In this document: one piece after another, positions 1 through 64,000 of the stretch
How positions within the stretch are numbered: position 1 is the first letter of the stretch
How the letters are laid out: each line of letters begins with the position of its first letter
NCBI GenBank assembly: GCA_003649205.1
Contig: QMRC01000003.1
Span: forward strand, 128,001-192,000
Origin: Thermoprotei archaeon
GTDB taxonomy: Archaea > Thermoproteota > Thermoprotei > Thermoproteales > B15-G16
DNA length: 64,000 nucleotides
Direction of reading: 5' to 3'
Notes under the pieces: model-generated
Database searches by the model: none
Told to the model about the DNA's origin: nothing
The model's input: only the letters and a program-made list of their open reading frames with translations
Position numbers and translations under genes: made by a program

Positions 1-448
1 TAATCTCATAAGGAACAGCAAGCTCAGCACCTCTAACTCTCCAACCCTCAGGGAAAAACCATGTAAACTCATAATCATACTCAACAACCTCCTCCTCATA
101 GTAATCCTCGTACTTATTCAAACCAGCCCTAATAGGACCACTAAACTCAATAATGAAGGTAATGTAAGGTCTAGTCACATCACCACGGAAACTAAGAGTG
201 GTAGAGATGACCTTAGGGTAGGTCCGAACACCATTTATGTAGACCCTCTCCTCATCGAGAAAGTACTGCATATTTTCCTCAATTCTCGACAGTTCCTCCT
301 CAAGAGAACCTCTCCTCAGTAGCGATAGGTAGTACTTCTCAGGATCATAGTAATCAAAGACAACAATTTGAGTTACACGGCCAAGTCTCGACATAATGAA
401 GAAACCCTGAGCATACACAGGTACAACACTCGAAGACACAATAAACAC
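1..448 (-). CDS. Hypothetical protein, 5' part only (mirror of 34981..35517, cut by the window edge)
   Basis: Reverse complement of 34981-35428. Confidence 0.75.
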   Translation of the reverse strand, partial: MFIVSSSVVPVYAQGFFIMSRLGRVTQIVVFDYYDPEKYYLSLLRRGSLEEELSRIEENMQYFLDEERVYINGVRTYPKVISTTLSFRGDVTRPYITFIIEFSGPIRAGLNKYEDYYEEEVVEYDYEFTWFFPEGWRVRGAELAVPYEI

Positions 449-667
449 CTCATAGGTAGGATCATGAGTAAAGGATAAGAAGTCTACTCCTTAACCACAC
501 AACATTAGCACCGCTGATAAAAACACTAGCTATACCTAGACATAACTTACGTGGTGTAACACTTATACTATAGCGATAAATCTATTGGTAGAGAAATAAA
601 AATGTGTATAAAGGACTAAAGTCACTGTTATAACAGTAATGAATTTAAGTAGGTCAGGATATGGTCT

Positions 668-2071
668 TTGCTTCAGGTGCTAGATATGGTTATTCACGGA
701 TTGAATACGAGTGTTGAGTGGACACTTCTCATGAAGTCACTCATTGCATTTGCTGTTGGTGCACTCATAGGGCTTGAGAGAGAGAAGGCTAAGCAGGAAG
801 CTGCCGAGAGTGGCAATACGGAGGATGTCAAGGAGTTTCCAGGTGTTAGAAGCTTTGGTTTCGTGAGCTTACTCGGTGCCTTGACAATAATAGCGCCCTA
901 CTACATGCCTAGCGACATAGCTCAGTACGTACTAATCCCACTAATACTACCACCCATCTTCACAATCCTGTTCTTTATAATCCATAGAATGCTCATTCTC
1001 AAGGAGAGTGGAATAACAACTCCACTAGCTTTAGGACTAGCCTATGTCCTTGGGGTTCTTGTTGGTTTAGGTTACGTACTTGAAGCTGTTGCTCTCTCTG
1101 TACTAATCACATTCATGCTAGCAGTTAAGCTCCATATAGTTAAAGCGATTAGAGGTGTCACGTATAGGGAACTCCTATCAGCTCTTGAGATAGGTATCAT
1201 AGTCTTCCTACTTGGTCCCTTCCTAGCTAGAGACATCTACGATCCACTACTCCACGTAGTCAATTTCAAGACACTCTACATATTCTTCGTGATAATCCTC
1301 ATCATCTCCTACATAGGCTACATGGTTGTGAAGATGTGTGGTATGAGAGCATTGACCTACTTCGCATTCTTTGGAGGTCTAGTACACAGTGAAGCAACTA
1401 CAATAAACCTAATTGTACTAGGTCAGAAATTAGGTTTCAGGAATGCAGTTAGCAACCTAGTGCTAGGTGGTATCCTCTCAGCTAATCTAGCTATGGTGAT
1501 ACGAAATCTACTCATATTCACATTCCTCAGATACACGATGGCTATAACAGCAGAGATTAGTAGGTACACAGTACTAACTATGTTAGCACTACTAGCAACA
1601 GCACTCGCACTCTACATACCAATTAAACTCAAACTAATTCAGAGCAAACCACAGGTAAGCACCAATATGAATATCCGTGGTGAAGAGGTACCATCACTAA
1701 CCTCACCAATAAACTATAGAGCAGCAATCAAGTACTGCCTACTATTCGCAGCAATTCTCGTCATGACGACTCTAGCAACAATGTACTTCAGCGATAAAGG
1801 ACTACTAACACTATCGATCCTAGGTGGATTAGTTAGCTCTGAAGCAATGATATTCTCAGCACTATCACTACTGCAGGTAGGTCTAGCAAGTGAGAAGGTC
1901 GTAAGCATAAGCGTCATGCTGACAACACTAGCAGCAATACTGAACAAGCTACTCTATGCAGTAGCTAGCAAGGTACCCAGAGCCCTGGTAGTGAGGCTAC
2001 TTATGTACCTACTCATAGCTACATCACCACTATTAATAGCAGCATTAATCCTAATATTTGGAGCTCTTTAA
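668..2071 (+). CDS. MgtC/SapB-family membrane protein with DUF4010-type C-terminal region
   Basis: GALIGLERE, GVRSF and GITT MgtC motifs; FGGLVHSEATT and LGGLVSSEA repeats; many TM helices. Confidence 0.85.
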   Translation: MLQVLDMVIHGLNTSVEWTLLMKSLIAFAVGALIGLEREKAKQEAAESGNTEDVKEFPGVRSFGFVSLLGALTIIAPYYMPSDIAQYVLIPLILPPIFTILFFIIHRMLILKESGITTPLALGLAYVLGVLVGLGYVLEAVALSVLITFMLAVKLHIVKAIRGVTYRELLSALEIGIIVFLLGPFLARDIYDPLLHVVNFKTLYIFFVIILIISYIGYMVVKMCGMRALTYFAFFGGLVHSEATTINLIVLGQKLGFRNAVSNLVLGGILSANLAMVIRNLLIFTFLRYTMAITAEISRYTVLTMLALLATALALYIPIKLKLIQSKPQVSTNMNIRGEEVPSLTSPINYRAAIKYCLLFAAILVMTTLATMYFSDKGLLTLSILGGLVSSEAMIFSALSLLQVGLASEKVVSISVMLTTLAAILNKLLYAVASKVPRALVVRLLMYLLIATSPLLIAALILIFGAL

Positions 2072-3328
2072 CCTAAACCTCCACATGTGAAGTAGGAGAC
2101 ATGAGAAGAGAACTAAAGTAGATACAAAGAGAGCTAACACAAGAGTAAAAATACAGAGATCAGTAGAAGTACTAAGAAATCTAATAGATATAGTCACAAG
2201 ACCAAGAACATCGTAGAGATAACCAGCAGAAACAGCACCAAGAGCAGCACCTAAATTAGTAACAGAATTAACGAGACCAATAGCAACACCTCTAGACCTA
2301 AAGTACGTAGTAGCAAATTTCCTAGACAAAGGTGTTAGAGACCTCAAACTACTCGACAAGAGAAGGAAACCAAGGAATACAAGAGACACATTAGAGACAG
2401 CAAGAAGTAGGGAACCAGCAACTAGGAGTAGAGAACATAGGTATAGAGCAAGTAAGTCAGAAAATCTATCACCCAACCAAGCAATACCATAGCTAACAGC
2501 AAGGGAAATCAATGAAACAATAGCTAGAAACCTAGCAACAACCCCCATAGATAAACCTGTGAACTCACATAAGTACACATAACCCAGCTCACCACCAACA
2601 ATAGAGAAGTAGAGACGAACAACAAAGAGCAAAGTAAAGAGAGGAAAACCAAACCTCAAAACACGTAATACAGATGAGAGACCGCGAAGAACGTTAGCAC
2701 TGGGAATACCAGTAATCGTAGCTCTCGAAGGTAGGAGTAGAGATAAGATAGCACAAACACAGTACATGCAGAAAGCAACAAAACAAATCCATAATAGGGA
2801 AAAGCTAGAGAGCACAGAGTACAGGTAATTTCCTAAGGAAAAACCAAGAGAACCAAGCATAAAGTAGATAGCGAAAACCCTACCCCTAAACTCCTTAGGA
2901 ACAGAAAGCCCAAGAAGGAGCTGAACAGTAACCCAAGCAAAACCACTTAGGAGACCCTGCACAAACCTAAGAACAAGGACGAGATGTATGGAGCCAGCAA
3001 AGGCAAATAGCAGGGAAACTAAAGCAAATAGAGAGAAAGCAATGAACACAACTACATTCAACCTACCATAAACCTCACATAATTTACCAACCAGGACAGA
3101 GGAGATAGACCTAGCAACGAAAAAGAGAACAGTCAAGAGAGCAAGCGCAAGAGCAGAGACACCGAAGACGTACCTACACAGGTATGAGATAGCAGGAATT
3201 AGCAACCTAAAACCAGAAGTACCAATTAGAGCAAGCGCAAAACACAGAGCAACAACACTCCACCTTAAGGACAAGGCAACCCCCAAAAGCAACCACAATA
3301 CAGATATATAAGCGAAGTCCCCCGCCAA
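2051..3328 (-). CDS. MFS transporter
   Basis: About 12 hydrophobic segments; GKLCEVYGR (motif A-like), RFVQGL, PKEFRGR, WLGDRFS. Confidence 0.8.
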   Translation of the reverse strand: MAGDFAYISVLWLLLGVALSLRWSVVALCFALALIGTSGFRLLIPAISYLCRYVFGVSALALALLTVLFFVARSISSVLVGKLCEVYGRLNVVVFIAFSLFALVSLLFAFAGSIHLVLVLRFVQGLLSGFAWVTVQLLLGLSVPKEFRGRVFAIYFMLGSLGFSLGNYLYSVLSSFSLLWICFVAFCMYCVCAILSLLLPSRATITGIPSANVLRGLSSVLRVLRFGFPLFTLLFVVRLYFSIVGGELGYVYLCEFTGLSMGVVARFLAIVSLISLAVSYGIAWLGDRFSDLLALYLCSLLLVAGSLLLAVSNVSLVFLGFLLLSSSLRSLTPLSRKFATTYFRSRGVAIGLVNSVTNLGAALGAVSAGYLYDVLGLVTISIRFLSTSTDLCIFTLVLALFVSTLVLFSCLLLHMWRFRLKSSKY

Positions 3329-3442
3329 AACTCTAGTAACCTACATAGACATACAAAGGATATATGTTCATGAGTTAGCAAATTAATGTGAATATATAAG
3401 GTACTAAGCCTCTTATCTTCCCTATATCGTATATTCGGGATA

Positions 3443-3457
3443 GAAAAGTTTTAAATA
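3443..3457 (+). promoter_or_regulatory. BRE/TATA promoter of the ABC operon
   Basis: GAAAAG followed by TTTTAAATA, about 35 nt before ATG 3493. Confidence 0.6.
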
Positions 3458-3492
3458 GGGCTATTGTGTCTTATAGCACGAGGGTCATTAAT

Positions 3493-5010
3493 ATGGCTGA
3501 GAAGAGAGCATTAACCTTAGCGATAGTACTTCTCATAGTTGGCTTAGTAATTGGTATAGCAATTGGCTACTACGCCATACCAAGACCAGCACCACCAGCT
3601 CCACCCACACCGCCACCTCCCACTGGTATTCCACCTGAAGAGTATGAGAAATTGAAGAAGGAGTACGAGAAACTGAAGAGTGAGCTAGAGGAACTGAAGA
3701 AAGGTGTCACCATTGAGTTAAGGGTTTGGGGTGCTGGTGACCCAGCATCAGTAACTAGAGTTAATAATCCAGAGGCTGCTGCAAAGCTACTGACAGAGTT
3801 ACTGAAGACACTCGGTATTACAGCTGAAGTTAAGGTTGTTGAGAAGTACTACCACAGAGGTCCATGGGCTGAGTACGAGAAGAAGATTTACTTAGCTTAT
3901 GAGGCGGGTAAGCTACCAGACATAATTGCTGTAGGTCACGAGTGGATACCAATGCTAGCGGAGAAGGGAATTATAATACCACTGGATGAGTATGTGGAGA
4001 AGTACTGGGACCTCGCATTCTACGACATACCAAAACCACTGTGGGAAGCTGTAACCTACAAGGGACACATATGGGCAATACCACAGGATACAGAAGCTAG
4101 ACCAGTCTACGTTTGGAAGCCAGCACTTAAAGCACTTGGGTGGACAGACGAGGAGATAGCTGCACTACCAGAGAAGGTGAAGAGCGGAGAATTCACACTA
4201 GACGACATGCTAGAGCTAGCTAAGAAAGCAGTTGAGAAGGGATTGGTTAAGTACGGTATACTACATAGACCAACACCTGGTGGAGAGCTGTGGCAGATCT
4301 ACCTAGCTTACGGTGGTAAGTTATGGGATCCAGCAACAGGTAAGATGGTGCTGAAGAAGGGCGCAATGCTGAAGGCCTTGGAGTGGTTCTATAAGGGTGC
4401 ACAGGTCTACAAGGTGATACCGTCAGACATGACAACGTGGTCCTGGAGATCCATACACACAGCAGTTGTCTCAGGACAGACATTATTCTGGTTCGGTGGT
4501 ACATGGCACTGGGCTGAGTGGCAAAAAGTACCATACCACCCCAAGCTAGGTAAGGTACCTGAGTCATACCTGTGGGAGAACTTCATATTCATGCTAGTAC
4601 CAAGTGGATACAAGGGTGGAAAACCAGTAACACTATCACACCCATTCGTCTACGTCATAACTAGCCAGAGCAAGCACCCAGAAGTAGCTGCACTAATACT
4701 AGCACTAGTAACGCAACCAGAATTCGATGTAAAGCACGCTGTTGGCAGTGCACACATACCCGTTAGAAAGGCAAGCCTAGAGCACCCAGAGATGAAGAAA
4801 GCTAAGTTCCTAAGCGATGTAGCATACATGCTAGACTACACGACATTCGAGCCAATGCACCCACTATGGAGCAAGTACAAGAAGATAATCTTTGACGCTA
4901 TTGCAGCTGTTGAGATGGGTAAGATGAAGCCAGATGAGGCACTAAAGTTCATGATAGACTCAATAAAGGCAGATCCAGAGCTAGCTAAAGAAGTCGTGAT
5001 CACGGAGTAA
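3493..5010 (+). CDS. CUT1 ABC transporter substrate-binding protein (N-terminal TM anchor, Pro-rich linker, short coiled coil)
   Basis: PDII, IPLDEYV and YKGHIWAIPQDTE family-1 SBP motifs; followed by permeases and an ATPase; ATG 3493 preferred over GTG 3466. Confidence 0.9.
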   Translation: MAEKRALTLAIVLLIVGLVIGIAIGYYAIPRPAPPAPPTPPPPTGIPPEEYEKLKKEYEKLKSELEELKKGVTIELRVWGAGDPASVTRVNNPEAAAKLLTELLKTLGITAEVKVVEKYYHRGPWAEYEKKIYLAYEAGKLPDIIAVGHEWIPMLAEKGIIIPLDEYVEKYWDLAFYDIPKPLWEAVTYKGHIWAIPQDTEARPVYVWKPALKALGWTDEEIAALPEKVKSGEFTLDDMLELAKKAVEKGLVKYGILHRPTPGGELWQIYLAYGGKLWDPATGKMVLKKGAMLKALEWFYKGAQVYKVIPSDMTTWSWRSIHTAVVSGQTLFWFGGTWHWAEWQKVPYHPKLGKVPESYLWENFIFMLVPSGYKGGKPVTLSHPFVYVITSQSKHPEVAALILALVTQPEFDVKHAVGSAHIPVRKASLEHPEMKKAKFLSDVAYMLDYTTFEPMHPLWSKYKKIIFDAIAAVEMGKMKPDEALKFMIDSIKADPELAKEVVITE

Positions 5011-5329
5011 ACTCCCTATTTTCTCCCCCTCTACCTCCCTTAGCATCTAAATCTCTAAGTTCCTCAAGCTTTCTTTTCAGAAGAACAAAATCCTCTATAA
5101 TACTCTCAACAATACCTACAACGTAGTCGTACACGTGAACACGTACAGTACCTAGGTCTACACCCGTTCTTGTGGAAACTATTTGAGCTACCTTCTCCAC
5201 TACCGTCTTAACACCATCTATGTCCCTATTCAGGATTGCAGTGAGTAAGTAGTCGTAGGTATCGCCATTAAATACCTCGTCGATTACCTCGATTATATTG
5301 CTTAGCCTAGCTACTCGTACTTCTGTCAT
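5000..5329 (-). CDS. Hypothetical protein (109 aa)
   Basis: ATG with a GGGTGA SD upstream; protein-like composition. Confidence 0.6.
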   Translation of the reverse strand: MTEVRVARLSNIIEVIDEVFNGDTYDYLLTAILNRDIDGVKTVVEKVAQIVSTRTGVDLGTVRVHVYDYVVGIVESIIEDFVLLKRKLEELRDLDAKGGRGGENREFTP

Positions 5330-5487
5330 GAGAGAATCACCCGTAGTACTTAGGAGAGAAAAGTAATTTTAGGAGATCAATACTGAGACCAGATCATTCA
5401 CTGATCGTACACTTTCACCAGTTTCTTAACTAGCTAAAGTAGTAGGGATTAATGAATAGGTATAAGTAACTCGCTTTATACATCAAT

Positions 5488-6477
5488 ATGTCTAAAAGGA
5501 AATTCTTTTTTACCCTACCTGCACAATTACCCCTGATGTCCTCTAGAAGGCTACATCGTTCAAGGAGTAAACTGAGCCCTAGAGCTAGGAAGTTCCTACT
5601 ACTTACCATCTTCCTAGGCCCATGTATTGTCATGATTGCTCTCTTTTGGTTTGGTCCTGTATTCCTAACTGTCTTTCTCTCGTTTACGGACATGAGTATT
5701 AGGAGAGCTGAGTGGCATTGGGTTGGTCTTGAGAATTACTTCAACATAGGTAAGCATCCATTTACGATGAAGGTTGTTGTGAATACTGCAATCTACGTTT
5801 CCTGTACGTTGCTGTGGAATGTCTTCGTTGGTCTTCTCCTTGCTCTACTCACTTACTACATGGATGAGAGGAGTGCTCTCTTCTATAGGGCTCTCTGGCT
5901 ACTACCGCGATCCTCACCACCAGTTGTCTATGGTCTACTGTGGTTATGGGTACTTGACCCAACTGAGTATGGTTTACTCAATCAATTTGTTCTCGCTCTT
6001 GGTCTCAGCGATAAGCCAATTAACTGGTTGATGGAGTACCCCATGCTCTTCATAATACTCATCAACGGCTTCGTTGGTTGTTCATTCGGTATGATTGTGT
6101 TCTCATCAGCTCTCAAGTCAATACCTAGAGACTACATAATCGCTGCTCGTGTTGATGGTGCTTCTGAGTGGAGAATAATTAAGGACATAATCCTACCACT
6201 GCTGAAGTGGCCACTCATGTTTGTTACAGCGTGGCAGACGCTAAGTCTCCTAGCATCTTACGAGTACATCCTGATAGTGACCAATGGTGGCCCATTCTAT
6301 GCTACAGAGGTTTGGTCGCTATTTGCATACCACCAAGCATTTGAACATCTTGAGCTAGGTTTTGGCGCTGCACTAGCTATGGTGCTGGTCATTGTTTCGA
6401 TTATATGTGTTGTCGCTTACATGAAGGTGTTCAAGTTCAGGAGGATGATATCGCCTGCAAAGATTGAGATTGCTTAG
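5488..6477 (+). CDS. Carbohydrate ABC permease (MalF/UgpA type)
   Basis: WVGLENY; EAA loop IIAARVDGASEWR; TNGGP. The start may be ATG 5536. Confidence 0.9.
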   Translation: MSKRKFFFTLPAQLPLMSSRRLHRSRSKLSPRARKFLLLTIFLGPCIVMIALFWFGPVFLTVFLSFTDMSIRRAEWHWVGLENYFNIGKHPFTMKVVVNTAIYVSCTLLWNVFVGLLLALLTYYMDERSALFYRALWLLPRSSPPVVYGLLWLWVLDPTEYGLLNQFVLALGLSDKPINWLMEYPMLFIILINGFVGCSFGMIVFSSALKSIPRDYIIAARVDGASEWRIIKDIILPLLKWPLMFVTAWQTLSLLASYEYILIVTNGGPFYATEVWSLFAYHQAFEHLELGFGAALAMVLVIVSIICVVAYMKVFKFRRMISPAKIEIA

Positions 6478-6488
6478 GGGGTGATGCC

Positions 6489-7373
6489 ATGTATAGGGGT
6501 AGGAGATCGGTAGTGAATCCGTACTCGTATAGAATTAAGAGAGCATTGATGAAGGCTGTGATATATGGTGTTATGACTGCTGCTACGATACCACTCATAA
6601 TGATGTACCTATGGCTCTTCATGCAGTCAATCAGTGATAGGGTACTAGTTGGTTTCATACCGACAAACTTCTCGATCAGGGGCTGGAGATTCTTATGGCA
6701 GGAGATCAAGTTTGGTGAAGTCACTATACCGATGATATGGCCTATAGCACTGAACTCACTAATCATAGCAGGTGGTGTTACGGTCTTTGAGGTATCGATT
6801 GCTCTACTAGCTGGTTATGCTCTCTCAAGAATAGAGTTCCCACTTAGAGACAAGATGCTACTCCTCATAATAGCACTACACGCCTTCCCTGGTATCACAC
6901 TTCTCATAGCTACATTCTACCTACTCCACCTAATGGGTCTGATCAATACGCTATTTGGCGTCATAATTGCTAAGGCAGCATTCGAAATACCTATGGCGGC
7001 TTGGTTGATTAAGGGATTCTTTGACGCAATACCATGGGATGTCGAGGCATCAGCTCTCGTAGATGGATGTAGTAGGTTACAGGCCTGGAGGAAGGTAATT
7101 CTACCTCTGGTCAAGCCAGGTATAGCTGCTGTATCGATCTTTGCATTTCTAGCAGGCTGGAATGAGTTCATATTCGCATACACATTCCTCTTCGATCCCA
7201 ACCTCTTCCCACTATCAGTTCACGTACTCAACCTAATTGGTGAGTTTAGGTACGTAGACTACTCACTACTAGCAGCAACAGCACTATTCTACTGTATACC
7301 ACCCTTAGTCTTCTTCGTCTTAACTCAGAAGTATCTCATGCAGGTTCAGGTTGGTGGTGTTAAGGGTGCTTAA
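6489..7373 (+). CDS. Carbohydrate ABC permease (MalG/UgpE type)
   Basis: NSLIIA, AGYALSR, EASALVDGCS, WNEF; SD GGGGTGA. Confidence 0.92.
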   Translation: MYRGRRSVVNPYSYRIKRALMKAVIYGVMTAATIPLIMMYLWLFMQSISDRVLVGFIPTNFSIRGWRFLWQEIKFGEVTIPMIWPIALNSLIIAGGVTVFEVSIALLAGYALSRIEFPLRDKMLLLIIALHAFPGITLLIATFYLLHLMGLINTLFGVIIAKAAFEIPMAAWLIKGFFDAIPWDVEASALVDGCSRLQAWRKVILPLVKPGIAAVSIFAFLAGWNEFIFAYTFLFDPNLFPLSVHVLNLIGEFRYVDYSLLAATALFYCIPPLVFFVLTQKYLMQVQVGGVKGA

Positions 7374-7381
7374 TCTAGGAG

Positions 7382-8488
7382 GTGAGGTATGTGGTTAGTG
7401 TGAGGTTAGTTGATCTCTGTAAGTACTTCGGTAGTGTTAAGGCTGTAGATGGTTTAAACCTAGAGATTAAGGATGGTGAATTCGTTGTATTGCTAGGTCC
7501 CTCTGGTTGTGGTAAGACAACAACTCTCTTCTGTATAGCTGGCATCTACAAACCGACTAAGGGTAGGATATACTTCGATGAGATTGATGTAACAGACTGG
7601 CCTCCTAAGGACCGGAACATAGGTATGGTCTTTCAGAGCTATGCACTGTACCCACACATGACCGTGTTTGACAACATAGCGTTTCCACTGAAGTTAAAGA
7701 AGTTACCTAAGCAGGAGATCGCTAGGAGGGTTAGGGAAGTTGCTAAGATGCTTCAGATAGATCACCTACTGGATAGGTACCCAGCACAGCTCTCTGGTGG
7801 TCAGCAGCAGAGAGTAGCACTAGCAAGAGCACTTGTGAAGCAACCTGATGTCTTCCTCCTAGACGAGCCACTTAGCAACCTAGATGCTAAGTTGAGGATA
7901 CTTATGAGAGCTGAGTTGAAGAGACTTCAGAAGGAGCTCAAGATAACTACTGTCTACGTAACGCACGACCAAGCAGAAGCTATGACCTTAGCTGACAGGA
8001 TTGCAGTCATGAATGAGGGTAAGCTACAGCAGTATGGCCCACCTGATGAGATCTACAATAGACCAGCGAATGTGTTCGTTGCTGGATTCATAGGTGCACC
8101 ACCAATGAACTTACTCGATTGCTCACTGGTGGAGAGAGATGGTAGGTATGTACTTGACTTCACGTCATTTGAGATAGAGCTACCTAGAGAGCTAGGTGAA
8201 GTCGTTAGGTCTAGAGCTAGTAGTAGCGAGGTAGTGTTCGGTGTTAGACCAGAAGACCTCAAGATAAGTAAGGGACCAGCTACATCAGCTATCAAGGGTG
8301 TAGTGTACGTTACAGAACCACTTGGTAGGGAGGTCATAGTCAACGTCAGGATTGGTGATCACATAATTAAGGTCATTGAATCCGCATCAACAGCCTCAGA
8401 AATTGCAGCAGGTCAAGAAGTATGGGTCGTACTTGACTTCAACAGGGTACACATATTCGATAGGAAAACAGGCAAACTAGTTGTATAA
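7382..8488 (+). CDS. Sugar ABC ATPase (MalK/UgpC family) with TOBE tail
   Basis: GPSGCGKTT, VFQSYALYPH, LSGGQQQR, LLDEPLSNLD, VTHDQ; SD GGAGGTGA. Confidence 0.95.
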   Translation: MRYVVSVRLVDLCKYFGSVKAVDGLNLEIKDGEFVVLLGPSGCGKTTTLFCIAGIYKPTKGRIYFDEIDVTDWPPKDRNIGMVFQSYALYPHMTVFDNIAFPLKLKKLPKQEIARRVREVAKMLQIDHLLDRYPAQLSGGQQQRVALARALVKQPDVFLLDEPLSNLDAKLRILMRAELKRLQKELKITTVYVTHDQAEAMTLADRIAVMNEGKLQQYGPPDEIYNRPANVFVAGFIGAPPMNLLDCSLVERDGRYVLDFTSFEIELPRELGEVVRSRASSSEVVFGVRPEDLKISKGPATSAIKGVVYVTEPLGREVIVNVRIGDHIIKVIESASTASEIAAGQEVWVVLDFNRVHIFDRKTGKLVV

Positions 8489-8490
8489 GT

Positions 8491-9147
8491 ATGTTGAAAC
8501 CACTAGTGATAGCTCATGCGTGTAACTCACTCGGTAGGGTAGCAAAGTGTATCTCACAGGGTGCTAATGTCATTGAGATTGATGTATATTCGTACGGTGG
8601 AGAGTTAATTGCGTACCACCCACCAGATCCAGTAGTTCCAGTATCTAGAGTTAAGAGGTTCATAGAGTCAATTAGGTACAGCGTAAAGCGATCTAGAGCA
8701 CCTAAGCTGAGGGACTTACTAAGTGAAGTGTTGAAGTACCCTATCGGTATCTGGCTAGACCTCAAGGTACCAAGGATAGAGGATTCAGTGTGTAAGTTAG
8801 TTATGGAGTTGGGTATCTCAGATGAGAGACTCTACTTCTCATCAGCTTACCACTACTCGCTAAGAGTAATCAAGGAGCTACTACCTAAGTCACGGACATT
8901 TATTAGTCTCAGTGAGAGACCTGTCGACCCATACTACGTAGCTAAGTGTGCTCAGGCGGATGGTGTATCTATAAGGATTGACTTTCTAGATCGAGAACTA
9001 GTTGAGCAACTACATACACACGGTATAAAGGTCGTTGTGTGGACTCTAAATGATGAGGGTCAGATCATCAATGCGGTGAAGCTAGGTGTTGACGGTATCG
9101 TTACCGACATTCCAGAGCTGGTGAAAAGGCTCTTAAGTGGGTACTGA
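8491..9147 (+). CDS. Glycerophosphodiester phosphodiesterase (GDPD) family protein, divergent
   Basis: VIAH, IEIDV, DLK, VWTLND, GVDGIVTD.P. Confidence 0.85.
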   Translation: MLKPLVIAHACNSLGRVAKCISQGANVIEIDVYSYGGELIAYHPPDPVVPVSRVKRFIESIRYSVKRSRAPKLRDLLSEVLKYPIGIWLDLKVPRIEDSVCKLVMELGISDERLYFSSAYHYSLRVIKELLPKSRTFISLSERPVDPYYVAKCAQADGVSIRIDFLDRELVEQLHTHGIKVVVWTLNDEGQIINAVKLGVDGIVTDIPELVKRLLSGY

Positions 9148-9187
9148 TTTATCTTCATCAAGTACGTACTCTACTCGAGGTGGGTAC

Positions 9188-10342
9188 ATGTACTTCAGGT
9201 ACTACTGTCCAACTGAGGTAATATTCGGTAGAGGATCTATCAAGGAGGTAGGTCAAGTAGTTAGGAACTTCGGTTCAAGAGCACTCTTAGTAGTTGGTAG
9301 GAGATTCGCTAAGGAATCAGGTTACCTCGATAAGATAACCAAGCTACTTCAAGAAGCTGGAGTAGAGGTCCATGTATTCAGCGGCGTTGAACCCAATCCA
9401 TCAACTGAAACAGCACAGAGATGTAGTGAATTCGCTAGGGAGAGAGGTAGTGAGGTCATAGTTGCCTTTGGTGGTGGTAGTGTAATTGATGTGGGTAAGG
9501 CAGCTGCTGTAGTAGCTGTTCAAGGTGGTAGAGTCGAGGAGTACCTCTACCCTAAGGTAGTTACAGGTAACGCACTACCAATCGTAGCAATACCAACGAC
9601 CTGTGGTACAGGCAGTGAGGTAACGAAGAACTCAGTACTGACCATAGTTAAGGAGAAGAGGAAGGTAGTAGTTGTCGGTCCAGCGATAATACCTAAGGTA
9701 GCTATAGTGGATCCCGACGTCATTAGGTACCTACCACCTAAGCTAATTACGTGGACAGCAATGGACGCACTCTCACATGCACTAGAAGCATACGTATCCA
9801 AGAGATCAACACCAATATCCGATGTGCTAGCACTCGAAGCCATTAAACTCATCATAGAGAATGTGGAGAGAGCAGCAAAGGGTGATGAAACCGCACAAGA
9901 GAAGCTACACCTAGCAGCAACACTAGCTGGAATGGCAATAAACGTAGCAGGGACAGTACTCGTACACGCAATGGGGTACTACCTCACAACACACCACGAC
10001 GTACATCATGGACTAGCAAACGCATTAACACTACCGTACGTACTTGAGCTAGATCTACAGCACATACCCAGAGACAAAGTAGAGAAACTACTACACCTAC
10101 TAAACGTAGAAACAGTACAAGACCTCATAATCAAGCTCTGTAAACTTCTCGATAGAGTAGAGATACCAAATAGCGTAAAAGATGTAGGAGTTCAAGAAGA
10201 AGAGCTAGAAACCTACGTAAAGCACACACTAGGGTACCGAAGAAATCTAGAAAACAACCCAATAGAAGTAACCGAGGACATAGTACGAAATCTCATAAGT
10301 AAGGCACTGAGTGGTAGAAAAGGAACATATAGGTATCACTAG
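9188..10342 (+). CDS. Iron-containing alcohol dehydrogenase
   Basis: GGGSVID, PTTCGTGSE, metal ligands DALSH...H...HHG; ATG 9188 has SD GAGGTG. Confidence 0.92.
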   Translation: MYFRYYCPTEVIFGRGSIKEVGQVVRNFGSRALLVVGRRFAKESGYLDKITKLLQEAGVEVHVFSGVEPNPSTETAQRCSEFARERGSEVIVAFGGGSVIDVGKAAAVVAVQGGRVEEYLYPKVVTGNALPIVAIPTTCGTGSEVTKNSVLTIVKEKRKVVVVGPAIIPKVAIVDPDVIRYLPPKLITWTAMDALSHALEAYVSKRSTPISDVLALEAIKLIIENVERAAKGDETAQEKLHLAATLAGMAINVAGTVLVHAMGYYLTTHHDVHHGLANALTLPYVLELDLQHIPRDKVEKLLHLLNVETVQDLIIKLCKLLDRVEIPNSVKDVGVQEEELETYVKHTLGYRRNLENNPIEVTEDIVRNLISKALSGRKGTYRYH

Positions 10343-10471
10343 CGTTATACCTAGCTTCAGAAGCAATACAATTCCCACAATATATCATGAAATTAACAAA
10401 CTAGGAATATAGCTTGAGTAGTATTGCATAGCGGTGTTATACATAGAATTGTGTAAGTCAAGAGATAACGA

Positions 10472-11116
10472 ATGTATCCGGATAGGAAAACCATGAAACC
10501 TTTATATACGTTGATAATAGCTGGATGTACGTCAATAATCTCTGCATTCCTAGGATTCTTCTCAGGATACGGATTTGCTAGGTACAGAGTTGATGGTCCA
10601 CACCTACTATTCTGGATACTATCGATTAGGTTCCTACCACCGGTAGTAGCTGTCATACCTTACTACCTACTCTTCAGAGCACTAGGAATTCTCGACACGT
10701 ACCCAGCGGTCATAATACCACATCTATGTATCGGAATTCCGTTTGCTGTGTGGTTGATGAGGAGCTTCATCATGAGCATACCTGTAGAACTTGAGGAGGC
10801 AGCGTTAGTCGACGGTTGTAGTAGGTTTACCGTGCTCTTCAAGATAGTGTTTCCACTAGCTCTACCAGGGTTCCTCATTACGGTACTATTCACCTTCATC
10901 TGGTCGTGGAACGAGTTCATGTATGCACTAATACTGACAGACGTCAATGTCAGGGTAATGACTGTAACCATCGCTGGTATGAGGGAAGCTCATGGACTTA
11001 TGTGGGGTGCTGTGTCCGCAGCAGCTACGATAGCTACGTTACCGACAATAGCTCTTGCCATACTCCTTCAGAAGTACTTGGTTAGTGGTCTAGCATTCTT
11101 CACACCTAGAAGGTAG
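10472..11116 (+). pseudogene. N-terminally truncated MalG-type ABC permease (orphan)
   Basis: EEAALVDGCS and WNEF present, but only 214 aa and lacking the first TM helix and loop found in the 287-294 aa paralogs in this window. Confidence 0.55.
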
Positions 11117-12073
11117 ATCCTTCTGCTTTTTCTCTACCTCCTCTATCAGCTTCCTCAAGTACTGTACTGAGACTCTATACCCTTCCTCACCGTACTTATC
11201 CGAAAGCTCGATGATTAATGCTCCGCGGTATCTCTGGAATACTCTGTTCACTACCTGTACCCACGGTATATCTCCCCACCCTAGTGGTAGGTGTAGGTCG
11301 CCAAATCCATAGGCTACATTGTGTTCTGGGAAGTATGGGTGGTAGAGTCCGTAGTTATCGCTTAGGTGCATGTGTATGGTATGTGGTAATGCTTCTTCCA
11401 TTGCTTTGAGGAAGTTGAAGTTGAGTGCTTTTGAGCATATGTAGAGGTGTCCTATGTCGAGTGTGATACCGAGGTTATCTCTCTTGGCTTTCACTACTAC
11501 GTAAAGTAGTTCACTTACTCTTCGACAGAGATGTGTTAGTCCTAGATCACCGTTCTCTAGACCTATGGTAATTCCGTAGTCTCTAGCTAGGTCACAGCAC
11601 TTAGTTAGGTTCTGTGCTAGTTGATTTAGTGCTCTGTACTTTTCCTCCTCACTTAGCTCTACGTAAGTTATGTTTCTAGGTCCTGCCCACATTACTCTCT
11701 GTAGTTCTTGCTCTGGTGGTATGATGTAGCCACTGTGAAGTACCATGATTTTAGCATCTAGTTCTTGACCTAGTTCCATACATGACTTGATTACTTCTAG
11801 TGAGTACTTTAGTAGATGTGTGTCAAGTATATTCACTTCGTCAGGTATGTGTATGGTGTACTTGAATCTGTATGGAGAGAGAAGGTCGAGTAGTTTCTGT
11901 ACGTTTTCTCTAGCTAGTTTCCTACCTATGATTAGGTTGAACTTATGTGGAGATATCTCCAGCACCTCGATATTGAGTTCGCTGAAGAAGTTAAGCCACT
12001 TAGCAATCTTCTTCATTCCTTCGGTGGTTAACCAAATTGACATTGGTAGGAAGTTCACACCTATTGGGTTCAC
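11090..12073 (-). CDS. Sugar phosphate isomerase/epimerase (xylose isomerase-like / AP endonuclease 2 TIM barrel)
   Basis: TIH.P, VLHSG, GLEN, LDIGH, HMHLSDN, DLHLPLG.G, IIE metal-binding motifs. Confidence 0.85.
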   Translation of the reverse strand: MNPIGVNFLPMSIWLTTEGMKKIAKWLNFFSELNIEVLEISPHKFNLIIGRKLARENVQKLLDLLSPYRFKYTIHIPDEVNILDTHLLKYSLEVIKSCMELGQELDAKIMVLHSGYIIPPEQELQRVMWAGPRNITYVELSEEEKYRALNQLAQNLTKCCDLARDYGITIGLENGDLGLTHLCRRVSELLYVVVKAKRDNLGITLDIGHLYICSKALNFNFLKAMEEALPHTIHMHLSDNYGLYHPYFPEHNVAYGFGDLHLPLGWGDIPWVQVVNRVFQRYRGALIIELSDKYGEEGYRVSVQYLRKLIEEVEKKQKDLPSRCEEC

Positions 12074-12125
12074 GTTTACACCTGAGTTGGTTAACGTTAA
12101 TAAGTGAATTCTCCTTGTTGTCGAT

Positions 12126-12527
12126 GTGGTGAGATATGTGAAGATTAAGGTGAGAATAACTTCTGAATCTACTGGTGTTGTTGAGGCTGAGCTATTCGAT
12201 GATCTTAGTCCAAATACCTTCAGGAAGATCGTTGAAGCTCTACCATTTGAAGGTGTAGCACGTAGGTGGGGTGATGAAGTTTACTTTGAGATCCCCGTCC
12301 ATGTTCCTGAGGAAAATGCTGTTGAAATAGTTGAGAAAGGTACAGTTGCTTACTGGCCACCAGGGCACTCGCTATGCATCTTCTGGGGACCTACACCAGC
12401 TAGTAGACACCCCGATGAGATTAGACCTGCTAGTCCTGTGAACGTGGTTGGTAGAGTCTTAGGTGATCCGACAGTGTTCTCTAGGGTTAAGTATGGTGAG
12501 AGGATTAGAGTTGAGAGAGCTGAGTAA
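12126..12527 (+). CDS. Cyclophilin-like fold protein (TM1367/DUF369 type)
   Basis: LPFEG.A.RWGDEVYF, AYWPPG..LCIFWGPTP, PASPVNVVG. Confidence 0.85.
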   Translation: MVRYVKIKVRITSESTGVVEAELFDDLSPNTFRKIVEALPFEGVARRWGDEVYFEIPVHVPEENAVEIVEKGTVAYWPPGHSLCIFWGPTPASRHPDEIRPASPVNVVGRVLGDPTVFSRVKYGERIRVERAE

Positions 12528-13682
12528 TTACTCGACCACGGCACCTGGTTCAAGTACTTTACCTGCAGGTACTCTAGCTCCTTTACCTATGTAGGAACCA
12601 AGCTTCATGATCTTTCTACCTCTTCTCACTACCTCGATTGGTCTCTCTTTCCAAATTCTTTCTTTCATGATAACCTTAGTCACTACATTTGGTTCAATAA
12701 CTGCTTCACTACCAACGACACTAAAGCCTAAGTACGTAGCTCTTCCGATAGTTGCTCTAGGTTGAATTGAAGACCACGTTACCTCAGTGAATGAGAATAT
12801 TGTTGACTCCTCTTCAACTGTTGTGTAATCTCTCACAAGTGTATGAGTAGCTACGTAGCTATTCCTACCGATGTACACCGGTCCCTTAATAACTGCATGG
12901 TGCTCTATCTCTGCTCCATCCTCAATAACTACAGGACCCTCAATAACAGCTGTCGAAGCTATCCTCGCTCTACTCGATATGAAGCTCCTCTCTAGAGAAC
13001 TCAATACGAAGTAGTTTGCTCTCAAGAGATCCCAGGGAAAACCAATATCAACCCACCAACCACTCCAAATAGATGACCTAACTCTCCTCAACTTAATTAA
13101 CTTCGACATAGCTACCTCAAAGTTCTCATACTGCTCGAGAAGTTTGAAGAACTCGGTATTGACTATCATCAAGCCACCAAATGCGTAGTAACCCTCAAGC
13201 TCTCGACTAGGTTTCTCAATGAATTCCGTAACAAAGCCTTCAGCATCTACTCTAACAGCTCCATAGAGTCTAACATCCTCTTCAGGGACCAGCATCAGGG
13301 TACTGGTGCTGTAGGCTAGGAAGGAACTGAGTATTGTCTCAACACCTTCTTTCGGTAGCAATGTATCTCCGTAGTAGATGAGTACATAACCTCTAACATA
13401 GTCCTTAACCGATAGGAGCGCAGCTTCAACACCTACACCACACTGCTCAATAACCTCAAGCTCTAGACCTAATCTCCTATACCTCTCAAGAACTGGCTCA
13501 AGGGCACCAGGTCTATCTGTAACGACAAGAACTCTCCTCATATTTAGCTCAAGCAAGTTACCCAGTACATACTCAATAACTGCTCTACCAGCTATCCTCA
13601 GCAGTACCTTAGGCTCTCCCCTAGTCAATAGCTGGAGACCAGTACCAGGACCACCCGCCAGCACGATGACAGGTAGCGACAT
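12528..13682 (-). CDS. Sugar-phosphate nucleotidyltransferase with left-handed beta-helix (archaeal GlmU-like)
   Basis: VLAGG.G..L.....PK, YGD, EKP, W.DIG.PWDLL, hexapeptide repeats; directly downstream of glmS. Confidence 0.85.
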   Translation of the reverse strand: MSLPVIVLAGGPGTGLQLLTRGEPKVLLRIAGRAVIEYVLGNLLELNMRRVLVVTDRPGALEPVLERYRRLGLELEVIEQCGVGVEAALLSVKDYVRGYVLIYYGDTLLPKEGVETILSSFLAYSTSTLMLVPEEDVRLYGAVRVDAEGFVTEFIEKPSRELEGYYAFGGLMIVNTEFFKLLEQYENFEVAMSKLIKLRRVRSSIWSGWWVDIGFPWDLLRANYFVLSSLERSFISSRARIASTAVIEGPVVIEDGAEIEHHAVIKGPVYIGRNSYVATHTLVRDYTTVEEESTIFSFTEVTWSSIQPRATIGRATYLGFSVVGSEAVIEPNVVTKVIMKERIWKERPIEVVRRGRKIMKLGSYIGKGARVPAGKVLEPGAVVE

Positions 13683-13685
13683 TAA

Positions 13686-15551
13686 CTACATCACCGTCAC
13701 AGTCTTAGCTAGGTTCCTCGGCTTATCAGGATCAAAACCTCTCTGAGTAGCTGTGTAGTAAGCAATTAACTGGTAAGGAACTATGTAAGGTATAGTAGCT
13801 ACGTACGGGCTCAACCTAGGTAACTCAATAACGACTTCAGGTAGCCTCCTAACTCTACTACCTCTAGGACATATAGCTATTGTCCAGGCACCTCTAGCCC
13901 TCATCTCCTCGATATTACCACCAATGATCTCCTCATCATAACCACCGAGAACAGTGAAGAATACTGGGAATCCAGGCTCTACAAGAGCTATTGGACCATG
14001 CTTACTCTCACCAGCTGGATAAGCCTCAGCATGTATGTACGCTATCTCCTTTAACTTCAGTGCACCCTCCATAGAAATCGGTACGCCTAACCACCTACCT
14101 AAGAAGTAAGCACTCCGCTTACTAGCGACCTCTCTAGAGAGCTTCCTAGCGATTGGCTCGCACCTAGCGATCACGTACTCAACTACTTCAGGGACCTTCC
14201 TCAATTTAGATAGTAGGTCACGGTAATTATCCTCAGGAAGCGTACCGAGAACCTTACCCAACCTGAGAGCTAGGTACGTGAAGACTACGAGCTGTGTAGT
14301 GAAGGTCTTCGTAGCAGCAACACCGATTTCCGGACCCGCTCTCGTGTATACTTGGATATCTGATTCCCTAGGAATAGCACTATCAATGACATTGGATACA
14401 GCTACTACCTTGGCACCACACCTCTTGGCAACTCTAACAGCGACCAAAGTATCTATGGTTTCACCTGATTGACTAACAGCAATAACGACATCTCTATCAC
14501 TAACCTTCGATAGGTACCACTGAGCTTCAGAAGCTATGATAGCTTGCGAGAATACACCAGCTAGCTCGTGAAGTAGGTAGCTACCTGTGAGCGATGCGTG
14601 GTAGCTAGTACCTGCACCAATGATGAATACGTGATCAGCACGTCTAATCAACTCAACGACCCCATCGATCTCAGGACCGAGACCAGATATCGTGGAGAAT
14701 ATTGCATAGGGCTGCTCGTGAATTTCCTTAAGCATGAAGTGTGGGTAACCACCCTTCTTAGCAGCTTCGAGACTCCACTCAACAACCCTAATCCTCGGTC
14801 TAAACTCAACAACTCTAGATGGAGGAGGTACAGGATCTAGATCCTCACTCTGAGAAATCCCCTCAACAACGACACTACTCGAAGTCACGTAACCAACCTC
14901 GAGATCTCTTAACACAAGCACTCTATTCGTGTACTCGAGGAATGCAGGAATGTCACTCGAGACGAACATCGTACCCTTACCAAAGCCAATTACTAGAGGT
15001 GATGTGTACCTAGCGAAGAATATCTTGTCAGGTTCATCAACGTCGATCATAGCTATAGCGAAGGTACCTCTCAGGATAGATACTGCCTTCTTAAAAGCAT
15101 CGTAGGTAGGTAGACCCCTCCTCTTAAACTCCTCAACAAGATGAGGAATAACCTCCGTATCTGTCTCACTAATGAACCTATGCCCTCTCTCAATAAGCTC
15201 CTCACGAAGCTCAAGGTAGTTCTCGATAATACCATTGTGAACAACAGCAATACCCATATTACAGTCAGTGTGTGGATGAGCATTCACATCAGTAGGAGGA
15301 CCGTGAGTAGCCCACCTAGTGTGCCCAATACCAACAACACCACAGTACCTATCGAAACCAAGCTTCTCACGAACATCATCGATCTTACCTCTACACTTCC
15401 TAACGACCAACCTACCATCAGGAGTGATCACAGCAAAACCAACAGAGTCATAGCCTCTGTACTCAAGGTTCTTGAGACAGCAATACAACACAGTACCTAA
15501 GTTAGCACCTAGAGCGGTAAGTGTAGTCGCAATACCAATGATGCCACACAT
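13686..15551 (-). CDS. glmS: Glutamine--fructose-6-phosphate aminotransferase (isomerizing)
   Basis: True start MCGII; EYRGYDS, GHTRWATHG, HNGII, SQSGET, GESKHGP, PRNLAKTVT. Confidence 0.97.
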   Translation of the reverse strand: MCGIIGIATTLTALGANLGTVLYCCLKNLEYRGYDSVGFAVITPDGRLVVRKCRGKIDDVREKLGFDRYCGVVGIGHTRWATHGPPTDVNAHPHTDCNMGIAVVHNGIIENYLELREELIERGHRFISETDTEVIPHLVEEFKRRGLPTYDAFKKAVSILRGTFAIAMIDVDEPDKIFFARYTSPLVIGFGKGTMFVSSDIPAFLEYTNRVLVLRDLEVGYVTSSSVVVEGISQSEDLDPVPPPSRVVEFRPRIRVVEWSLEAAKKGGYPHFMLKEIHEQPYAIFSTISGLGPEIDGVVELIRRADHVFIIGAGTSYHASLTGSYLLHELAGVFSQAIIASEAQWYLSKVSDRDVVIAVSQSGETIDTLVAVRVAKRCGAKVVAVSNVIDSAIPRESDIQVYTRAGPEIGVAATKTFTTQLVVFTYLALRLGKVLGTLPEDNYRDLLSKLRKVPEVVEYVIARCEPIARKLSREVASKRSAYFLGRWLGVPISMEGALKLKEIAYIHAEAYPAGESKHGPIALVEPGFPVFFTVLGGYDEEIIGGNIEEMRARGAWTIAICPRGSRVRRLPEVVIELPRLSPYVATIPYIVPYQLIAYYTATQRGFDPDKPRNLAKTVTVM

Positions 15552-15651
15552 CGTGAAACCATAGATAAACAACAGTAAATAGTAAATTATCAGTATCTCA
15601 ATCTCACTAAGCAACACAAGAGCAAGTAAGAGAGAACGCGGTGATTGATGT

Positions 15652-16950
15652 GTGCTTCACCTAAGGAATTGTAGATTCGTAGTTACTCATGACCTAGCTA
15701 CAGGTACGATCAAGGTCTTGGAGGAGGTGGACATTAAGGTACGTGAAGACGGCGTAGTGGAGAAGATTGGGAAGAACCTACGTACTGAGAGTGGTTACGA
15801 AGTAGTTGACTGTAGGAGGTACGTGGTGATACCTGGACTAGTCAATGCACACACCCACGTAGCAATGACTTTGCTTAGAGGGTTCTGTGACGATGAGGAG
15901 GTGTGCACTTGGCTACAGCACATGTGGGGGGTAGAGCGCGAGCTAACTCCGGAGGTCGTGAGGTTAGCCTCTGAGCTAGGTATCATGGAGATGCTAAGTA
16001 CAGGGACAACAGCATTCATAGACATGTACTACATGCCAGAGCAAACAGCTGAGGTAGCGGAGAGGTACGGGATAAGAGCAGCACTCGGACCAGTCTTCAT
16101 GGACGTGATGTACAGTGCGAAGAAGGTAGAGAACGACTTAAGAAACCTAGTAACGATGTGTAGAGGGATGAGGTATGTAAGACCTATAGTGAATGTACAC
16201 AGCATTTACACCTGTACGAGAGAGACCTTGGAGCGAGCAAGAGATCTAGCAAGTGAACTCAACCTAAACATACAGATACACATCTCAGAGACGAGACATG
16301 AAGTCTATAGGTGTAGGAAAGAGACAGGGAAATTCCCCATAGAGTACATAGCTGAACTAGGTCTGGTAACGGAGAGAACACAGCTAGTACACCTAGGGTG
16401 GGTAGCTAGCTGGGAGCTTGGTATCATTAGAGATCAAGGAGCAACCGTAACACATTGTCCTGTATCAAGCATGAAGTTAGCGACAGCGGGATTCCTACCA
16501 ATCAAGGAGATGATGAGCATGGGGATAAGGGTGACGATAGGTACAGACGGAGCAGCAAGCAACAACACACTAGACATGTTTAGGGAGTTGAAGGCAGCAG
16601 TACTCCTCCACAGGCACGGATACTGGAGTACAGACATAAATGCACAGCACGTATTCACAGCGGCAACAGTAAGGGGATACGAACTACTCAACATAAAGGG
16701 AGGAGTCATAGCACCTGGATACGTAGCAGACCTCGTACTCATAGACGTAGAGAAAGCACCACTACAACCACTTAGAAGAGACAACGTACTATCAACCCTC
16801 GTATACTGCGTATGTGGAAGAGATGTAGAGATGACGATGGTGAGTGGGAAAGTAGTTTACTGGAGGAAGAGAGATGAAGAGAAATGGAGAGAAAGAGCAA
16901 TGGAGATAGCGAACAAGCTCAACAAGTACATGGAGAAGTACCTGACCTAA
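15652..16950 (+). CDS. Amidohydrolase, MTA/SAH deaminase (MtaD)-like
   Basis: PGLVNAHTH, DMY, HISE, HCP.S.MKL, GTDGAASNN. Confidence 0.85.
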   Translation: MLHLRNCRFVVTHDLATGTIKVLEEVDIKVREDGVVEKIGKNLRTESGYEVVDCRRYVVIPGLVNAHTHVAMTLLRGFCDDEEVCTWLQHMWGVERELTPEVVRLASELGIMEMLSTGTTAFIDMYYMPEQTAEVAERYGIRAALGPVFMDVMYSAKKVENDLRNLVTMCRGMRYVRPIVNVHSIYTCTRETLERARDLASELNLNIQIHISETRHEVYRCRKETGKFPIEYIAELGLVTERTQLVHLGWVASWELGIIRDQGATVTHCPVSSMKLATAGFLPIKEMMSMGIRVTIGTDGAASNNTLDMFRELKAAVLLHRHGYWSTDINAQHVFTAATVRGYELLNIKGGVIAPGYVADLVLIDVEKAPLQPLRRDNVLSTLVYCVCGRDVEMTMVSGKVVYWRKRDEEKWRERAMEIANKLNKYMEKYLT

Positions 16951-16974
16951 GGGTACAGGACCAAGGAACAGTAC

Positions 16975-17331
16975 CTACGAGAACCACCACCTCCTATGCT
17001 TAAGATCAATGACGATACCTAACAACTCAATACACTTAGCGGATAAAATAACCTCATCCTCACCAGGAGCAATAGCGACATAAGCTTCAACACACCTACA
17101 CTCATTATTCATCGAAACCACAACCTCTACCCTCTCACCGAGGTACACGATACCGTACGTAAGAGTAGGACCTCTAAACATCACTTCCCTACCATATCTC
17201 AAGCCCAATTCCGAAGCAACCTCCGGAGGAACAGCAACAACAGGTTCATCACTTTCGAAACCAGTATTCAAAAGAGCATAAGCCTCAACCTCCTTACCAC
17301 ACCTCCTCAACCTAACAGGAATCCTCAACAA
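16975..17331 (-). CDS. Retropepsin-like (clan AA) protein with NTG in place of DTG
   Basis: ALLNTGF, VP.EVA.ELG, C-terminal IL....ELLGI.ID. Confidence 0.7.
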   Translation of the reverse strand: MLRIPVRLRRCGKEVEAYALLNTGFESDEPVVAVPPEVASELGLRYGREVMFRGPTLTYGIVYLGERVEVVVSMNNECRCVEAYVAIAPGEDEVILSAKCIELLGIVIDLKHRRWWFS

Positions 17332-17473
17332 CGTCCGAAACCCTCAACACAATCTTCCTCCACCTAATGAAAGGACGAGAAGGTAGAGAGGTAGAGATCT
17401 CACTTAACCCCCTTAAATGAGCTCTATGCATTTCAAAAATAACCTCTAGAGGAACAATCTTCTTCCCCACCAT
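17312..17473 (-). CDS. Small ORF (53 aa), mirror of 17956..18117
   Basis: ATG with strong SD; overlaps the start of the retropepsin-like gene. Confidence 0.5.
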   Translation of the reverse strand: MVGKKIVPLEVIFEMHRAHLRGLSEISTSLPSRPFIRWRKIVLRVSDVVEDSC

Positions 17474-17645
17474 ACCTACACCTCACCTCTATTAGAAACT
17501 ACTCAACAACTCGTTAAAAACACTGTTAACGTCAAGCCCTCTCACGCGAAGTAATGTACCTAGATCACACAACCAAACCCAATACGAGGTAAGAAATAAA
17601 AACAAGACAGCAAACACAAATCACGACCCCAGAACCCAAACCGAG

Positions 17646-17719
17646 GCCGCGGTGGTGTAGCCTGGTAACATGCGGGACTGTGGATCCCGTGAGCCCGGGT
17701 TCAAATCCCGGCCGCGGCC
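17646..17719 (+). tRNA. tRNA-His(GUG), intronless, genomic G-1 at 17645, CCA not encoded
   Basis: Acceptor GCCGCGG/CCGCGGC, anticodon arm CGGGA-CTGTGGA-TCCCG (GTG at 17680-82), T arm CCGGG-TTCAAAT-CCCGG, discriminator C. Confidence 0.97.
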
Positions 17720-17783
17720 GGGATTTGAACCCGGGCTCACGGGATCCACAGTCCCGCATGTTACCAGGCTACACCACCGCGGC
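17710..17783 (-). tRNA. tRNA-His(GUG), mirror copy overlapping the + copy by 10 nt
   Basis: Reverse complement of 17646-17719. Confidence 0.9.
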
Positions 17784-17955
17784 CTCGGTTTGGGTTCTGG
17801 GGTCGTGATTTGTGTTTGCTGTCTTGTTTTTATTTCTTACCTCGTATTGGGTTTGGTTGTGTGATCTAGGTACATTACTTCGCGTGAGAGGGCTTGACGT
17901 TAACAGTGTTTTTAACGAGTTGTTGAGTAGTTTCTAATAGAGGTGAGGTGTAGGT

Positions 17956-18117
17956 ATGGTGGGGAAGAAGATTGTTCCTCTAGAGGTTATTTTTGAAATG
18001 CATAGAGCTCATTTAAGGGGGTTAAGTGAGATCTCTACCTCTCTACCTTCTCGTCCTTTCATTAGGTGGAGGAAGATTGTGTTGAGGGTTTCGGACGTTG
18101 TTGAGGATTCCTGTTAG
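17956..18117 (+). CDS. Small ORF (53 aa, MVGKKIVPLEVIFEMHRAHLRG...)
   Basis: Read manually; SD GAGGTGAGGTG before ATG; stop overlaps the next gene's start region. Confidence 0.5.
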   Translation: MVGKKIVPLEVIFEMHRAHLRGLSEISTSLPSRPFIRWRKIVLRVSDVVEDSC

Positions 18118-18454
18118 GTTGAGGAGGTGTGGTAAGGAGGTTGAGGCTTATGCTCTTTTGAATACTGGTTTCGAAAGTGATGAACCTGTTGTTGCTGTTC
18201 CTCCGGAGGTTGCTTCGGAATTGGGCTTGAGATATGGTAGGGAAGTGATGTTTAGAGGTCCTACTCTTACGTACGGTATCGTGTACCTCGGTGAGAGGGT
18301 AGAGGTTGTGGTTTCGATGAATAATGAGTGTAGGTGTGTTGAAGCTTATGTCGCTATTGCTCCTGGTGAGGATGAGGTTATTTTATCCGCTAAGTGTATT
18401 GAGTTGTTAGGTATCGTCATTGATCTTAAGCATAGGAGGTGGTGGTTCTCGTAG
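18098..18454 (+). CDS. Retropepsin-like protein (mirror copy)
   Basis: Identical to 16975..17331. Confidence 0.7.
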   Translation: MLRIPVRLRRCGKEVEAYALLNTGFESDEPVVAVPPEVASELGLRYGREVMFRGPTLTYGIVYLGERVEVVVSMNNECRCVEAYVAIAPGEDEVILSAKCIELLGIVIDLKHRRWWFS

Positions 18455-18478
18455 GTACTGTTCCTTGGTCCTGTACCC

Positions 18479-19777
18479 TTAGGTCAGGTACTTCTCCATG
18501 TACTTGTTGAGCTTGTTCGCTATCTCCATTGCTCTTTCTCTCCATTTCTCTTCATCTCTCTTCCTCCAGTAAACTACTTTCCCACTCACCATCGTCATCT
18601 CTACATCTCTTCCACATACGCAGTATACGAGGGTTGATAGTACGTTGTCTCTTCTAAGTGGTTGTAGTGGTGCTTTCTCTACGTCTATGAGTACGAGGTC
18701 TGCTACGTATCCAGGTGCTATGACTCCTCCCTTTATGTTGAGTAGTTCGTATCCCCTTACTGTTGCCGCTGTGAATACGTGCTGTGCATTTATGTCTGTA
18801 CTCCAGTATCCGTGCCTGTGGAGGAGTACTGCTGCCTTCAACTCCCTAAACATGTCTAGTGTGTTGTTGCTTGCTGCTCCGTCTGTACCTATCGTCACCC
18901 TTATCCCCATGCTCATCATCTCCTTGATTGGTAGGAATCCCGCTGTCGCTAACTTCATGCTTGATACAGGACAATGTGTTACGGTTGCTCCTTGATCTCT
19001 AATGATACCAAGCTCCCAGCTAGCTACCCACCCTAGGTGTACTAGCTGTGTTCTCTCCGTTACCAGACCTAGTTCAGCTATGTACTCTATGGGGAATTTC
19101 CCTGTCTCTTTCCTACACCTATAGACTTCATGTCTCGTCTCTGAGATGTGTATCTGTATGTTTAGGTTGAGTTCACTTGCTAGATCTCTTGCTCGCTCCA
19201 AGGTCTCTCTCGTACAGGTGTAAATGCTGTGTACATTCACTATAGGTCTTACATACCTCATCCCTCTACACATCGTTACTAGGTTTCTTAAGTCGTTCTC
19301 TACCTTCTTCGCACTGTACATCACGTCCATGAAGACTGGTCCGAGTGCTGCTCTTATCCCGTACCTCTCCGCTACCTCAGCTGTTTGCTCTGGCATGTAG
19401 TACATGTCTATGAATGCTGTTGTCCCTGTACTTAGCATCTCCATGATACCTAGCTCAGAGGCTAACCTCACGACCTCCGGAGTTAGCTCGCGCTCTACCC
19501 CCCACATGTGCTGTAGCCAAGTGCACACCTCCTCATCGTCACAGAACCCTCTAAGCAAAGTCATTGCTACGTGGGTGTGTGCATTGACTAGTCCAGGTAT
19601 CACCACGTACCTCCTACAGTCAACTACTTCGTAACCACTCTCAGTACGTAGGTTCTTCCCAATCTTCTCCACTACGCCGTCTTCACGTACCTTAATGTCC
19701 ACCTCCTCCAAGACCTTGATCGTACCTGTAGCTAGGTCATGAGTAACTACGAATCTACAATTCCTTAGGTGAAGCAC
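18479..19777 (-). CDS. Amidohydrolase, MtaD-like (mirror copy)
   Basis: Identical to 15652..16950. Confidence 0.85.
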   Translation of the reverse strand: MLHLRNCRFVVTHDLATGTIKVLEEVDIKVREDGVVEKIGKNLRTESGYEVVDCRRYVVIPGLVNAHTHVAMTLLRGFCDDEEVCTWLQHMWGVERELTPEVVRLASELGIMEMLSTGTTAFIDMYYMPEQTAEVAERYGIRAALGPVFMDVMYSAKKVENDLRNLVTMCRGMRYVRPIVNVHSIYTCTRETLERARDLASELNLNIQIHISETRHEVYRCRKETGKFPIEYIAELGLVTERTQLVHLGWVASWELGIIRDQGATVTHCPVSSMKLATAGFLPIKEMMSMGIRVTIGTDGAASNNTLDMFRELKAAVLLHRHGYWSTDINAQHVFTAATVRGYELLNIKGGVIAPGYVADLVLIDVEKAPLQPLRRDNVLSTLVYCVCGRDVEMTMVSGKVVYWRKRDEEKWRERAMEIANKLNKYMEKYLT

Positions 19778-19877
19778 ACATCAATCACCGCGTTCTCTCT
19801 TACTTGCTCTTGTGTTGCTTAGTGAGATTGAGATACTGATAATTTACTATTTACTGTTGTTTATCTATGGTTTCACG

Positions 19878-21743
19878 ATGTGTGGCATCATTGGTATTGC
19901 GACTACACTTACCGCTCTAGGTGCTAACTTAGGTACTGTGTTGTATTGCTGTCTCAAGAACCTTGAGTACAGAGGCTATGACTCTGTTGGTTTTGCTGTG
20001 ATCACTCCTGATGGTAGGTTGGTCGTTAGGAAGTGTAGAGGTAAGATCGATGATGTTCGTGAGAAGCTTGGTTTCGATAGGTACTGTGGTGTTGTTGGTA
20101 TTGGGCACACTAGGTGGGCTACTCACGGTCCTCCTACTGATGTGAATGCTCATCCACACACTGACTGTAATATGGGTATTGCTGTTGTTCACAATGGTAT
20201 TATCGAGAACTACCTTGAGCTTCGTGAGGAGCTTATTGAGAGAGGGCATAGGTTCATTAGTGAGACAGATACGGAGGTTATTCCTCATCTTGTTGAGGAG
20301 TTTAAGAGGAGGGGTCTACCTACCTACGATGCTTTTAAGAAGGCAGTATCTATCCTGAGAGGTACCTTCGCTATAGCTATGATCGACGTTGATGAACCTG
20401 ACAAGATATTCTTCGCTAGGTACACATCACCTCTAGTAATTGGCTTTGGTAAGGGTACGATGTTCGTCTCGAGTGACATTCCTGCATTCCTCGAGTACAC
20501 GAATAGAGTGCTTGTGTTAAGAGATCTCGAGGTTGGTTACGTGACTTCGAGTAGTGTCGTTGTTGAGGGGATTTCTCAGAGTGAGGATCTAGATCCTGTA
20601 CCTCCTCCATCTAGAGTTGTTGAGTTTAGACCGAGGATTAGGGTTGTTGAGTGGAGTCTCGAAGCTGCTAAGAAGGGTGGTTACCCACACTTCATGCTTA
20701 AGGAAATTCACGAGCAGCCCTATGCAATATTCTCCACGATATCTGGTCTCGGTCCTGAGATCGATGGGGTCGTTGAGTTGATTAGACGTGCTGATCACGT
20801 ATTCATCATTGGTGCAGGTACTAGCTACCACGCATCGCTCACAGGTAGCTACCTACTTCACGAGCTAGCTGGTGTATTCTCGCAAGCTATCATAGCTTCT
20901 GAAGCTCAGTGGTACCTATCGAAGGTTAGTGATAGAGATGTCGTTATTGCTGTTAGTCAATCAGGTGAAACCATAGATACTTTGGTCGCTGTTAGAGTTG
21001 CCAAGAGGTGTGGTGCCAAGGTAGTAGCTGTATCCAATGTCATTGATAGTGCTATTCCTAGGGAATCAGATATCCAAGTATACACGAGAGCGGGTCCGGA
21101 AATCGGTGTTGCTGCTACGAAGACCTTCACTACACAGCTCGTAGTCTTCACGTACCTAGCTCTCAGGTTGGGTAAGGTTCTCGGTACGCTTCCTGAGGAT
21201 AATTACCGTGACCTACTATCTAAATTGAGGAAGGTCCCTGAAGTAGTTGAGTACGTGATCGCTAGGTGCGAGCCAATCGCTAGGAAGCTCTCTAGAGAGG
21301 TCGCTAGTAAGCGGAGTGCTTACTTCTTAGGTAGGTGGTTAGGCGTACCGATTTCTATGGAGGGTGCACTGAAGTTAAAGGAGATAGCGTACATACATGC
21401 TGAGGCTTATCCAGCTGGTGAGAGTAAGCATGGTCCAATAGCTCTTGTAGAGCCTGGATTCCCAGTATTCTTCACTGTTCTCGGTGGTTATGATGAGGAG
21501 ATCATTGGTGGTAATATCGAGGAGATGAGGGCTAGAGGTGCCTGGACAATAGCTATATGTCCTAGAGGTAGTAGAGTTAGGAGGCTACCTGAAGTCGTTA
21601 TTGAGTTACCTAGGTTGAGCCCGTACGTAGCTACTATACCTTACATAGTTCCTTACCAGTTAATTGCTTACTACACAGCTACTCAGAGAGGTTTTGATCC
21701 TGATAAGCCGAGGAACCTAGCTAAGACTGTGACGGTGATGTAG
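19878..21743 (+). CDS. glmS: Glutamine--fructose-6-phosphate aminotransferase (mirror copy)
   Basis: Identical to 13686..15551; MCGII start at 19878. Confidence 0.97.
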   Translation: MCGIIGIATTLTALGANLGTVLYCCLKNLEYRGYDSVGFAVITPDGRLVVRKCRGKIDDVREKLGFDRYCGVVGIGHTRWATHGPPTDVNAHPHTDCNMGIAVVHNGIIENYLELREELIERGHRFISETDTEVIPHLVEEFKRRGLPTYDAFKKAVSILRGTFAIAMIDVDEPDKIFFARYTSPLVIGFGKGTMFVSSDIPAFLEYTNRVLVLRDLEVGYVTSSSVVVEGISQSEDLDPVPPPSRVVEFRPRIRVVEWSLEAAKKGGYPHFMLKEIHEQPYAIFSTISGLGPEIDGVVELIRRADHVFIIGAGTSYHASLTGSYLLHELAGVFSQAIIASEAQWYLSKVSDRDVVIAVSQSGETIDTLVAVRVAKRCGAKVVAVSNVIDSAIPRESDIQVYTRAGPEIGVAATKTFTTQLVVFTYLALRLGKVLGTLPEDNYRDLLSKLRKVPEVVEYVIARCEPIARKLSREVASKRSAYFLGRWLGVPISMEGALKLKEIAYIHAEAYPAGESKHGPIALVEPGFPVFFTVLGGYDEEIIGGNIEEMRARGAWTIAICPRGSRVRRLPEVVIELPRLSPYVATIPYIVPYQLIAYYTATQRGFDPDKPRNLAKTVTVM

Positions 21744-21746
21744 TTA

Positions 21747-22901
21747 ATGTCGCTACCTGTCATCGTGCTGGCGGGTGGTCCTGGTACTGGTCTCCAGCTA
21801 TTGACTAGGGGAGAGCCTAAGGTACTGCTGAGGATAGCTGGTAGAGCAGTTATTGAGTATGTACTGGGTAACTTGCTTGAGCTAAATATGAGGAGAGTTC
21901 TTGTCGTTACAGATAGACCTGGTGCCCTTGAGCCAGTTCTTGAGAGGTATAGGAGATTAGGTCTAGAGCTTGAGGTTATTGAGCAGTGTGGTGTAGGTGT
22001 TGAAGCTGCGCTCCTATCGGTTAAGGACTATGTTAGAGGTTATGTACTCATCTACTACGGAGATACATTGCTACCGAAAGAAGGTGTTGAGACAATACTC
22101 AGTTCCTTCCTAGCCTACAGCACCAGTACCCTGATGCTGGTCCCTGAAGAGGATGTTAGACTCTATGGAGCTGTTAGAGTAGATGCTGAAGGCTTTGTTA
22201 CGGAATTCATTGAGAAACCTAGTCGAGAGCTTGAGGGTTACTACGCATTTGGTGGCTTGATGATAGTCAATACCGAGTTCTTCAAACTTCTCGAGCAGTA
22301 TGAGAACTTTGAGGTAGCTATGTCGAAGTTAATTAAGTTGAGGAGAGTTAGGTCATCTATTTGGAGTGGTTGGTGGGTTGATATTGGTTTTCCCTGGGAT
22401 CTCTTGAGAGCAAACTACTTCGTATTGAGTTCTCTAGAGAGGAGCTTCATATCGAGTAGAGCGAGGATAGCTTCGACAGCTGTTATTGAGGGTCCTGTAG
22501 TTATTGAGGATGGAGCAGAGATAGAGCACCATGCAGTTATTAAGGGACCGGTGTACATCGGTAGGAATAGCTACGTAGCTACTCATACACTTGTGAGAGA
22601 TTACACAACAGTTGAAGAGGAGTCAACAATATTCTCATTCACTGAGGTAACGTGGTCTTCAATTCAACCTAGAGCAACTATCGGAAGAGCTACGTACTTA
22701 GGCTTTAGTGTCGTTGGTAGTGAAGCAGTTATTGAACCAAATGTAGTGACTAAGGTTATCATGAAAGAAAGAATTTGGAAAGAGAGACCAATCGAGGTAG
22801 TGAGAAGAGGTAGAAAGATCATGAAGCTTGGTTCCTACATAGGTAAAGGAGCTAGAGTACCTGCAGGTAAAGTACTTGAACCAGGTGCCGTGGTCGAGTA
22901 A
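21747..22901 (+). CDS. Sugar-phosphate nucleotidyltransferase, GlmU-like (mirror copy)
   Basis: Identical to 12528..13682. Confidence 0.85.
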   Translation: MSLPVIVLAGGPGTGLQLLTRGEPKVLLRIAGRAVIEYVLGNLLELNMRRVLVVTDRPGALEPVLERYRRLGLELEVIEQCGVGVEAALLSVKDYVRGYVLIYYGDTLLPKEGVETILSSFLAYSTSTLMLVPEEDVRLYGAVRVDAEGFVTEFIEKPSRELEGYYAFGGLMIVNTEFFKLLEQYENFEVAMSKLIKLRRVRSSIWSGWWVDIGFPWDLLRANYFVLSSLERSFISSRARIASTAVIEGPVVIEDGAEIEHHAVIKGPVYIGRNSYVATHTLVRDYTTVEEESTIFSFTEVTWSSIQPRATIGRATYLGFSVVGSEAVIEPNVVTKVIMKERIWKERPIEVVRRGRKIMKLGSYIGKGARVPAGKVLEPGAVVE

Positions 22902-23303
22902 TTACTCAGCTCTCTCAACTCTAATCCTCTCACCATACTTAACCCTAGAGAACACTGTCGGATCACCTAAGACTCTACCAACCACGTTCACAGGACTAGC
23001 AGGTCTAATCTCATCGGGGTGTCTACTAGCTGGTGTAGGTCCCCAGAAGATGCATAGCGAGTGCCCTGGTGGCCAGTAAGCAACTGTACCTTTCTCAACT
23101 ATTTCAACAGCATTTTCCTCAGGAACATGGACGGGGATCTCAAAGTAAACTTCATCACCCCACCTACGTGCTACACCTTCAAATGGTAGAGCTTCAACGA
23201 TCTTCCTGAAGGTATTTGGACTAAGATCATCGAATAGCTCAGCCTCAACAACACCAGTAGATTCAGAAGTTATTCTCACCTTAATCTTCACATATCTCAC
23301 CAC
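22902..23303 (-). CDS. Cyclophilin-like fold protein (mirror copy)
   Basis: Identical to 12126..12527. Confidence 0.85.
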   Translation of the reverse strand: MVRYVKIKVRITSESTGVVEAELFDDLSPNTFRKIVEALPFEGVARRWGDEVYFEIPVHVPEENAVEIVEKGTVAYWPPGHSLCIFWGPTPASRHPDEIRPASPVNVVGRVLGDPTVFSRVKYGERIRVERAE

Positions 23304-23355
23304 ATCGACAACAAGGAGAATTCACTTATTAACGTTAACCAACTCAGGTGTAAAC

Positions 23356-24339
23356 GTGAACCCAATAGGTGTGAACTTCCTACCAATGTCAATTTGGTTA
23401 ACCACCGAAGGAATGAAGAAGATTGCTAAGTGGCTTAACTTCTTCAGCGAACTCAATATCGAGGTGCTGGAGATATCTCCACATAAGTTCAACCTAATCA
23501 TAGGTAGGAAACTAGCTAGAGAAAACGTACAGAAACTACTCGACCTTCTCTCTCCATACAGATTCAAGTACACCATACACATACCTGACGAAGTGAATAT
23601 ACTTGACACACATCTACTAAAGTACTCACTAGAAGTAATCAAGTCATGTATGGAACTAGGTCAAGAACTAGATGCTAAAATCATGGTACTTCACAGTGGC
23701 TACATCATACCACCAGAGCAAGAACTACAGAGAGTAATGTGGGCAGGACCTAGAAACATAACTTACGTAGAGCTAAGTGAGGAGGAAAAGTACAGAGCAC
23801 TAAATCAACTAGCACAGAACCTAACTAAGTGCTGTGACCTAGCTAGAGACTACGGAATTACCATAGGTCTAGAGAACGGTGATCTAGGACTAACACATCT
23901 CTGTCGAAGAGTAAGTGAACTACTTTACGTAGTAGTGAAAGCCAAGAGAGATAACCTCGGTATCACACTCGACATAGGACACCTCTACATATGCTCAAAA
24001 GCACTCAACTTCAACTTCCTCAAAGCAATGGAAGAAGCATTACCACATACCATACACATGCACCTAAGCGATAACTACGGACTCTACCACCCATACTTCC
24101 CAGAACACAATGTAGCCTATGGATTTGGCGACCTACACCTACCACTAGGGTGGGGAGATATACCGTGGGTACAGGTAGTGAACAGAGTATTCCAGAGATA
24201 CCGCGGAGCATTAATCATCGAGCTTTCGGATAAGTACGGTGAGGAAGGGTATAGAGTCTCAGTACAGTACTTGAGGAAGCTGATAGAGGAGGTAGAGAAA
24301 AAGCAGAAGGATCTACCTTCTAGGTGTGAAGAATGCTAG
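23356..24339 (+). CDS. Sugar phosphate isomerase/epimerase TIM barrel (mirror copy)
   Basis: Identical to 11090..12073. Confidence 0.85.
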   Translation: MNPIGVNFLPMSIWLTTEGMKKIAKWLNFFSELNIEVLEISPHKFNLIIGRKLARENVQKLLDLLSPYRFKYTIHIPDEVNILDTHLLKYSLEVIKSCMELGQELDAKIMVLHSGYIIPPEQELQRVMWAGPRNITYVELSEEEKYRALNQLAQNLTKCCDLARDYGITIGLENGDLGLTHLCRRVSELLYVVVKAKRDNLGITLDIGHLYICSKALNFNFLKAMEEALPHTIHMHLSDNYGLYHPYFPEHNVAYGFGDLHLPLGWGDIPWVQVVNRVFQRYRGALIIELSDKYGEEGYRVSVQYLRKLIEEVEKKQKDLPSRCEEC

Positions 24340-24957
24340 ACCACTAACCAAGTACTTCTGAAGGAGTATGGCAAGAGCTATTGTCGGTAACGTAGCTATC
24401 GTAGCTGCTGCGGACACAGCACCCCACATAAGTCCATGAGCTTCCCTCATACCAGCGATGGTTACAGTCATTACCCTGACATTGACGTCTGTCAGTATTA
24501 GTGCATACATGAACTCGTTCCACGACCAGATGAAGGTGAATAGTACCGTAATGAGGAACCCTGGTAGAGCTAGTGGAAACACTATCTTGAAGAGCACGGT
24601 AAACCTACTACAACCGTCGACTAACGCTGCCTCCTCAAGTTCTACAGGTATGCTCATGATGAAGCTCCTCATCAACCACACAGCAAACGGAATTCCGATA
24701 CATAGATGTGGTATTATGACCGCTGGGTACGTGTCGAGAATTCCTAGTGCTCTGAAGAGTAGGTAGTAAGGTATGACAGCTACTACCGGTGGTAGGAACC
24801 TAATCGATAGTATCCAGAATAGTAGGTGTGGACCATCAACTCTGTACCTAGCAAATCCGTATCCTGAGAAGAATCCTAGGAATGCAGAGATTATTGACGT
24901 ACATCCAGCTATTATCAACGTATATAAAGGTTTCATGGTTTTCCTATCCGGATACAT
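24313..24957 (-). pseudogene. Truncated MalG-type permease (mirror copy)
   Basis: Identical to 10472..11116. Confidence 0.55.
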
Positions 24958-25086
24958 TCGTTATCTCTTGACTTACACAATTCTATGTATAACACCGCTA
25001 TGCAATACTACTCAAGCTATATTCCTAGTTTGTTAATTTCATGATATATTGTGGGAATTGTATTGCTTCTGAAGCTAGGTATAACG

Positions 25087-26241
25087 CTAGTGATACCTAT
25101 ATGTTCCTTTTCTACCACTCAGTGCCTTACTTATGAGATTTCGTACTATGTCCTCGGTTACTTCTATTGGGTTGTTTTCTAGATTTCTTCGGTACCCTAG
25201 TGTGTGCTTTACGTAGGTTTCTAGCTCTTCTTCTTGAACTCCTACATCTTTTACGCTATTTGGTATCTCTACTCTATCGAGAAGTTTACAGAGCTTGATT
25301 ATGAGGTCTTGTACTGTTTCTACGTTTAGTAGGTGTAGTAGTTTCTCTACTTTGTCTCTGGGTATGTGCTGTAGATCTAGCTCAAGTACGTACGGTAGTG
25401 TTAATGCGTTTGCTAGTCCATGATGTACGTCGTGGTGTGTTGTGAGGTAGTACCCCATTGCGTGTACGAGTACTGTCCCTGCTACGTTTATTGCCATTCC
25501 AGCTAGTGTTGCTGCTAGGTGTAGCTTCTCTTGTGCGGTTTCATCACCCTTTGCTGCTCTCTCCACATTCTCTATGATGAGTTTAATGGCTTCGAGTGCT
25601 AGCACATCGGATATTGGTGTTGATCTCTTGGATACGTATGCTTCTAGTGCATGTGAGAGTGCGTCCATTGCTGTCCACGTAATTAGCTTAGGTGGTAGGT
25701 ACCTAATGACGTCGGGATCCACTATAGCTACCTTAGGTATTATCGCTGGACCGACAACTACTACCTTCCTCTTCTCCTTAACTATGGTCAGTACTGAGTT
25801 CTTCGTTACCTCACTGCCTGTACCACAGGTCGTTGGTATTGCTACGATTGGTAGTGCGTTACCTGTAACTACCTTAGGGTAGAGGTACTCCTCGACTCTA
25901 CCACCTTGAACAGCTACTACAGCAGCTGCCTTACCCACATCAATTACACTACCACCACCAAAGGCAACTATGACCTCACTACCTCTCTCCCTAGCGAATT
26001 CACTACATCTCTGTGCTGTTTCAGTTGATGGATTGGGTTCAACGCCGCTGAATACATGGACCTCTACTCCAGCTTCTTGAAGTAGCTTGGTTATCTTATC
26101 GAGGTAACCTGATTCCTTAGCGAATCTCCTACCAACTACTAAGAGTGCTCTTGAACCGAAGTTCCTAACTACTTGACCTACCTCCTTGATAGATCCTCTA
26201 CCGAATATTACCTCAGTTGGACAGTAGTACCTGAAGTACAT
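25087..26241 (-). CDS. Iron-containing alcohol dehydrogenase (mirror copy)
   Basis: Identical to 9188..10342. Confidence 0.92.
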   Translation of the reverse strand: MYFRYYCPTEVIFGRGSIKEVGQVVRNFGSRALLVVGRRFAKESGYLDKITKLLQEAGVEVHVFSGVEPNPSTETAQRCSEFARERGSEVIVAFGGGSVIDVGKAAAVVAVQGGRVEEYLYPKVVTGNALPIVAIPTTCGTGSEVTKNSVLTIVKEKRKVVVVGPAIIPKVAIVDPDVIRYLPPKLITWTAMDALSHALEAYVSKRSTPISDVLALEAIKLIIENVERAAKGDETAQEKLHLAATLAGMAINVAGTVLVHAMGYYLTTHHDVHHGLANALTLPYVLELDLQHIPRDKVEKLLHLLNVETVQDLIIKLCKLLDRVEIPNSVKDVGVQEEELETYVKHTLGYRRNLENNPIEVTEDIVRNLISKALSGRKGTYRYH

Positions 26242-26281
26242 GTACCCACCTCGAGTAGAGTACGTACTTGATGAAGATAAA

Positions 26282-26938
26282 TCAGTACCCACTTAAGAGC
26301 CTTTTCACCAGCTCTGGAATGTCGGTAACGATACCGTCAACACCTAGCTTCACCGCATTGATGATCTGACCCTCATCATTTAGAGTCCACACAACGACCT
26401 TTATACCGTGTGTATGTAGTTGCTCAACTAGTTCTCGATCTAGAAAGTCAATCCTTATAGATACACCATCCGCCTGAGCACACTTAGCTACGTAGTATGG
26501 GTCGACAGGTCTCTCACTGAGACTAATAAATGTCCGTGACTTAGGTAGTAGCTCCTTGATTACTCTTAGCGAGTAGTGGTAAGCTGATGAGAAGTAGAGT
26601 CTCTCATCTGAGATACCCAACTCCATAACTAACTTACACACTGAATCCTCTATCCTTGGTACCTTGAGGTCTAGCCAGATACCGATAGGGTACTTCAACA
26701 CTTCACTTAGTAAGTCCCTCAGCTTAGGTGCTCTAGATCGCTTTACGCTGTACCTAATTGACTCTATGAACCTCTTAACTCTAGATACTGGAACTACTGG
26801 ATCTGGTGGGTGGTACGCAATTAACTCTCCACCGTACGAATATACATCAATCTCAATGACATTAGCACCCTGTGAGATACACTTTGCTACCCTACCGAGT
26901 GAGTTACACGCATGAGCTATCACTAGTGGTTTCAACAT
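26282..26938 (-). CDS. GDPD family protein (mirror copy)
   Basis: Identical to 8491..9147. Confidence 0.85.
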   Translation of the reverse strand: MLKPLVIAHACNSLGRVAKCISQGANVIEIDVYSYGGELIAYHPPDPVVPVSRVKRFIESIRYSVKRSRAPKLRDLLSEVLKYPIGIWLDLKVPRIEDSVCKLVMELGISDERLYFSSAYHYSLRVIKELLPKSRTFISLSERPVDPYYVAKCAQADGVSIRIDFLDRELVEQLHTHGIKVVVWTLNDEGQIINAVKLGVDGIVTDIPELVKRLLSGY

Positions 26939-26940
26939 AC

Positions 26941-28047
26941 TTATACAACTAGTTTGCCTGTTTTCCTATCGAATATGTGTACCCTGTTGAAGTCAAGTAC
27001 GACCCATACTTCTTGACCTGCTGCAATTTCTGAGGCTGTTGATGCGGATTCAATGACCTTAATTATGTGATCACCAATCCTGACGTTGACTATGACCTCC
27101 CTACCAAGTGGTTCTGTAACGTACACTACACCCTTGATAGCTGATGTAGCTGGTCCCTTACTTATCTTGAGGTCTTCTGGTCTAACACCGAACACTACCT
27201 CGCTACTACTAGCTCTAGACCTAACGACTTCACCTAGCTCTCTAGGTAGCTCTATCTCAAATGACGTGAAGTCAAGTACATACCTACCATCTCTCTCCAC
27301 CAGTGAGCAATCGAGTAAGTTCATTGGTGGTGCACCTATGAATCCAGCAACGAACACATTCGCTGGTCTATTGTAGATCTCATCAGGTGGGCCATACTGC
27401 TGTAGCTTACCCTCATTCATGACTGCAATCCTGTCAGCTAAGGTCATAGCTTCTGCTTGGTCGTGCGTTACGTAGACAGTAGTTATCTTGAGCTCCTTCT
27501 GAAGTCTCTTCAACTCAGCTCTCATAAGTATCCTCAACTTAGCATCTAGGTTGCTAAGTGGCTCGTCTAGGAGGAAGACATCAGGTTGCTTCACAAGTGC
27601 TCTTGCTAGTGCTACTCTCTGCTGCTGACCACCAGAGAGCTGTGCTGGGTACCTATCCAGTAGGTGATCTATCTGAAGCATCTTAGCAACTTCCCTAACC
27701 CTCCTAGCGATCTCCTGCTTAGGTAACTTCTTTAACTTCAGTGGAAACGCTATGTTGTCAAACACGGTCATGTGTGGGTACAGTGCATAGCTCTGAAAGA
27801 CCATACCTATGTTCCGGTCCTTAGGAGGCCAGTCTGTTACATCAATCTCATCGAAGTATATCCTACCCTTAGTCGGTTTGTAGATGCCAGCTATACAGAA
27901 GAGAGTTGTTGTCTTACCACAACCAGAGGGACCTAGCAATACAACGAATTCACCATCCTTAATCTCTAGGTTTAAACCATCTACAGCCTTAACACTACCG
28001 AAGTACTTACAGAGATCAACTAACCTCACACTAACCACATACCTCAC
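26941..28047 (-). CDS. Sugar ABC ATPase (mirror copy)
   Basis: Identical to 7382..8488. Confidence 0.95.
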   Translation of the reverse strand: MRYVVSVRLVDLCKYFGSVKAVDGLNLEIKDGEFVVLLGPSGCGKTTTLFCIAGIYKPTKGRIYFDEIDVTDWPPKDRNIGMVFQSYALYPHMTVFDNIAFPLKLKKLPKQEIARRVREVAKMLQIDHLLDRYPAQLSGGQQQRVALARALVKQPDVFLLDEPLSNLDAKLRILMRAELKRLQKELKITTVYVTHDQAEAMTLADRIAVMNEGKLQQYGPPDEIYNRPANVFVAGFIGAPPMNLLDCSLVERDGRYVLDFTSFEIELPRELGEVVRSRASSSEVVFGVRPEDLKISKGPATSAIKGVVYVTEPLGREVIVNVRIGDHIIKVIESASTASEIAAGQEVWVVLDFNRVHIFDRKTGKLVV

Positions 28048-28055
28048 CTCCTAGA

Positions 28056-28940
28056 TTAAGCACCCTTAACACCACCAACCTGAACCTGCATGAGATACTT
28101 CTGAGTTAAGACGAAGAAGACTAAGGGTGGTATACAGTAGAATAGTGCTGTTGCTGCTAGTAGTGAGTAGTCTACGTACCTAAACTCACCAATTAGGTTG
28201 AGTACGTGAACTGATAGTGGGAAGAGGTTGGGATCGAAGAGGAATGTGTATGCGAATATGAACTCATTCCAGCCTGCTAGAAATGCAAAGATCGATACAG
28301 CAGCTATACCTGGCTTGACCAGAGGTAGAATTACCTTCCTCCAGGCCTGTAACCTACTACATCCATCTACGAGAGCTGATGCCTCGACATCCCATGGTAT
28401 TGCGTCAAAGAATCCCTTAATCAACCAAGCCGCCATAGGTATTTCGAATGCTGCCTTAGCAATTATGACGCCAAATAGCGTATTGATCAGACCCATTAGG
28501 TGGAGTAGGTAGAATGTAGCTATGAGAAGTGTGATACCAGGGAAGGCGTGTAGTGCTATTATGAGGAGTAGCATCTTGTCTCTAAGTGGGAACTCTATTC
28601 TTGAGAGAGCATAACCAGCTAGTAGAGCAATCGATACCTCAAAGACCGTAACACCACCTGCTATGATTAGTGAGTTCAGTGCTATAGGCCATATCATCGG
28701 TATAGTGACTTCACCAAACTTGATCTCCTGCCATAAGAATCTCCAGCCCCTGATCGAGAAGTTTGTCGGTATGAAACCAACTAGTACCCTATCACTGATT
28801 GACTGCATGAAGAGCCATAGGTACATCATTATGAGTGGTATCGTAGCAGCAGTCATAACACCATATATCACAGCCTTCATCAATGCTCTCTTAATTCTAT
28901 ACGAGTACGGATTCACTACCGATCTCCTACCCCTATACAT
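28056..28940 (-). CDS. ABC permease, MalG type (mirror copy)
   Basis: Identical to 6489..7373. Confidence 0.92.
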   Translation of the reverse strand: MYRGRRSVVNPYSYRIKRALMKAVIYGVMTAATIPLIMMYLWLFMQSISDRVLVGFIPTNFSIRGWRFLWQEIKFGEVTIPMIWPIALNSLIIAGGVTVFEVSIALLAGYALSRIEFPLRDKMLLLIIALHAFPGITLLIATFYLLHLMGLINTLFGVIIAKAAFEIPMAAWLIKGFFDAIPWDVEASALVDGCSRLQAWRKVILPLVKPGIAAVSIFAFLAGWNEFIFAYTFLFDPNLFPLSVHVLNLIGEFRYVDYSLLAATALFYCIPPLVFFVLTQKYLMQVQVGGVKGA

Positions 28941-28951
28941 GGCATCACCCC

Positions 28952-29941
28952 CTAAGCAATCTCAATCTTTGCAGGCGATATCATCCTCCTGAACTTGAAC
29001 ACCTTCATGTAAGCGACAACACATATAATCGAAACAATGACCAGCACCATAGCTAGTGCAGCGCCAAAACCTAGCTCAAGATGTTCAAATGCTTGGTGGT
29101 ATGCAAATAGCGACCAAACCTCTGTAGCATAGAATGGGCCACCATTGGTCACTATCAGGATGTACTCGTAAGATGCTAGGAGACTTAGCGTCTGCCACGC
29201 TGTAACAAACATGAGTGGCCACTTCAGCAGTGGTAGGATTATGTCCTTAATTATTCTCCACTCAGAAGCACCATCAACACGAGCAGCGATTATGTAGTCT
29301 CTAGGTATTGACTTGAGAGCTGATGAGAACACAATCATACCGAATGAACAACCAACGAAGCCGTTGATGAGTATTATGAAGAGCATGGGGTACTCCATCA
29401 ACCAGTTAATTGGCTTATCGCTGAGACCAAGAGCGAGAACAAATTGATTGAGTAAACCATACTCAGTTGGGTCAAGTACCCATAACCACAGTAGACCATA
29501 GACAACTGGTGGTGAGGATCGCGGTAGTAGCCAGAGAGCCCTATAGAAGAGAGCACTCCTCTCATCCATGTAGTAAGTGAGTAGAGCAAGGAGAAGACCA
29601 ACGAAGACATTCCACAGCAACGTACAGGAAACGTAGATTGCAGTATTCACAACAACCTTCATCGTAAATGGATGCTTACCTATGTTGAAGTAATTCTCAA
29701 GACCAACCCAATGCCACTCAGCTCTCCTAATACTCATGTCCGTAAACGAGAGAAAGACAGTTAGGAATACAGGACCAAACCAAAAGAGAGCAATCATGAC
29801 AATACATGGGCCTAGGAAGATGGTAAGTAGTAGGAACTTCCTAGCTCTAGGGCTCAGTTTACTCCTTGAACGATGTAGCCTTCTAGAGGACATCAGGGGT
29901 AATTGTGCAGGTAGGGTAAAAAAGAATTTCCTTTTAGACAT
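28952..29941 (-). CDS. ABC permease, MalF type (mirror copy)
   Basis: Identical to 5488..6477. Confidence 0.9.
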   Translation of the reverse strand: MSKRKFFFTLPAQLPLMSSRRLHRSRSKLSPRARKFLLLTIFLGPCIVMIALFWFGPVFLTVFLSFTDMSIRRAEWHWVGLENYFNIGKHPFTMKVVVNTAIYVSCTLLWNVFVGLLLALLTYYMDERSALFYRALWLLPRSSPPVVYGLLWLWVLDPTEYGLLNQFVLALGLSDKPINWLMEYPMLFIILINGFVGCSFGMIVFSSALKSIPRDYIIAARVDGASEWRIIKDIILPLLKWPLMFVTAWQTLSLLASYEYILIVTNGGPFYATEVWSLFAYHQAFEHLELGFGAALAMVLVIVSIICVVAYMKVFKFRRMISPAKIEIA

Positions 29942-30099
29942 ATTGATGTATAAAGCGAGTTACTTATACCTATTCATTAATCCCTACTACTTTAGCTAGT
30001 TAAGAAACTGGTGAAAGTGTACGATCAGTGAATGATCTGGTCTCAGTATTGATCTCCTAAAATTACTTTTCTCTCCTAAGTACTACGGGTGATTCTCTC

Positions 30100-30429
30100 A
30101 TGACAGAAGTACGAGTAGCTAGGCTAAGCAATATAATCGAGGTAATCGACGAGGTATTTAATGGCGATACCTACGACTACTTACTCACTGCAATCCTGAA
30201 TAGGGACATAGATGGTGTTAAGACGGTAGTGGAGAAGGTAGCTCAAATAGTTTCCACAAGAACGGGTGTAGACCTAGGTACTGTACGTGTTCACGTGTAC
30301 GACTACGTTGTAGGTATTGTTGAGAGTATTATAGAGGATTTTGTTCTTCTGAAAAGAAAGCTTGAGGAACTTAGAGATTTAGATGCTAAGGGAGGTAGAG
30401 GGGGAGAAAATAGGGAGTTTACTCCGTGA
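30100..30429 (+). CDS. Hypothetical protein (mirror copy)
   Basis: Identical to 5000..5329. Confidence 0.6.
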   Translation: MTEVRVARLSNIIEVIDEVFNGDTYDYLLTAILNRDIDGVKTVVEKVAQIVSTRTGVDLGTVRVHVYDYVVGIVESIIEDFVLLKRKLEELRDLDAKGGRGGENREFTP

Positions 30430-31936
30430 TCACGACTTCTTTAGCTAGCTCTGGATCTGCCTTTATTGAGTCTATCATGAACTTTAGTGCCTCATCTGGC
30501 TTCATCTTACCCATCTCAACAGCTGCAATAGCGTCAAAGATTATCTTCTTGTACTTGCTCCATAGTGGGTGCATTGGCTCGAATGTCGTGTAGTCTAGCA
30601 TGTATGCTACATCGCTTAGGAACTTAGCTTTCTTCATCTCTGGGTGCTCTAGGCTTGCCTTTCTAACGGGTATGTGTGCACTGCCAACAGCGTGCTTTAC
30701 ATCGAATTCTGGTTGCGTTACTAGTGCTAGTATTAGTGCAGCTACTTCTGGGTGCTTGCTCTGGCTAGTTATGACGTAGACGAATGGGTGTGATAGTGTT
30801 ACTGGTTTTCCACCCTTGTATCCACTTGGTACTAGCATGAATATGAAGTTCTCCCACAGGTATGACTCAGGTACCTTACCTAGCTTGGGGTGGTATGGTA
30901 CTTTTTGCCACTCAGCCCAGTGCCATGTACCACCGAACCAGAATAATGTCTGTCCTGAGACAACTGCTGTGTGTATGGATCTCCAGGACCACGTTGTCAT
31001 GTCTGACGGTATCACCTTGTAGACCTGTGCACCCTTATAGAACCACTCCAAGGCCTTCAGCATTGCGCCCTTCTTCAGCACCATCTTACCTGTTGCTGGA
31101 TCCCATAACTTACCACCGTAAGCTAGGTAGATCTGCCACAGCTCTCCACCAGGTGTTGGTCTATGTAGTATACCGTACTTAACCAATCCCTTCTCAACTG
31201 CTTTCTTAGCTAGCTCTAGCATGTCGTCTAGTGTGAATTCTCCGCTCTTCACCTTCTCTGGTAGTGCAGCTATCTCCTCGTCTGTCCACCCAAGTGCTTT
31301 AAGTGCTGGCTTCCAAACGTAGACTGGTCTAGCTTCTGTATCCTGTGGTATTGCCCATATGTGTCCCTTGTAGGTTACAGCTTCCCACAGTGGTTTTGGT
31401 ATGTCGTAGAATGCGAGGTCCCAGTACTTCTCCACATACTCATCCAGTGGTATTATAATTCCCTTCTCCGCTAGCATTGGTATCCACTCGTGACCTACAG
31501 CAATTATGTCTGGTAGCTTACCCGCCTCATAAGCTAAGTAAATCTTCTTCTCGTACTCAGCCCATGGACCTCTGTGGTAGTACTTCTCAACAACCTTAAC
31601 TTCAGCTGTAATACCGAGTGTCTTCAGTAACTCTGTCAGTAGCTTTGCAGCAGCCTCTGGATTATTAACTCTAGTTACTGATGCTGGGTCACCAGCACCC
31701 CAAACCCTTAACTCAATGGTGACACCTTTCTTCAGTTCCTCTAGCTCACTCTTCAGTTTCTCGTACTCCTTCTTCAATTTCTCATACTCTTCAGGTGGAA
31801 TACCAGTGGGAGGTGGCGGTGTGGGTGGAGCTGGTGGTGCTGGTCTTGGTATGGCGTAGTAGCCAATTGCTATACCAATTACTAAGCCAACTATGAGAAG
31901 TACTATCGCTAAGGTTAATGCTCTCTTCTCAGCCAT
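30419..31936 (-). CDS. ABC substrate-binding protein (mirror copy)
   Basis: Identical to 3493..5010. Confidence 0.9.
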   Translation of the reverse strand: MAEKRALTLAIVLLIVGLVIGIAIGYYAIPRPAPPAPPTPPPPTGIPPEEYEKLKKEYEKLKSELEELKKGVTIELRVWGAGDPASVTRVNNPEAAAKLLTELLKTLGITAEVKVVEKYYHRGPWAEYEKKIYLAYEAGKLPDIIAVGHEWIPMLAEKGIIIPLDEYVEKYWDLAFYDIPKPLWEAVTYKGHIWAIPQDTEARPVYVWKPALKALGWTDEEIAALPEKVKSGEFTLDDMLELAKKAVEKGLVKYGILHRPTPGGELWQIYLAYGGKLWDPATGKMVLKKGAMLKALEWFYKGAQVYKVIPSDMTTWSWRSIHTAVVSGQTLFWFGGTWHWAEWQKVPYHPKLGKVPESYLWENFIFMLVPSGYKGGKPVTLSHPFVYVITSQSKHPEVAALILALVTQPEFDVKHAVGSAHIPVRKASLEHPEMKKAKFLSDVAYMLDYTTFEPMHPLWSKYKKIIFDAIAAVEMGKMKPDEALKFMIDSIKADPELAKEVVITE

Positions 31937-32100
31937 ATTAATGACCCTCGTGCTATAAGACACAATAGCCCTATTTAAAACTTTTCTATCCCGAATATAC
32001 GATATAGGGAAGATAAGAGGCTTAGTACCTTATATATTCACATTAATTTGCTAACTCATGAACATATATCCTTTGTATGTCTATGTAGGTTACTAGAGTT

Positions 32101-33378
32101 TTGGCGGGGGACTTCGCTTATATATCTGTATTGTGGTTGCTTTTGGGGGTTGCCTTGTCCTTAAGGTGGAGTGTTGTTGCTCTGTGTTTTGCGCTTGCTC
32201 TAATTGGTACTTCTGGTTTTAGGTTGCTAATTCCTGCTATCTCATACCTGTGTAGGTACGTCTTCGGTGTCTCTGCTCTTGCGCTTGCTCTCTTGACTGT
32301 TCTCTTTTTCGTTGCTAGGTCTATCTCCTCTGTCCTGGTTGGTAAATTATGTGAGGTTTATGGTAGGTTGAATGTAGTTGTGTTCATTGCTTTCTCTCTA
32401 TTTGCTTTAGTTTCCCTGCTATTTGCCTTTGCTGGCTCCATACATCTCGTCCTTGTTCTTAGGTTTGTGCAGGGTCTCCTAAGTGGTTTTGCTTGGGTTA
32501 CTGTTCAGCTCCTTCTTGGGCTTTCTGTTCCTAAGGAGTTTAGGGGTAGGGTTTTCGCTATCTACTTTATGCTTGGTTCTCTTGGTTTTTCCTTAGGAAA
32601 TTACCTGTACTCTGTGCTCTCTAGCTTTTCCCTATTATGGATTTGTTTTGTTGCTTTCTGCATGTACTGTGTTTGTGCTATCTTATCTCTACTCCTACCT
32701 TCGAGAGCTACGATTACTGGTATTCCCAGTGCTAACGTTCTTCGCGGTCTCTCATCTGTATTACGTGTTTTGAGGTTTGGTTTTCCTCTCTTTACTTTGC
32801 TCTTTGTTGTTCGTCTCTACTTCTCTATTGTTGGTGGTGAGCTGGGTTATGTGTACTTATGTGAGTTCACAGGTTTATCTATGGGGGTTGTTGCTAGGTT
32901 TCTAGCTATTGTTTCATTGATTTCCCTTGCTGTTAGCTATGGTATTGCTTGGTTGGGTGATAGATTTTCTGACTTACTTGCTCTATACCTATGTTCTCTA
33001 CTCCTAGTTGCTGGTTCCCTACTTCTTGCTGTCTCTAATGTGTCTCTTGTATTCCTTGGTTTCCTTCTCTTGTCGAGTAGTTTGAGGTCTCTAACACCTT
33101 TGTCTAGGAAATTTGCTACTACGTACTTTAGGTCTAGAGGTGTTGCTATTGGTCTCGTTAATTCTGTTACTAATTTAGGTGCTGCTCTTGGTGCTGTTTC
33201 TGCTGGTTATCTCTACGATGTTCTTGGTCTTGTGACTATATCTATTAGATTTCTTAGTACTTCTACTGATCTCTGTATTTTTACTCTTGTGTTAGCTCTC
33301 TTTGTATCTACTTTAGTTCTCTTCTCATGTCTCCTACTTCACATGTGGAGGTTTAGGTTAAAGAGCTCCAAATATTAG
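32101..33378 (+). CDS. MFS transporter (mirror copy)
   Basis: Identical to 2051..3328. Confidence 0.8.
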   Translation: MAGDFAYISVLWLLLGVALSLRWSVVALCFALALIGTSGFRLLIPAISYLCRYVFGVSALALALLTVLFFVARSISSVLVGKLCEVYGRLNVVVFIAFSLFALVSLLFAFAGSIHLVLVLRFVQGLLSGFAWVTVQLLLGLSVPKEFRGRVFAIYFMLGSLGFSLGNYLYSVLSSFSLLWICFVAFCMYCVCAILSLLLPSRATITGIPSANVLRGLSSVLRVLRFGFPLFTLLFVVRLYFSIVGGELGYVYLCEFTGLSMGVVARFLAIVSLISLAVSYGIAWLGDRFSDLLALYLCSLLLVAGSLLLAVSNVSLVFLGFLLLSSSLRSLTPLSRKFATTYFRSRGVAIGLVNSVTNLGAALGAVSAGYLYDVLGLVTISIRFLSTSTDLCIFTLVLALFVSTLVLFSCLLLHMWRFRLKSSKY

Positions 33379-34761
33379 GATTAATGCTGCTATTAATAGT
33401 GGTGATGTAGCTATGAGTAGGTACATAAGTAGCCTCACTACCAGGGCTCTGGGTACCTTGCTAGCTACTGCATAGAGTAGCTTGTTCAGTATTGCTGCTA
33501 GTGTTGTCAGCATGACGCTTATGCTTACGACCTTCTCACTTGCTAGACCTACCTGCAGTAGTGATAGTGCTGAGAATATCATTGCTTCAGAGCTAACTAA
33601 TCCACCTAGGATCGATAGTGTTAGTAGTCCTTTATCGCTGAAGTACATTGTTGCTAGAGTCGTCATGACGAGAATTGCTGCGAATAGTAGGCAGTACTTG
33701 ATTGCTGCTCTATAGTTTATTGGTGAGGTTAGTGATGGTACCTCTTCACCACGGATATTCATATTGGTGCTTACCTGTGGTTTGCTCTGAATTAGTTTGA
33801 GTTTAATTGGTATGTAGAGTGCGAGTGCTGTTGCTAGTAGTGCTAACATAGTTAGTACTGTGTACCTACTAATCTCTGCTGTTATAGCCATCGTGTATCT
33901 GAGGAATGTGAATATGAGTAGATTTCGTATCACCATAGCTAGATTAGCTGAGAGGATACCACCTAGCACTAGGTTGCTAACTGCATTCCTGAAACCTAAT
34001 TTCTGACCTAGTACAATTAGGTTTATTGTAGTTGCTTCACTGTGTACTAGACCTCCAAAGAATGCGAAGTAGGTCAATGCTCTCATACCACACATCTTCA
34101 CAACCATGTAGCCTATGTAGGAGATGATGAGGATTATCACGAAGAATATGTAGAGTGTCTTGAAATTGACTACGTGGAGTAGTGGATCGTAGATGTCTCT
34201 AGCTAGGAAGGGACCAAGTAGGAAGACTATGATACCTATCTCAAGAGCTGATAGGAGTTCCCTATACGTGACACCTCTAATCGCTTTAACTATATGGAGC
34301 TTAACTGCTAGCATGAATGTGATTAGTACAGAGAGAGCAACAGCTTCAAGTACGTAACCTAAACCAACAAGAACCCCAAGGACATAGGCTAGTCCTAAAG
34401 CTAGTGGAGTTGTTATTCCACTCTCCTTGAGAATGAGCATTCTATGGATTATAAAGAACAGGATTGTGAAGATGGGTGGTAGTATTAGTGGGATTAGTAC
34501 GTACTGAGCTATGTCGCTAGGCATGTAGTAGGGCGCTATTATTGTCAAGGCACCGAGTAAGCTCACGAAACCAAAGCTTCTAACACCTGGAAACTCCTTG
34601 ACATCCTCCGTATTGCCACTCTCGGCAGCTTCCTGCTTAGCCTTCTCTCTCTCAAGCCCTATGAGTGCACCAACAGCAAATGCAATGAGTGACTTCATGA
34701 GAAGTGTCCACTCAACACTCGTATTCAATCCGTGAATAACCATATCTAGCACCTGAAGCAA
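33358..34761 (-). CDS. MgtC/SapB-DUF4010 membrane protein (mirror copy)
   Basis: Identical to 668..2071. Confidence 0.85.
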   Translation of the reverse strand: MLQVLDMVIHGLNTSVEWTLLMKSLIAFAVGALIGLEREKAKQEAAESGNTEDVKEFPGVRSFGFVSLLGALTIIAPYYMPSDIAQYVLIPLILPPIFTILFFIIHRMLILKESGITTPLALGLAYVLGVLVGLGYVLEAVALSVLITFMLAVKLHIVKAIRGVTYRELLSALEIGIIVFLLGPFLARDIYDPLLHVVNFKTLYIFFVIILIISYIGYMVVKMCGMRALTYFAFFGGLVHSEATTINLIVLGQKLGFRNAVSNLVLGGILSANLAMVIRNLLIFTFLRYTMAITAEISRYTVLTMLALLATALALYIPIKLKLIQSKPQVSTNMNIRGEEVPSLTSPINYRAAIKYCLLFAAILVMTTLATMYFSDKGLLTLSILGGLVSSEAMIFSALSLLQVGLASEKVVSISVMLTTLAAILNKLLYAVASKVPRALVVRLLMYLLIATSPLLIAALILIFGAL

Positions 34762-34980
34762 AGACCATATCCTGACCTACTTAAATTCATTACTGTTATA
34801 ACAGTGACTTTAGTCCTTTATACACATTTTTATTTCTCTACCAATAGATTTATCGCTATAGTATAAGTGTTACACCACGTAAGTTATGTCTAGGTATAGC
34901 TAGTGTTTTTATCAGCGGTGCTAATGTTGTGTGGTTAAGGAGTAGACTTCTTATCCTTTACTCATGATCCTACCTATGAG

Positions 34981-35517
34981 GTGTTTATTGTGTCTTCGAG
35001 TGTTGTACCTGTGTATGCTCAGGGTTTCTTCATTATGTCGAGACTTGGCCGTGTAACTCAAATTGTTGTCTTTGATTACTATGATCCTGAGAAGTACTAC
35101 CTATCGCTACTGAGGAGAGGTTCTCTTGAGGAGGAACTGTCGAGAATTGAGGAAAATATGCAGTACTTTCTCGATGAGGAGAGGGTCTACATAAATGGTG
35201 TTCGGACCTACCCTAAGGTCATCTCTACCACTCTTAGTTTCCGTGGTGATGTGACTAGACCTTACATTACCTTCATTATTGAGTTTAGTGGTCCTATTAG
35301 GGCTGGTTTGAATAAGTACGAGGATTACTATGAGGAGGAGGTTGTTGAGTATGATTATGAGTTTACATGGTTTTTCCCTGAGGGTTGGAGAGTTAGAGGT
35401 GCTGAGCTTGCTGTTCCTTATGAGATTATTGAGGATAGGGTACTTGTTGCTAGGGTTAAGAAGGGTACTAAGGTCGGTCCTTACGAAGCCATCTTATTTG
35501 AGGTAGGGGAGAAGTAA
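34981..35517 (+). CDS. Hypothetical protein (178 aa, acidic, beta-rich)
   Basis: Uninterrupted ORF with host-like codon usage; no recognised motif. Confidence 0.75.
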   Translation: MFIVSSSVVPVYAQGFFIMSRLGRVTQIVVFDYYDPEKYYLSLLRRGSLEEELSRIEENMQYFLDEERVYINGVRTYPKVISTTLSFRGDVTRPYITFIIEFSGPIRAGLNKYEDYYEEEVVEYDYEFTWFFPEGWRVRGAELAVPYEIIEDRVLVARVKKGTKVGPYEAILFEVGEK

Positions 35518-35571
35518 TCAGTCGCTCCCCCTTCAATCACCTACTCATTCCTCACCTCCTTCTCATCACGG
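35516..35571 (-). ncRNA. C/D-box sRNA candidate
   Basis: Minus strand: GTGATGA (C) gaaggaggtgagga ATGA (D') gtag GTGATTGA (C') agggggagcga CTGA (D); intergenic. Confidence 0.75.
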
Positions 35572-35580
35572 AGCCCTGGT

Positions 35581-35793
35581 TTACTGATCTGGTTTAGTCT
35601 TGACTACTCCTCCGAACTTCTTAACTATTTGAGCTATATTAGTTGTACCTGTTGATTCTGCTTTCGTACTCTCTACCCTAGTCTTTGTACTCGTGATTTT
35701 CTGTGCTTTAACTGCCTTAACTGCTCCTTTCGCCATTGGGTTAGCCCCACTCGCTAATGCTGCTCTCACTCCTGCTCTAGCTTTCATACTCAC
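35581..35793 (-). CDS. Small basic hypothetical protein (70 aa)
   Basis: GGGTGTGA SD-like element before ATG; Lys/Ala/Thr-rich; fills the gap after the permease. Confidence 0.55.
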   Translation of the reverse strand: MSMKARAGVRAALASGANPMAKGAVKAVKAQKITSTKTRVESTKAESTGTTNIAQIVKKFGGVVKTKPDQ

Positions 35794-35843
35794 ACCCGTA
35801 CTAGTACTGGTTCTGAGGATTAATTAATTCAGCGAGTCTTAAA

Positions 35844-36707
35844 TTACCTGAGTACACGACCAAATGCTAGTCCGCGTATCATGTACTTCTGCACGTATAG
35901 TGATAGCAAGAGCACAGGTAGCGCTGATGTCAGTCCTGAAGCTGCTAACCTACCCCACTCAATCTTAAATTCATAGATGTACGTAGCTACCCTCACCGTA
36001 ACTGTGTACTTCTCTGGTGAATTAATGAACACAAGTGCATACAGGAACTCATTCCATGTCAGTATGACAGATAGTATCATTGTAGCTATGAGACCTGGTA
36101 ATGCTAGTGGTAGTATTATCGATGTCCATACTCTAACCCTCGATGCACCATCTATGAGTGCAGCCTCCTCAATTTCTCTAGGTATTTCACGGAAGAATCC
36201 AAGTAGAATCCACACTACATACGGTAGTGTGTAGACTTGGTACGCAATCATGAGTCCAAATCTCGTATCTATCAAACCCAGTGTCCTCAGTACCATGAAG
36301 AGAGGTATTGCGAGTACTATCGGTGGTAACATCCTAACGACTAAGACCCAGGTAAGGAATAGAGAATCTACGAAACGCGGTACACCTATCCTAACTAGAG
36401 CATAAGCTGCTAGAGAACCAATGAGGAGCGATATGATGGTAGCTCCTAGTGAGACCACTAGTGAATTGAGGATGTAGATGTAGAACTTGTCCTCAACCAT
36501 CAACTTAACGTAGTTCATGAGTGTCGGGTGAAGAGGATAGGGTAGTGATGGATACATTAACACTTCCCATTCAGGTCTAAACGAAGTTACGATAACCCAG
36601 TACAGTGGGAAGAAGGTCCATACTAAGACTACAGCTATGAGAACTCCATGTATTACCTTACCAATTAGTAGATGAATTAATCTAGACCTACGAACCAAAG
36701 ACGTCAC
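35844..36707 (-). CDS. Carbohydrate ABC permease (MalG type)
   Basis: FFPLYWVIVTSFR, NSLVV, EEAALIDGAS, WNEF. Confidence 0.92.
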   Translation of the reverse strand: MTSLVRRSRLIHLLIGKVIHGVLIAVVLVWTFFPLYWVIVTSFRPEWEVLMYPSLPYPLHPTLMNYVKLMVEDKFYIYILNSLVVSLGATIISLLIGSLAAYALVRIGVPRFVDSLFLTWVLVVRMLPPIVLAIPLFMVLRTLGLIDTRFGLMIAYQVYTLPYVVWILLGFFREIPREIEEAALIDGASRVRVWTSIILPLALPGLIATMILSVILTWNEFLYALVFINSPEKYTVTVRVATYIYEFKIEWGRLAASGLTSALPVLLLSLYVQKYMIRGLAFGRVLR

Positions 36708-37567
36708 CTCCTCCTCGTTATGTATAGGTAGAGCATGACTATAGTCAAGACAGTAGCTAGCATTATAACAGCTTCAGCACTACCAAGACCAAAGTCGTAG
36801 TACCTAAATGCAGTCTTGTAGATGACGAAGGTCAGTACCTCGGTAGCATTACCTGGTCCACCAGCTGTAAGTGCGTAGACCTTATCGAAGACTCTAAAGG
36901 TGTCGATTATCCTCAAAAGCGCAACAACAACTATCTGGGGCTTGAGTAGTGGTAGTATGTGGTATCTAGTTAACTGAAGTCTATTTGCCCCATCTATCAT
37001 AGCTGCCTCATATATTTCACGTGGTATTGAGAGGATACTTGTGTAGAGGATAAGAAAGACAAATGGTGTGTACTGCCATACATCCACCAGCACTATAGAC
37101 CACATAGCTACTCTTGGATCACCTAACCAGTTGATCTTAGGTAGATTACATGCTGTTAAGATTGCATTCAATACACCGAATTCTGTATGCAGCATTATCC
37201 TCCAGAAGCTACACACAACTATCGTAGGTAACATCATCGGTAGTATAACGAGTGGAGCTATGTACTTCCTACCGTAGAACTCCCAAGCAAATATAAGTGC
37301 AAACACAAGACCTAGAGCTACTTCACTTACTGTTGCTCCAAAAACGAAGAGTAAGGTGTTTAGGAAGGATATCCTGAAGAGCCTATTGCTGAGAGCTGAT
37401 AGGTAATTAGCTATATTAACGAACTCAAAGGTGAGCTTGGGGTAGAATGATACCTTGTGTAGAGATAGGTAAAAAACATAGATTATTGGGTAGAGGGTTA
37501 GAAGTGCCATTACTATTATCGCTGGTAGTGCTAGCAGAAGTCCAATGTGATGCTGTTTTAACTTCAT
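36704..37567 (-). CDS. Carbohydrate ABC permease (MalF type)
   Basis: DVWQYTPF, YEAAMIDGAN, FRVFD, T.GGPG. Confidence 0.92.
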   Translation of the reverse strand: MKLKQHHIGLLLALPAIIVMALLTLYPIIYVFYLSLHKVSFYPKLTFEFVNIANYLSALSNRLFRISFLNTLLFVFGATVSEVALGLVFALIFAWEFYGRKYIAPLVILPMMLPTIVVCSFWRIMLHTEFGVLNAILTACNLPKINWLGDPRVAMWSIVLVDVWQYTPFVFLILYTSILSIPREIYEAAMIDGANRLQLTRYHILPLLKPQIVVVALLRIIDTFRVFDKVYALTAGGPGNATEVLTFVIYKTAFRYYDFGLGSAEAVIMLATVLTIVMLYLYITRRR

Positions 37568-37580
37568 GGTATTGAGTCAC

Positions 37581-38849
37581 CTATCCAAGTAACTTTGTGA
37601 GTTCTTCCTGAGCTTTCTTTAATGCCTCTTCTGGTGATAACTCACCTATTAATGCGGCATGTATGTAGGTTGCGAGTATGTCCTCTATCTTCTTCCAGAC
37701 AGGTACTCTAGGTCTCATCTTTGCTGTCATCAGTGCTTCGAGCTGTACTGGGTACCATGGGTACTTCTTGACTAGGTCAGGATCTTTGTAGAGATCAGCT
37801 ATGGTTGGTGGTACACCTGCTTCTAGTGCTATCTTCTTCTGCATTTCCTTACTCAGTGTGAAGAGTATGAACTCGAGTGCGAGGTCCTTGTTCTTCGACG
37901 TTACTGGGATACCTAGTAGCCAAGCACCTATCATAGGTCTTGCTCCTGGTGGTGGTATTATCTTGACCTTACCAACTACCTTAGACTTCTCTGGATTCTC
38001 TAGGTCAGGTACCCATGCTGGCCACACTTCACCTACTATGGCAACCTTACCACCCAGCAAGTATGCTCTAACCTCTGCAGAGCCGAAGTTCTCCGTACCT
38101 GGTGGACAATACTTCTTCAACTCAATGAATACCTTCAGTGCTTTCACTGCCTCAGGTGAGTACACTGCTGGCTTACCTCTCTCATCTAGTATCTTAGCAC
38201 CATAAGCCCAGAATATTGGTAGGAAGTTAGTGACAACAGGATTACCCTTCTTACCTCTAATCACATAACCATAGATTCCTTCCTTCTCCATTATTATCTT
38301 AGCTGCTCTTAACACATCTTCCCATGTCTTAGGTTCTGGTAGACCATACTTCTCAAATAGATCCTTCCTGTACGCAAATAACTGTACATTACCTACGTAC
38401 GGTAGTGCGTAGAGTCTTCCCTTGTACTTACATACCTCTAGGCAGGTCGGTATGAAGCCTAGCTCCTCAACCTTAATACCCTTCTTCTTCAGCATCTCAC
38501 CAATATCAACTAAGAAGCCCTTGTCAGCAAACTCTGCTAACCATGGATCATCTAGCATCACTACATCAAAAGCACCTGTCTTCTCCATCATCTCCGTCAC
38601 TAACTTATCGTGTAATGCTGCATAGCCGAAGTCCTGTACAACAACCTCAATACCATACTTCTTAGAGAACTCTCTCGCAGCTATCTTCAAACCCTCAGCG
38701 TACGTACCTGATCTAGCTGCAATAACTAACTTCTTCGGTGCTTTAGGTGGTGCTACATAGTAGGTTAAAGCTAGGTACCCCACTATGGCCGCTACAATTA
38801 CTACTATGACTACAATTGCTATGAGTACCGTACGTGAGATACCTCTCAA
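37581..38849 (-). CDS. Sugar/polyol ABC substrate-binding protein (no ATPase adjacent)
   Basis: N-terminal anchor, FDVVMLD, YKGRLYALP, YRKDLFEK, PKTWED; SD GGAGGTG. Confidence 0.9.
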   Translation of the reverse strand: MRGISRTVLIAIVVIVVIVAAIVGYLALTYYVAPPKAPKKLVIAARSGTYAEGLKIAAREFSKKYGIEVVVQDFGYAALHDKLVTEMMEKTGAFDVVMLDDPWLAEFADKGFLVDIGEMLKKKGIKVEELGFIPTCLEVCKYKGRLYALPYVGNVQLFAYRKDLFEKYGLPEPKTWEDVLRAAKIIMEKEGIYGYVIRGKKGNPVVTNFLPIFWAYGAKILDERGKPAVYSPEAVKALKVFIELKKYCPPGTENFGSAEVRAYLLGGKVAIVGEVWPAWVPDLENPEKSKVVGKVKIIPPPGARPMIGAWLLGIPVTSKNKDLALEFILFTLSKEMQKKIALEAGVPPTIADLYKDPDLVKKYPWYPVQLEALMTAKMRPRVPVWKKIEDILATYIHAALIGELSPEEALKKAQEELTKLLG

Positions 38850-39012
38850 CCTCTACACCTCCTACTCAATGTTACTCAACGTAATTAAGTATCTAACGAG
38901 GTATTTAAGTATTTATTGTAGTAGTTAGACTTGGGTGGTCTAGTCAATGCACTAGATATCGAATATAGATAATTAAGCTCCCTATTTATACTCATTACTC
39001 TCGGCTTTAACT

Positions 39013-39068
39013 ACATCAGCGGACTGCTATTCGGTCACGAATATCCCCACTTAGCCTGTTCATCATCT
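39013..39068 (-). ncRNA. C/D-box sRNA candidate
   Basis: Minus strand: ATGATGA (C) acaggctaagtg GGGA (degenerate D') tattc GTGACCGA (degenerate C') atagcagtccg CTGA (D); A-rich TATA-like element about 25 nt upstream. Confidence 0.65.
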
Positions 39069-39123
39069 ATTACCTTGGATTTGAAGAGAGTTTTTATGTG
39101 TTGATCTGTGTAGCCCCTACTAG

Positions 39124-40251
39124 GTGTCTACTGTGAGTCTGTGGTATGTACTGAGGCCGGATGCTATTAAGGTTTGGGAGAATCCTGTTGTTGTTGAGAG
39201 GTTGAGGTGGTACTACGATGTTATGAGAGATAGAAAGCCTGCTAAGTTCATGATATGTAAGAGGTTGGATGCTGGTTGTGATCCATCGAAGCTATCTCTC
39301 GAGGAGCTTTGGAAGCTCCATGATGATCTCAGTAAGGAGTTTGGTCGTGTGTGGTCCATGATTTGTAGTGATGAGCTAAGTCTTGATGAGTTACCTAGAC
39401 CTAAGTTCAGTTACCTAGATGTCAAGATTGAAATCGCTAAGAGAATTCTACTGAGTTGTCACTTCTGTGAACATAGGTGTGGTGTCAATAGGTTAAGTGG
39501 TGAGAGAGGTTTCTGTCGTCTAGATTACAGAACATACGTACATTCGTGGTTTCACCACTATGGTGAGGAAGCGCCATTAGTACCTAGTGGAACGATTTTC
39601 TACGGTAGCTGTAACTTCAGATGTGTATTCTGTCAGAACTGGGATATCAGTCAGGAGCACCCACTAGATGGTGTAGAGGTTGATGCTTGGAGATTGGCTC
39701 TCATGCAGAAGGAATTGAGGAAGACAGGTGCTAGAAATATCAATCACGTAGGTGGTGAACCAACACCAAATCTACACACCATACTTGAGTCACTGAAGTA
39801 CCTCGATGTGAATGTCCCACAGCTCTGGAATAGCAATATGTACTGTAGTGTGGAGACAATGAAGTTGCTGAAGGACGTCATTGACATTTGGTTACCTGAC
39901 TTCAAGTACGGTAACAACAAGTGTGCAGAGAGATTATCAGGTATTAAGAACTACTGGGAGGTGGTAACGAGAAATCTCAAGATAGCTGCTGAGTCAGCGC
40001 CCATGATAATAAGGCACTTAGTACTACCAAATCACATTGAGTGCTGTACAAGACCTGTACTCAAGTGGATTGCTGATAATATAAAGGATAAGGTACTTGT
40101 TAACGTCATGGAGCAGTACAGACCTGAATGGTTGGTGAGTAAGTACCCAGAGAAGTGGCCTGATATCAGTAGGAGACTTAGGAGTAGTGAAATTGAGGAG
40201 GCGTACGCTATTGCTAGAGAGCTAGGTATAGTGTATGAACCGGTTTCGTAG
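39124..40251 (+). CDS. Radical SAM protein, PflX (COG1313)-like
   Basis: C..CEHRC..NR....GFC, H.GEE.PLVPSGTIF, CNFRCVFCQN, GGEPTP, RHLVLP. Confidence 0.9.
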   Translation: MSTVSLWYVLRPDAIKVWENPVVVERLRWYYDVMRDRKPAKFMICKRLDAGCDPSKLSLEELWKLHDDLSKEFGRVWSMICSDELSLDELPRPKFSYLDVKIEIAKRILLSCHFCEHRCGVNRLSGERGFCRLDYRTYVHSWFHHYGEEAPLVPSGTIFYGSCNFRCVFCQNWDISQEHPLDGVEVDAWRLALMQKELRKTGARNINHVGGEPTPNLHTILESLKYLDVNVPQLWNSNMYCSVETMKLLKDVIDIWLPDFKYGNNKCAERLSGIKNYWEVVTRNLKIAAESAPMIIRHLVLPNHIECCTRPVLKWIADNIKDKVLVNVMEQYRPEWLVSKYPEKWPDISRRLRSSEIEEAYAIARELGIVYEPVS

Positions 40252-40253
40252 GG

Positions 40254-40322
40254 GATGTCCGTGAGGTGCCAGCCCTACCTTCATAGACCCCAATGTGGGG
40301 TCTCTGGTAGGTCGGCTGTACT
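40254..40322 (-). ncRNA. K-turn hairpin RNA, H/ACA-like candidate
   Basis: Minus strand CCTACC-AGA-GACCCCA-cat-TGGGGTC-TATGA-A-GGTAGG forms a K-turn; ACA 15 nt after the stem; TATAAAAA at 40349-40342. Confidence 0.5.
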
Positions 40323-40426
40323 GCGTATTTTACGTGATTAATTTTTATAGTTTCCTTTGATGTTATAACCTAGTGCATCTCAGTAAAACACCTAGGTTAC
40401 GCAATGGATATGTACTGTGGTTGAGT

Positions 40427-41782
40427 ATGGTGAGGTATGTTCTCCCTATTGTCTTGATTCTGTTTCTCTTCCTTATTCCAAGTCATCACTGTTTATGTGC
40501 TTCTGCTGAGGTCATGGTAGTTAGAGGTTTTGTATATGTTGAAGGTGGTAAGCCTCCGGTCAGAGCTGATATCCCGGTGTATGCGGTTTATGGTGGTAAG
40601 GTTATTGCTGAGAACTTAACCTCAATGGATGGTTCCTTCGTCTTAATTGTAAGGGGTTTGAGTAATGGTACTGAGTTCTCTATACGTGTTGGTGAGTATG
40701 AGGTGCGTAAGTTAGTGTTCTCTCCTGGTGCTGTGATTAGTGTAGGCACTCTTAAAGTTAAGGATGCTTTGAGACCTAGTAGACCTAAAATAGTTGAAGT
40801 TCGTAGTGGTATTAGGTGGGTGTTTGTTAGGTGGAGTCACTCTAGTGATGATGTAGCTGTTTCCAAGTACGTTGTCTCGATTAGGTTAGTTAATGTGGAG
40901 AAGTACGTATCCTCCATCGAGGTCTCTAGTAAGAAGACCTCCGTTAACTTAAGTGAAGTACCTCCAGGTATTTACCTCGTTGAGGTGCAGGCTATTGATG
41001 TTGCTAATAGAGCTAGTGACGTAGCTAGTGCTAGAGTAGTTGTGTATCCGGAGAAGGTTGTAGTGTGGGGTAAGGTAGTTGTTAGGGGTCCTAGGGGGCA
41101 AGCTATGTTACCTGGTCTTTCGGTTAGGGCTTACGTTGGTAATGAACTAGTCAATAGTACTGTGACGATGCAGGGTGGTTGGTACTCACTAACTTTACCT
41201 GGTGAGAAGGTATTTGGTAAGGTGATAAAGCTTGTGTGTAGAGATTCTGAAACCGTAATCACGATCAATAGGACTAAGGTGAAGGTAGACCTAGTAGCTA
41301 GAGACTACACAGCACCTACCCCCCCTGCAAACTTAATAGCAACGTATATCGGTGACGCAGTTATCGTTAAGTGGTCTCCATCAGTAGATGACGTGGCATT
41401 GGGTGGTTACTATGTTGAGTTTCGATCTAAGTTAGTATTTACCAATGCTACGTCTGTAGTGATTAAGTGCGGTAAGTTGATACCAGGTAAATATGTGGTT
41501 CGTGTATGGGCTATGGATGCTGTTGGTAATAACAGTACAGCGGCTGTAACGCATGTGTATGTTGAGTTTCCTCATGAGAAGTTACTTACGGTGGTTAGTA
41601 TCCTAATTGTTGCGATAACTGTGGTGTCAGTGCTCGCTATAGTGCTTAGATATGTAGCTACTAAGAGAGCAGAGCGGTACGTTGACCTGTATTATAGAGC
41701 TACGTTATTGGTAGGTCGCTACTCTTCACTCTGCATACGGGCACTATCCTTGACTTCAAATCCTCTAATCTACACTCTCTAA
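40427..41782 (+). CDS. Cell-surface protein: signal peptide, two tandem beta-sandwich+FN3-like modules, C-terminal TM anchor
   Basis: Repeated D...P..P / W..S.DDVA...Y.V / V.A.D..(G)N.S FN3 signatures; ATG 40427 precedes a hydrophobic leader. Confidence 0.75.
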   Translation: MVRYVLPIVLILFLFLIPSHHCLCASAEVMVVRGFVYVEGGKPPVRADIPVYAVYGGKVIAENLTSMDGSFVLIVRGLSNGTEFSIRVGEYEVRKLVFSPGAVISVGTLKVKDALRPSRPKIVEVRSGIRWVFVRWSHSSDDVAVSKYVVSIRLVNVEKYVSSIEVSSKKTSVNLSEVPPGIYLVEVQAIDVANRASDVASARVVVYPEKVVVWGKVVVRGPRGQAMLPGLSVRAYVGNELVNSTVTMQGGWYSLTLPGEKVFGKVIKLVCRDSETVITINRTKVKVDLVARDYTAPTPPANLIATYIGDAVIVKWSPSVDDVALGGYYVEFRSKLVFTNATSVVIKCGKLIPGKYVVRVWAMDAVGNNSTAAVTHVYVEFPHEKLLTVVSILIVAITVVSVLAIVLRYVATKRAERYVDLYYRATLLVGRYSSLCIRALSLTSNPLIYTL

Positions 41783-42167
41783 TACCACTACCGCTGTAAC
41801 AGTAGATATTGCTCAGTGGTACTGGTCTATGTCTCAAGTCTGCGATAGGTCTGAGGTATAGTATGTAGTACTTCTCACTGTAGCTTGTTATTGGGTATAT
41901 CTTCTTAAGCTCTTTAACTAGCTCTACTCTGCTTCTGAAGCCAGCTGCTTTAGCCTCATCATCACTTATACTCCTAAGCTCTTTGATGATGACTTTAGTG
42001 ACCTCAACAATGCCAACAATGCCGGATCCAGTAGCTAGAAGTAGTTTATCACCAGATCTGACGAGATCTATGTTTACAGTACCTTCCCACCTAACTTCAG
42101 CTATCTTCCTACCATCGAGAATTGCATCAGCATACTTCCTCCTTACTGCAATTACCCAAATCGCCAT
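41700..42167 (-). CDS. ASCH domain protein
   Basis: YADAILDGRKIAEVR (GxKxxExR), GDKLLL, EA..AGF....L...L..IYP. Confidence 0.85.
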   Translation of the reverse strand: MAIWVIAVRRKYADAILDGRKIAEVRWEGTVNIDLVRSGDKLLLATGSGIVGIVEVTKVIIKELRSISDDEAKAAGFRSRVELVKELKKIYPITSYSEKYYILYLRPIADLRHRPVPLSNIYCYSGSGIRECRLEDLKSRIVPVCRVKSSDLPIT

Positions 42168-42174
42168 GTTCTTC

Positions 42175-44325
42175 CTAGCTAAGTAGCTTCCTAACAGCTT
42201 TATCTACAGTAGCTTTAGCGGTCTCTATATCGGTTCTGAGAGCAGCAGCCACATCGTCCAAAGGTTTACCCTGCAGTACATAAGCAATCAACGCAACTAA
42301 TTCGCTGAAGCTTAGATCTACTGAAGGGGATTCACATAACTTCCTCAATGTTGCTAAGTAAATAGCATCCATAGCTGATTCAAGTAGAATCCTCCTACTT
42401 AAGTACATCTCGAGTCTCTTCTCTTGATTTCTCGTTAACTCAATTCTCACTGACACAGGTACCCTAATACTCTTCAATACACTAGCAACAACCTCAGCAC
42501 TTAAATCCCTGTAGACACTCATTAAGCAGGTAAGTAATCTAACCTTAAATTCCCTCAATGCTTCTTCAACGTAATGTCGCATCCTAGTACTCAGTGGCTT
42601 TATCACAGCTATGTTCTTCTCACCTGTCACCTTATTGAATCGTGGAGATACATAGATTGGTAAGTACCCGTTCTTTAACCAAAAGTCAATGATGTCATTT
42701 CTAGAGAATATAGCACCGATCCAGTCAAGGTTTATACTACGTGCTTCCTCCTCGAGGAAGTTTAGTAGTTTTGAACCGTAGCCTCTTCTCTGTAGATTAG
42801 GTACTACAGCAATCCTAACAATTCTCCAGCCTCTTGTCTTAGCAGCTTCCTTAGGACCGTACCTCAGTAACTTATCTAAGACCAGTACTCCTCTTAGACC
42901 ACGTGTAATAGCTCTCTCAACATCACGAATAGGTCCTTCCTCAGCTATCTGCGCAACAGCTACAACTCCTCTATCGGAGTTGAGTATACGAATGTGGTGA
43001 TGAGGGGCGTCAAGCATGGTCATTAAGTCATCAGGTTCATTCCTGTAGTGCGCTAGAGCGAGTAAGCCATAGACTTTCCGTAGTAAATCCCTATCCTTAA
43101 CTAGCTGTTCTTGATCTACAGAAGAGTACTCCACATTCTCTGGTTTCGGTATCTCTATTGGGTCTACTCGGAGAAAGAATACTTGGTAAAGCCACTCTTC
43201 AAGTGGATCATTTGATAGGTACCTAATAGGTACCTTGAACTCGTAGACTAGTGGACTAGGTAGCTGCTTAATTAGCAGTTCAGAAGCTACCCTTCCAGAA
43301 CCTTCGTAACCGTGGACTGTAGTCACCATCATGACCTTCCTACTCTTAGCACACAACCTCCTAACACGAGCAGCACCAACAGCAGCAGCCTCATCAATCA
43401 CCGTTAATCTAGCACCAGTAGCTAACCAAGGGACAACATACCTAACTTCAAAACCCCTACCCCTAATACCCACTACACTTCCCTTCTCAGTAATTGTCTT
43501 ATAATCAATACCTAGCTTCTCTAGCCCTAGACAGAGGAACTTCATGAATGTCGTGATACTGCGTGGTGAAGGTGCTGTTACCAAAATCTCATCAGTGTAG
43601 TTATGTGCTATAGCCAGCGCAGTTGCTAGACCGAGAGCAGCGCTCTTCCCTCTACCACGATCACCTTTACCAACTAAAACCTTAAGTGTTAAGTCACTAA
43701 GCAGTCTTAAGCTATGCAAAACGAACTCGTACTGATCCTCAGTAGCACATAGCGAAAGTACCTTTCTCAACCTCTCATCAACATTCGTGATCTCGGGTGT
43801 GAACTGTCTTCGAGATAACTTACTCGGTAGATTACGCAATACCACCTCACCGCTATCAACATCAACTACAAGGATTGATCTACACAACTTAAGCGACTCA
43901 AGTAAATACCTACGGAAGGTACCTCTACCACCCTCGACACCTGGACTCCACAAACTAAGTGACTTAGTTAACCAGATACTGAATCCACCGCACCTAATCA
44001 TCTCTGATGCAGCAGAAACAGCATTAGGTCTGAAGAAGTACCTAAAATCCATAATGACAGAGCTATACTCCCTACCTAGGTAACTAGTCAGCTCATGAAA
44101 TCTAGCTACCTCAATATCATGCACAGCAAGTACCTTACGTAGGTCCCTACTATCAGTAAATGCGAGTATAGGTCTAGCTAGGTGCCCAAGTAGTGTGCTT
44201 AATACGTGTATTACTTGTTCTGTATCACCACTGAGGACTATCAGACCTCTAGCATTACAGCTCCTAACATAGTCGATGAATTGCTTAATCTCATCAGCAA
44301 TACTACCTGTAGTTCTCATAGACAT
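42175..44325 (-). CDS. tmcA: RNA cytidine acetyltransferase (TmcA/Nat10 family)
   Basis: GDRGRGKSAALG, IDEAAA, TTVHGYEGSGR, PIRY..NDPLE, AHYRNEPDDL, RIAVVP.LQRRGYGS, FWLKNGY. Confidence 0.95.
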   Translation of the reverse strand: MSMRTTGSIADEIKQFIDYVRSCNARGLIVLSGDTEQVIHVLSTLLGHLARPILAFTDSRDLRKVLAVHDIEVARFHELTSYLGREYSSVIMDFRYFFRPNAVSAASEMIRCGGFSIWLTKSLSLWSPGVEGGRGTFRRYLLESLKLCRSILVVDVDSGEVVLRNLPSKLSRRQFTPEITNVDERLRKVLSLCATEDQYEFVLHSLRLLSDLTLKVLVGKGDRGRGKSAALGLATALAIAHNYTDEILVTAPSPRSITTFMKFLCLGLEKLGIDYKTITEKGSVVGIRGRGFEVRYVVPWLATGARLTVIDEAAAVGAARVRRLCAKSRKVMMVTTVHGYEGSGRVASELLIKQLPSPLVYEFKVPIRYLSNDPLEEWLYQVFFLRVDPIEIPKPENVEYSSVDQEQLVKDRDLLRKVYGLLALAHYRNEPDDLMTMLDAPHHHIRILNSDRGVVAVAQIAEEGPIRDVERAITRGLRGVLVLDKLLRYGPKEAAKTRGWRIVRIAVVPNLQRRGYGSKLLNFLEEEARSINLDWIGAIFSRNDIIDFWLKNGYLPIYVSPRFNKVTGEKNIAVIKPLSTRMRHYVEEALREFKVRLLTCLMSVYRDLSAEVVASVLKSIRVPVSVRIELTRNQEKRLEMYLSRRILLESAMDAIYLATLRKLCESPSVDLSFSELVALIAYVLQGKPLDDVAAALRTDIETAKATVDKAVRKLLS

Positions 44326-45577
44326 GGCAACTACATGCAATGAATGTTATCGTACCTAGATCAACGTCAAGACCACTTCTCTTAAGTTCTTCCGTAATGT
44401 ACTTCATTACCTCTCTAACGGCAAATACATTGTGTACGAAGGCACTCCTAAAGTCGTGGCTCCTCATGTACACCGTAGCATGTAGCTTACCATCCCTAAT
44501 CATGAATTGCCACAGTATGAAACAAGGTGGGTTCTCTGTCTTGACCAAGTCCTCGTAAGGACTCCAGAACACAGCAACAGCTTGTCTAGTACTCGGTTCA
44601 CTACGTAACTTATCGACGATAGCTCGCAATTGATCACCGAACTTAACCCTCAACCTCTCACCATAGCTATACTCATAACCCTCAATACTCCTACCCTCGA
44701 GAATAGCTCTACAGTACTCCTCAAGATACTTCTTAGCACCAAGTGGGTACTCTCTAGGTACTTCATCACAGAGAGGATCAAGTACGTGTATCACGACATT
44801 CATTAACTCCTTCGTAATTCCAAACCTAGACTCAACACATCTACCAAATCTCTCAATTAGTCGAATCACTTCCCTATAGGCATCAGCTACTGACCTCGCA
44901 ACAACGACTGTAAGGTTCTGTGATAGAGTCTCCACATACCCCCCGCTCACCTTACTCGTTACCTTGACTATATATGGCTCTAAGTCATATGCACCAGGAT
45001 CGAATAACCTATACTTAATACCCTTCACCTCAATCTCAACAGCATTCCAAGGTTCCTGAATACAGCCTCTAATCACCTTTCTCAGCATCTCCCTATCCGT
45101 CACACCTAGCATATCAATGACAATTACCTGATCACGAAATCTCTCAATAGCTTCAAGCGGCAGATTTGGTATGTAGGCCGTTGGTGCATCGCAATTCAGC
45201 ACTCTCCTACTCTCTGGATCCACACCATACCTCCACAACTTAATCATAGCTTCACCACTACGATGACCGCTTGTATCGTGACCAACAACTACTAGGTACC
45301 TAATGTTTGGATTAGCTAGCACATTACATACTACCTTCTCAATCCCTATGTTAGCTGTCTTACAGAAACCAGCTATTGCTACACCAAGCTCAATAGCTGT
45401 CTTCACCAATTCATTACCTACCTCATCATCCAGTGGTACCATTACAGCAACGGGATGGAACTTATTACCAAGTACGTAATTCCCATCCTCAACAGTCCAC
45501 CTATCCGGAACATTACACTTACTACACTCCTTACCTCTCCACGAAACCTTAACATGCTGAATAACACTGTAGCTCAT
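44303..45577 (-). CDS. thyA: Fusion: MtrA-like corrinoid-binding domain + archaeal-type thymidylate synthase domain
   Basis: N-half W.VE.GNY.LG, CKTANIGIEKVV.N...NPNIRYL, GHRSG, IERF..QV, DPGAY; C-half YSYGERL, DQL, TRQA, PPC, RSHD......HN, HVY. Confidence 0.88.
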   Translation of the reverse strand: MSYSVIQHVKVSWRGKECSKCNVPDRWTVEDGNYVLGNKFHPVAVMVPLDDEVGNELVKTAIELGVAIAGFCKTANIGIEKVVCNVLANPNIRYLVVVGHDTSGHRSGEAMIKLWRYGVDPESRRVLNCDAPTAYIPNLPLEAIERFRDQVIVIDMLGVTDREMLRKVIRGCIQEPWNAVEIEVKGIKYRLFDPGAYDLEPYIVKVTSKVSGGYVETLSQNLTVVVARSVADAYREVIRLIERFGRCVESRFGITKELMNVVIHVLDPLCDEVPREYPLGAKKYLEEYCRAILEGRSIEGYEYSYGERLRVKFGDQLRAIVDKLRSEPSTRQAVAVFWSPYEDLVKTENPPCFILWQFMIRDGKLHATVYMRSHDFRSAFVHNVFAVREVMKYITEELKRSGLDVDLGTITFIACSCHVYENYR

Positions 45578-45680
45578 GGGTACTCACACTTGAGATAGTA
45601 CCAGAACCATAATTAACTTACGACGACATAGATCGTGAGGTATATGTAGATGCTTCGAAGTGTAGAGAATGTAGCTAAGG

Positions 45681-45688
45681 TTTAAAGA
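45681..45688 (+). promoter_or_regulatory. TATA box for the sRNA at 45711
   Basis: TTTAAAGA preceded by CTAAGG, about 25 nt before the C box. Confidence 0.55.
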
Positions 45689-45710
45689 GACATAGTATTC
45701 TGATCACGTT

Positions 45711-45764
45711 GGATGATGCTCTCGGGGCTCACTGAAAAGTGATGACTAGCTCCATCGATGACAC
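45711..45764 (+). ncRNA. C/D-box sRNA candidate
   Basis: GATGATG (C) ctctcggggctca CTGA (D') aaa GTGATGA (C') ctagctccatcg ATGA (D); own TATA box. Confidence 0.75.
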
Positions 45765-45839
45765 ACACTCTACTTCTCTCTAGGTAATAAGCGGATAAAG
45801 GAGGAGAAAAAGACCGGGTTTGTGAGTACTTACAAGTAC

Positions 45840-47342
45840 TCACTTGTTCTCTCTCTTGTTCATTACCTTACCACACCATTCAGGATGTGTCAATCCTCGT
45901 TCTTCCGGTGTTCCTGGTATCAGGTTATCTAGCACGATGCCGACTATAGCTGCAACGGCCATACCTGTCTCGAGTATAATCTCAACTATTTCACCTAACC
46001 ACATTAGTTGTGGAGGTAGCAGTGCGACGATTGCTCCTCTACCTTTAACACCGTATGGGTTGTAACCTTTCATCCACATAGGTACGCTTAGACCGAGGTA
46101 CAGTGACATGCCTACGATCAGTAGGTTTCTAGGTGATTTCAAGTCTATTAGCGTAAGCAGCGAAGCTCCTACAGCAGCTATCATACCGAATACTACGAGA
46201 TATAGACCTCCAATAATTGGCTTAGGAATTGTCGCCATGAGTGCTCCGAACTTACCGAAGAACCCCATTAGCAGCATGAATACCGCACCTAGCTGAATGA
46301 CGTATCTACTAGCTACCCTAACTAACCCAATGACACCTATGTTCTCTGAATAACTCGTGTACCCTCCAGCACAACCGAAGATACCACCAATTAGGCAGCC
46401 AAGGCCTTCAGCACCGAGACCCTTGGATATTGTCTTTTCGTCTGGTGGTGGTGCCTCACTCACCCTACATACTGTGTGGTAGTCACCTATAGACTCAACC
46501 ATCGATGCTACGTAAGCAGCTAACATACCGAGGATGAACGCTGGTACGAACTTAGGTAAACCCCATGGAAATGGCTTCGGTATGTTTAACCAAGGTAATT
46601 CCATGAGTGGCCTTAAATTCACGTACCCTGGATCACCAGGTTTTAGGAAGCCAGTTATCGAGAGTAGTAGTGCAACTACGTAGCTGATCATGACACCGAG
46701 TACTACTGGGAACAGCATGAATATCCTGTACCTCCTGCCAAGTACTTGACTAAACAGCACAATGAGTACCACTGTAAGTAGTGCAAGACCCCAGTTACCA
46801 CTTGCCTGTGAAGCTCCTACATCAGCTAGTGAGAGCCCAATAACTATTATCGTTGGCCCGATAGATACAGGTGTTATGTACCTTCTCAATAGACCAGCTA
46901 ATCCACTGTACCCAATCACGATCTCAAAGAATGAAGCACCTATGATAGCTCCTGTTGTGTAGAGTAGTATTTCGCTACCTCTAATCCCCATGCTCTTACA
47001 GGTAGCTATGATAGCTACTAGAGGTCCTAGAAAGGAGAATGAGGATCCTTGTACGATAGGTAACCCACTACCTACCTTTTTCCACGTTTGCAGTAGTGTA
47101 GTAATACCTGCACAGAAGAATTGAATACATACTAGCTTTGCTGTATCCTCTGGCGTTAGCTCCATTAGTGATGCTAGGAGTAGCGGAACTGCGACTGTAG
47201 CTCCAAACATTGTGAGGTAGTGTTGGAATCCTAGGAACAGTGCTGTAAGGAGTGGTGGTTTCTCTTCGATTCCATAGATTATGAATCTCTTTGTTTTAGT
47301 GTCTCTACTCTCTCTGCTAATTTCTTCAGGTAGCTTACTCAG
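45840..47342 (-). CDS. NCS2 (uracil/xanthine) nucleobase permease
   Basis: LPIVQGSSFSF, ESIGDY, TSYSENIG, P.PIIGG, RNLLI; the TM1 motif YGIEEKPP...GFQHYL lies upstream of ATG 47210, so the start is extended to CTG 47342. Confidence 0.9.
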   Translation of the reverse strand: MSKLPEEISRESRDTKTKRFIIYGIEEKPPLLTALFLGFQHYLTMFGATVAVPLLLASLMELTPEDTAKLVCIQFFCAGITTLLQTWKKVGSGLPIVQGSSFSFLGPLVAIIATCKSMGIRGSEILLYTTGAIIGASFFEIVIGYSGLAGLLRRYITPVSIGPTIIVIGLSLADVGASQASGNWGLALLTVVLIVLFSQVLGRRYRIFMLFPVVLGVMISYVVALLLSITGFLKPGDPGYVNLRPLMELPWLNIPKPFPWGLPKFVPAFILGMLAAYVASMVESIGDYHTVCRVSEAPPPDEKTISKGLGAEGLGCLIGGIFGCAGGYTSYSENIGVIGLVRVASRYVIQLGAVFMLLMGFFGKFGALMATIPKPIIGGLYLVVFGMIAAVGASLLTLIDLKSPRNLLIVGMSLYLGLSVPMWMKGYNPYGVKGRGAIVALLPPQLMWLGEIVEIILETGMAVAAIVGIVLDNLIPGTPEERGLTHPEWCGKVMNKRENK

Positions 47343-47439
47343 AAAACCCTTACCGATCTAGAGATTTGGGGAGTTATTAAGTTAACGTTTTCATACGGTT
47401 AGGTATTGTTACTGTATTGCTGTCACACACTCTGATAGG

Positions 47440-47492
47440 CTTCAGCGATAGCTGGTTTCTTCACTAATCTGCTAGATGGCCCCTCATCACCG
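47440..47492 (-). ncRNA. C/D-box sRNA; D guide complementary to conserved 23S rRNA GAUAGCUGGUU
   Basis: Minus strand: GTGATGA (C) ggggccatctag CAGA (D') tta GTGAAGA (C') aaccagctatcg CTGA (D). Confidence 0.85.
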
Positions 47493-47540
47493 TTCCCACA
47501 TACTTACCTAGATGTTTTTATTCCTCACCGAGTTAGAGCT

Positions 47541-48134
47541 ATGGGGATCTCCGTGAGTACTGTTACCGAGATTATGACAACCTACTTCTCTAGGCCAGGT
47601 CCTGAAAATACAGAGAAGACGCTTAGAGTAGCTAAGGAGTACGCAGAGAGGTACGGTATTCGTAATGTGGTTGTTGCTTCGACAACGGGAAGGACTGGTC
47701 TACTAGCTACTGAGGTCTTTAAAGGTTTCAACCTAGTTATCGTAACTCATGCTACTGGTTTCATTAAGCCTGGTTATCAAGAGATGAGTGAGGACGTTAG
47801 GAGGGAGCTTGAGAGGAGGGGGGCTAAGGTCTTAACCTGTGTTCATGCTTTTGCTGGTGTTGAGAGAGGTATTAGGCAAGCTCTCAATATTTGGCTACCC
47901 GTTGAGTTGATAGCTTTAGCTCTGAGGAGATTATTCGGAGAAGGTGTTAAGGTGGCTATTGAGATAACATTGATGGCTGCAGATGCAGGTCTAATACCAC
48001 TGGATGAAGATGTTATTGCTATTGCTGGTACAGGTCACGGTGCAGACACAGCACTACACATAAAACCAGCTACTACGAGCAACTTCTTTGACTTAAAAGT
48101 GAGGAGAATAATATGCAAACCAGATACCTTCTAG
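47541..48134 (+). CDS. Pyruvate kinase C-terminal-like protein (MTH1675/COG1751 type)
   Basis: YF..PGPENT, VVAST.G.TG, VTH..GF, G.KVAIEI..MAADAG, G.G.GADTA. Confidence 0.85.
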   Translation: MGISVSTVTEIMTTYFSRPGPENTEKTLRVAKEYAERYGIRNVVVASTTGRTGLLATEVFKGFNLVIVTHATGFIKPGYQEMSEDVRRELERRGAKVLTCVHAFAGVERGIRQALNIWLPVELIALALRRLFGEGVKVAIEITLMAADAGLIPLDEDVIAIAGTGHGADTALHIKPATTSNFFDLKVRRIICKPDTF

Positions 48135-48400
48135 CACTACACTACAGAAGGTACTTACTGAGGAAGCTAGAGCAAAAGGGTGTAGTAAATTTCGTGCTGA
48201 TGATACTACTCTTCGTACTAGCTATAGTACTCGCTCTACTCGTATTTCTGTTACTGAGCAAGCTGATAATCATACTGCTGCCGGCAATATTCGCTGCGTT
48301 CCTAGTTTACGTCTTCACTAAGAGCGGTTTCTGGTCATTAGTAACCTTTCTAGTGGTTGCTCTCTTGGTGTCTCTGCTAAAAGTATTTGTATGGATCTAG
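48113..48400 (+). CDS. Small membrane protein (3 TM)
   Basis: Hydrophobic 95 aa ORF overlapping the upstream stop. Confidence 0.55.
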   Translation: MQTRYLLALHYRRYLLRKLEQKGVVNFVLMILLFVLAIVLALLVFLLLSKLIIILLPAIFAAFLVYVFTKSGFWSLVTFLVVALLVSLLKVFVWI

Positions 48401-50115
48401 TTTTTGACCGTAAAGTACTTAGCTAATTCGCCAACTACTTCACTTAGCTCACTTACCGATTTAAATGGTCTCATCCTCATGATCTTCCTTACCTTGTCTT
48501 CAGTCATACCTGGAATCAGCTTCAGTACCTTGAGGGGAGCTGAATTCACGTCAAGGGGGTACGGTACAGCAACTACAGATCTAAATCCATGGTCAACCAC
48601 TAGGAAGTCCATGTACTTACCTAGCTCTAACCTCATGGGACACCATATGAGTAGGGGGTATGTGCCTACTTGTCTAGCATATGTACCACCACCGTAGTGA
48701 GCTTCTGTAAATGCTCTCTTCAGTACGGTACCCTTGGGAACTACTTTCCTGAGCATGGGTAAGTCTATTTCCTTACGTACCTTCCTCTTGAAGCTTTGAA
48801 AGTAGTTCCAATGTCTCCTAATTATTGAGGTACCTACGCTAGCCATTCGAGTACACGGTAGTACGAGTACCTGTCTAATGTTTACTCTCCTAATGAGGTA
48901 ACCTAGCTCAAGTACCTTCTTTAGGAATATGTAGTTGAGGTAGTACGTTTCTTTTGTTTCACCTATTAATCCACAGACGAAGTTTACTCCAGGTAGTAGT
49001 TCAGGTAACCCATTCCAACCACGTACAGAACCAACTTCACATATTATCCTAATTGCCTCAAGAGCTTCATCGGGCATTACCTTAAGGTTATTCAACCTAA
49101 CAACTCTTGGGTCAGCACTCTCAATACCGAAGGCAGCTACATCACCTGGTGTGTGGTACTTGATTATTATCTTGGTTATTTCTCTCGCTTCTCTTGGATG
49201 ATGATAGACTGTACCCGGATTAACATTATCTATGTGTAGAGTCTCGAGTTCTGGAGCAACATTCCTTATACCACGAAATAATCTCTCAATAACTTCAGGT
49301 CTAGGTTTAGGGAACTCCTCAACGCCTGTATCCTTAGCCCAGTAAGCGTAGAGATCTGGTTGCCGACCAATCCTAAAGCACCTAACACCCCATTCGTACA
49401 GTGCTCTAATTTCCTCAACAACATCCTCTACATCTCTAAACTTAACACAACCCCAAAGTGGTTCAATACAGAATGAACAGCCGCCAGTTATGTACCTTGG
49501 ACACCCTCTATATGTCTCGATCTCACAAATCAGGTTCTTACCATAGTTCGGGTGCTGAGTAACTATCCTCGCACCCTTGATAGCGAATTCACGTATTTCT
49601 CGATAGCTCTCCCTCAACCTATGTGGATCAACGTAATCAACTCTAAGACCCTCCCTAACTAGGTCATGCACAACAACCTCGATATCACCTGGAACCACTA
49701 AGTCAAAGTACTTACTGAAGTACTCTGGTGGAGTAGCTATTTCACCACCAACACCACCAAGACCAAACCTAGCAACAGGACCACCGAGAACCTTAATAGG
49801 CTTCCTCATTAACTGTGGCCATAGAGTTAATTCCTCTTCCTTAATTGGTTCGCCACCTAAGTACTTACCTGGAACTATGACACCAGCTATGAACACCACT
49901 AGATCTGATTCATTGCATATCTTCATGACCTCACTGAAGTGTGCCCTAACGTAGTCAACGGTGAAGTACAGTACCTGTGCAGAGGGATTTACTGACCATA
50001 CAGCTCCTGCTACATACCTTGGGAAGACATCTAGGTACGGTGGTACACCAAGTCCTGCTGGAGTATCCACATAACCATCGATTATAACTACCTTCTCAAC
50101 TAACTTCCCAACCAT
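48397..50115 (-). CDS. Radical SAM protein with TRAM-like and C-terminal helix-hairpin-helix regions (COG1031-like)
   Basis: IDGYVD.PAGLGVPPY, EIETYRGCPRYITGGCSFC (Cx7Cx2C), LHIDN.NP, DVNSA....L..IPG. Confidence 0.85.
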   Translation of the reverse strand: MVGKLVEKVVIIDGYVDTPAGLGVPPYLDVFPRYVAGAVWSVNPSAQVLYFTVDYVRAHFSEVMKICNESDLVVFIAGVIVPGKYLGGEPIKEEELTLWPQLMRKPIKVLGGPVARFGLGGVGGEIATPPEYFSKYFDLVVPGDIEVVVHDLVREGLRVDYVDPHRLRESYREIREFAIKGARIVTQHPNYGKNLICEIETYRGCPRYITGGCSFCIEPLWGCVKFRDVEDVVEEIRALYEWGVRCFRIGRQPDLYAYWAKDTGVEEFPKPRPEVIERLFRGIRNVAPELETLHIDNVNPGTVYHHPREAREITKIIIKYHTPGDVAAFGIESADPRVVRLNNLKVMPDEALEAIRIICEVGSVRGWNGLPELLPGVNFVCGLIGETKETYYLNYIFLKKVLELGYLIRRVNIRQVLVLPCTRMASVGTSIIRRHWNYFQSFKRKVRKEIDLPMLRKVVPKGTVLKRAFTEAHYGGGTYARQVGTYPLLIWCPMRLELGKYMDFLVVDHGFRSVVAVPYPLDVNSAPLKVLKLIPGMTEDKVRKIMRMRPFKSVSELSEVVGELAKYFTVKN

Positions 50116-50211
50116 TTCACGTTCATTAGCTCTACTTCAGCTTAAAAACGTACTAACTTACCAATCCCTATTAGGCTAAGGTTTTTAGACTTAGCCACAG
50201 TTCACTAGACT

Positions 50212-50943
50212 ATGGGAGAGCTAAATGGTGTTAAGTCACTAGAGCTACTAGTTCTAGTCGATAACACTCCAGGACGTGAGGAATTACGCTCTGCATGGGG
50301 TCTTTCCATACTATTGAAGACAGATAGCTACGTAGGGCTCTTCGATACAGGTCCCGACCCCTATACCCTTCAGCACAACATGGATGTCCTCGGTATCGAT
50401 CCTAAGTCACTAAGCTTCATAGTTATCTCTCACGACCATTGGGATCACGTCGGTGGTTTAAGATACTTAGCTGAGTCCGGTACTAGGTGCAACGTATTCA
50501 TCCCATCATCAGCAATCGATCTAGGCGAATGGCTGCAAAGACATGGATTTATAGTTACCAGAGTTGATTCACGTACTGAAGTTGCTCAAGGTACTACTGT
50601 ATTCCTGTTGGGGAACTTCATTGATGAGCTATCTATGGTAGTCACTGTCAAGAACTTCGGTGGTGTACTGCTTGTAGGTTGCTCACATCCAGGTATTGAA
50701 CGTATTGTTGAGACTGCACATGGGATTGCAAAAAGGCTTAGAGTTGTTATTGGTGGTATGCACCTACTCGATGCATCTGAAGATAGGTTGAGAAAGGTAG
50801 TGAATACGTTTGAGCAGTATAGTATTGATGAGGTCTACGCTATTCATTGTACCGGTGATGTAGCTACTGAGTACTTCCGTGAGAAACTACCTTCGTACAG
50901 AGTAGGTTTTACGGGTTTGGTTCTCAGGTACGGTACTTGCTAG
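50212..50943 (+). CDS. Metallo-beta-lactamase fold protein (COG1237-like)
   Basis: LVDN, WGLSI, FDTG, SHDHWDHVGG, GCSHPG, GGMHL, HCTG. Confidence 0.88.
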   Translation: MGELNGVKSLELLVLVDNTPGREELRSAWGLSILLKTDSYVGLFDTGPDPYTLQHNMDVLGIDPKSLSFIVISHDHWDHVGGLRYLAESGTRCNVFIPSSAIDLGEWLQRHGFIVTRVDSRTEVAQGTTVFLLGNFIDELSMVVTVKNFGGVLLVGCSHPGIERIVETAHGIAKRLRVVIGGMHLLDASEDRLRKVVNTFEQYSIDEVYAIHCTGDVATEYFREKLPSYRVGFTGLVLRYGTC

Positions 50944-51146
50944 ACTTCTCTAACTGGGCACTTATCCTTTATCTTCTTCAATATCTCTTCAGCAGTCTTT
51001 GGGTCTAGCTTAATTGTATAGAGGTACCTCTTCAATCTGAGCTTAAGCTTAACTATACCCTCATCCTCAAGTCTCTTAACACGGCATTCCCTTGCGTACT
51101 GAGCTAATCTAATGAACTCATCAATATTGAATATTTCCTTCGGCAT
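50940..51146 (-). CDS. rpl38e: 50S ribosomal protein L38e
   Basis: MPKEI....EF, CRVKR, VKLKLR..RYLYT. Confidence 0.9.
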   Translation of the reverse strand: MPKEIFNIDEFIRLAQYARECRVKRLEDEGIVKLKLRLKRYLYTIKLDPKTAEEILKKIKDKCPVREV

Positions 51147-51177
51147 AATCCCTAACCACGACCTCTAGGGTACTGAA

Positions 51178-52443
51178 TTATAAATCTTCTTCGTGGCCTA
51201 TCTCTGGTACCTCCACATCGAAGTTCATTTCCCTGAGGTACTCAGCAAACTTCACACCACCTTCAGGCTCTGTATGTACCAGCACGATCTTAGCATCACT
51301 AAATCTCTTAACGAAATTAATTAGTTCCCTTCTACCGCAATGTGATGAGAAGTCAAACCACTCCACTCTAGCCTCTACTCTAAGCTTCTCAGCACCTAGC
51401 TCAAAGGTACCTTCCTCAAGTATTCTGAAGCCAGGTGTAGTAGGTGATTGGTAACTAACGAAGATTACTGCATTACGTGGATCACTGTACAGCTTCTTTA
51501 GGTAGAATAGTGCTGCACCACCTTTGAGCATACCTGCTGGTGATATTATTACGCAGGGTTTCTTGAGTATCCTCTTCCTCATATCCCATCCGTTAACCTG
51601 CTCAACTCTCTCAAGCACATCCATATATCTCCTGTAGTCCCTAAGATATCGTGGGTACTTAGCTAGAATCTCCGCAGCTTGCCTAGCCATTCCATCGACG
51701 TATATCGGGTACTCTGGGATCTCTTCAGCACACACAAACATTATCTCTTGTGCTCTACCTACGGAGAATGCTGGTACCAGTACCTTACCACCTTCATTAA
51801 GGACCTCCAGCACTGTTCTAACGAACTTTCTCCTCACATCTTCCCTCCTTGGATGATTGTAGAGTGCGTACGTTGCCTCCATGATCACGACATCTACCTT
51901 CCCTACACTGTACACATCTGCACCCCTGAGCAATTCCGTCGATACCGTGTTGAAGTCTCCTGTGTACAGTATCCTCTTGTCATCGACCTCTATCACAGTC
52001 ATTATGCTACCTGGTATGTGACCAGCATTTAGGAAGGTTATGCGGAAACTACCTAGCTCAAGTGATTCGCCGTACTCAATAGCTTGTACGTTCCTCATCA
52101 TTTTTCTTATCTCAACATCCTCGTATGGTAGGTAGTAACCAGAGATCTTCAACATGTCATTCAGTAGTAAATTGCTTAATTCTGCAGTTAAGCTCGTGGT
52201 ATAGAGTGGTAGTGAGTACGTTGTGTAGAGTAGTGGTATTGCACCACAGTGATCGAGGTGAGCATGAGATAGTACAATACCTTTTAGCTCTTTTGGTGCT
52301 ACGTGCAGTGGAAATACTGGTCTATCATTTTCGTCAAAGCCAACACCGTAGTCGAGAAGTAGCTTCTCACCACTACGTGACTCAAGTAGTATAGCTGTTC
52401 TACCGACTTCCCTACCTGAACCAAGTATCTTTAGCTTAACCAT
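51178..52443 (-). CDS. Beta-CASP ribonuclease (aCPSF2-like, no KH domains)
   Basis: GSGREVGR, SHAHLDH, GHIPGS, YTGD, MEATY, FSVGRAQE, FSSH, LVH.E. Confidence 0.9.
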   Translation of the reverse strand: MVKLKILGSGREVGRTAILLESRSGEKLLLDYGVGFDENDRPVFPLHVAPKELKGIVLSHAHLDHCGAIPLLYTTYSLPLYTTSLTAELSNLLLNDMLKISGYYLPYEDVEIRKMMRNVQAIEYGESLELGSFRITFLNAGHIPGSIMTVIEVDDKRILYTGDFNTVSTELLRGADVYSVGKVDVVIMEATYALYNHPRREDVRRKFVRTVLEVLNEGGKVLVPAFSVGRAQEIMFVCAEEIPEYPIYVDGMARQAAEILAKYPRYLRDYRRYMDVLERVEQVNGWDMRKRILKKPCVIISPAGMLKGGAALFYLKKLYSDPRNAVIFVSYQSPTTPGFRILEEGTFELGAEKLRVEARVEWFDFSSHCGRRELINFVKRFSDAKIVLVHTEPEGGVKFAEYLREMNFDVEVPEIGHEEDL

Positions 52444-52487
52444 CGCAGTTACCCTTCAGAGCTTGCTCAATGTCGTAATGTGAGTAC

Positions 52488-53843
52488 CTAATAAACCTTA
52501 TCTAATATACAAAACCACTTAACGACAGGACAGTGGTGTATCCACGGGTGCTCCAACCCAGATCGCTCCAGTGGCTTAGTTAAGTGTCTATGTGCTCTCT
52601 TACTTGCTACCCACGTACCACATACCTCATCACCAACGTAATTGAGAGACTTGATCTTGATGCTGCTGATTCTGAAGCCACATCTACGACACTTAACACC
52701 ACCTCTAGCACCAAGAGAGGTCATTGTCTTACCACATCGTGGACATGGTACATTACCCTCAACAACCCTAGGAGTAGACTTCTCAACGATGATCTTCTCG
52801 ACATTTAAAGTCAACTTACCACCAGGTAGTGGTCTCACACCACCCATAACATACACCACATCACCTGGACGTAACTTGAGCGCCATACTCCTCAAGATAC
52901 CTGTCTCCCGATATACAGAACACTCAACAACGCGACCATCTACAGCTACCTTGAGAATAACGTGAGATCCAGGTAGTACCCTCGGTACATCAATTACTAC
53001 TCCACGTACTGTAATGGAGTCGTAGGGATGTACTGAGGTAGTTAGGTTACAGAGATGAGCATCAGTACCTTGATTAGTCCTAAAGAGACACCAACCATAT
53101 ACCTCCTCCTCAACACGTATGTACTTCAGGGAGTGAATCAGCACTAGAGGATCCTCACCTCTAACACCATAGAGAACAGGATCAGGACCATGAGGAGTAA
53201 TCAGCACTCTTTCACCCTCCTCATCAACATTATTGAACGTCAGAAACTTAGTAACCTCATCAAACTCGAGAACAGACTCAAACACGACTTTCCTCTCAAG
53301 ACCCCAATTCTCAGGACTACGGTATACAAGGAACTCATAGGTAAAGTCCTCCATATCGTACGCACCAACAGCAGCTAAAGCACCGATTAACCCTCTCAAC
53401 TTACCCCTCTTGACGGATACAACACGTATAGGAACTCTACTCAAGATCCTCTCAACAACACTAAGCGGAACAACAGTGTACAGCGCCCTACGGTATAACC
53501 ACTTAACATCCTCAGGAACTGGATCGGGAATGAGAACAGCAGTAGGAGCAGACTTACCATGTTCAACATCCGAGAACTCGCGAAGAGCCCCATCAACAAC
53601 ATCAACTACCCTATCGAGATCACCTGGCTCAACCTCTACCGTAAGAGCAACAGCACCATTACCTCTAGTCTTCCAAGGAATATTCGGATTCAACCTAACT
53701 AACCTAGGAACCTCAGCAAATACAACGCCAATATCCACTAACCTACGACATAAATTGAGAGCTACATAGGTCGTACAACCAGCTCTAGGAGAATCAGTAT
53801 CATCAAGACCTATGTGAATCCTCAATCTCTCCATAATCTCCAC
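52488..53843 (-). CDS. tiaS: tRNA(Ile2) agmatinylcytidine synthase
   Basis: IGLDDTDS..GCTT, LNPNIPWKTRGN, PHGPDPVLYGVRG, TNQGTD, OB fold, CPRC/CRRC, RHLTKPL. Confidence 0.95.
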   Translation of the reverse strand: MEIMERLRIHIGLDDTDSPRAGCTTYVALNLCRRLVDIGVVFAEVPRLVRLNPNIPWKTRGNGAVALTVEVEPGDLDRVVDVVDGALREFSDVEHGKSAPTAVLIPDPVPEDVKWLYRRALYTVVPLSVVERILSRVPIRVVSVKRGKLRGLIGALAAVGAYDMEDFTYEFLVYRSPENWGLERKVVFESVLEFDEVTKFLTFNNVDEEGERVLITPHGPDPVLYGVRGEDPLVLIHSLKYIRVEEEVYGWCLFRTNQGTDAHLCNLTTSVHPYDSITVRGVVIDVPRVLPGSHVILKVAVDGRVVECSVYRETGILRSMALKLRPGDVVYVMGGVRPLPGGKLTLNVEKIIVEKSTPRVVEGNVPCPRCGKTMTSLGARGGVKCRRCGFRISSIKIKSLNYVGDEVCGTWVASKRAHRHLTKPLERSGLEHPWIHHCPVVKWFCILDKVY

Positions 53844-54354
53844 TACGATCTACAGACATCAATTTCTTCAGAATCTCATCCTCAGCACTTAAGTTACCAC
53901 GAGCATACTCATCTAGTAACTCCCTATTCAACTCAATGAAGTGAAGACCCCACTTAAACAACGACAGCACTCTCTCAGCGAGCTCTCTATACCCAAGAAT
54001 GTAGAGAGCAGCTGCAATAGCCTCAACACTACTGAGCCTATACGGTTTAGCGTAGTTCACCGGATTAGCAGCGAAGAGGAGCGGCAACCTCCTATGCACA
54101 CCTCTCAACCTTCTCTTAAACACCTCTTCTGCTCTTTTCCAGGAGCAATCAACTACAACAATACCGTACTTCTCAGCTATAGATACATCACTTGGCGTCA
54201 ACACAGTCCTAGCATATGGATTGAGTACTATAGCTCTCGGAGGGTAATCATGTACCGAGAATACTCGCTCTGCTAGACCTTTCCTCGCTAACTTAATCCC
54301 TGTGCACTTACCTGGATCACAATGCCTCCAATCTAGGACGTATATCTTGATCAT
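53803..54354 (-). CDS. tsr3: 16S rRNA aminocarboxypropyltransferase
   Basis: CDPGKCTG.KL, DCSW, RRLPLLFAANPVNY, LSSVEA, FKWG.HF..LN. Confidence 0.95.
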   Translation of the reverse strand: MIKIYVLDWRHCDPGKCTGIKLARKGLAERVFSVHDYPPRAIVLNPYARTVLTPSDVSIAEKYGIVVVDCSWKRAEEVFKRRLRGVHRRLPLLFAANPVNYAKPYRLSSVEAIAAALYILGYRELAERVLSLFKWGLHFIELNRELLDEYARGNLSAEDEILKKLMSVDRSGDYGEIEDSHRS

Positions 54355-54379
54355 GAGTTATCACGAAGTACTAATTTGA

Positions 54380-54716
54380 GCGCCCTAGGGCCGGTAGTAG
54401 CCCACCTTCTGTCTTGCGGGATTAGTCTCAGGGCCCACCCGGGCCTTCGTGCGGGGACCTCATCGGCCCCTATTTGGCCCTTTTGCCGTGGGCTGGTCGT
54501 CTCACCCTCCTCCCACCATTGTCAGTGGTTAGGACCGCGTTACCGCGGTCCATCCCACCTCATCCACATCCAGTGGGAGGGGTCTCGTTTCTGTACCCTA
54601 TCCCGGAGATTTCCCCCGGCGGCTTACGCCGCCACGGCCCCCGCTACCTGGTGGAGCTTCCTCAGGGGGCCCGTCGCCGGAGCCCCCCGACGCCCGCTAC
54701 CGGCCCTAGGGCGCCC
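54380..54716 (-). ncRNA. rnpB: RNase P RNA (archaeal)
   Basis: GC-rich island; terminal P1 helix GCGCCCTAGGGCCGGTAG; GAGGAAGCTCCACC / ACAGAAGGTGGGCTAC P4 strands; ACAGAAAC; TTTATAAA at 54738-45. Confidence 0.93.
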
Positions 54717-54810
54717 AGATTGAGTAGTTACTTAGGATTTATAAATCTATGTACTACAGCTAACTATGTGAATGAGGGAATAGTTCAAGAGTAACCCACT
54801 AACTCTTCTG

Positions 54811-55758
54811 GTGATGTGTGAGGGATCTACCTTGTCAATACCAGCTATTGAACCATCCCACATCTATAAGAAGTTAAGTAAGGTGCTAAAGTTCAGTGAA
54901 ATTATCTGGTATCTCAATAATGTACTGAAGATAGTTGACATGTCTCTTCATACATACAGGTACAGATACAAAGTACTTACAGATCCTGCTAAACATGTTT
55001 ATGTAATAGTTTTTGAGGATGAGTCAGGTAACGTAGTATTCGTGGATATTACTTCGTGTGAAGACCCTAGACCATACCTAGAACACCTAGCTCTTCCCAG
55101 TACCGTGATTGAGAAGTACTATGATTTGTGGAAGAGAGCTAGAGATTATGTAGAGACCATGAGTAGGACCATAGCATTCAAGCCGCTAAAACCCTTCGAT
55201 ATGAGAGACCTAGAGATTGCTATGGCAGCTGTGAAAGAGGTATTTCCAAGATTCATAATTAAGGAGTTAGAACCTATGGAGATGCCCAGTGAAGCATATG
55301 ATCCAGGTAGGAATCAGTATAGAGCTGAGATCGTCTTGGATGCTCTCGAAAAGGTGAAGAGAGATATTAGTTGTGATTTCCTCATAGGGTTCACCTCTGC
55401 AGATATCTACAGTGGAAACCTGAACTTCGTCTTTAGCCTTCAGAATAAACCCATTGAACCATCTATAGCGGTATTCTCAACAGCTAGACTACACAATAGC
55501 TTCTACGGTGCAGAGGAAGTACCGGAAGTGACTAGGGAGAGAATAAGGAAGCAGCTTCTGCACATAGTATACCACCACCTTGGACTACCTGATTGTCCCA
55601 ATAGTCGTTGTGTAATGGCTTACGTCAATTCAGTAATGGATGTTGACTCAAAGACTATGGATCTGTGTAGTCTCTGTAAAGCACTCCTCATCAAGAACTA
55701 CATGTACAAAATCCTTGTGGGTGAGAGCAGAGTCCTCGGTGAGCAGTACATAATGTAA
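54811..55758 (+). CDS. Archaemetzincin (M54)-like protein with N-terminal extension and degenerate active site
   Basis: AYDPGRNQY.A, DIY...LNFVF, STARL, C.N..CVM..NSV.DVD.K...LC..C. Confidence 0.8.
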   Translation: MMCEGSTLSIPAIEPSHIYKKLSKVLKFSEIIWYLNNVLKIVDMSLHTYRYRYKVLTDPAKHVYVIVFEDESGNVVFVDITSCEDPRPYLEHLALPSTVIEKYYDLWKRARDYVETMSRTIAFKPLKPFDMRDLEIAMAAVKEVFPRFIIKELEPMEMPSEAYDPGRNQYRAEIVLDALEKVKRDISCDFLIGFTSADIYSGNLNFVFSLQNKPIEPSIAVFSTARLHNSFYGAEEVPEVTRERIRKQLLHIVYHHLGLPDCPNSRCVMAYVNSVMDVDSKTMDLCSLCKALLIKNYMYKILVGESRVLGEQYIM

Positions 55759-55827
55759 TGTGTGAATTTGTAGTATAGTATTTGGTGAAGTAGCTGAAGT
55801 GTTTACATTAGGTTGATGTAGCAGTAC

Positions 55828-58800
55828 TTAACCACTCTGCTTGCTAGACAGTAAGCTATCAGCGAGTAGGTACAGTACGTACAGTGCCTTCACCCTATTA
55901 GCAAGATATCTCTCCACTAGTTCTCGTTCATTCCGTGTTAATTCGCTTCTCCTCTCCTGTGTGAGCTTCGTGAGTACGCTATGTACCGTCTCTATACTTG
56001 GCTCTAGTGAAAGCTCTAACTCAGGTACCTTAAGCTCCTCAATTATCGTAGGTACTGAAGTAGGTTCAATACCTGCGTTCCTCAGATGCTCATACACATC
56101 AACTCCATGCTCCTTAACTAGCTTCACCAATCTCTTCAATTGGACTACCTCAAGTTCTCTAGCTACGACATCTCTACCTGGTACAAGTAGTCGATAACCA
56201 TCGTAGTACACGTACTCCTCTAGCTCTACCTCAAGTAGTCTCAACACTTCAGGTGGCTTCACAAAGGTCGTGCCGTAACACGTCTCTACTACAGTCCTCA
56301 CTTCATCACCATCAAAGTAAGCTATGGCAACCAGGTACCTAGGGAACCTAACCCTCTCCTCAGGTAGCTCATGAATAAGTAGGTCAAAGGTAACTAACTT
56401 CAACCCTCTGCTAGGTCTTGGAATTGTGATTTCTCTTCCTCTAAGTACTGCTCTGAGTCTATGCCTTAGCTCAAGATAGTCTATTACTCTCTTCGCAGCT
56501 TCCCTAACTACCTCCCAGCTACAGTTCAGAGATATGAAATCAGAGTAAGCTACCTCATCAACTTGACTAAGTAGTACTAGATCCAGGTCATCAGGTACAT
56601 AGCTATCAACTAGTTTACGTATACTTGACCAGTCAAGTAGCTGAAGTACTCCAGAGGCTTCAGGTTCATGTAGCTCGATGAACTTCTTCTCACCAACCTT
56701 CTCCACTCCATACAGTATGGTTTCAAGAGGTATACCGAGTACTCTCCTCAAAATAATCGTTATGTATGCTAGCCCTAGCCTAAGTAGTACAGGATCTTCC
56801 CTCTCATCAACCTCCACGAGAATACCGTATGTGTAGTCACGGTACTCACCTACACAGAGTGAAGGTACGTAGATTGCTCGTCTTGAGTACGTAACTACAT
56901 GCCTATTCTGAACCTGAATTATCTTCGGCTTCTCAGAGGTGATGATCCATACTACACGGTTAGGTAACTTCCTCAGTAATCCAAATCCCATTCTAGGTGG
57001 ATACACAACACAATGTACCTGTGAAGTTATCTTTCCCTTAACCACATCACGTAGGAAATTAGGCTCCTCACCCCACTCCCTCTTCACAAGAATGTACTCT
57101 TCATAGGCATCAGCTAGCACATCACTCTCATAGAAGTTAATGCAGTTCAAAGGTTGCTCGAGAACAGCAGTTACAGACCTACCTCTCTTACTCAGCTTCA
57201 GATCAGTCACCATAGCTAGATTAGCAACGTCAATACACCCTACCTGAAATCTCTCAACAAGATCACACCTACCGATTGGTTCTAGAACCTTTACCTCAGT
57301 TCCATCACTGAGATACCTCTTAACACCGTAAGGTGGTCCAAATTCGTAGAAGTTAATCCTCTCCCAAATGTACTTAATCAACCTCTCATTAATCTCCTTC
57401 TCACCACGTAACACACCTAAGTCCTTGAGTAACTTCACCTCATCATCACTTAGAGGAACCCTCATCCAGGGTGATAACAACTTAGCCAATGCTAGAAATA
57501 GCTTCACATAGTCGTTACTGGGATTCACCAAGGTCTTCTCCAGTGGTAGCTTAAGCCACTTCTCAAGTACTTCACTACCCTTAGTCAGTAACTCCCAATC
57601 CCACCTAGATGAGGGTATGATCAATGTCTCAGTAAACGGAATGTCTCTCCTACGACCCTTCCTCCCCTCCCTCTGATAGAACTCCCTAACATCTTCAGGA
57701 AGACCAACGTGAACAACCCTAACTACGGTACCTATGTCAATACCTTGAGTAAGTGTACGAGGACTAACGATTACCTTAACTAAGCCCTTCCTAGCTCTCT
57801 CCTCAATCTCCTCACGAACCTTCTTAGGAACTAAGTGATGGTGAGTAGCTACCAGCTCACCCTTATCACCAAGTGAACTCTTTAACTTCCTAGCAATATC
57901 CTCAGCTCTAGCAATACTCCTAGTGAAGACTAAGGTAACACCATCATCCTCCACATATCTTTGCAATATCTCACATAGGTCAATACCTAAGGTAGGTACT
58001 TCAAACCCGAGAGCACTTAAGTAAGCAAGTACCCTATGTGGATTCCTACGGAACTTCTCAAAGTCCTTAAGTGCTTCAAGTACCTCTCCATCAATGTCAC
58101 CTCTCGTAGCTAACTTACTGTACAGATCACTTAACTTCCTCCAAATACCCTCTAAGTTCTTACCGAGAACTACGTAGGTGAAGTTCTTGACATGAAACGG
58201 CTTACCCTCAACAACTCTGTAATCTCTTCCAGTTACTTCACGTAGGTACTGTCCTATGTCATCTGGATTAGCTAGAGTAGCCGTCAAGATAACGACCTGT
58301 GGCTTCACCTCACTAAACATTGAAATTACACGAAGCATAGCAAGTAGTAGAGCTAAGCTCCTAGGACCGTAGAAGTCCAGCTCATCGATAACTACTAGAT
58401 CTAGTTTCCTGAAGAAATGGTAGAGGTATGGTCTTGAGGGATTGAGTACAAGTTTCTTAACCTCATGAAGAAGATACGCAGGATTAGTGATCACCAAATT
58501 AGCTGTACTCACTTCACGTCTCAAACCATGAGAACCTAACTTCTTGATCAATTCATCTCTTCTAGGAGCATCTAGTTGGAGAACCTTAATACCAACAGCT
58601 CTAGCATAACGCTCAATTCTCCTAATCTGATCATTTGCTAGAGCTAGAGTAGGGTATAGAGCAATTGCTCTGAGACCACCCTCCTTAGCTCTACGTAGGA
58701 AGTACATGACCCAAGCCTCAGTCTTCCCAGATCCAGTACCTGATTTCAATATGACGTTGTAGCCCTGCTCCAAGTAGTTCAAGGCCTCCCACTGATGCCT

Positions 58801-59022
58801 ATACAGCCTCTCATACGCAAGCTCACGAGTTTCTGGACAACTACTGAGTTCATGTACTAAGTCACAGAACTTAACATCTACTCTCTCAGGTTCCTCACCT
58901 TCAGTAACGTAGGTACTGAAGCTGTACCCTAACTCCCTGAGAAAAGCCTCACTGCGAACTACATGCACTAAGTAGTCACCACAGTAAAGTTGCTCAATGA
59001 GGGAGATAAACGTTGAGGACAT
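55828..59022 (-). CDS. SF2 helicase, YprA/MrfA/Hrq1-like, with long C-terminal extension
   Basis: LYRHQ.EA, GTGSGKT, YPT.ALANDQ, ITNP, DELD, LTATLANP, GIDIG, QREGRKGRR. Confidence 0.85.
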   Translation of the reverse strand: MSSTFISLIEQLYCGDYLVHVVRSEAFLRELGYSFSTYVTEGEEPERVDVKFCDLVHELSSCPETRELAYERLYRHQWEALNYLEQGYNVILKSGTGSGKTEAWVMYFLRRAKEGGLRAIALYPTLALANDQIRRIERYARAVGIKVLQLDAPRRDELIKKLGSHGLRREVSTANLVITNPAYLLHEVKKLVLNPSRPYLYHFFRKLDLVVIDELDFYGPRSLALLLAMLRVISMFSEVKPQVVILTATLANPDDIGQYLREVTGRDYRVVEGKPFHVKNFTYVVLGKNLEGIWRKLSDLYSKLATRGDIDGEVLEALKDFEKFRRNPHRVLAYLSALGFEVPTLGIDLCEILQRYVEDDGVTLVFTRSIARAEDIARKLKSSLGDKGELVATHHHLVPKKVREEIEERARKGLVKVIVSPRTLTQGIDIGTVVRVVHVGLPEDVREFYQREGRKGRRRDIPFTETLIIPSSRWDWELLTKGSEVLEKWLKLPLEKTLVNPSNDYVKLFLALAKLLSPWMRVPLSDDEVKLLKDLGVLRGEKEINERLIKYIWERINFYEFGPPYGVKRYLSDGTEVKVLEPIGRCDLVERFQVGCIDVANLAMVTDLKLSKRGRSVTAVLEQPLNCINFYESDVLADAYEEYILVKREWGEEPNFLRDVVKGKITSQVHCVVYPPRMGFGLLRKLPNRVVWIITSEKPKIIQVQNRHVVTYSRRAIYVPSLCVGEYRDYTYGILVEVDEREDPVLLRLGLAYITIILRRVLGIPLETILYGVEKVGEKKFIELHEPEASGVLQLLDWSSIRKLVDSYVPDDLDLVLLSQVDEVAYSDFISLNCSWEVVREAAKRVIDYLELRHRLRAVLRGREITIPRPSRGLKLVTFDLLIHELPEERVRFPRYLVAIAYFDGDEVRTVVETCYGTTFVKPPEVLRLLEVELEEYVYYDGYRLLVPGRDVVARELEVVQLKRLVKLVKEHGVDVYEHLRNAGIEPTSVPTIIEELKVPELELSLEPSIETVHSVLTKLTQERRSELTRNERELVERYLANRVKALYVLYLLADSLLSSKQSG

Positions 59023-59761
59023 GAGAGAAACCTACTAACATCCTGATCTCAGTAATCACATCACTAGACCTCTCAACATAACCAACTGGTAAGTTAACGA
59101 AGTTACCACCTGAAGTAATGAGTAGATTCAGGAATGTCAAGTTCAGAGCTGATGCTAGCGGATTATTACTCAAAGAAAAACCAACAATATTACCCCACAG
59201 AACACGTCTACATCGAAACATCGTGAAATCTCTCATCACGAGAACAAAGTACCTAGATACCACGTACCTCGTACAGTAGCTAGTGACCAACCTGTACCCC
59301 GCATAGAGGAGACCAACAGTAAATAGCATCAGGAGGAAGATGTTGAATACAGTGAGTAAGGTAGTGAGTACTAGAGCTAGTAGCGTGAGCACAATAACTA
59401 AGTAGGGTAAGCACCTAGGCTTAATCACTATGATAGGTTCCACACCCCTTAGGTAAGGTATCGTAGTAGCGAGAACAGACCTAAAGCTCCTAAACATCTC
59501 GAGTGCTAACCTACCTAGCGGTGTAAGCCTATAACCACCACTATGAGGATCCCTATCAATGAGCATCCTCATCCTAGATAGGTGATAGTTAAGCGTACTA
59601 CTATCACGAATACCACACCTCCTAAGTAATTCACCTGGTGACACGCACCCACCATCAGCAATAACCTCCAGTATCTTCCTCCTCTGAGAACTACCTAGAG
59701 CAGAGAACACGTAATCCATTAAGTCATCTAACTTCACATACTCATCACTACGAGTAGACAT
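58994..59761 (-). CDS. ArsR-type winged-helix protein fused to TM hairpin and C-terminal soluble domain
   Basis: FSAL....RRKIL, SSTLNYHL..M, YRLTPLG, then two TM helices. Confidence 0.75.
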   Translation of the reverse strand: MSTRSDEYVKLDDLMDYVFSALGSSQRRKILEVIADGGCVSPGELLRRCGIRDSSTLNYHLSRMRMLIDRDPHSGGYRLTPLGRLALEMFRSFRSVLATTIPYLRGVEPIIVIKPRCLPYLVIVLTLLALVLTTLLTVFNIFLLMLFTVGLLYAGYRLVTSYCTRYVVSRYFVLVMRDFTMFRCRRVLWGNIVGFSLSNNPLASALNLTFLNLLITSGGNFVNLPVGYVERSSDVITEIRMLVGFSHVLNVYLPH

Positions 59762-60437
59762 ACCGGCACCTACGCCTCCACAGTACGTCGATTACAAAGA
59801 GAGCTATAGCCACTACTGAAGTAACTGCAAGTGAGCTTACAAACATCACCAGGTCACGTGGAGTAGCACCAACGTTCACATCAACGTTCATACTCAAGAC
59901 ACATACCTCCCTAGGTACCTTAGGTTTTGGCTCAAAGTCCTCAATATACACTACAATGTATGAGCTATTGCTGATCAGTACCCTTAAGGTAGCTACATTA
60001 CCATTGAAGTAACTACGACCAATGAGGTAACTAAGTAGCTTTCTGTAAAGGATCTTAGCTTCTTCACCACTCACAACACCTTCCCCTTCCCTCAATTGAG
60101 TTACATTGAAGAATTTCAACGCAACGTCTGAGGGAAGCAATGCTATGAACCCACTAACATTTGGTCTCCACCACCTAAATCCCTCAGGAGATCGACACCC
60201 TACACCAATCCCAACTCTAACCTCTACCAATCGTGAGAGGTATTTAGGTACATCAATGTATTGTACACCACATACTAGAATAGGAGGTAGTTTGTACCTA
60301 CTCAGGTTTATGCTAGTTCCTGTCGATATGTGCATTGGGTATGGAGGTATGAAGTAACCGAAGTACTGCGGAACATAGGTTATAGCTATGATCGCTGTTA
60401 TTACTAAGAGTATACAGGACAAAGCCTTCAACATCAC
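59748..60437 (-). CDS. Membrane-anchored hypothetical protein
   Basis: N- and C-terminal hydrophobic helices; coupled to neighbours by overlap. Confidence 0.65.
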   Translation of the reverse strand: MMLKALSCILLVITAIIAITYVPQYFGYFIPPYPMHISTGTSINLSRYKLPPILVCGVQYIDVPKYLSRLVEVRVGIGVGCRSPEGFRWWRPNVSGFIALLPSDVALKFFNVTQLREGEGVVSGEEAKILYRKLLSYLIGRSYFNGNVATLRVLISNSSYIVVYIEDFEPKPKVPREVCVLSMNVDVNVGATPRDLVMFVSSLAVTSVVAIALFVIDVLWRRRCRYVYS

Positions 60438-61339
60438 TTAACCACCTCCAATCTCCTAGCAACTAGGTACAGAGCAGATAGCACAAGTAAAGTAAGCAAG
60501 ATCATGGGTACAATGATGAAGAGGTTACTAGCTGCAGTACTCATGGGTATTGATATGCATGCAAGTCCTCTACACCTAACACCACTAAACTTCAGACCTA
60601 GTACGTTACATAGTACGTAGTAAGCTAGTGCCTCATCTATGGGGAGTGCTGATGTCGAGATAGTTAGCTTGAGATCTACTTCAGGTAATGCCGTAGTGTA
60701 GAGAGCCCACACGTACCTCGAAACTACGTAGTGAAGTAGGCATACTCCAAGGGCTGTGTACTTCCTTAAACTTTCACGTTGTTCACTCAGTAACATCATG
60801 ATGATTAGTGATAGCGATGTGTAGAGCAGTGCTTCCACTATGATCACTGTGTACTTGATAGCTATGTAGTTCAGTACCATCACCATGTAGTTACCGAGCA
60901 CTAACCAGAATGGAGTCACTACTGCGCACACGTACGCTATGGTGTACGTAATCAGTACGTCTAGATAGGTTGTGACTCCAATGAACCTTCTCGTGTACGG
61001 TAGTGAGAGTAGGAGTGCTCTTAAGTCATTTACCTCACCTGTTGTTGTTACGTAGGTCTCAGCTATGTACCATGAGTAAACCATCACGAGCATTGGCGTC
61101 ATGACGTCTACGAGTATGTACTTAAGAGCATCCACTACAGGCTGTGTTGAGAATATCGATGTCACTGTGTAGAGGGGGACAGCTACCGTGAATACAGCAA
61201 GAGCAAGACCGAGGATTATGAGATCTCCCGTACATACAGTGTTCCTGAACACAACTACGTAGATCATCTGCTTCAGGTACTGTCTAAGTGAGGTCCTCAT
61301 AGACATACTAACCACCAACTGCTCTAACATATAGCTCAC
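60434..61339 (-). CDS. ABC-2-type exporter permease (putative)
   Basis: About 6 TM; LLLSLPYTR motif; directly after the ATPase. Confidence 0.7.
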   Translation of the reverse strand: MSYMLEQLVVSMSMRTSLRQYLKQMIYVVVFRNTVCTGDLIILGLALAVFTVAVPLYTVTSIFSTQPVVDALKYILVDVMTPMLVMVYSWYIAETYVTTTGEVNDLRALLLSLPYTRRFIGVTTYLDVLITYTIAYVCAVVTPFWLVLGNYMVMVLNYIAIKYTVIIVEALLYTSLSLIIMMLLSEQRESLRKYTALGVCLLHYVVSRYVWALYTTALPEVDLKLTISTSALPIDEALAYYVLCNVLGLKFSGVRCRGLACISIPMSTAASNLFIIVPMILLTLLVLSALYLVARRLEVVK

Positions 61340-62249
61340 TAAGGTTGTGGAACAGGTACGTTATCTTCCTAATACCGAATTCACGTAGCTTACTCACGAC
61401 CTGATCCAAGTACCTAGGATCAACAATGAACGTGATACCCTCTCTATCCACAACCGTACCAGATACTCCCTGTAACCTACCTACCTCATCACACAACTTC
61501 CTCACATCTAGATCACGTGTAACAGCTACACACACCCTAACACTCAACCCCAATCTTCTACACACATCCACTACACTACCGCTACACATAGCAAGACCTC
61601 TACATAGAACAACAACGTAGTTACAGATGTACTCAAGTTCAGGTAGTATGTGACTAGCAATCAGGACATCCACACCGAAATCCTCGTGAAGTTCCCTAAG
61701 GTACCTCAAGATCTTGATCCTCATACCTGGATCAACGTGAGTAAGAGGCTCATCGAGAATTAGTACCTGTGGCGAACCCATGAGAGTACAGGCAAGAGAA
61801 ATCCTCTGAATAACACCACGTGAGAGAGTAGATATCCTAGCACCTAAGTACTTCTCCAACTCAAGTAACTGAACAACATTCCTAACTTCACCCTCCCTAA
61901 CACCCCTCAACCTAGCATAGAACCTAAGTACCTCCCAACAAGTAGCCTTAAGTGGAAAAACAGGAACCTCAGGTAGATAACCAAGATACCTCCTCAGCAC
62001 ATATCCTTCCTCCCAAGGATCATAGTCGAGAACACGAACAGTACCAAAATCAGGCCTCAATTGACCAACGAGAATCCTCAGCAAAGTAGTCTTACCAACA
62101 CCATTAGGACCAATAATACCGACGATCACACCCCTAGGCACAGAAAAGGTTACACCACGAAGAGCTTGCACCGAACCGAAGGACTTACACACATTCCTCA
62201 CATCAATAAAATTTCCCAACCACACCACCTCACATAGAAGGAAACTCAA
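61308..62249 (-). CDS. ABC exporter ATP-binding protein
   Basis: GPNGVGKTT, GYLPE, LSRG, ILDEP, ASH. Confidence 0.92.
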   Translation of the reverse strand: MSFLLCEVVWLGNFIDVRNVCKSFGSVQALRGVTFSVPRGVIVGIIGPNGVGKTTLLRILVGQLRPDFGTVRVLDYDPWEEGYVLRRYLGYLPEVPVFPLKATCWEVLRFYARLRGVREGEVRNVVQLLELEKYLGARISTLSRGVIQRISLACTLMGSPQVLILDEPLTHVDPGMRIKILRYLRELHEDFGVDVLIASHILPELEYICNYVVVLCRGLAMCSGSVVDVCRRLGLSVRVCVAVTRDLDVRKLCDEVGRLQGVSGTVVDREGITFIVDPRYLDQVVSKLREFGIRKITYLFHNLSELYVRAVGG

Positions 62250-62334
62250 CTAAGTAAAATCCTCCTTAAAAAGAATAACTACTGAGGATAACTGGAGAGA
62301 AATCCACAAATACCTACCCCAAGGAAGATACCAC

Positions 62335-63201
62335 GTGAGCACCCTAATCAAAAACCTCCAAGGCCTACTAGTCTACATAGCCGTGGCATATACCATAGCA
62401 TACCTCATGGACATCCCTGTAATTCTCAAGATAGTGGAGATGAAGTACGTACCCCTCATCCTCGCAGCTAGAATGTACGCACCATTCCTAGCAGTTATAA
62501 CAGTGATCGTACTCACTAGGAAACCAATCCTTAGAGAATTAAAGGAGTTAGGTATTCGGTTAAGCACGAAGAATCTGAAGTACTTCTTCATAGGTGCTGG
62601 AGTGCCTTACGCCGTATATGCACTAGGTACACTCTATGCGTACCTACTTGGATTTAGAGTAGTGAATCCAATAGCTGAGCTACCTCTAGCTAAGATGTTC
62701 GGTCCTATCACCGTACTCATAACTACACTAGTTGGAACATATGTAGCCGCCATAACGATCAATACAGCTTTTGCACTTGGTGAAGAAATTGGATGGAGAG
62801 GGTATCTCTACATACTACTCAGACCTAAATTCGGAACTACTCTCTCATCGATCATCATTGGAACTATATGGGCACTATGGCACGCCCCCCTCATACTGTT
62901 CCTAGGTTACAACTACCCACATCACAGAGATATCGTGGGATTAGGTATGTTCATACTCATCTGCTCCGTATGGAGCTACATAATGCTGTACCTAAGAGAG
63001 GTTAGTGGTAGCGTTCTTCCAGCCGCTACTATGCATGGAGCTATAAATGCACTAGCTGGATTAATGAAGCTTACAGTGGACATAGAGGATGAGCTGTACT
63101 CAATGCCTGTCGGTATGTTGTCACTACTAGCCTCGCTAACCGTGGCTATAATCGTAGCTACAATACCTCGTACTAAGGTATTGACCTCCTCCTCAAAATG
63201 A
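62335..63201 (+). CDS. CPBP (CAAX/Abi) intramembrane metalloprotease
   Basis: GEEIGWRGY, WALWH, H..IN. Confidence 0.92.
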   Translation: MSTLIKNLQGLLVYIAVAYTIAYLMDIPVILKIVEMKYVPLILAARMYAPFLAVITVIVLTRKPILRELKELGIRLSTKNLKYFFIGAGVPYAVYALGTLYAYLLGFRVVNPIAELPLAKMFGPITVLITTLVGTYVAAITINTAFALGEEIGWRGYLYILLRPKFGTTLSSIIIGTIWALWHAPLILFLGYNYPHHRDIVGLGMFILICSVWSYIMLYLREVSGSVLPAATMHGAINALAGLMKLTVDIEDELYSMPVGMLSLLASLTVAIIVATIPRTKVLTSSSK

Positions 63202-63558
63202 GTAGTACAAATGTAAAGAAATATTACGAGTAGTGGTATGTGTAATACTGCTCCTCCCTAAAAGGCTCTGCACATCAACACTCTGGGTACTCAAATTGTG
63301 AAAGAACACTCATTACAGCAAATTAAAGTCCTAGAAAGGTGGTTAACCTCAGAACATTAATCCTCGGATAGTGAAGAAGCATTATGGTCAATACGACAGG
63401 TGTTGACAAGCAGTAAGCTGCACCGAAGTAACCAGCTATCAAGTGTCTAAGTAGGTAAGTGAGGTCAGGTCTAGGTCCTGAAGGTGGTCAAAATGCTAGC
63501 GTAGTAAATGGCATTAACCACAGTAAACCTCGATTGAGAATCCCTGTAAAGTCATCTC

Positions 63559-63837
63559 TTAGCAATGCACTCTCAAATCCACGACGTAGCGACTAAGAGA
63601 GCTAGACCTGATTACCCATATGATCATCATCCCGTACCTCTCACTAATACCTATGCTCTGACCAATAGCTATCACGAGATATGGCACGGCACAGAGAACG
63701 ATGAACATAGTAGCTAACTTATGTCTCAACATTACGAGGAGGATAGCTAGGAGAGACACTACGTGGATAATTAATGCCAGCCAAAGTAGCTCAACCATTG
63801 TATTTATCATTGCGTTCCTAAGTCCTTCAAGTATCAC
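63559..63837 (-). CDS. Possible small membrane protein or gene remnant
   Basis: Hydrophobic 92 aa ORF; flanks contain short broken hydrophobic frames. Confidence 0.35.
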   Translation of the reverse strand: MILEGLRNAMINTMVELLWLALIIHVVSLLAILLVMLRHKLATMFIVLCAVPYLVIAIGQSIGISERYGMMIIWVIRSSSLSRYVVDLRVHC

Positions 63838-64000
63838 TGAGTAGGTCCCTGCAGATGATGAGTATTCTCTTAGTGCATAAGTGGTAGTAGGAGGAGTTCA
63901 ATGAGTAGCAGTACTAGAACTACTTGCTTACCAGGTAGTCTATTACCTCTTCAAACGAGGTACTACCCATGTAGTAGGGTGAATAATGGACCTGAAGTTA

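Follow-up and report, generated by a model that had tools for sequence, protein, structure and literature searches.

A divergent TmcA-family gene followed by an ASCH gene behind an mtrA-thyA fusion in a Thermoprotei archaeon: a candidate N4-acetylcytidine writer and deacetylase pair

RNA of heat-loving archaea is rich in N4-acetylcytidine (ac4C), whose removal and recycling are only now being worked out. Escherichia coli YqfB is an N4-acetylcytidine amidohydrolase (PDB 9KYF/9KYH/1TE7). According to a recent preprint, 19 of 19 ASCH proteins assayed, from the GKTR and GKER classes, strip ac4C from tRNA in vitro, and mutations at Tyr14, Lys23, Glu26 and Arg28 abolish the activity of one of them, TthASCH (bioRxiv 10.64898/2026.02.27.708502). 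The same text reports that YqfB does not bind nucleic acid, and that ZmASCH, which it terms an ssRNA nuclease, removes ac4C from tRNA in vitro, leaves free ac4C unhydrolysed and does not lower ac4C in vivo. A second preprint describes YqfB-clade and TRIP4-like ASCH genes in operons with TmcA/Nat10-like genes, and TRIP4-like ASCH domains fused to NAT10/Kre33-like acetyltransferases (bioRxiv 10.64898/2026.08.01.741249). With these tmcA-ASCH operons already in print, the idea that an ac4C writer is encoded beside its eraser, put forward for the present locus in an earlier note, is no longer new.

The window analysed here is a stretch of 64,000 nt from an uncultured, heat-loving archaeon, and all positions follow its numbering. 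An mtrA-thyA fusion gene, a tmcA-family gene (tmcA2) and an ASCH gene form a tightly packed row on its minus strand (Table 1). Reading of the sequence bears out the packing that the earlier note had described, with an overlap at the first junction and a 7-nt gap at the second. The stop codon of the fusion gene occupies 44303-44305, and the tmcA2 frame opens with TTG at 44340 and contains ATG codons at 44325 and 44319, either of which is more likely than the TTG to be the start. The tmcA2 stop codon lies at 42175-42177, followed by the ASCH ATG at 42167. The same gene order and junction layout occur in a second genome of the genus, from a different assembly. Further, contigs of other public metagenome runs span both junctions: one contig (44006-44698) of X2, an independent run, contains the overlap, and the spacer is bridged by X2 record 5 (41600-43937, 139 differences) and by X4 record 19 (42127-42524, identical).

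Because the region 5' of the fusion gene is the sole sizeable gap in the row, it is likely to be the promoter region, and an A+T-rich, TATA-like stretch can be made out by eye about 35 nt 5' of the fusion-gene ATG. From this arrangement we infer that the three genes are co-transcribed. A permease gene also stands 5' of the row in the same-genus genome; whether it forms part of the transcription unit is uncertain.

Table 1. Features of the row and its 5' flank, in window coordinates
Feature	Position	Strand	Basis
Xanthine/uracil permease family gene	45840..47210	-	Pfam PF00860, E 3.9e-85
Intergenic region 5' of fusion gene, 262 nt	45578..45839	-	Read by eye
MtrA-ThyA fusion gene, 424 aa	44303..45577	-	ORF, Pfam, NCBIfam
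MtrA-like domain	about 45029-45514	-	Pfam PF04208
ThyA domain, methanogen-type	about 44312-44908	-	Pfam PF00303, TIGR03283
Fusion/tmcA2 overlap, 23 nt (17 nt from ATG 44319)	44303..44325	-	Read from sequence
tmcA2, 721 aa from TTG 44340	42175..44340	-	ORF, Pfam, NCBIfam, tree
Helicase/ATPase domain of TmcA2	about 43171-43665	-	Pfam PF05127
GNAT domain of TmcA2	about 42571-43074	-	Pfam PF13718
Spacer from tmcA2 stop to ASCH start, 7 nt	42168..42174	-	Read from sequence
ASCH gene, 155 aa	41700..42167	-	ORF, Pfam, AlphaFold2 model
ASCH core, residues 1-105, with Y12, K21, E24, R26	41853-42167	-	Alignment, model
ASCH beta-rich C-terminal extension, residues 106-155	41703-41852	-	AlphaFold2 model

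Residues 22-183 of the fusion protein match MtrA (PF04208, E 3.6e-40, 137.9 bits), and a comparison of this part with the solved MtrA structure 5LAA gives E 1.4e-33. Thymidylat_synt (PF00303) covers residues 312-422 at 52.3 bits, and the NCBIfam model TIGR03283 covers residues 224-422 with 171.8 bits, slightly short of the 174.55 that it requires. Sequence and alignment reveal a Cys-containing stretch in the ThyA domain, which we take to be the ThyA active site, and a Gly-His in the MtrA domain, presumably the cobamide site. Against the same-genus orthologue, the fusion has a dN/dS of 0.08. Because ThyX (PF02511) was not found in the host genome, which is 93.8% complete, and the one other ThyA copy there lies in a probable integrated element, the fusion is most simply read as the housekeeping dTMP synthase; its domain content likewise makes it probably the thymidylate synthase of the cell.

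TmcA2 carries the Pfam domains TmcA_N, NAT10/TmcA helicase (E 1.2e-40) and GNAT_acetyltr_2. Because it scores 327.9 bits against the TmcA equivalog model NF041296, below the cut-off of 700, and sits in a separate 16-row clade of a 62-row tree (SH-aLRT 100%), TmcA2 is by these sequence criteria a member of the TmcA/Nat10 family and not an orthologue of the canonical enzyme. In the same tree it shares this clade with three families of another class (f20, f25 and f36). The canonical tmcA of this genome (G000:C1, locus L043) is found on a different contig, and the roughly 7.5 to 9 kb around it contain no ASCH gene. Both proteins combine a helicase/ATPase domain and GNAT_acetyltr_2 with identical core motifs, but they share only about 31-33% identity, and TmcA2 is about 90 aa shorter with a degenerate N-terminal domain. 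Its TmcA_N match is weak: 42 bits, spanning positions 2-138 of the 178-position profile, where the canonical copy reaches 162 bits. PF05127 scores about 139.7-143.5 bits in TmcA2 versus 199.4 in the canonical copy. PF13718 scores 92.1 bits in TmcA2. The tRNA_bind_2 domain (PF13725) gives no match in TmcA2, a domain for which the canonical copy is itself sub-threshold (21 versus 27). Walker A, Walker B and the GNAT acetyl-CoA motif Q-x-x-G-x-G-[ST] are intact in all 16 members of the clade, and the dN/dS of TmcA2 is 0.14. With its motifs kept and its sequence under purifying selection, TmcA2 looks catalytic.

The ASCH protein matches PF04266 at E 5.5e-13 (49.9 bits, cut-off 21.2) and contains the octapeptide G-x-K-x-x-[E/T/S]-x-R, as defined in bioRxiv 10.64898/2026.02.27.708502, at G19, K21, E24 and R26. 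When a profile of its ASCH relatives is aligned with E. coli YqfB (9KYF), the E-value is 6.3e-11. Because this alignment sets K21, E24, R26 and A75 opposite K21, T24, R26 and E74 of YqfB, the residue pairing drawn by hand in the earlier note is correct. The two substitutions that it had singled out, Glu for Thr and Ala for Glu, are thus real, but Glu for Thr is no oddity: it is what the common GKER octapeptide has. The protein belongs to the GKER class and lacks the marks of the GKTR class, residue 24 being Glu instead of Thr or Ser and residue 75 being Ala instead of an acidic residue. K21, R26, G76 and Y91 are invariant among 57 ASCH relatives (57/57). Thr24 together with Asp or Glu at position 75 occurs in 52 of these; the other five, which make up the protein's own clade, have Glu or Asp at 24 and Ala or Cys at 75. 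Across this set, the replacement of Thr24 and the loss of the second carboxylate always go together. On this alignment, the catalytic carboxylate is relocated from position 75 to position 24, not lost.

The AlphaFold2 model of the ASCH protein has a mean pLDDT of 95.7, and the 50-residue extension is confidently modelled. Its top Foldseek match is YqfB 9KYF (TM 0.86 on target, rmsd 1.7), and VIA-align gives Z 14.4 with ZmASCH over model residues 1-153, Z 12.7 with PH0355, and Z 12.3 with YqfB over residues 3-108. The structural comparison with YqfB that the earlier note had proposed yields a matching core fold, and the model has the PUA-like beta-barrel of solved ASCH proteins. The protein is basic (pI 9.5); its gene has a dN/dS of 0.10 overall, and the extension taken separately gives 0.11. 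By whole-length fold the protein is nearest to ZmASCH, but beyond its own clade its closest relatives in sequence are Thr24 (GKTR) proteins of archaea, many of which bear an HTH at the C-terminus. Clade membership is therefore ambiguous in the ASCH tree, which was built free of TRIP4-like sequences. The genome holds four distinct ASCH genes and two TmcA genes. The ASCH protein of the row looks catalytic, and relatives at 16-25% identity suggest, by analogy, that it would be a deacetylase.

The three-gene order is known only from this genus, in two species at 90-96% protein identity. ASCH, MtrA and ThyA were absent from all 20 other TmcA2-clade loci surveyed (tblastn; 79 flanking ORFs by Pfam), and none of the other 15 TmcA2-clade members of the tree has an adjacent ASCH gene. 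Nor does a TmcA gene stand beside the nearest ASCH relatives at any of five loci examined (L039/L086, L040, L041, L087 and L088); L087 and L088 are short contigs, yet both reach far enough to show that the gene directly 5' of ASCH is something other than tmcA. By contrast, when 301 genomes were searched, the 12 best non-self ASCH matches all overlapped the end of a canonical tmcA: a small YqfB-type ASCH gene overlaps the tmcA end in 12 genomes from seven other families of the phylum. Because ASCH directly follows a TmcA-family gene in these 12 further genomes, the tmcA-ASCH adjacency is more than chance. Because neither TmcA2 nor its ASCH partner belongs to a clade that shows such pairing elsewhere, the two are probably an independently assembled writer-deacetylase pair.

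These comparisons divide what the earlier note had joined. Its ac4C writer beside a reader or eraser survives insofar as a TmcA-family gene adjoins an ASCH gene of a class reported to deacetylate ac4C, and insofar as such pairing recurs in the phylum; the tmcA gene concerned is, however, a divergent paralogue and not the canonical copy. Adjacency confined to this one genome, which the note had said would count against its own reading, is nearly what was found for the three-gene order and is not what was found for tmcA-ASCH pairing as a kind. The proposed linkage to dTMP synthesis is not supported by them: mtrA-thyA adjoins tmcA only in this genus, the arrangement does not recur outside it, and a fusion orthologue in genome G280, 57% identical, has wholly different neighbours, without TmcA or ASCH.

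We lean toward reading the row as a genus-specific operon in which a thymidylate synthase gene precedes a TmcA2 writer and an ASCH deacetylase that limits or recycles the TmcA2 product. Its first gene would encode the thymidylate synthase of the cell, a ThyA domain joined to a cobamide-type MtrA domain. TmcA2 would most likely N4-acetylate cytidine using ATP and acetyl-CoA, on an RNA substrate that would differ from that of the canonical enzyme. The GKER-class ASCH protein would most likely bind N4-acetylcytidine in its PUA-like pocket and hydrolyse the acetyl group via Lys21 and Glu24; its target may be RNA, or free nucleoside or nucleotide from RNA turnover, and either way it would limit or recycle what TmcA2 makes. 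Placement behind thyA is probably an expression matter. A pyrimidine-salvage link (ac4C to cytidine to dUMP and dTMP) is possible, without comparative support.

Several observations count against this reading. Two species whose proteins are 90-96% identical cannot serve as independent evidence that the gene order is under selection. By a rough estimate, given four ASCH and two TmcA genes, chance adjacency would arise in about 1 in 100 genomes, which over many windows is not negligible. ZmASCH, by whole-length fold the nearest solved relative, is reported to be inactive on free ac4C and to produce no drop in ac4C in vivo (bioRxiv 10.64898/2026.02.27.708502). Moreover, a writer and an eraser made from a single transcript would work in a futile cycle if they shared their substrates.

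The adjacency might instead be uncoupled, the product of a rearrangement in the ancestor of the genus that left the genes with a shared promoter only, the ASCH protein having another nucleic-acid role (RNA binding, ssRNA nuclease activity, or another modified base). We regard this as fairly unlikely. The confinement of the gene order to one genus fits it, as do the unrelated neighbours of the G280 fusion orthologue and of ASCH orthologues elsewhere and the presence of four distinct ASCH genes in the genome; yet ASCH behind TmcA arose at least twice in the phylum, with different ASCH and TmcA lineages, and chance is hard to credit for that. Over its whole length the model is structurally most like ZmASCH (Z 14.4, 130 residues), which favours a different role, but even ZmASCH strips ac4C from tRNA in vitro according to bioRxiv 10.64898/2026.02.27.708502. 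Structure matches also include ASCH, EVE and YTH relatives that read various modified bases; against this, the catalytic Lys/Glu/Arg set is retained under purifying selection.

An adaptor that helps the acetyltransferase is familiar from eukaryotes, where Tan1/THUMPD1 serves Nat10. The ASCH protein could similarly be a non-catalytic reader: by binding RNA or ac4C, it would assist TmcA2, whose N-terminal domain is degenerate, in finding or holding a substrate. Such a role would suit the weak TmcA_N domain and undetected tRNA_bind_2 of TmcA2, the basic ASCH protein with its confidently modelled extension, and the 7-nt spacing, which suits equimolar synthesis. A pure binder would, however, have no need of the full catalytic set (Y12, K21, E24 and R26) that is kept here with its carboxylate relocated, and the other 15 TmcA2-clade members manage without an adjacent ASCH gene; we consider this role improbable. 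Most improbable, in our view, is a module acting on DNA or deoxynucleotides, in which the ThyA-family enzyme, the NAT10-like acetyltransferase and the ASCH protein would jointly handle cytosine or uracil derivatives such as N4-acetyl-deoxycytidine, and not RNA. All three genes do touch pyrimidines, a nucleobase permease gene lies 5', and the ThyA domain also matches, more weakly, CMP 5-hydroxymethylases in the PDB. Yet the case for the fusion as housekeeping dTMP synthase (no ThyX, the only other ThyA in a probable integrated element) speaks against such a module, as do the G280 orthologue standing without TmcA or ASCH and the absence of restriction, glycosylase or other DNA-modification genes from the flanks of the row.

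The locus shows that the phylum has a second, unstudied clade of TmcA-like writers, and that one lineage brought a writer of this clade together with a separate ASCH partner, without descent from the known operon. The natural carboxylate swap from Thr24/Asp75 to Glu24/Ala75 could help to explain how two ASCH classes perform the same chemistry. A bolder proposal, which we hold to be unlikely, is that ac4C writers are time and again given a dedicated deacetylase by selection. Here the pair would stem from a writer lineage and an ASCH lineage other than those of the widespread canonical operon, with the remover tied to dTMP synthesis and a nucleobase permease in a pyrimidine-salvage unit; were the proposal true, every ac4C writer would need its own remover or recycler. 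The locus is best regarded as a useful test case, not a discovery.

Among characterized proteins, TthASCH (TTHA0113, PDB 2DP9/1WK2), described in the first preprint as an ac4C amidohydrolase and tRNA deacetylase, shares with this ASCH the GKER-class octapeptide G-x-K-x-x-E-x-R and a basic character, and its Tyr14, Lys23, Glu26 and Arg28 align to Y12, K21, E24 and R26. By contrast, the sequence match taken alone is insignificant (E 0.7) and the structural match moderate (Z 9.6), and the available text of bioRxiv 10.64898/2026.02.27.708502 does not describe linkage of TthASCH to tmcA. YqfB has the same core fold (TM 0.86, rmsd 1.7-1.8 Å over 99-105 residues, 24-25% identity) with K21 and R26 at the same positions, but is a small nucleoside enzyme, whereas this protein is basic, is 50 residues longer and has Glu and Ala in place of Thr24 and Glu74. 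ZmASCH of Zymomonas mobilis (PDB 5GUQ/5GUS/5Y6B), placed in the GKER class by the first preprint, is the best whole-length fold match (Z 14.4, rmsd 2.5 Å, 130 residues aligned) at just 16% identity. TRIP4-like (Glu24) ASCH domains likewise carry a Glu two residues before the conserved Arg and are linked to NAT10-like acetyltransferases, and the extended fold seen here recurs in ZmASCH, EOLA1 and TRIP4; unlike them, this ASCH has Thr24 (GKTR) archaeal proteins as its nearest outside sequence relatives. Closest in arrangement are the canonical tmcA-ASCH operons of the 12 genomes and of bioRxiv 10.64898/2026.08.01.741249. There too a TmcA/Nat10-family gene is followed directly, on its own strand, by an ASCH gene with Lys21 and Arg26, and the two overlap or nearly do. 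Those operons pair canonical TmcA with a YqfB-type ASCH of about 100-105 aa that carries Thr24 and Asp75, and at the 12 comparison loci the genes overlap; here, a paralogue writer behind thyA is followed, across a 7-nt gap, by a 155-aa ASCH of a separate clade with Glu24, Ala75 and a C-terminal extension. Set beside the writer-remover pairs described in 2026, this locus is one more, slightly unusual, example.

The earlier note described three consecutive minus-strand ORFs, and all three are present at the positions it gave: an MtrA-ThyA fusion, a divergent TmcA/Nat10 paralogue (TmcA2) and a small ASCH gene, whose ATG lies 7 nt beyond the tmcA2 stop codon. The last 83 nt of ASCH, at its 3' end (window 41700-41782), overlap the end of a convergent ORF (40373..41782) that encodes a membrane-anchored fibronectin-type-III protein; purifying selection on the ASCH residues persists within this overlap (dN/dS 0.13).

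Features of the three-gene row and of the permease gene upstream of it
Feature	Position	Strand	Description
ASCH	41700..42167	minus	155 aa; PF04266, E 5.5e-13
TmcA2	42175..44340	minus	721 aa; TmcA_N, NAT10/TmcA helicase domain and GNAT_acetyltr_2 (Pfam)
tmcA2 frame	opens TTG 44340; ATGs at 44325 and 44319	minus	
Fusion stop codon	44303-44305	minus	inside tmcA2 frame
MtrA-ThyA fusion	44303..45577	minus	424 aa; MtrA PF04208 at residues 22-183, E 3.6e-40
ThyA part of fusion	residues 224-422		methanogen-type; TIGR03283 171.8 bits (cut-off 174.55); PF00303 52.3 bits
Xanthine/uracil permease family gene	262 nt upstream of fusion	minus	

The contig that carries these genes (C3, 291,428 bp) matches its reverse complement at every base (0 mismatches), a perfect palindrome that is a fold-back assembly artefact. 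Its centre, at window position 17714/17715, lies outside the three-gene row, and window positions 1-17714 are the reverse complement of 17715-35428. Because of the palindrome, each gene of the contig, the row included, appears twice in whole-genome searches, and the duplication may inflate the contamination estimate of the genome. The gene order is real despite this artefact. In a second congeneric species, assembled independently, the permease, fusion, tmcA and ASCH genes stand in identical order, with protein identities of 93% (fusion), 96% (TmcA) and 90% (ASCH). Both junctions are also spanned by DNA contigs assembled from other public runs, including a variant of about 94% identity. Between the two species all three genes are under purifying selection, with dN/dS values of 0.08 for the fusion, 0.14 for TmcA2 and 0.10 for ASCH.

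We then examined the acetyltransferase. A search of 301 genomes of the phylum with PF05127 gave a match in 125, and the genome of the window has two distinct PF05127 genes: a canonical TmcA on contig C1 (199.4 bits, 811-aa frame) and TmcA2 (143.5 bits). In a tree of 62 TmcA-family proteins (two fragments left out; quick search, midpoint root), the canonical copy groups with the genome's own order, and TmcA2 and its same-genus orthologue fall in a separate 16-row clade with 100% SH-aLRT support, which also holds second and third copies carried by three families of another class (f20, f25 and f36). The tmcA of the window is thus a paralogue and not the canonical copy. Other searched genomes of its order or class yielded no second copy of this kind. 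The Walker A, Walker B and GNAT acetyl-CoA motifs are kept in all 16 members of the TmcA2 clade. No discussion of a second Nat10/TmcA paralogue in Crenarchaeota was evident among the literature records searched.

Several other loci of divergent TmcA copies have features of their own. Genomes of family f25 carry three TmcA-family genes each. In family f36 (loci L011 and L013), a Trm5/TYW2-type methyltransferase directly follows the TmcA2-clade gene, which faces a Pab1020-type RNA ligase; this is a tRNA-processing context. The TmcA2-clade gene at L014:8332-11406 (genome G022) has a 1024-aa frame with an N-terminal addition of ~300 aa and, at its C-terminus, a weak match to a sigma-70 region 4-like HTH. 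Family f26 (L007, L022-L025, L079-L084) has its own internal TmcA duplication, in which the two copies lie ~10-12 kb apart in two genomes and one copy has a D-2-hydroxyacid dehydrogenase and an MFS transporter as its regular flanking genes.

The ASCH protein of the window is rare by sequence. A word-indexed protein search recovered the query alone; HMMER over 1.84 billion representatives gave 31 matches at E <= 1e-3, only four of them close (33-48% identity); and a locus search from a three-sequence ASCH alignment returned two genome loci and two metagenome loci. Its AlphaFold2 model is confident along the whole length (mean pLDDT 95.7). The best Foldseek match to this model is E. coli YqfB (9KYF; TM 0.86 on the target, rmsd 1.7 A), and the best whole-length match by VIA-align is ZmASCH (Z 14.4, rmsd 2.5 A over 130 residues, model residues 1-153), followed by PH0355 (Z 12.7) and, for the core, YqfB (Z 12.3). 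Because the model is confident and the ZmASCH match runs along its whole length, the 50-residue C-terminal extension is part of an extended ASCH fold rather than a disordered tail, and selection constrains it as tightly as the core (dN/dS 0.11 versus 0.10).

A profile of ASCH relatives matches YqfB (E 6.3e-11) and reproduces a manual alignment made in the earlier note, placing K21, E24, R26 and A75 of the window protein opposite K21, T24, R26 and E74 of YqfB. Across 57 aligned ASCH sequences, K21, R26, G76 and Y91 are invariant, and positions 24 and 75 covary perfectly: 52 sequences pair Thr24 with Asp or Glu at 75, and the remaining five, which form the clade of the window, combine an acidic residue at 24 (Glu or Asp) with Ala or Cys at 75. 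Judged from this alignment, the predicted active-site carboxylate is relocated and not lost. Residues Y12, K21, E24 and R26 also align to Tyr14, Lys23, Glu26 and Arg28 of TthASCH, a match that alone is not significant (E 0.7). According to the available part of a recent preprint, TthASCH requires Lys23 and Glu26, and 19 of 19 ASCH proteins tested, from both the GKTR and GKER octapeptide classes (Thr or Glu at position 24, YqfB numbering), strip ac4C from tRNA in vitro, with ZmASCH inactive on free ac4C (bioRxiv 10.64898/2026.02.27.708502).

To place the gene pair in its wider setting, we surveyed 20 loci, each spanning ~19 kb and holding another second or divergent TmcA copy (13 from the TmcA2 clade, one fragment absent from the tree and six f26 copies, which form their own clade). 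Relatives of the window's ASCH or fusion were found by tblastn in 0 of the 20, and Pfam searches of 79 ORFs flanking second or divergent TmcA genes detected no ASCH, MtrA or ThyA. The genes next to the nearest ASCH relatives, which share 41-48% identity and in one case 30%, are unrelated: they encode a membrane-anchored winged-helix protein, an M42 peptidase and a radical-SAM-like protein. By a synteny check, neither the ASCH orthologue in genome G310 nor the fusion orthologue in G280 (57% identical) has a neighbour in common with the window.

By contrast, pairings of the same kind are broad in the phylum. When 62 TmcA loci were scanned with an HMM of ASCH relatives, six of them, from six families, had an ASCH ORF immediately following canonical tmcA. 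In the same 301 genomes, each of the 12 best non-self ASCH matches (E 6e-47 to 1e-38) is the gene just downstream of its genome's TmcA (G085, G002, G172, G053, G117, G151, G193, G069, G260, G057, G158 and G186; seven families), and the ASCH start overlaps the TmcA stop in every one; among the remaining ASCH matches listed, comparison by eye with TmcA coordinates found none adjacent. These 12 loci reject the idea that tmcA-ASCH adjacency in general is specific to the genus; it is genus-only solely within the TmcA2 clade and the ASCH clade of the window. The TmcA-linked ASCH proteins are ~100-105 aa long, of the Thr24/Asp75 type, and in a 57-row ASCH tree (few columns, many unresolved forks) they form a group distinct from the clade of the window, whose separation has 95% support. 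Because the surveys and trees place both ASCH and TmcA2 in lineages that are unpaired elsewhere, the most economical interpretation is that the two were brought together in a separate event in the ancestor of the genus.

Two further observations concern ASCH genes elsewhere. In family f25 (G265, G094, G022, G295 and G229), an HTH-bearing ASCH lies at a constant ~12-13 kb from canonical tmcA, a conserved synteny without adjacency. The TmcA-linked ASCH at L074:4020-4349 (also L097, in G069) has its domain from about codon 8 and no ATG, GTG or TTG near the N-terminus, the first being at codon 43; it probably uses a non-canonical start.

The fusion upstream of the pair is of a common kind. Fused MtrA-ThyA frames (419 aa in G280, about 460-500 aa in others) are common in the phylum, with carriers including all eight genomes of family f4, G280 and G283, and the MtrA part matches solved MtrA structures (E 1.4e-33). 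No ThyX is detectable in the genome of the window (93.8% complete), which carries a second MtrA-ThyA paralogue on contig C8 (C8:66583-68166, 527 aa; MtrA part 68% identical to that of the window's fusion). Small ORFs of unknown function, oriented in the same direction, surround that copy (C8:60000-76000), with a serine-recombinase-like ORF next to it (C8:61100-61924), so it probably belongs to an integrated element, virus or plasmid. With no ThyX in the genome, the simplest view of the window's fusion is therefore that it serves as the housekeeping dTMP synthase. The earlier note had linked the pair to dTMP synthesis, and outside the genus we see no link of the fusion to tmcA or ASCH. Literature searches gave no paper on an MtrA-ThyA fusion, in which a cobamide-type domain is joined to a thymidylate synthase.

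How might the row work? The best-supported reading, to which we give slightly better than an even chance, combines a shared promoter, TmcA2 writing, ASCH deacetylation and a possible salvage role. A single promoter in the 262-nt gap would drive thyA, tmcA2 and ASCH; TmcA2 would acetylate cytidine within an RNA substrate particular to it; and ASCH, a basic (pI 9.5), extended protein of the GKER class, would strip that acetyl group from RNA, or from nucleoside or nucleotide freed by turnover. The neighbours (thyA and the nucleobase permease) would be in keeping with a role in pyrimidine salvage, on the basis of one genus. Alternatively, the row could be an operon of convenience with an unrelated role for ASCH, which we consider unlikely.

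In TmcA2 the TmcA_N domain is degenerate (42 bits versus 162 in the canonical copy), and ASCH might instead serve this N-terminally degenerate enzyme as a reader or adaptor; we regard that as improbable, and a complex prediction for the two proteins (score 0.00 against a mark of 0.32) carries no weight for or against. Still less probable is a module acting on pyrimidines of DNA or deoxynucleotides. Of these possibilities, we favor acetylation by TmcA2 and deacetylation by ASCH from one shared promoter.

Operons of this general kind have been described. The available part of a second preprint reports YqfB-clade ASCH genes in operons with TmcA/Nat10-like genes and a TRIP4-like (Glu24) ASCH subset in fusions or operons with NAT10/Kre33-like acetyltransferases (bioRxiv 10.64898/2026.08.01.741249); the accessible portions of the first preprint contain no discussion of gene neighbourhoods, and those of two YqfB papers (PMC6972931 and PMC9599836) no mention of TmcA or operons. 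The three-gene locus probably works like the known tmcA-ASCH operon. It is apparently not descended from the common form of that operon, however, and differs from it in its paralogous writer, in the swapped carboxylate and extended fold of its ASCH, and in the position of the pair behind thyA. The TmcA2-ASCH pair is apparently of independent origin.

Follow-up and report, generated by a model that had tools for sequence, protein, structure and literature searches.

The locus raises the question of what an MtrA-type corrinoid domain does when it is joined to a thymidylate synthase, and whether a cobamide takes part in dTMP synthesis in an archaeon that is apparently not a methanogen. In the window (the whole 64,000-nucleotide stretch of DNA that was analyzed), an intact open reading frame of 424 residues with an ATG start lies on the minus strand at 44303..45577, with its stop codon at 44303-44305. 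It encodes an N-terminal soluble domain of the MtrA-type, cobamide-binding fold (residues ∼20-208; 44954..45520, minus strand), an inter-domain hinge in which pLDDT is <50 (residues 209-211; 44945..44953, minus strand), and a C-terminal minimal archaeal ThyA domain (residues 212-424; 44306..44944, minus strand). Both assignments had been made in the original prediction and were borne out by Pfam matches and modeled folds. The Pfam profile PF04208 (MtrA) matched residues 22-183 with 137.9 bits (cut-off 25), and PF00303 (Thymidylat_synt) matched residues 312-422 with 52.3 bits (gathering cut-off 24.3). Among the NCBIfam models, TIGR03283 ('thy_syn_methano') aligned with residues 224-422 over profile positions 2-196 of 201 and scored 171.8 bits, 2.8 short of its equivalog cut-off of 174.55; the MtrA subfamily model NF002126 also stayed below its cut-off (159.3 vs 161 bits), and the canonical MtrA equivalog TIGR01111 far below (132.2 vs 249.15 bits). 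In sequence comparison, the solved MtrA chains 5laa, 5l8x, and 8q3v were matched with E values of 1e-33 to 1e-25. The AlphaFold2 model of the fusion has a mean pLDDT of 89.6. Its N-domain superimposes on cobalamin-bound MtrA (5laa) with a TM on target of 0.94 and an rmsd of 1.5-1.8 Å (TM 0.92-0.94 for the solved MtrA chains), and its C-domain matches ThyA-fold enzymes, including many thymidylate synthase chains at a Foldseek probability of 1.00 and a TM on target of 0.5-0.79. The pTM is 0.57 and the hinge is disordered, and the model accordingly does not define how His105 and Cys352 are placed relative to each other. All motifs that had been named beforehand were located in the reading frame: CKTANIGIEK (72-81), NPNIR (89-93), GHRSG (104-108), IERF (144-147), and DPGAY (193-197) in the N-domain, and PPC (350-352), RSHD (372-375), AFVHN (379-383), and HVY (418-420) in the ThyA domain. 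The expected lack of a membrane anchor was also confirmed, as the ThyA part follows without a break and, by a rough test, no 19-residue segment exceeds a Kyte-Doolittle mean of 1.35.

According to the available text of Wagner 2016, His84 of MtrA is the lower axial cobalt ligand and is hydrogen-bonded to Glu54; that text also names the cobalamin contacts and the most conserved meander motif, GAIPF-Y/F-xEN. By counting through the 8q3v alignment, His84 was placed on His105 of the window protein (codon 45263..45265, minus strand), the histidine of the GHxxG motif that had been singled out as the cobalt ligand. Seven of the contacts named by Wagner 2016 are kept (Tyr34, Thr74, Asn76, Gly78, Val82, Asn85, and His105). 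The ligand His is retained in 24 of 26 aligned fusions, which are clusters among the 120 listed, and in 59 of 159 proteins with the fusion architecture, 55 of these 59 having no C-terminal DUF4346 tail; nine tail-less fusions carry Tyr, Trp, or Phe at this position. The position of Glu54 is occupied by Ala75 (codon 45353..45355, minus strand) and is never Glu in the 26 fusions; all 20 stand-alone MtrA-like reading frames keep Glu there. This replacement had been missed in the original prediction. The meander reads APTAYIPN in the 8q3v alignment, as opposed to the MtrA motif. The N-domain is thus similar to MtrA, the subunit of the Na+-pumping methyl-H4MPT:CoM methyltransferase, in its fold, His ligand, contacts to the nucleotide tail and propionamides, and NPNIR, RFxxQV, and DPGA motifs, and differs from it in the missing membrane helix, the Glu54 to Ala change, the diverged meander, and the fusion to an enzyme. 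The cytoplasmic MtrA homologues of methanogens mentioned in the available text of Wagner 2016 are stand-alone proteins of 170-180 residues, in contrast to a domain within a 424-residue chain. From the conserved contacts and the modeled fold, we infer that the N-domain has retained cobamide binding, His105 being the putative lower ligand.

Profile and database comparisons indicate that the fusion is a large and widespread family with two forms, a feature overlooked in the original prediction. The suggested search for PF04208 and PF00303 in one chain showed that the pair recurs (26 database clusters among 120 listed), and its phyletic profile was compared with those of ThyX, CobS, and MtrH. Type I, to which the window gene belongs, has the seven cobalamin contacts, including the ligand His, and has neither the Glu partner nor the DUF4346 tail. 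Type II agrees with type I in the order of the MtrA-like and ThyA domains and in the ThyA catalytic columns; in contrast to the window protein, which keeps His and NPNIR, it has lost the ligand His and gained a C-terminal DUF4346 of ∼95 residues (PF14251, PterinBD-DUF4346). Both NPNIR and the ligand His are lost in 17/17 type II reading frames of reference genomes, and the His is found in 0/46 MtrA-ThyA-DUF4346 proteins. Judged by residue conservation, the corrinoid site is under selection only in the type I form. As it is kept in type I and decayed in type II, a purely structural role fails to explain its retention in type I. In a quick tree, the type II proteins group as a separate clade (support 95), and the window fusion is closest to the copy of genome G280 and lies apart from the main clade of stand-alone ThyA. 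No description of an MtrA-like/ThyA fusion was found in the literature searched.

The distribution of the two forms bears on their function. Type II proteins are annotated as 'thymidylate synthase' by NCBI and JGI, and in many genomes no other thymidylate synthase accompanies them; genus g10 provides six complete genomes that have no ThyX, MtrH, or CobS and in which a type II protein is the only match. Among type I genomes, G280 encodes the closest full-length relative (57% identity) as its single ThyA/ThyX candidate and has no ThyX. Stand-alone ThyA is common, and G340, G292, and G316 encode one in addition to the fusion. Many crenarchaeotes had been stated to use ThyX, and it is indeed the commoner enzyme in the phylum (275 of 401 genomes); within the class, ThyX and the fusion are almost complementary in distribution. 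CobS occurs in 3/6 type I and 0/17 type II genomes, and MtrH in 5/6 and 2/17 (149/401 in the phylum as background), although the numbers are low and the genomes related, so that independence is overstated. The type I genomes lacking CobS are G292, G316, and G283, the last of which also lacks MtrH.

The catalytic residues of the ThyA domain are intact. Tyr303, Tyr305, Arg331, Pro351-Cys352, Arg372, Ser373, Asp375, Asn383, His418, and Tyr420 are invariant in 26/26 fusions, with the catalytic nucleophile Cys352 of the Pro-Cys motif encoded at 44522..44524 and the Arg372-Ser373-His-Asp375 to Asn383 segment at 44429..44464 (both on the minus strand). By equivalence with Escherichia coli ThyA, we take Arg372 and Ser373 to bind phosphate, Asp375 to contact the pterin, Asn383 to determine dUMP specificity, and Tyr305 to be the general base. 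The catalytic columns, including Cys352 and Asp375, are identical across four groups comprising 68 ThyA domains of type I, type II, and stand-alone proteins. Asn383 is invariant in this comparison as in the fusions, which agrees with the earlier assignment of a dUMP-type Asn. At the level of residues, the pocket of the fusion is indistinguishable from that of stand-alone archaeal ThyA, the pterin-contact Asp included. The domain has the ∼200-residue minimal core and catalytic residues of methanogen-type ThyA (TIGR03283/PF00303) and, like it, ends just past His-x-Tyr, four residues after His418-x-Tyr420. It is unlike methanogen-type ThyA in the 210-residue N-terminal MtrA-type domain, the sub-cut-off score, and the separate tree position.

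The host genome (G000) is Thermoproteales-like and 93.8% complete. McrA was looked for in it and not found, in keeping with the presumed non-methanogenic status and unlike the setting of MtrA. In the same genome, ThyX (PF02511), DHFR_1, SHMT, MetF, and PF14251 were not found (the last being absent from the window protein as well), and PF00303 matched only the window gene, its assembly-mirror copy, and a 527-residue paralog (C8). The window fusion and this paralog are, as far as profile matches tell, the sole thymidylate synthase candidates of the host. The statement that the window holds no other mtr genes was supported indirectly: PF04208 matches only the two fusions genome-wide, with no stand-alone MtrA copy found, and MtrH lies in a different cassette on another contig, unlike the mtrA-H operon of true MtrA. 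The host encodes Mer (458 bits), Mch (354 bits), and MtrH (247 bits) of the H4MPT pathway, CobS, three classical corrinoid proteins, and a RACo-like activator (806 bits). In the host and in G340, MtrH shares its cassette with a classical B12-binding protein, URO-D-type methyltransferases, and RACo; the MtrH of G280 carries a fused B12-binding domain.

Domain identities, folds, intact residues, and sole-candidate status are computed results, and on this basis the window protein is very probably a cobamide-binding thymidylate synthase. More tentatively, and with somewhat less than even confidence, we infer a methyl relay, in which dUMP activated by Cys352 receives its methyl group from the cobamide carried by the N-domain. 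The simplest agent for methylating this cobamide would be an MtrH-type methyl-H4MPT:corrinoid methyltransferase, and a RACo-type activator would maintain it as Co(I). The flexible hinge would carry methyl-Co(III) to the ThyA site, where dUMP would be attacked by Cys352 at C6, a step common to all ThyA enzymes. The enolate would then accept the methyl directly at C5 to give dTMP and Co(I), the pterin not being oxidized to the dihydro form. Speculatively, the Glu54 to Ala change would loosen the bond between His and cobalt and so render the methyl more electrophilic. Enolate attack on an electrophilic methyl is known from SAM-dependent C5-pyrimidine methyltransferases, and methyl-Co(III) is the donor in MetH, a likeness that makes such chemistry plausible. 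In MetH-type relays, a methyl-pterin methylates Co(I) and methyl-Co(III) then methylates a nucleophile; the cobamide is in the His-on state, and a reductive activator takes part. The steps proposed here would be analogous to those of MetH/MtrH/MtaA-type systems, except that the acceptor would be the carbon enolate of dUMP rather than a thiolate; unlike MetH-type systems, the corrinoid domain is MtrA-type, not PF02310-type, and its His has no acidic partner.

Several observations support the methyl relay. The gene content of the host (CobS, MtrH, corrinoid proteins, RACo-like activator, Mer, and Mch) suggests that it could supply and service a corrinoid, and the co-occurrence of CobS and MtrH with type I and the lack of DHFR_1, SHMT, and MetF matches in the host genome point in the same direction. 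MtrA-like proteins also do pair with MtrH: in 12 genomes, stand-alone genes of this kind are found within 0.3-5 kb of MtrH, and an MtrA-like-MtrH fusion has been described in Asgard archaea, with its function untested according to the available text (PMC11291895). That fusion is similar in joining a soluble MtrA-like domain of a non-methanogen to a functional partner, although the partner is methyl-H4MPT-binding MtrH instead of ThyA. The closest structural matches of the C-domain, 9iqu and 9iqc (TM 0.79 and 0.70, 21-23% identity), may set a precedent, in that a minimal ThyA fold of similar size would use a cofactor other than folate. By their entry titles, they are a phage dCMP hydroxylase and a flavin-dependent monooxygenase with dCMP and FAD, and they differ from the fusion in substrate, cofactor, and the lack of a corrinoid domain.

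Other observations argue against the relay. The pocket gives no hint that the pterin was abandoned, Asp375 being invariant, and the same ThyA core apparently serves without a corrinoid in type II and stand-alone forms. The corrinoid site is altered (Glu54 to Ala, diverged meander), and the ligand His seems dispensable in the nine tail-less fusions. MtrH appears to have corrinoid partners already, G283 lacks it, and three type I genomes lack CobS. Stand-alone ThyA accompanies the fusion in three genomes, genes for C1 or cobamide functions do not neighbor it, and the model predicts no defined His105-Cys352 geometry. The earlier proposal of the corrinoid as C1 source found no support in the computed results, and the intact ThyA-like pocket, the His-less type II as sole synthase, and the separate corrinoid partners of MtrH speak against it. 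That the fusion represents a third mechanistic class of thymidylate synthase, methylcobamide-dependent, with the ThyA site methylating dUMP from methyl-Co(III) on the fused domain, is possible, if on balance rather unlikely. If true, the enzyme would tap the methyl-H4MPT pool while the pterin stays reduced, a vitamin-B12-type domain built into the thymidylate synthase of an uncultured archaeon could mean a new route to thymine, and, by extension, soluble MtrA-like proteins of non-methanogens could be general biosynthetic methyl shuttles.

Nearly equal in standing is an ordinary archaeal ThyA for which methylene-H4MPT supplies both methylene and hydride and leaves as dihydromethanopterin, the cobamide domain being accessory and not the C1 donor. 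Such a domain might, for example, couple dTMP synthesis allosterically to cobamide supply or stabilize and cap the minimal ThyA core; against this explanation, no MtrA-type domain is known to act as a sensor. The catalytic and pterin-contact columns shared with stand-alone and type II proteins, and the ability of these to serve in dTMP synthesis where His, MtrH, and CobS are lacking, fit this explanation, as do the MtrA-fold N-domain common to both fusion forms, in line with a shared structural role, the availability of methylene-H4MPT indicated by Mer and Mch, and the other partners of MtrH. It leaves unexplained why the seven cobalamin contacts and NPNIR are conserved in type I and decay in type II and why CobS and MtrH co-occur with type I. 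The C1 donor has been little studied even for stand-alone archaeal ThyA, to judge by the available text of two reports (PMC9012536, PMC9931769). Cell extracts of two archaea made dTMP from labeled formaldehyde and modified folates, which favors ordinary ThyA chemistry, but in the available text the enzymes were left unidentified (PMC9931769), and Mer-containing extracts would not separate a methylene from a methyl donor.

A ThyX-like redox role of the cobamide is improbable. The methylene would come from methylene-H4MPT and two electrons from cobamide Co(I)/Co(II), and the pterin would leave as H4MPT, so that a dihydropterin reductase would not be needed. This would reconcile the invariant pterin-contact Asp with the conserved corrinoid site and suits a host with a RACo-type activator and no DHFR_1 match. 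To our knowledge, a corrinoid has no precedent as hydride surrogate in such a reaction, and low-potential re-reduction of the cobalt would be required at every turnover. Users of H4MPT need dihydromethanopterin reductase for cofactor synthesis regardless, which makes the benefit doubtful. ThyX shows that carbon donor and reductant are separable, so the split itself is viable (PMC9931769, available text). The resemblance to ThyX would be confined to this hypothesis, with a bound non-pterin cofactor participating and the pterin unoxidized; ThyX uses flavin rather than a corrinoid and has no sequence or fold relation to the fusion.

It is very unlikely that the protein is no thymidylate synthase and that its ThyA-fold domain introduces some other C5 modification (hydroxymethyl, hydroxy, or other) into a pyrimidine nucleotide or has a different substrate altogether, as is known of further enzymes with this fold. 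The 9iqu and 9iqc matches, two diverged paralogs in the genome, and the narrowly missed TIGR03283 cut-off would agree with this, but the 9iqu match may merely reflect a shared small fold size, the host would be left without any thymidylate synthase, the dUMP-type Asn383 is invariant, and the single ThyA/ThyX candidate of G280 is the nearest relative of the window copy in the tree.

The contig carrying the fusion is a foldback assembly artifact with a mirror copy of the gene. That an error of assembly or sequencing had merged two neighboring genes into the fusion, for which this would speak, was rejected as extremely improbable, since a 93%-identical relative (L001) and the 57%-identical one in G280 span residues 1-424 in a single frame, the reading frame is continuous in the 26 clusters and in dozens of 50%-identity representatives, and contigs of run X2, which belongs to another study than the likely source run X1, span the junction at 44920-44965 of the window with 0 gaps; the stop or frameshift that had been envisaged between the domains was not found. 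In the gene neighborhood, no C1 or cobamide genes are linked to the fusion. Upstream, after a 262-nt gap, lies a xanthine/uracil-family permease (45840..47210, minus strand; PF00860, 286.3 bits), and downstream, a TmcA/NAT10-type RNA cytidine acetyltransferase (42175..44340, minus strand) overlaps the 3′ end of the fusion by 38 nt, an order of genes that is also found in L001.

The MtrA-like/ThyA fusion is encoded on the minus strand (window 44303–45577) by a single unbroken ORF of 424 codons with an ATG start, and every motif listed in the original prediction was located at its place in the protein. The search for PF04208 and PF00303 in one chain, proposed at the same time, returned both families above their Pfam cut-offs: MtrA on residues 22–183 (137.9 bits, cut-off 25) and thymidylate synthase on residues 312–422 (52.3 bits, cut-off 24.3). 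Among the NCBIfam models, TIGR03283 (methanogen-type thymidylate synthase) matched residues 224–422 with 171.8 bits and missed its cut-off by 2.8, and the equivalog of canonical MtrA, TIGR01111, was far from reached (132.2 versus 249.15 bits). In an AlphaFold2 model with an input alignment of the 26 fusion proteins (mean pLDDT 89.6), the protein is composed of two well-defined domains, whose relative placement is not predicted (pTM 0.57, disordered hinge at residues 209–211). The modeled N-terminal domain superimposes on the cobalamin-bound MtrA homologue 5laa with a TM score on target of 0.94 and an rmsd of 1.5–1.8 Å, and the structural matches of the modeled C-terminal domain are ThyA-fold enzymes. 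By Pfam score, residues and fold the fusion belongs to the ThyA family, marginally below the methanogen-type equivalog cut-off.

The residues of the ThyA active site are invariant in all 26 fusions: Tyr303, Tyr305, Gly306, Arg331, Pro351, Cys352, Arg372, Ser373, Asp375, Asn383, Ser416, His418 and Tyr420. We take the equivalents in E. coli ThyA to be the nucleophile Cys146, the phosphate-binding Arg126, Arg166 and Ser167, Tyr94, the pterin-contacting Asp169, the dUMP-specificity residue Asn177, His207 and Tyr209. The catalytic columns are identical across type I fusions (cobalt-ligand His kept, no C-terminal tail, as in the window protein), type II fusions (His lost, DUF4346 tail gained) and stand-alone enzymes. 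Within the ThyA pocket, no type I-specific change that would signal a loss of pterin binding was found; only peripheral columns differ (Tyr234 versus Trp, His382 versus Met/Leu, Thr255 and Glu257), none of them interpretable. The fusion ends four residues past Tyr420 and, like the whole TIGR03283 family, lacks the C-terminal tail with which bacterial ThyA closes over folate. That the window protein is an enzyme of the ThyA type, complete in its dUMP-activating residues, is well supported.

The ligand His and the cobalamin contacts were mapped by counting along an alignment to 8q3v. His105 of the fusion aligns with His84 of MtrA, which is described as the lower axial cobalt ligand (Wagner 2016). 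The cobalamin contacts given in that paper (Tyr18, Thr53, Asn55, Gly57, Val61 and Asn64; Wagner 2016) all have kept equivalents in the fusion, namely Tyr34, Thr74, Asn76, Gly78, Val82 and Asn85. There, MtrA Glu54 is also reported to hydrogen-bond the ligand His, and Glu54 and the meander consensus GAIPF/YxEN are called important (Wagner 2016). In the window protein the Glu54 position is occupied by Ala75 and the meander reads APTAYIPN; Glu is found at this position in none of the 26 fusions, and Thr-Glu-Asn is retained in 20/20 stand-alone MtrA-like ORFs of the phylum. The ligand His is replaced by Tyr in two of the 26 fusions. An essentially intact MtrA-type cobalamin site in the window protein is well supported, and we infer that the fusion binds a cobamide. 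The fusion lies in the Pfam family of MtrA, yet it is not subunit A of an Mtr complex: it scores below the equivalog cut-off and lacks Glu54, the meander motif, the membrane helix and the operon.

When searched with a profile built from the 26 fusions, a set of 1.84 billion representative proteins gave 15,666 matches at E ≤ 0.001 and 404 matches at E ≤ 1e-30; the best 150 were listed. A set of 159 rows with an N-terminal extension ahead of the ThyA domain, partly redundant (at least two locus ORFs are identical to library proteins), was classified using HMMs built here: 55 rows have the His and no tail, 88 a tail and no His, 12 neither and 4 both. In nine tail-less rows of this set the ligand position holds Tyr, Trp or Phe. 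Type II proteins consist of a degenerate MtrA-like domain without the His, ThyA and a C-terminal PF14251 ('PterinBD-DUF4346'), the latter found by Pfam in all three ORFs scanned and also in the precomputed Pfam annotation of type II proteins. PF14251 occurs in three architectures, with MtrA-like and ThyA domains, with an MtrA-like domain alone and with a DHPS-like pterin-binding barrel. His and Glu are kept in 43/47 of the MtrA-like proteins with DUF4346 and His in 0/46 of the tail-bearing proteins that contain ThyA; thus the ThyA fusions have two alternative states. Proteins in which PF14251 follows an intact MtrA-like domain are 280–400 aa long, and some of them are bacterial.

In the 401-genome phylum sample, type I was found in six genomes (G000, to which the window belongs, G280, G283, where it is cut by a contig end, G340, G292 and G316) and type II in 17, comprising all 12 of family f4 together with G174, G400, G047, G119 and G063 (loci L029, L033, L035–L037, L039, L042–L051 and L054). 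ThyX is present in 0/6 type I and 2/17 type II genomes, in 275/401 phylum-wide, and in 23/23 and 10/12 genomes of the fusion-free families f2 and f3 of the same order. Type II is the only thymidylate synthase match in six complete genomes of genus g10. Stand-alone ThyA accompanies type I in G340, G292 and G316, which leaves G000 and G280 as those that depend solely on type I. In a FastTree phylogeny of 68 ThyA domains, type II forms one clade (local support 95) and the main stand-alone ThyA group another (100); type I, with two subclades, may form one side of a branch (74), and the deeper order of this quick tree with local supports is only tentative. The window protein groups with that of G280 in a starred group of 18.

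Truncated derivatives of the fusion comprise the database protein P0021 and its relatives (about 320 aa) and a 352-aa ORF of genome G304 (G304:C6:269501–270118, L013). They keep the His-bearing N-terminal domain at 48–60% identity to the window protein, with ThyA reduced to its first ~45 residues. G304 also has ThyX, so the N-terminal domain can outlive ThyA function and seems to persist independently once ThyA is gone. In family f13 (e.g. G001, G012 and G060), a small MtrA-like ORF of 155–190 aa, which aligns to query residues ~35–170 at 26–33% identity, is present in 49/56 genomes. ThyX is found in 55/56 genomes of this family, CobS in 56/56 and MtrH in 0/56, and the MtrA-like protein occurs there with neither known partner. 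On these f13 counts, the Rosetta-stone idea that every soluble MtrA-like protein serves ThyA was rejected. In genome G328, a ThyA-like open frame of 285 aa (G328:C39:5264–6990, L074, a locus reaching the contig end) and ThyX are encoded on opposite strands ~0.8 kb apart; the family of G328 otherwise has ThyX as a rule.

The host genome G000 (2.07 Mb in 31 contigs, with the window on contig C3) is 93.8% complete with about 4.2% contamination. Mer was detected in it at 458 bits, which exceeds the curated cut-off, and Mch and MtrH at 354 and 247 bits, so that G000 has an H4MPT-type C1 pathway. McrA was not found in G000, which within the limits of 93.8% completeness supports the earlier description of the host as a non-methanogen. 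Also encoded are CobS, three corrinoid proteins of the classical B12-binding kind and a reductive activator of the RACo type, which matches the G340 protein at 806 bits. ThyX, DHFR_1 and MetF were not found in this 93.8% complete genome, nor was SHMT (PF00464), a family detected in 14/14 control genomes. PF00303 and PF04208 each match three sites in G000: the window gene, its mirror copy and, on contig C8, a paralog (G000:C8:66568–68163; L004 430–2013). The paralog, an intact ORF of 527 aa, is enlarged by an insertion of ~40 aa in its MtrA-like half and by a longer insertion in its ThyA half. It retains the ligand and catalytic residues (GHRSG, Pro-Cys, RSHD and Asn) and falls in a clade of ~525-aa forms; of the two fusions, the window copy is nearer to the single copy of G280. 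The two MtrA-ThyA fusions are the sole thymidylate synthase candidates in G000, and it is well supported that the window protein represents the only dTMP route found in this cell. The C8 paralog is followed by two similar ORFs of 131 and 132 aa without a Pfam match and then by a Cas4-like PD-(D/E)XK nuclease.

MtrH of G000 (C1:284338–285174) is located in a cassette of corrinoid methyltransferase genes (G000:C1:284338–293554; L008, L078) in the order MtrH, B12-binding protein (DxHxxG), URO-D, MFS transporter, URO-D and URO-D, with RACo ~6.6 kb downstream. The order in G340 is B12-binding protein, URO-D, MtrH and RACo, and in G280 a weakly matching MtrH (90 bits) shares its chain with a B12-binding domain. 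These cassettes presumably resemble those of the methoxydotrophy-type Mto systems; if Mto-like, the G000 cassette would make the Thermoproteales-like host a methyl-group scavenger feeding H4MPT. MtrH (E ≤ 1e-10) was detected in 5/6 type I genomes, 2/17 type II genomes and 149/401 overall, and CobS in 3/6 genomes with type I (G000, G280 and, weakly, G340) and 0/17 of type II; neither was found in four complete type II genomes. These trends, seen in few and related genomes, are consistent with a corrinoid site that works in type I and is dead in type II. The co-occurrence of MtrH was downgraded as a sign of a dedicated loader, since MtrH sits in its own corrinoid cassettes. Stand-alone MtrA-like genes lie 0.3–5 kb from MtrH in 12 phylum genomes, and a fusion of an MtrA-like protein with MtrH is described for Asgard archaea (PMC11291895). 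No recurrent C1 or cobamide gene was found in the neighborhoods of the fusion, its G280 copy and the six closest stand-alone MtrA-like relatives, one of which (G105) is near MtrH.

The one role in which MtrA is known is that of a carrier of a cobalt-bound methyl group. dTMP differs from dUMP by one methyl group, and SAM-dependent pyrimidine C5-methyltransferases likewise attack an electrophilic methyl with a C5 enolate activated by Cys. A methyl relay would therefore be the simplest coupling of the two domains. In such a relay, methyl-H4MPT would pass its methyl group to the Co(I) of the cobamide on the fusion, and methyl-Co(III) would then hand it to dUMP activated by Cys352. We favor the relay tentatively, at somewhat less than an even chance. 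Set against its loss in type II, the retention of the corrinoid site in type I speaks for selection and not just inheritance, which makes a purely structural role in type I unlikely. However, the pterin-contacting Asp is invariant, the corrinoid site is dispensable in type II and stand-alone enzymes, the Glu partner and the meander motif are missing in the fusion, there is no dedicated loader gene and no inter-domain geometry is predicted. The main rival to the relay, ordinary methylene-H4MPT chemistry with the cobamide domain as an accessory, is in our view only slightly less likely. A role of the cobamide as a redox helper is improbable, and a product other than thymidylate very improbable.

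The fusion ties a corrinoid carrier physically to thymidylate synthase in organisms that need this enzyme for DNA synthesis, and makes the identity of the C1 donor and the manner of its use accessible to a clean bench experiment. If the corrinoid is the methyl donor, the fusion would connect vitamin B12 directly with the making of DNA precursors, which would be new enzymology, and would provide the first function for the widespread MtrA-like proteins of non-methanogens; the relay, if true, would be a categorically new mechanism of thymidylate synthase. If the corrinoid is not the donor, the forms with His and no tail and those with the DUF4346 tail and no His offer a natural comparison for the roles of accessory domains. 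We know of only two kinds of thymidylate synthase, ThyA and ThyX. Public databases label the type II architecture 'thymidylate synthase', and type I proteins are either nameless there or called 'tetrahydromethanopterin S-methyltransferase subunit A'. In the openly accessible main texts searched, we found no description of an MtrA-ThyA fusion or a corrinoid-dependent dTMP route, and no paper on DUF4346/PterinBD (PF14251). The word 'thymidylate' is absent from PMC4915002, PMC9635834 and PMC11291895, and the text of PMC9931769 contains no MtrA, 'fused' or 'fusion'. The role of MtrA-like proteins of non-methanogens is called unclear in PMC9635834 and PMC11291895.

An assembly or sequencing error joining two genes is excluded as the origin of the fusion: residues 1–424 are aligned in one frame in a 93% identical protein from another assembly (L001) and in the 57% identical copy of the reference genome G280, both Pfam domains occur in 26 of 120 clusters among the matches listed in the homology search, and the domain junction (window 44920–44965) is spanned gap-free by contigs of run X2 (records 5 and 6), from a study different from that of the probable source run X1. 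The coding sequence is thus continuous between the domains in L001, G280 and the X2 contigs, where the original prediction had named a stop or frameshift as the outcome that would speak against it.

Contig C3 (291,428 bp) is perfectly palindromic over its full length, each arm measuring 145,714 bp, and this structure almost certainly arose as an artefact of foldback during assembly. Window positions 1–17714 and 17715–35428 are 100% complementary with no spacer (center 17714/17715), and the junction lies inside a tRNA gene, with Rfam matches at 17646–17719 and 17710–17783 on opposite strands. The foldback duplicates all C3 genes and probably contributes to the 4.24% contamination estimate of G000; given the perfect palindrome, the mirror copy of the fusion (C3:172306–173577) is an artefact. 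In 2-kb bins, AT skew is extreme at window 2001–4000 (+0.388) and at the mirror position 32001–34000 (−0.392), far off the rest of the window. An archaeal RNase P RNA is encoded on the minus strand at window 54389–54705 (Rfam, 112.2 bits, gathering score 84).
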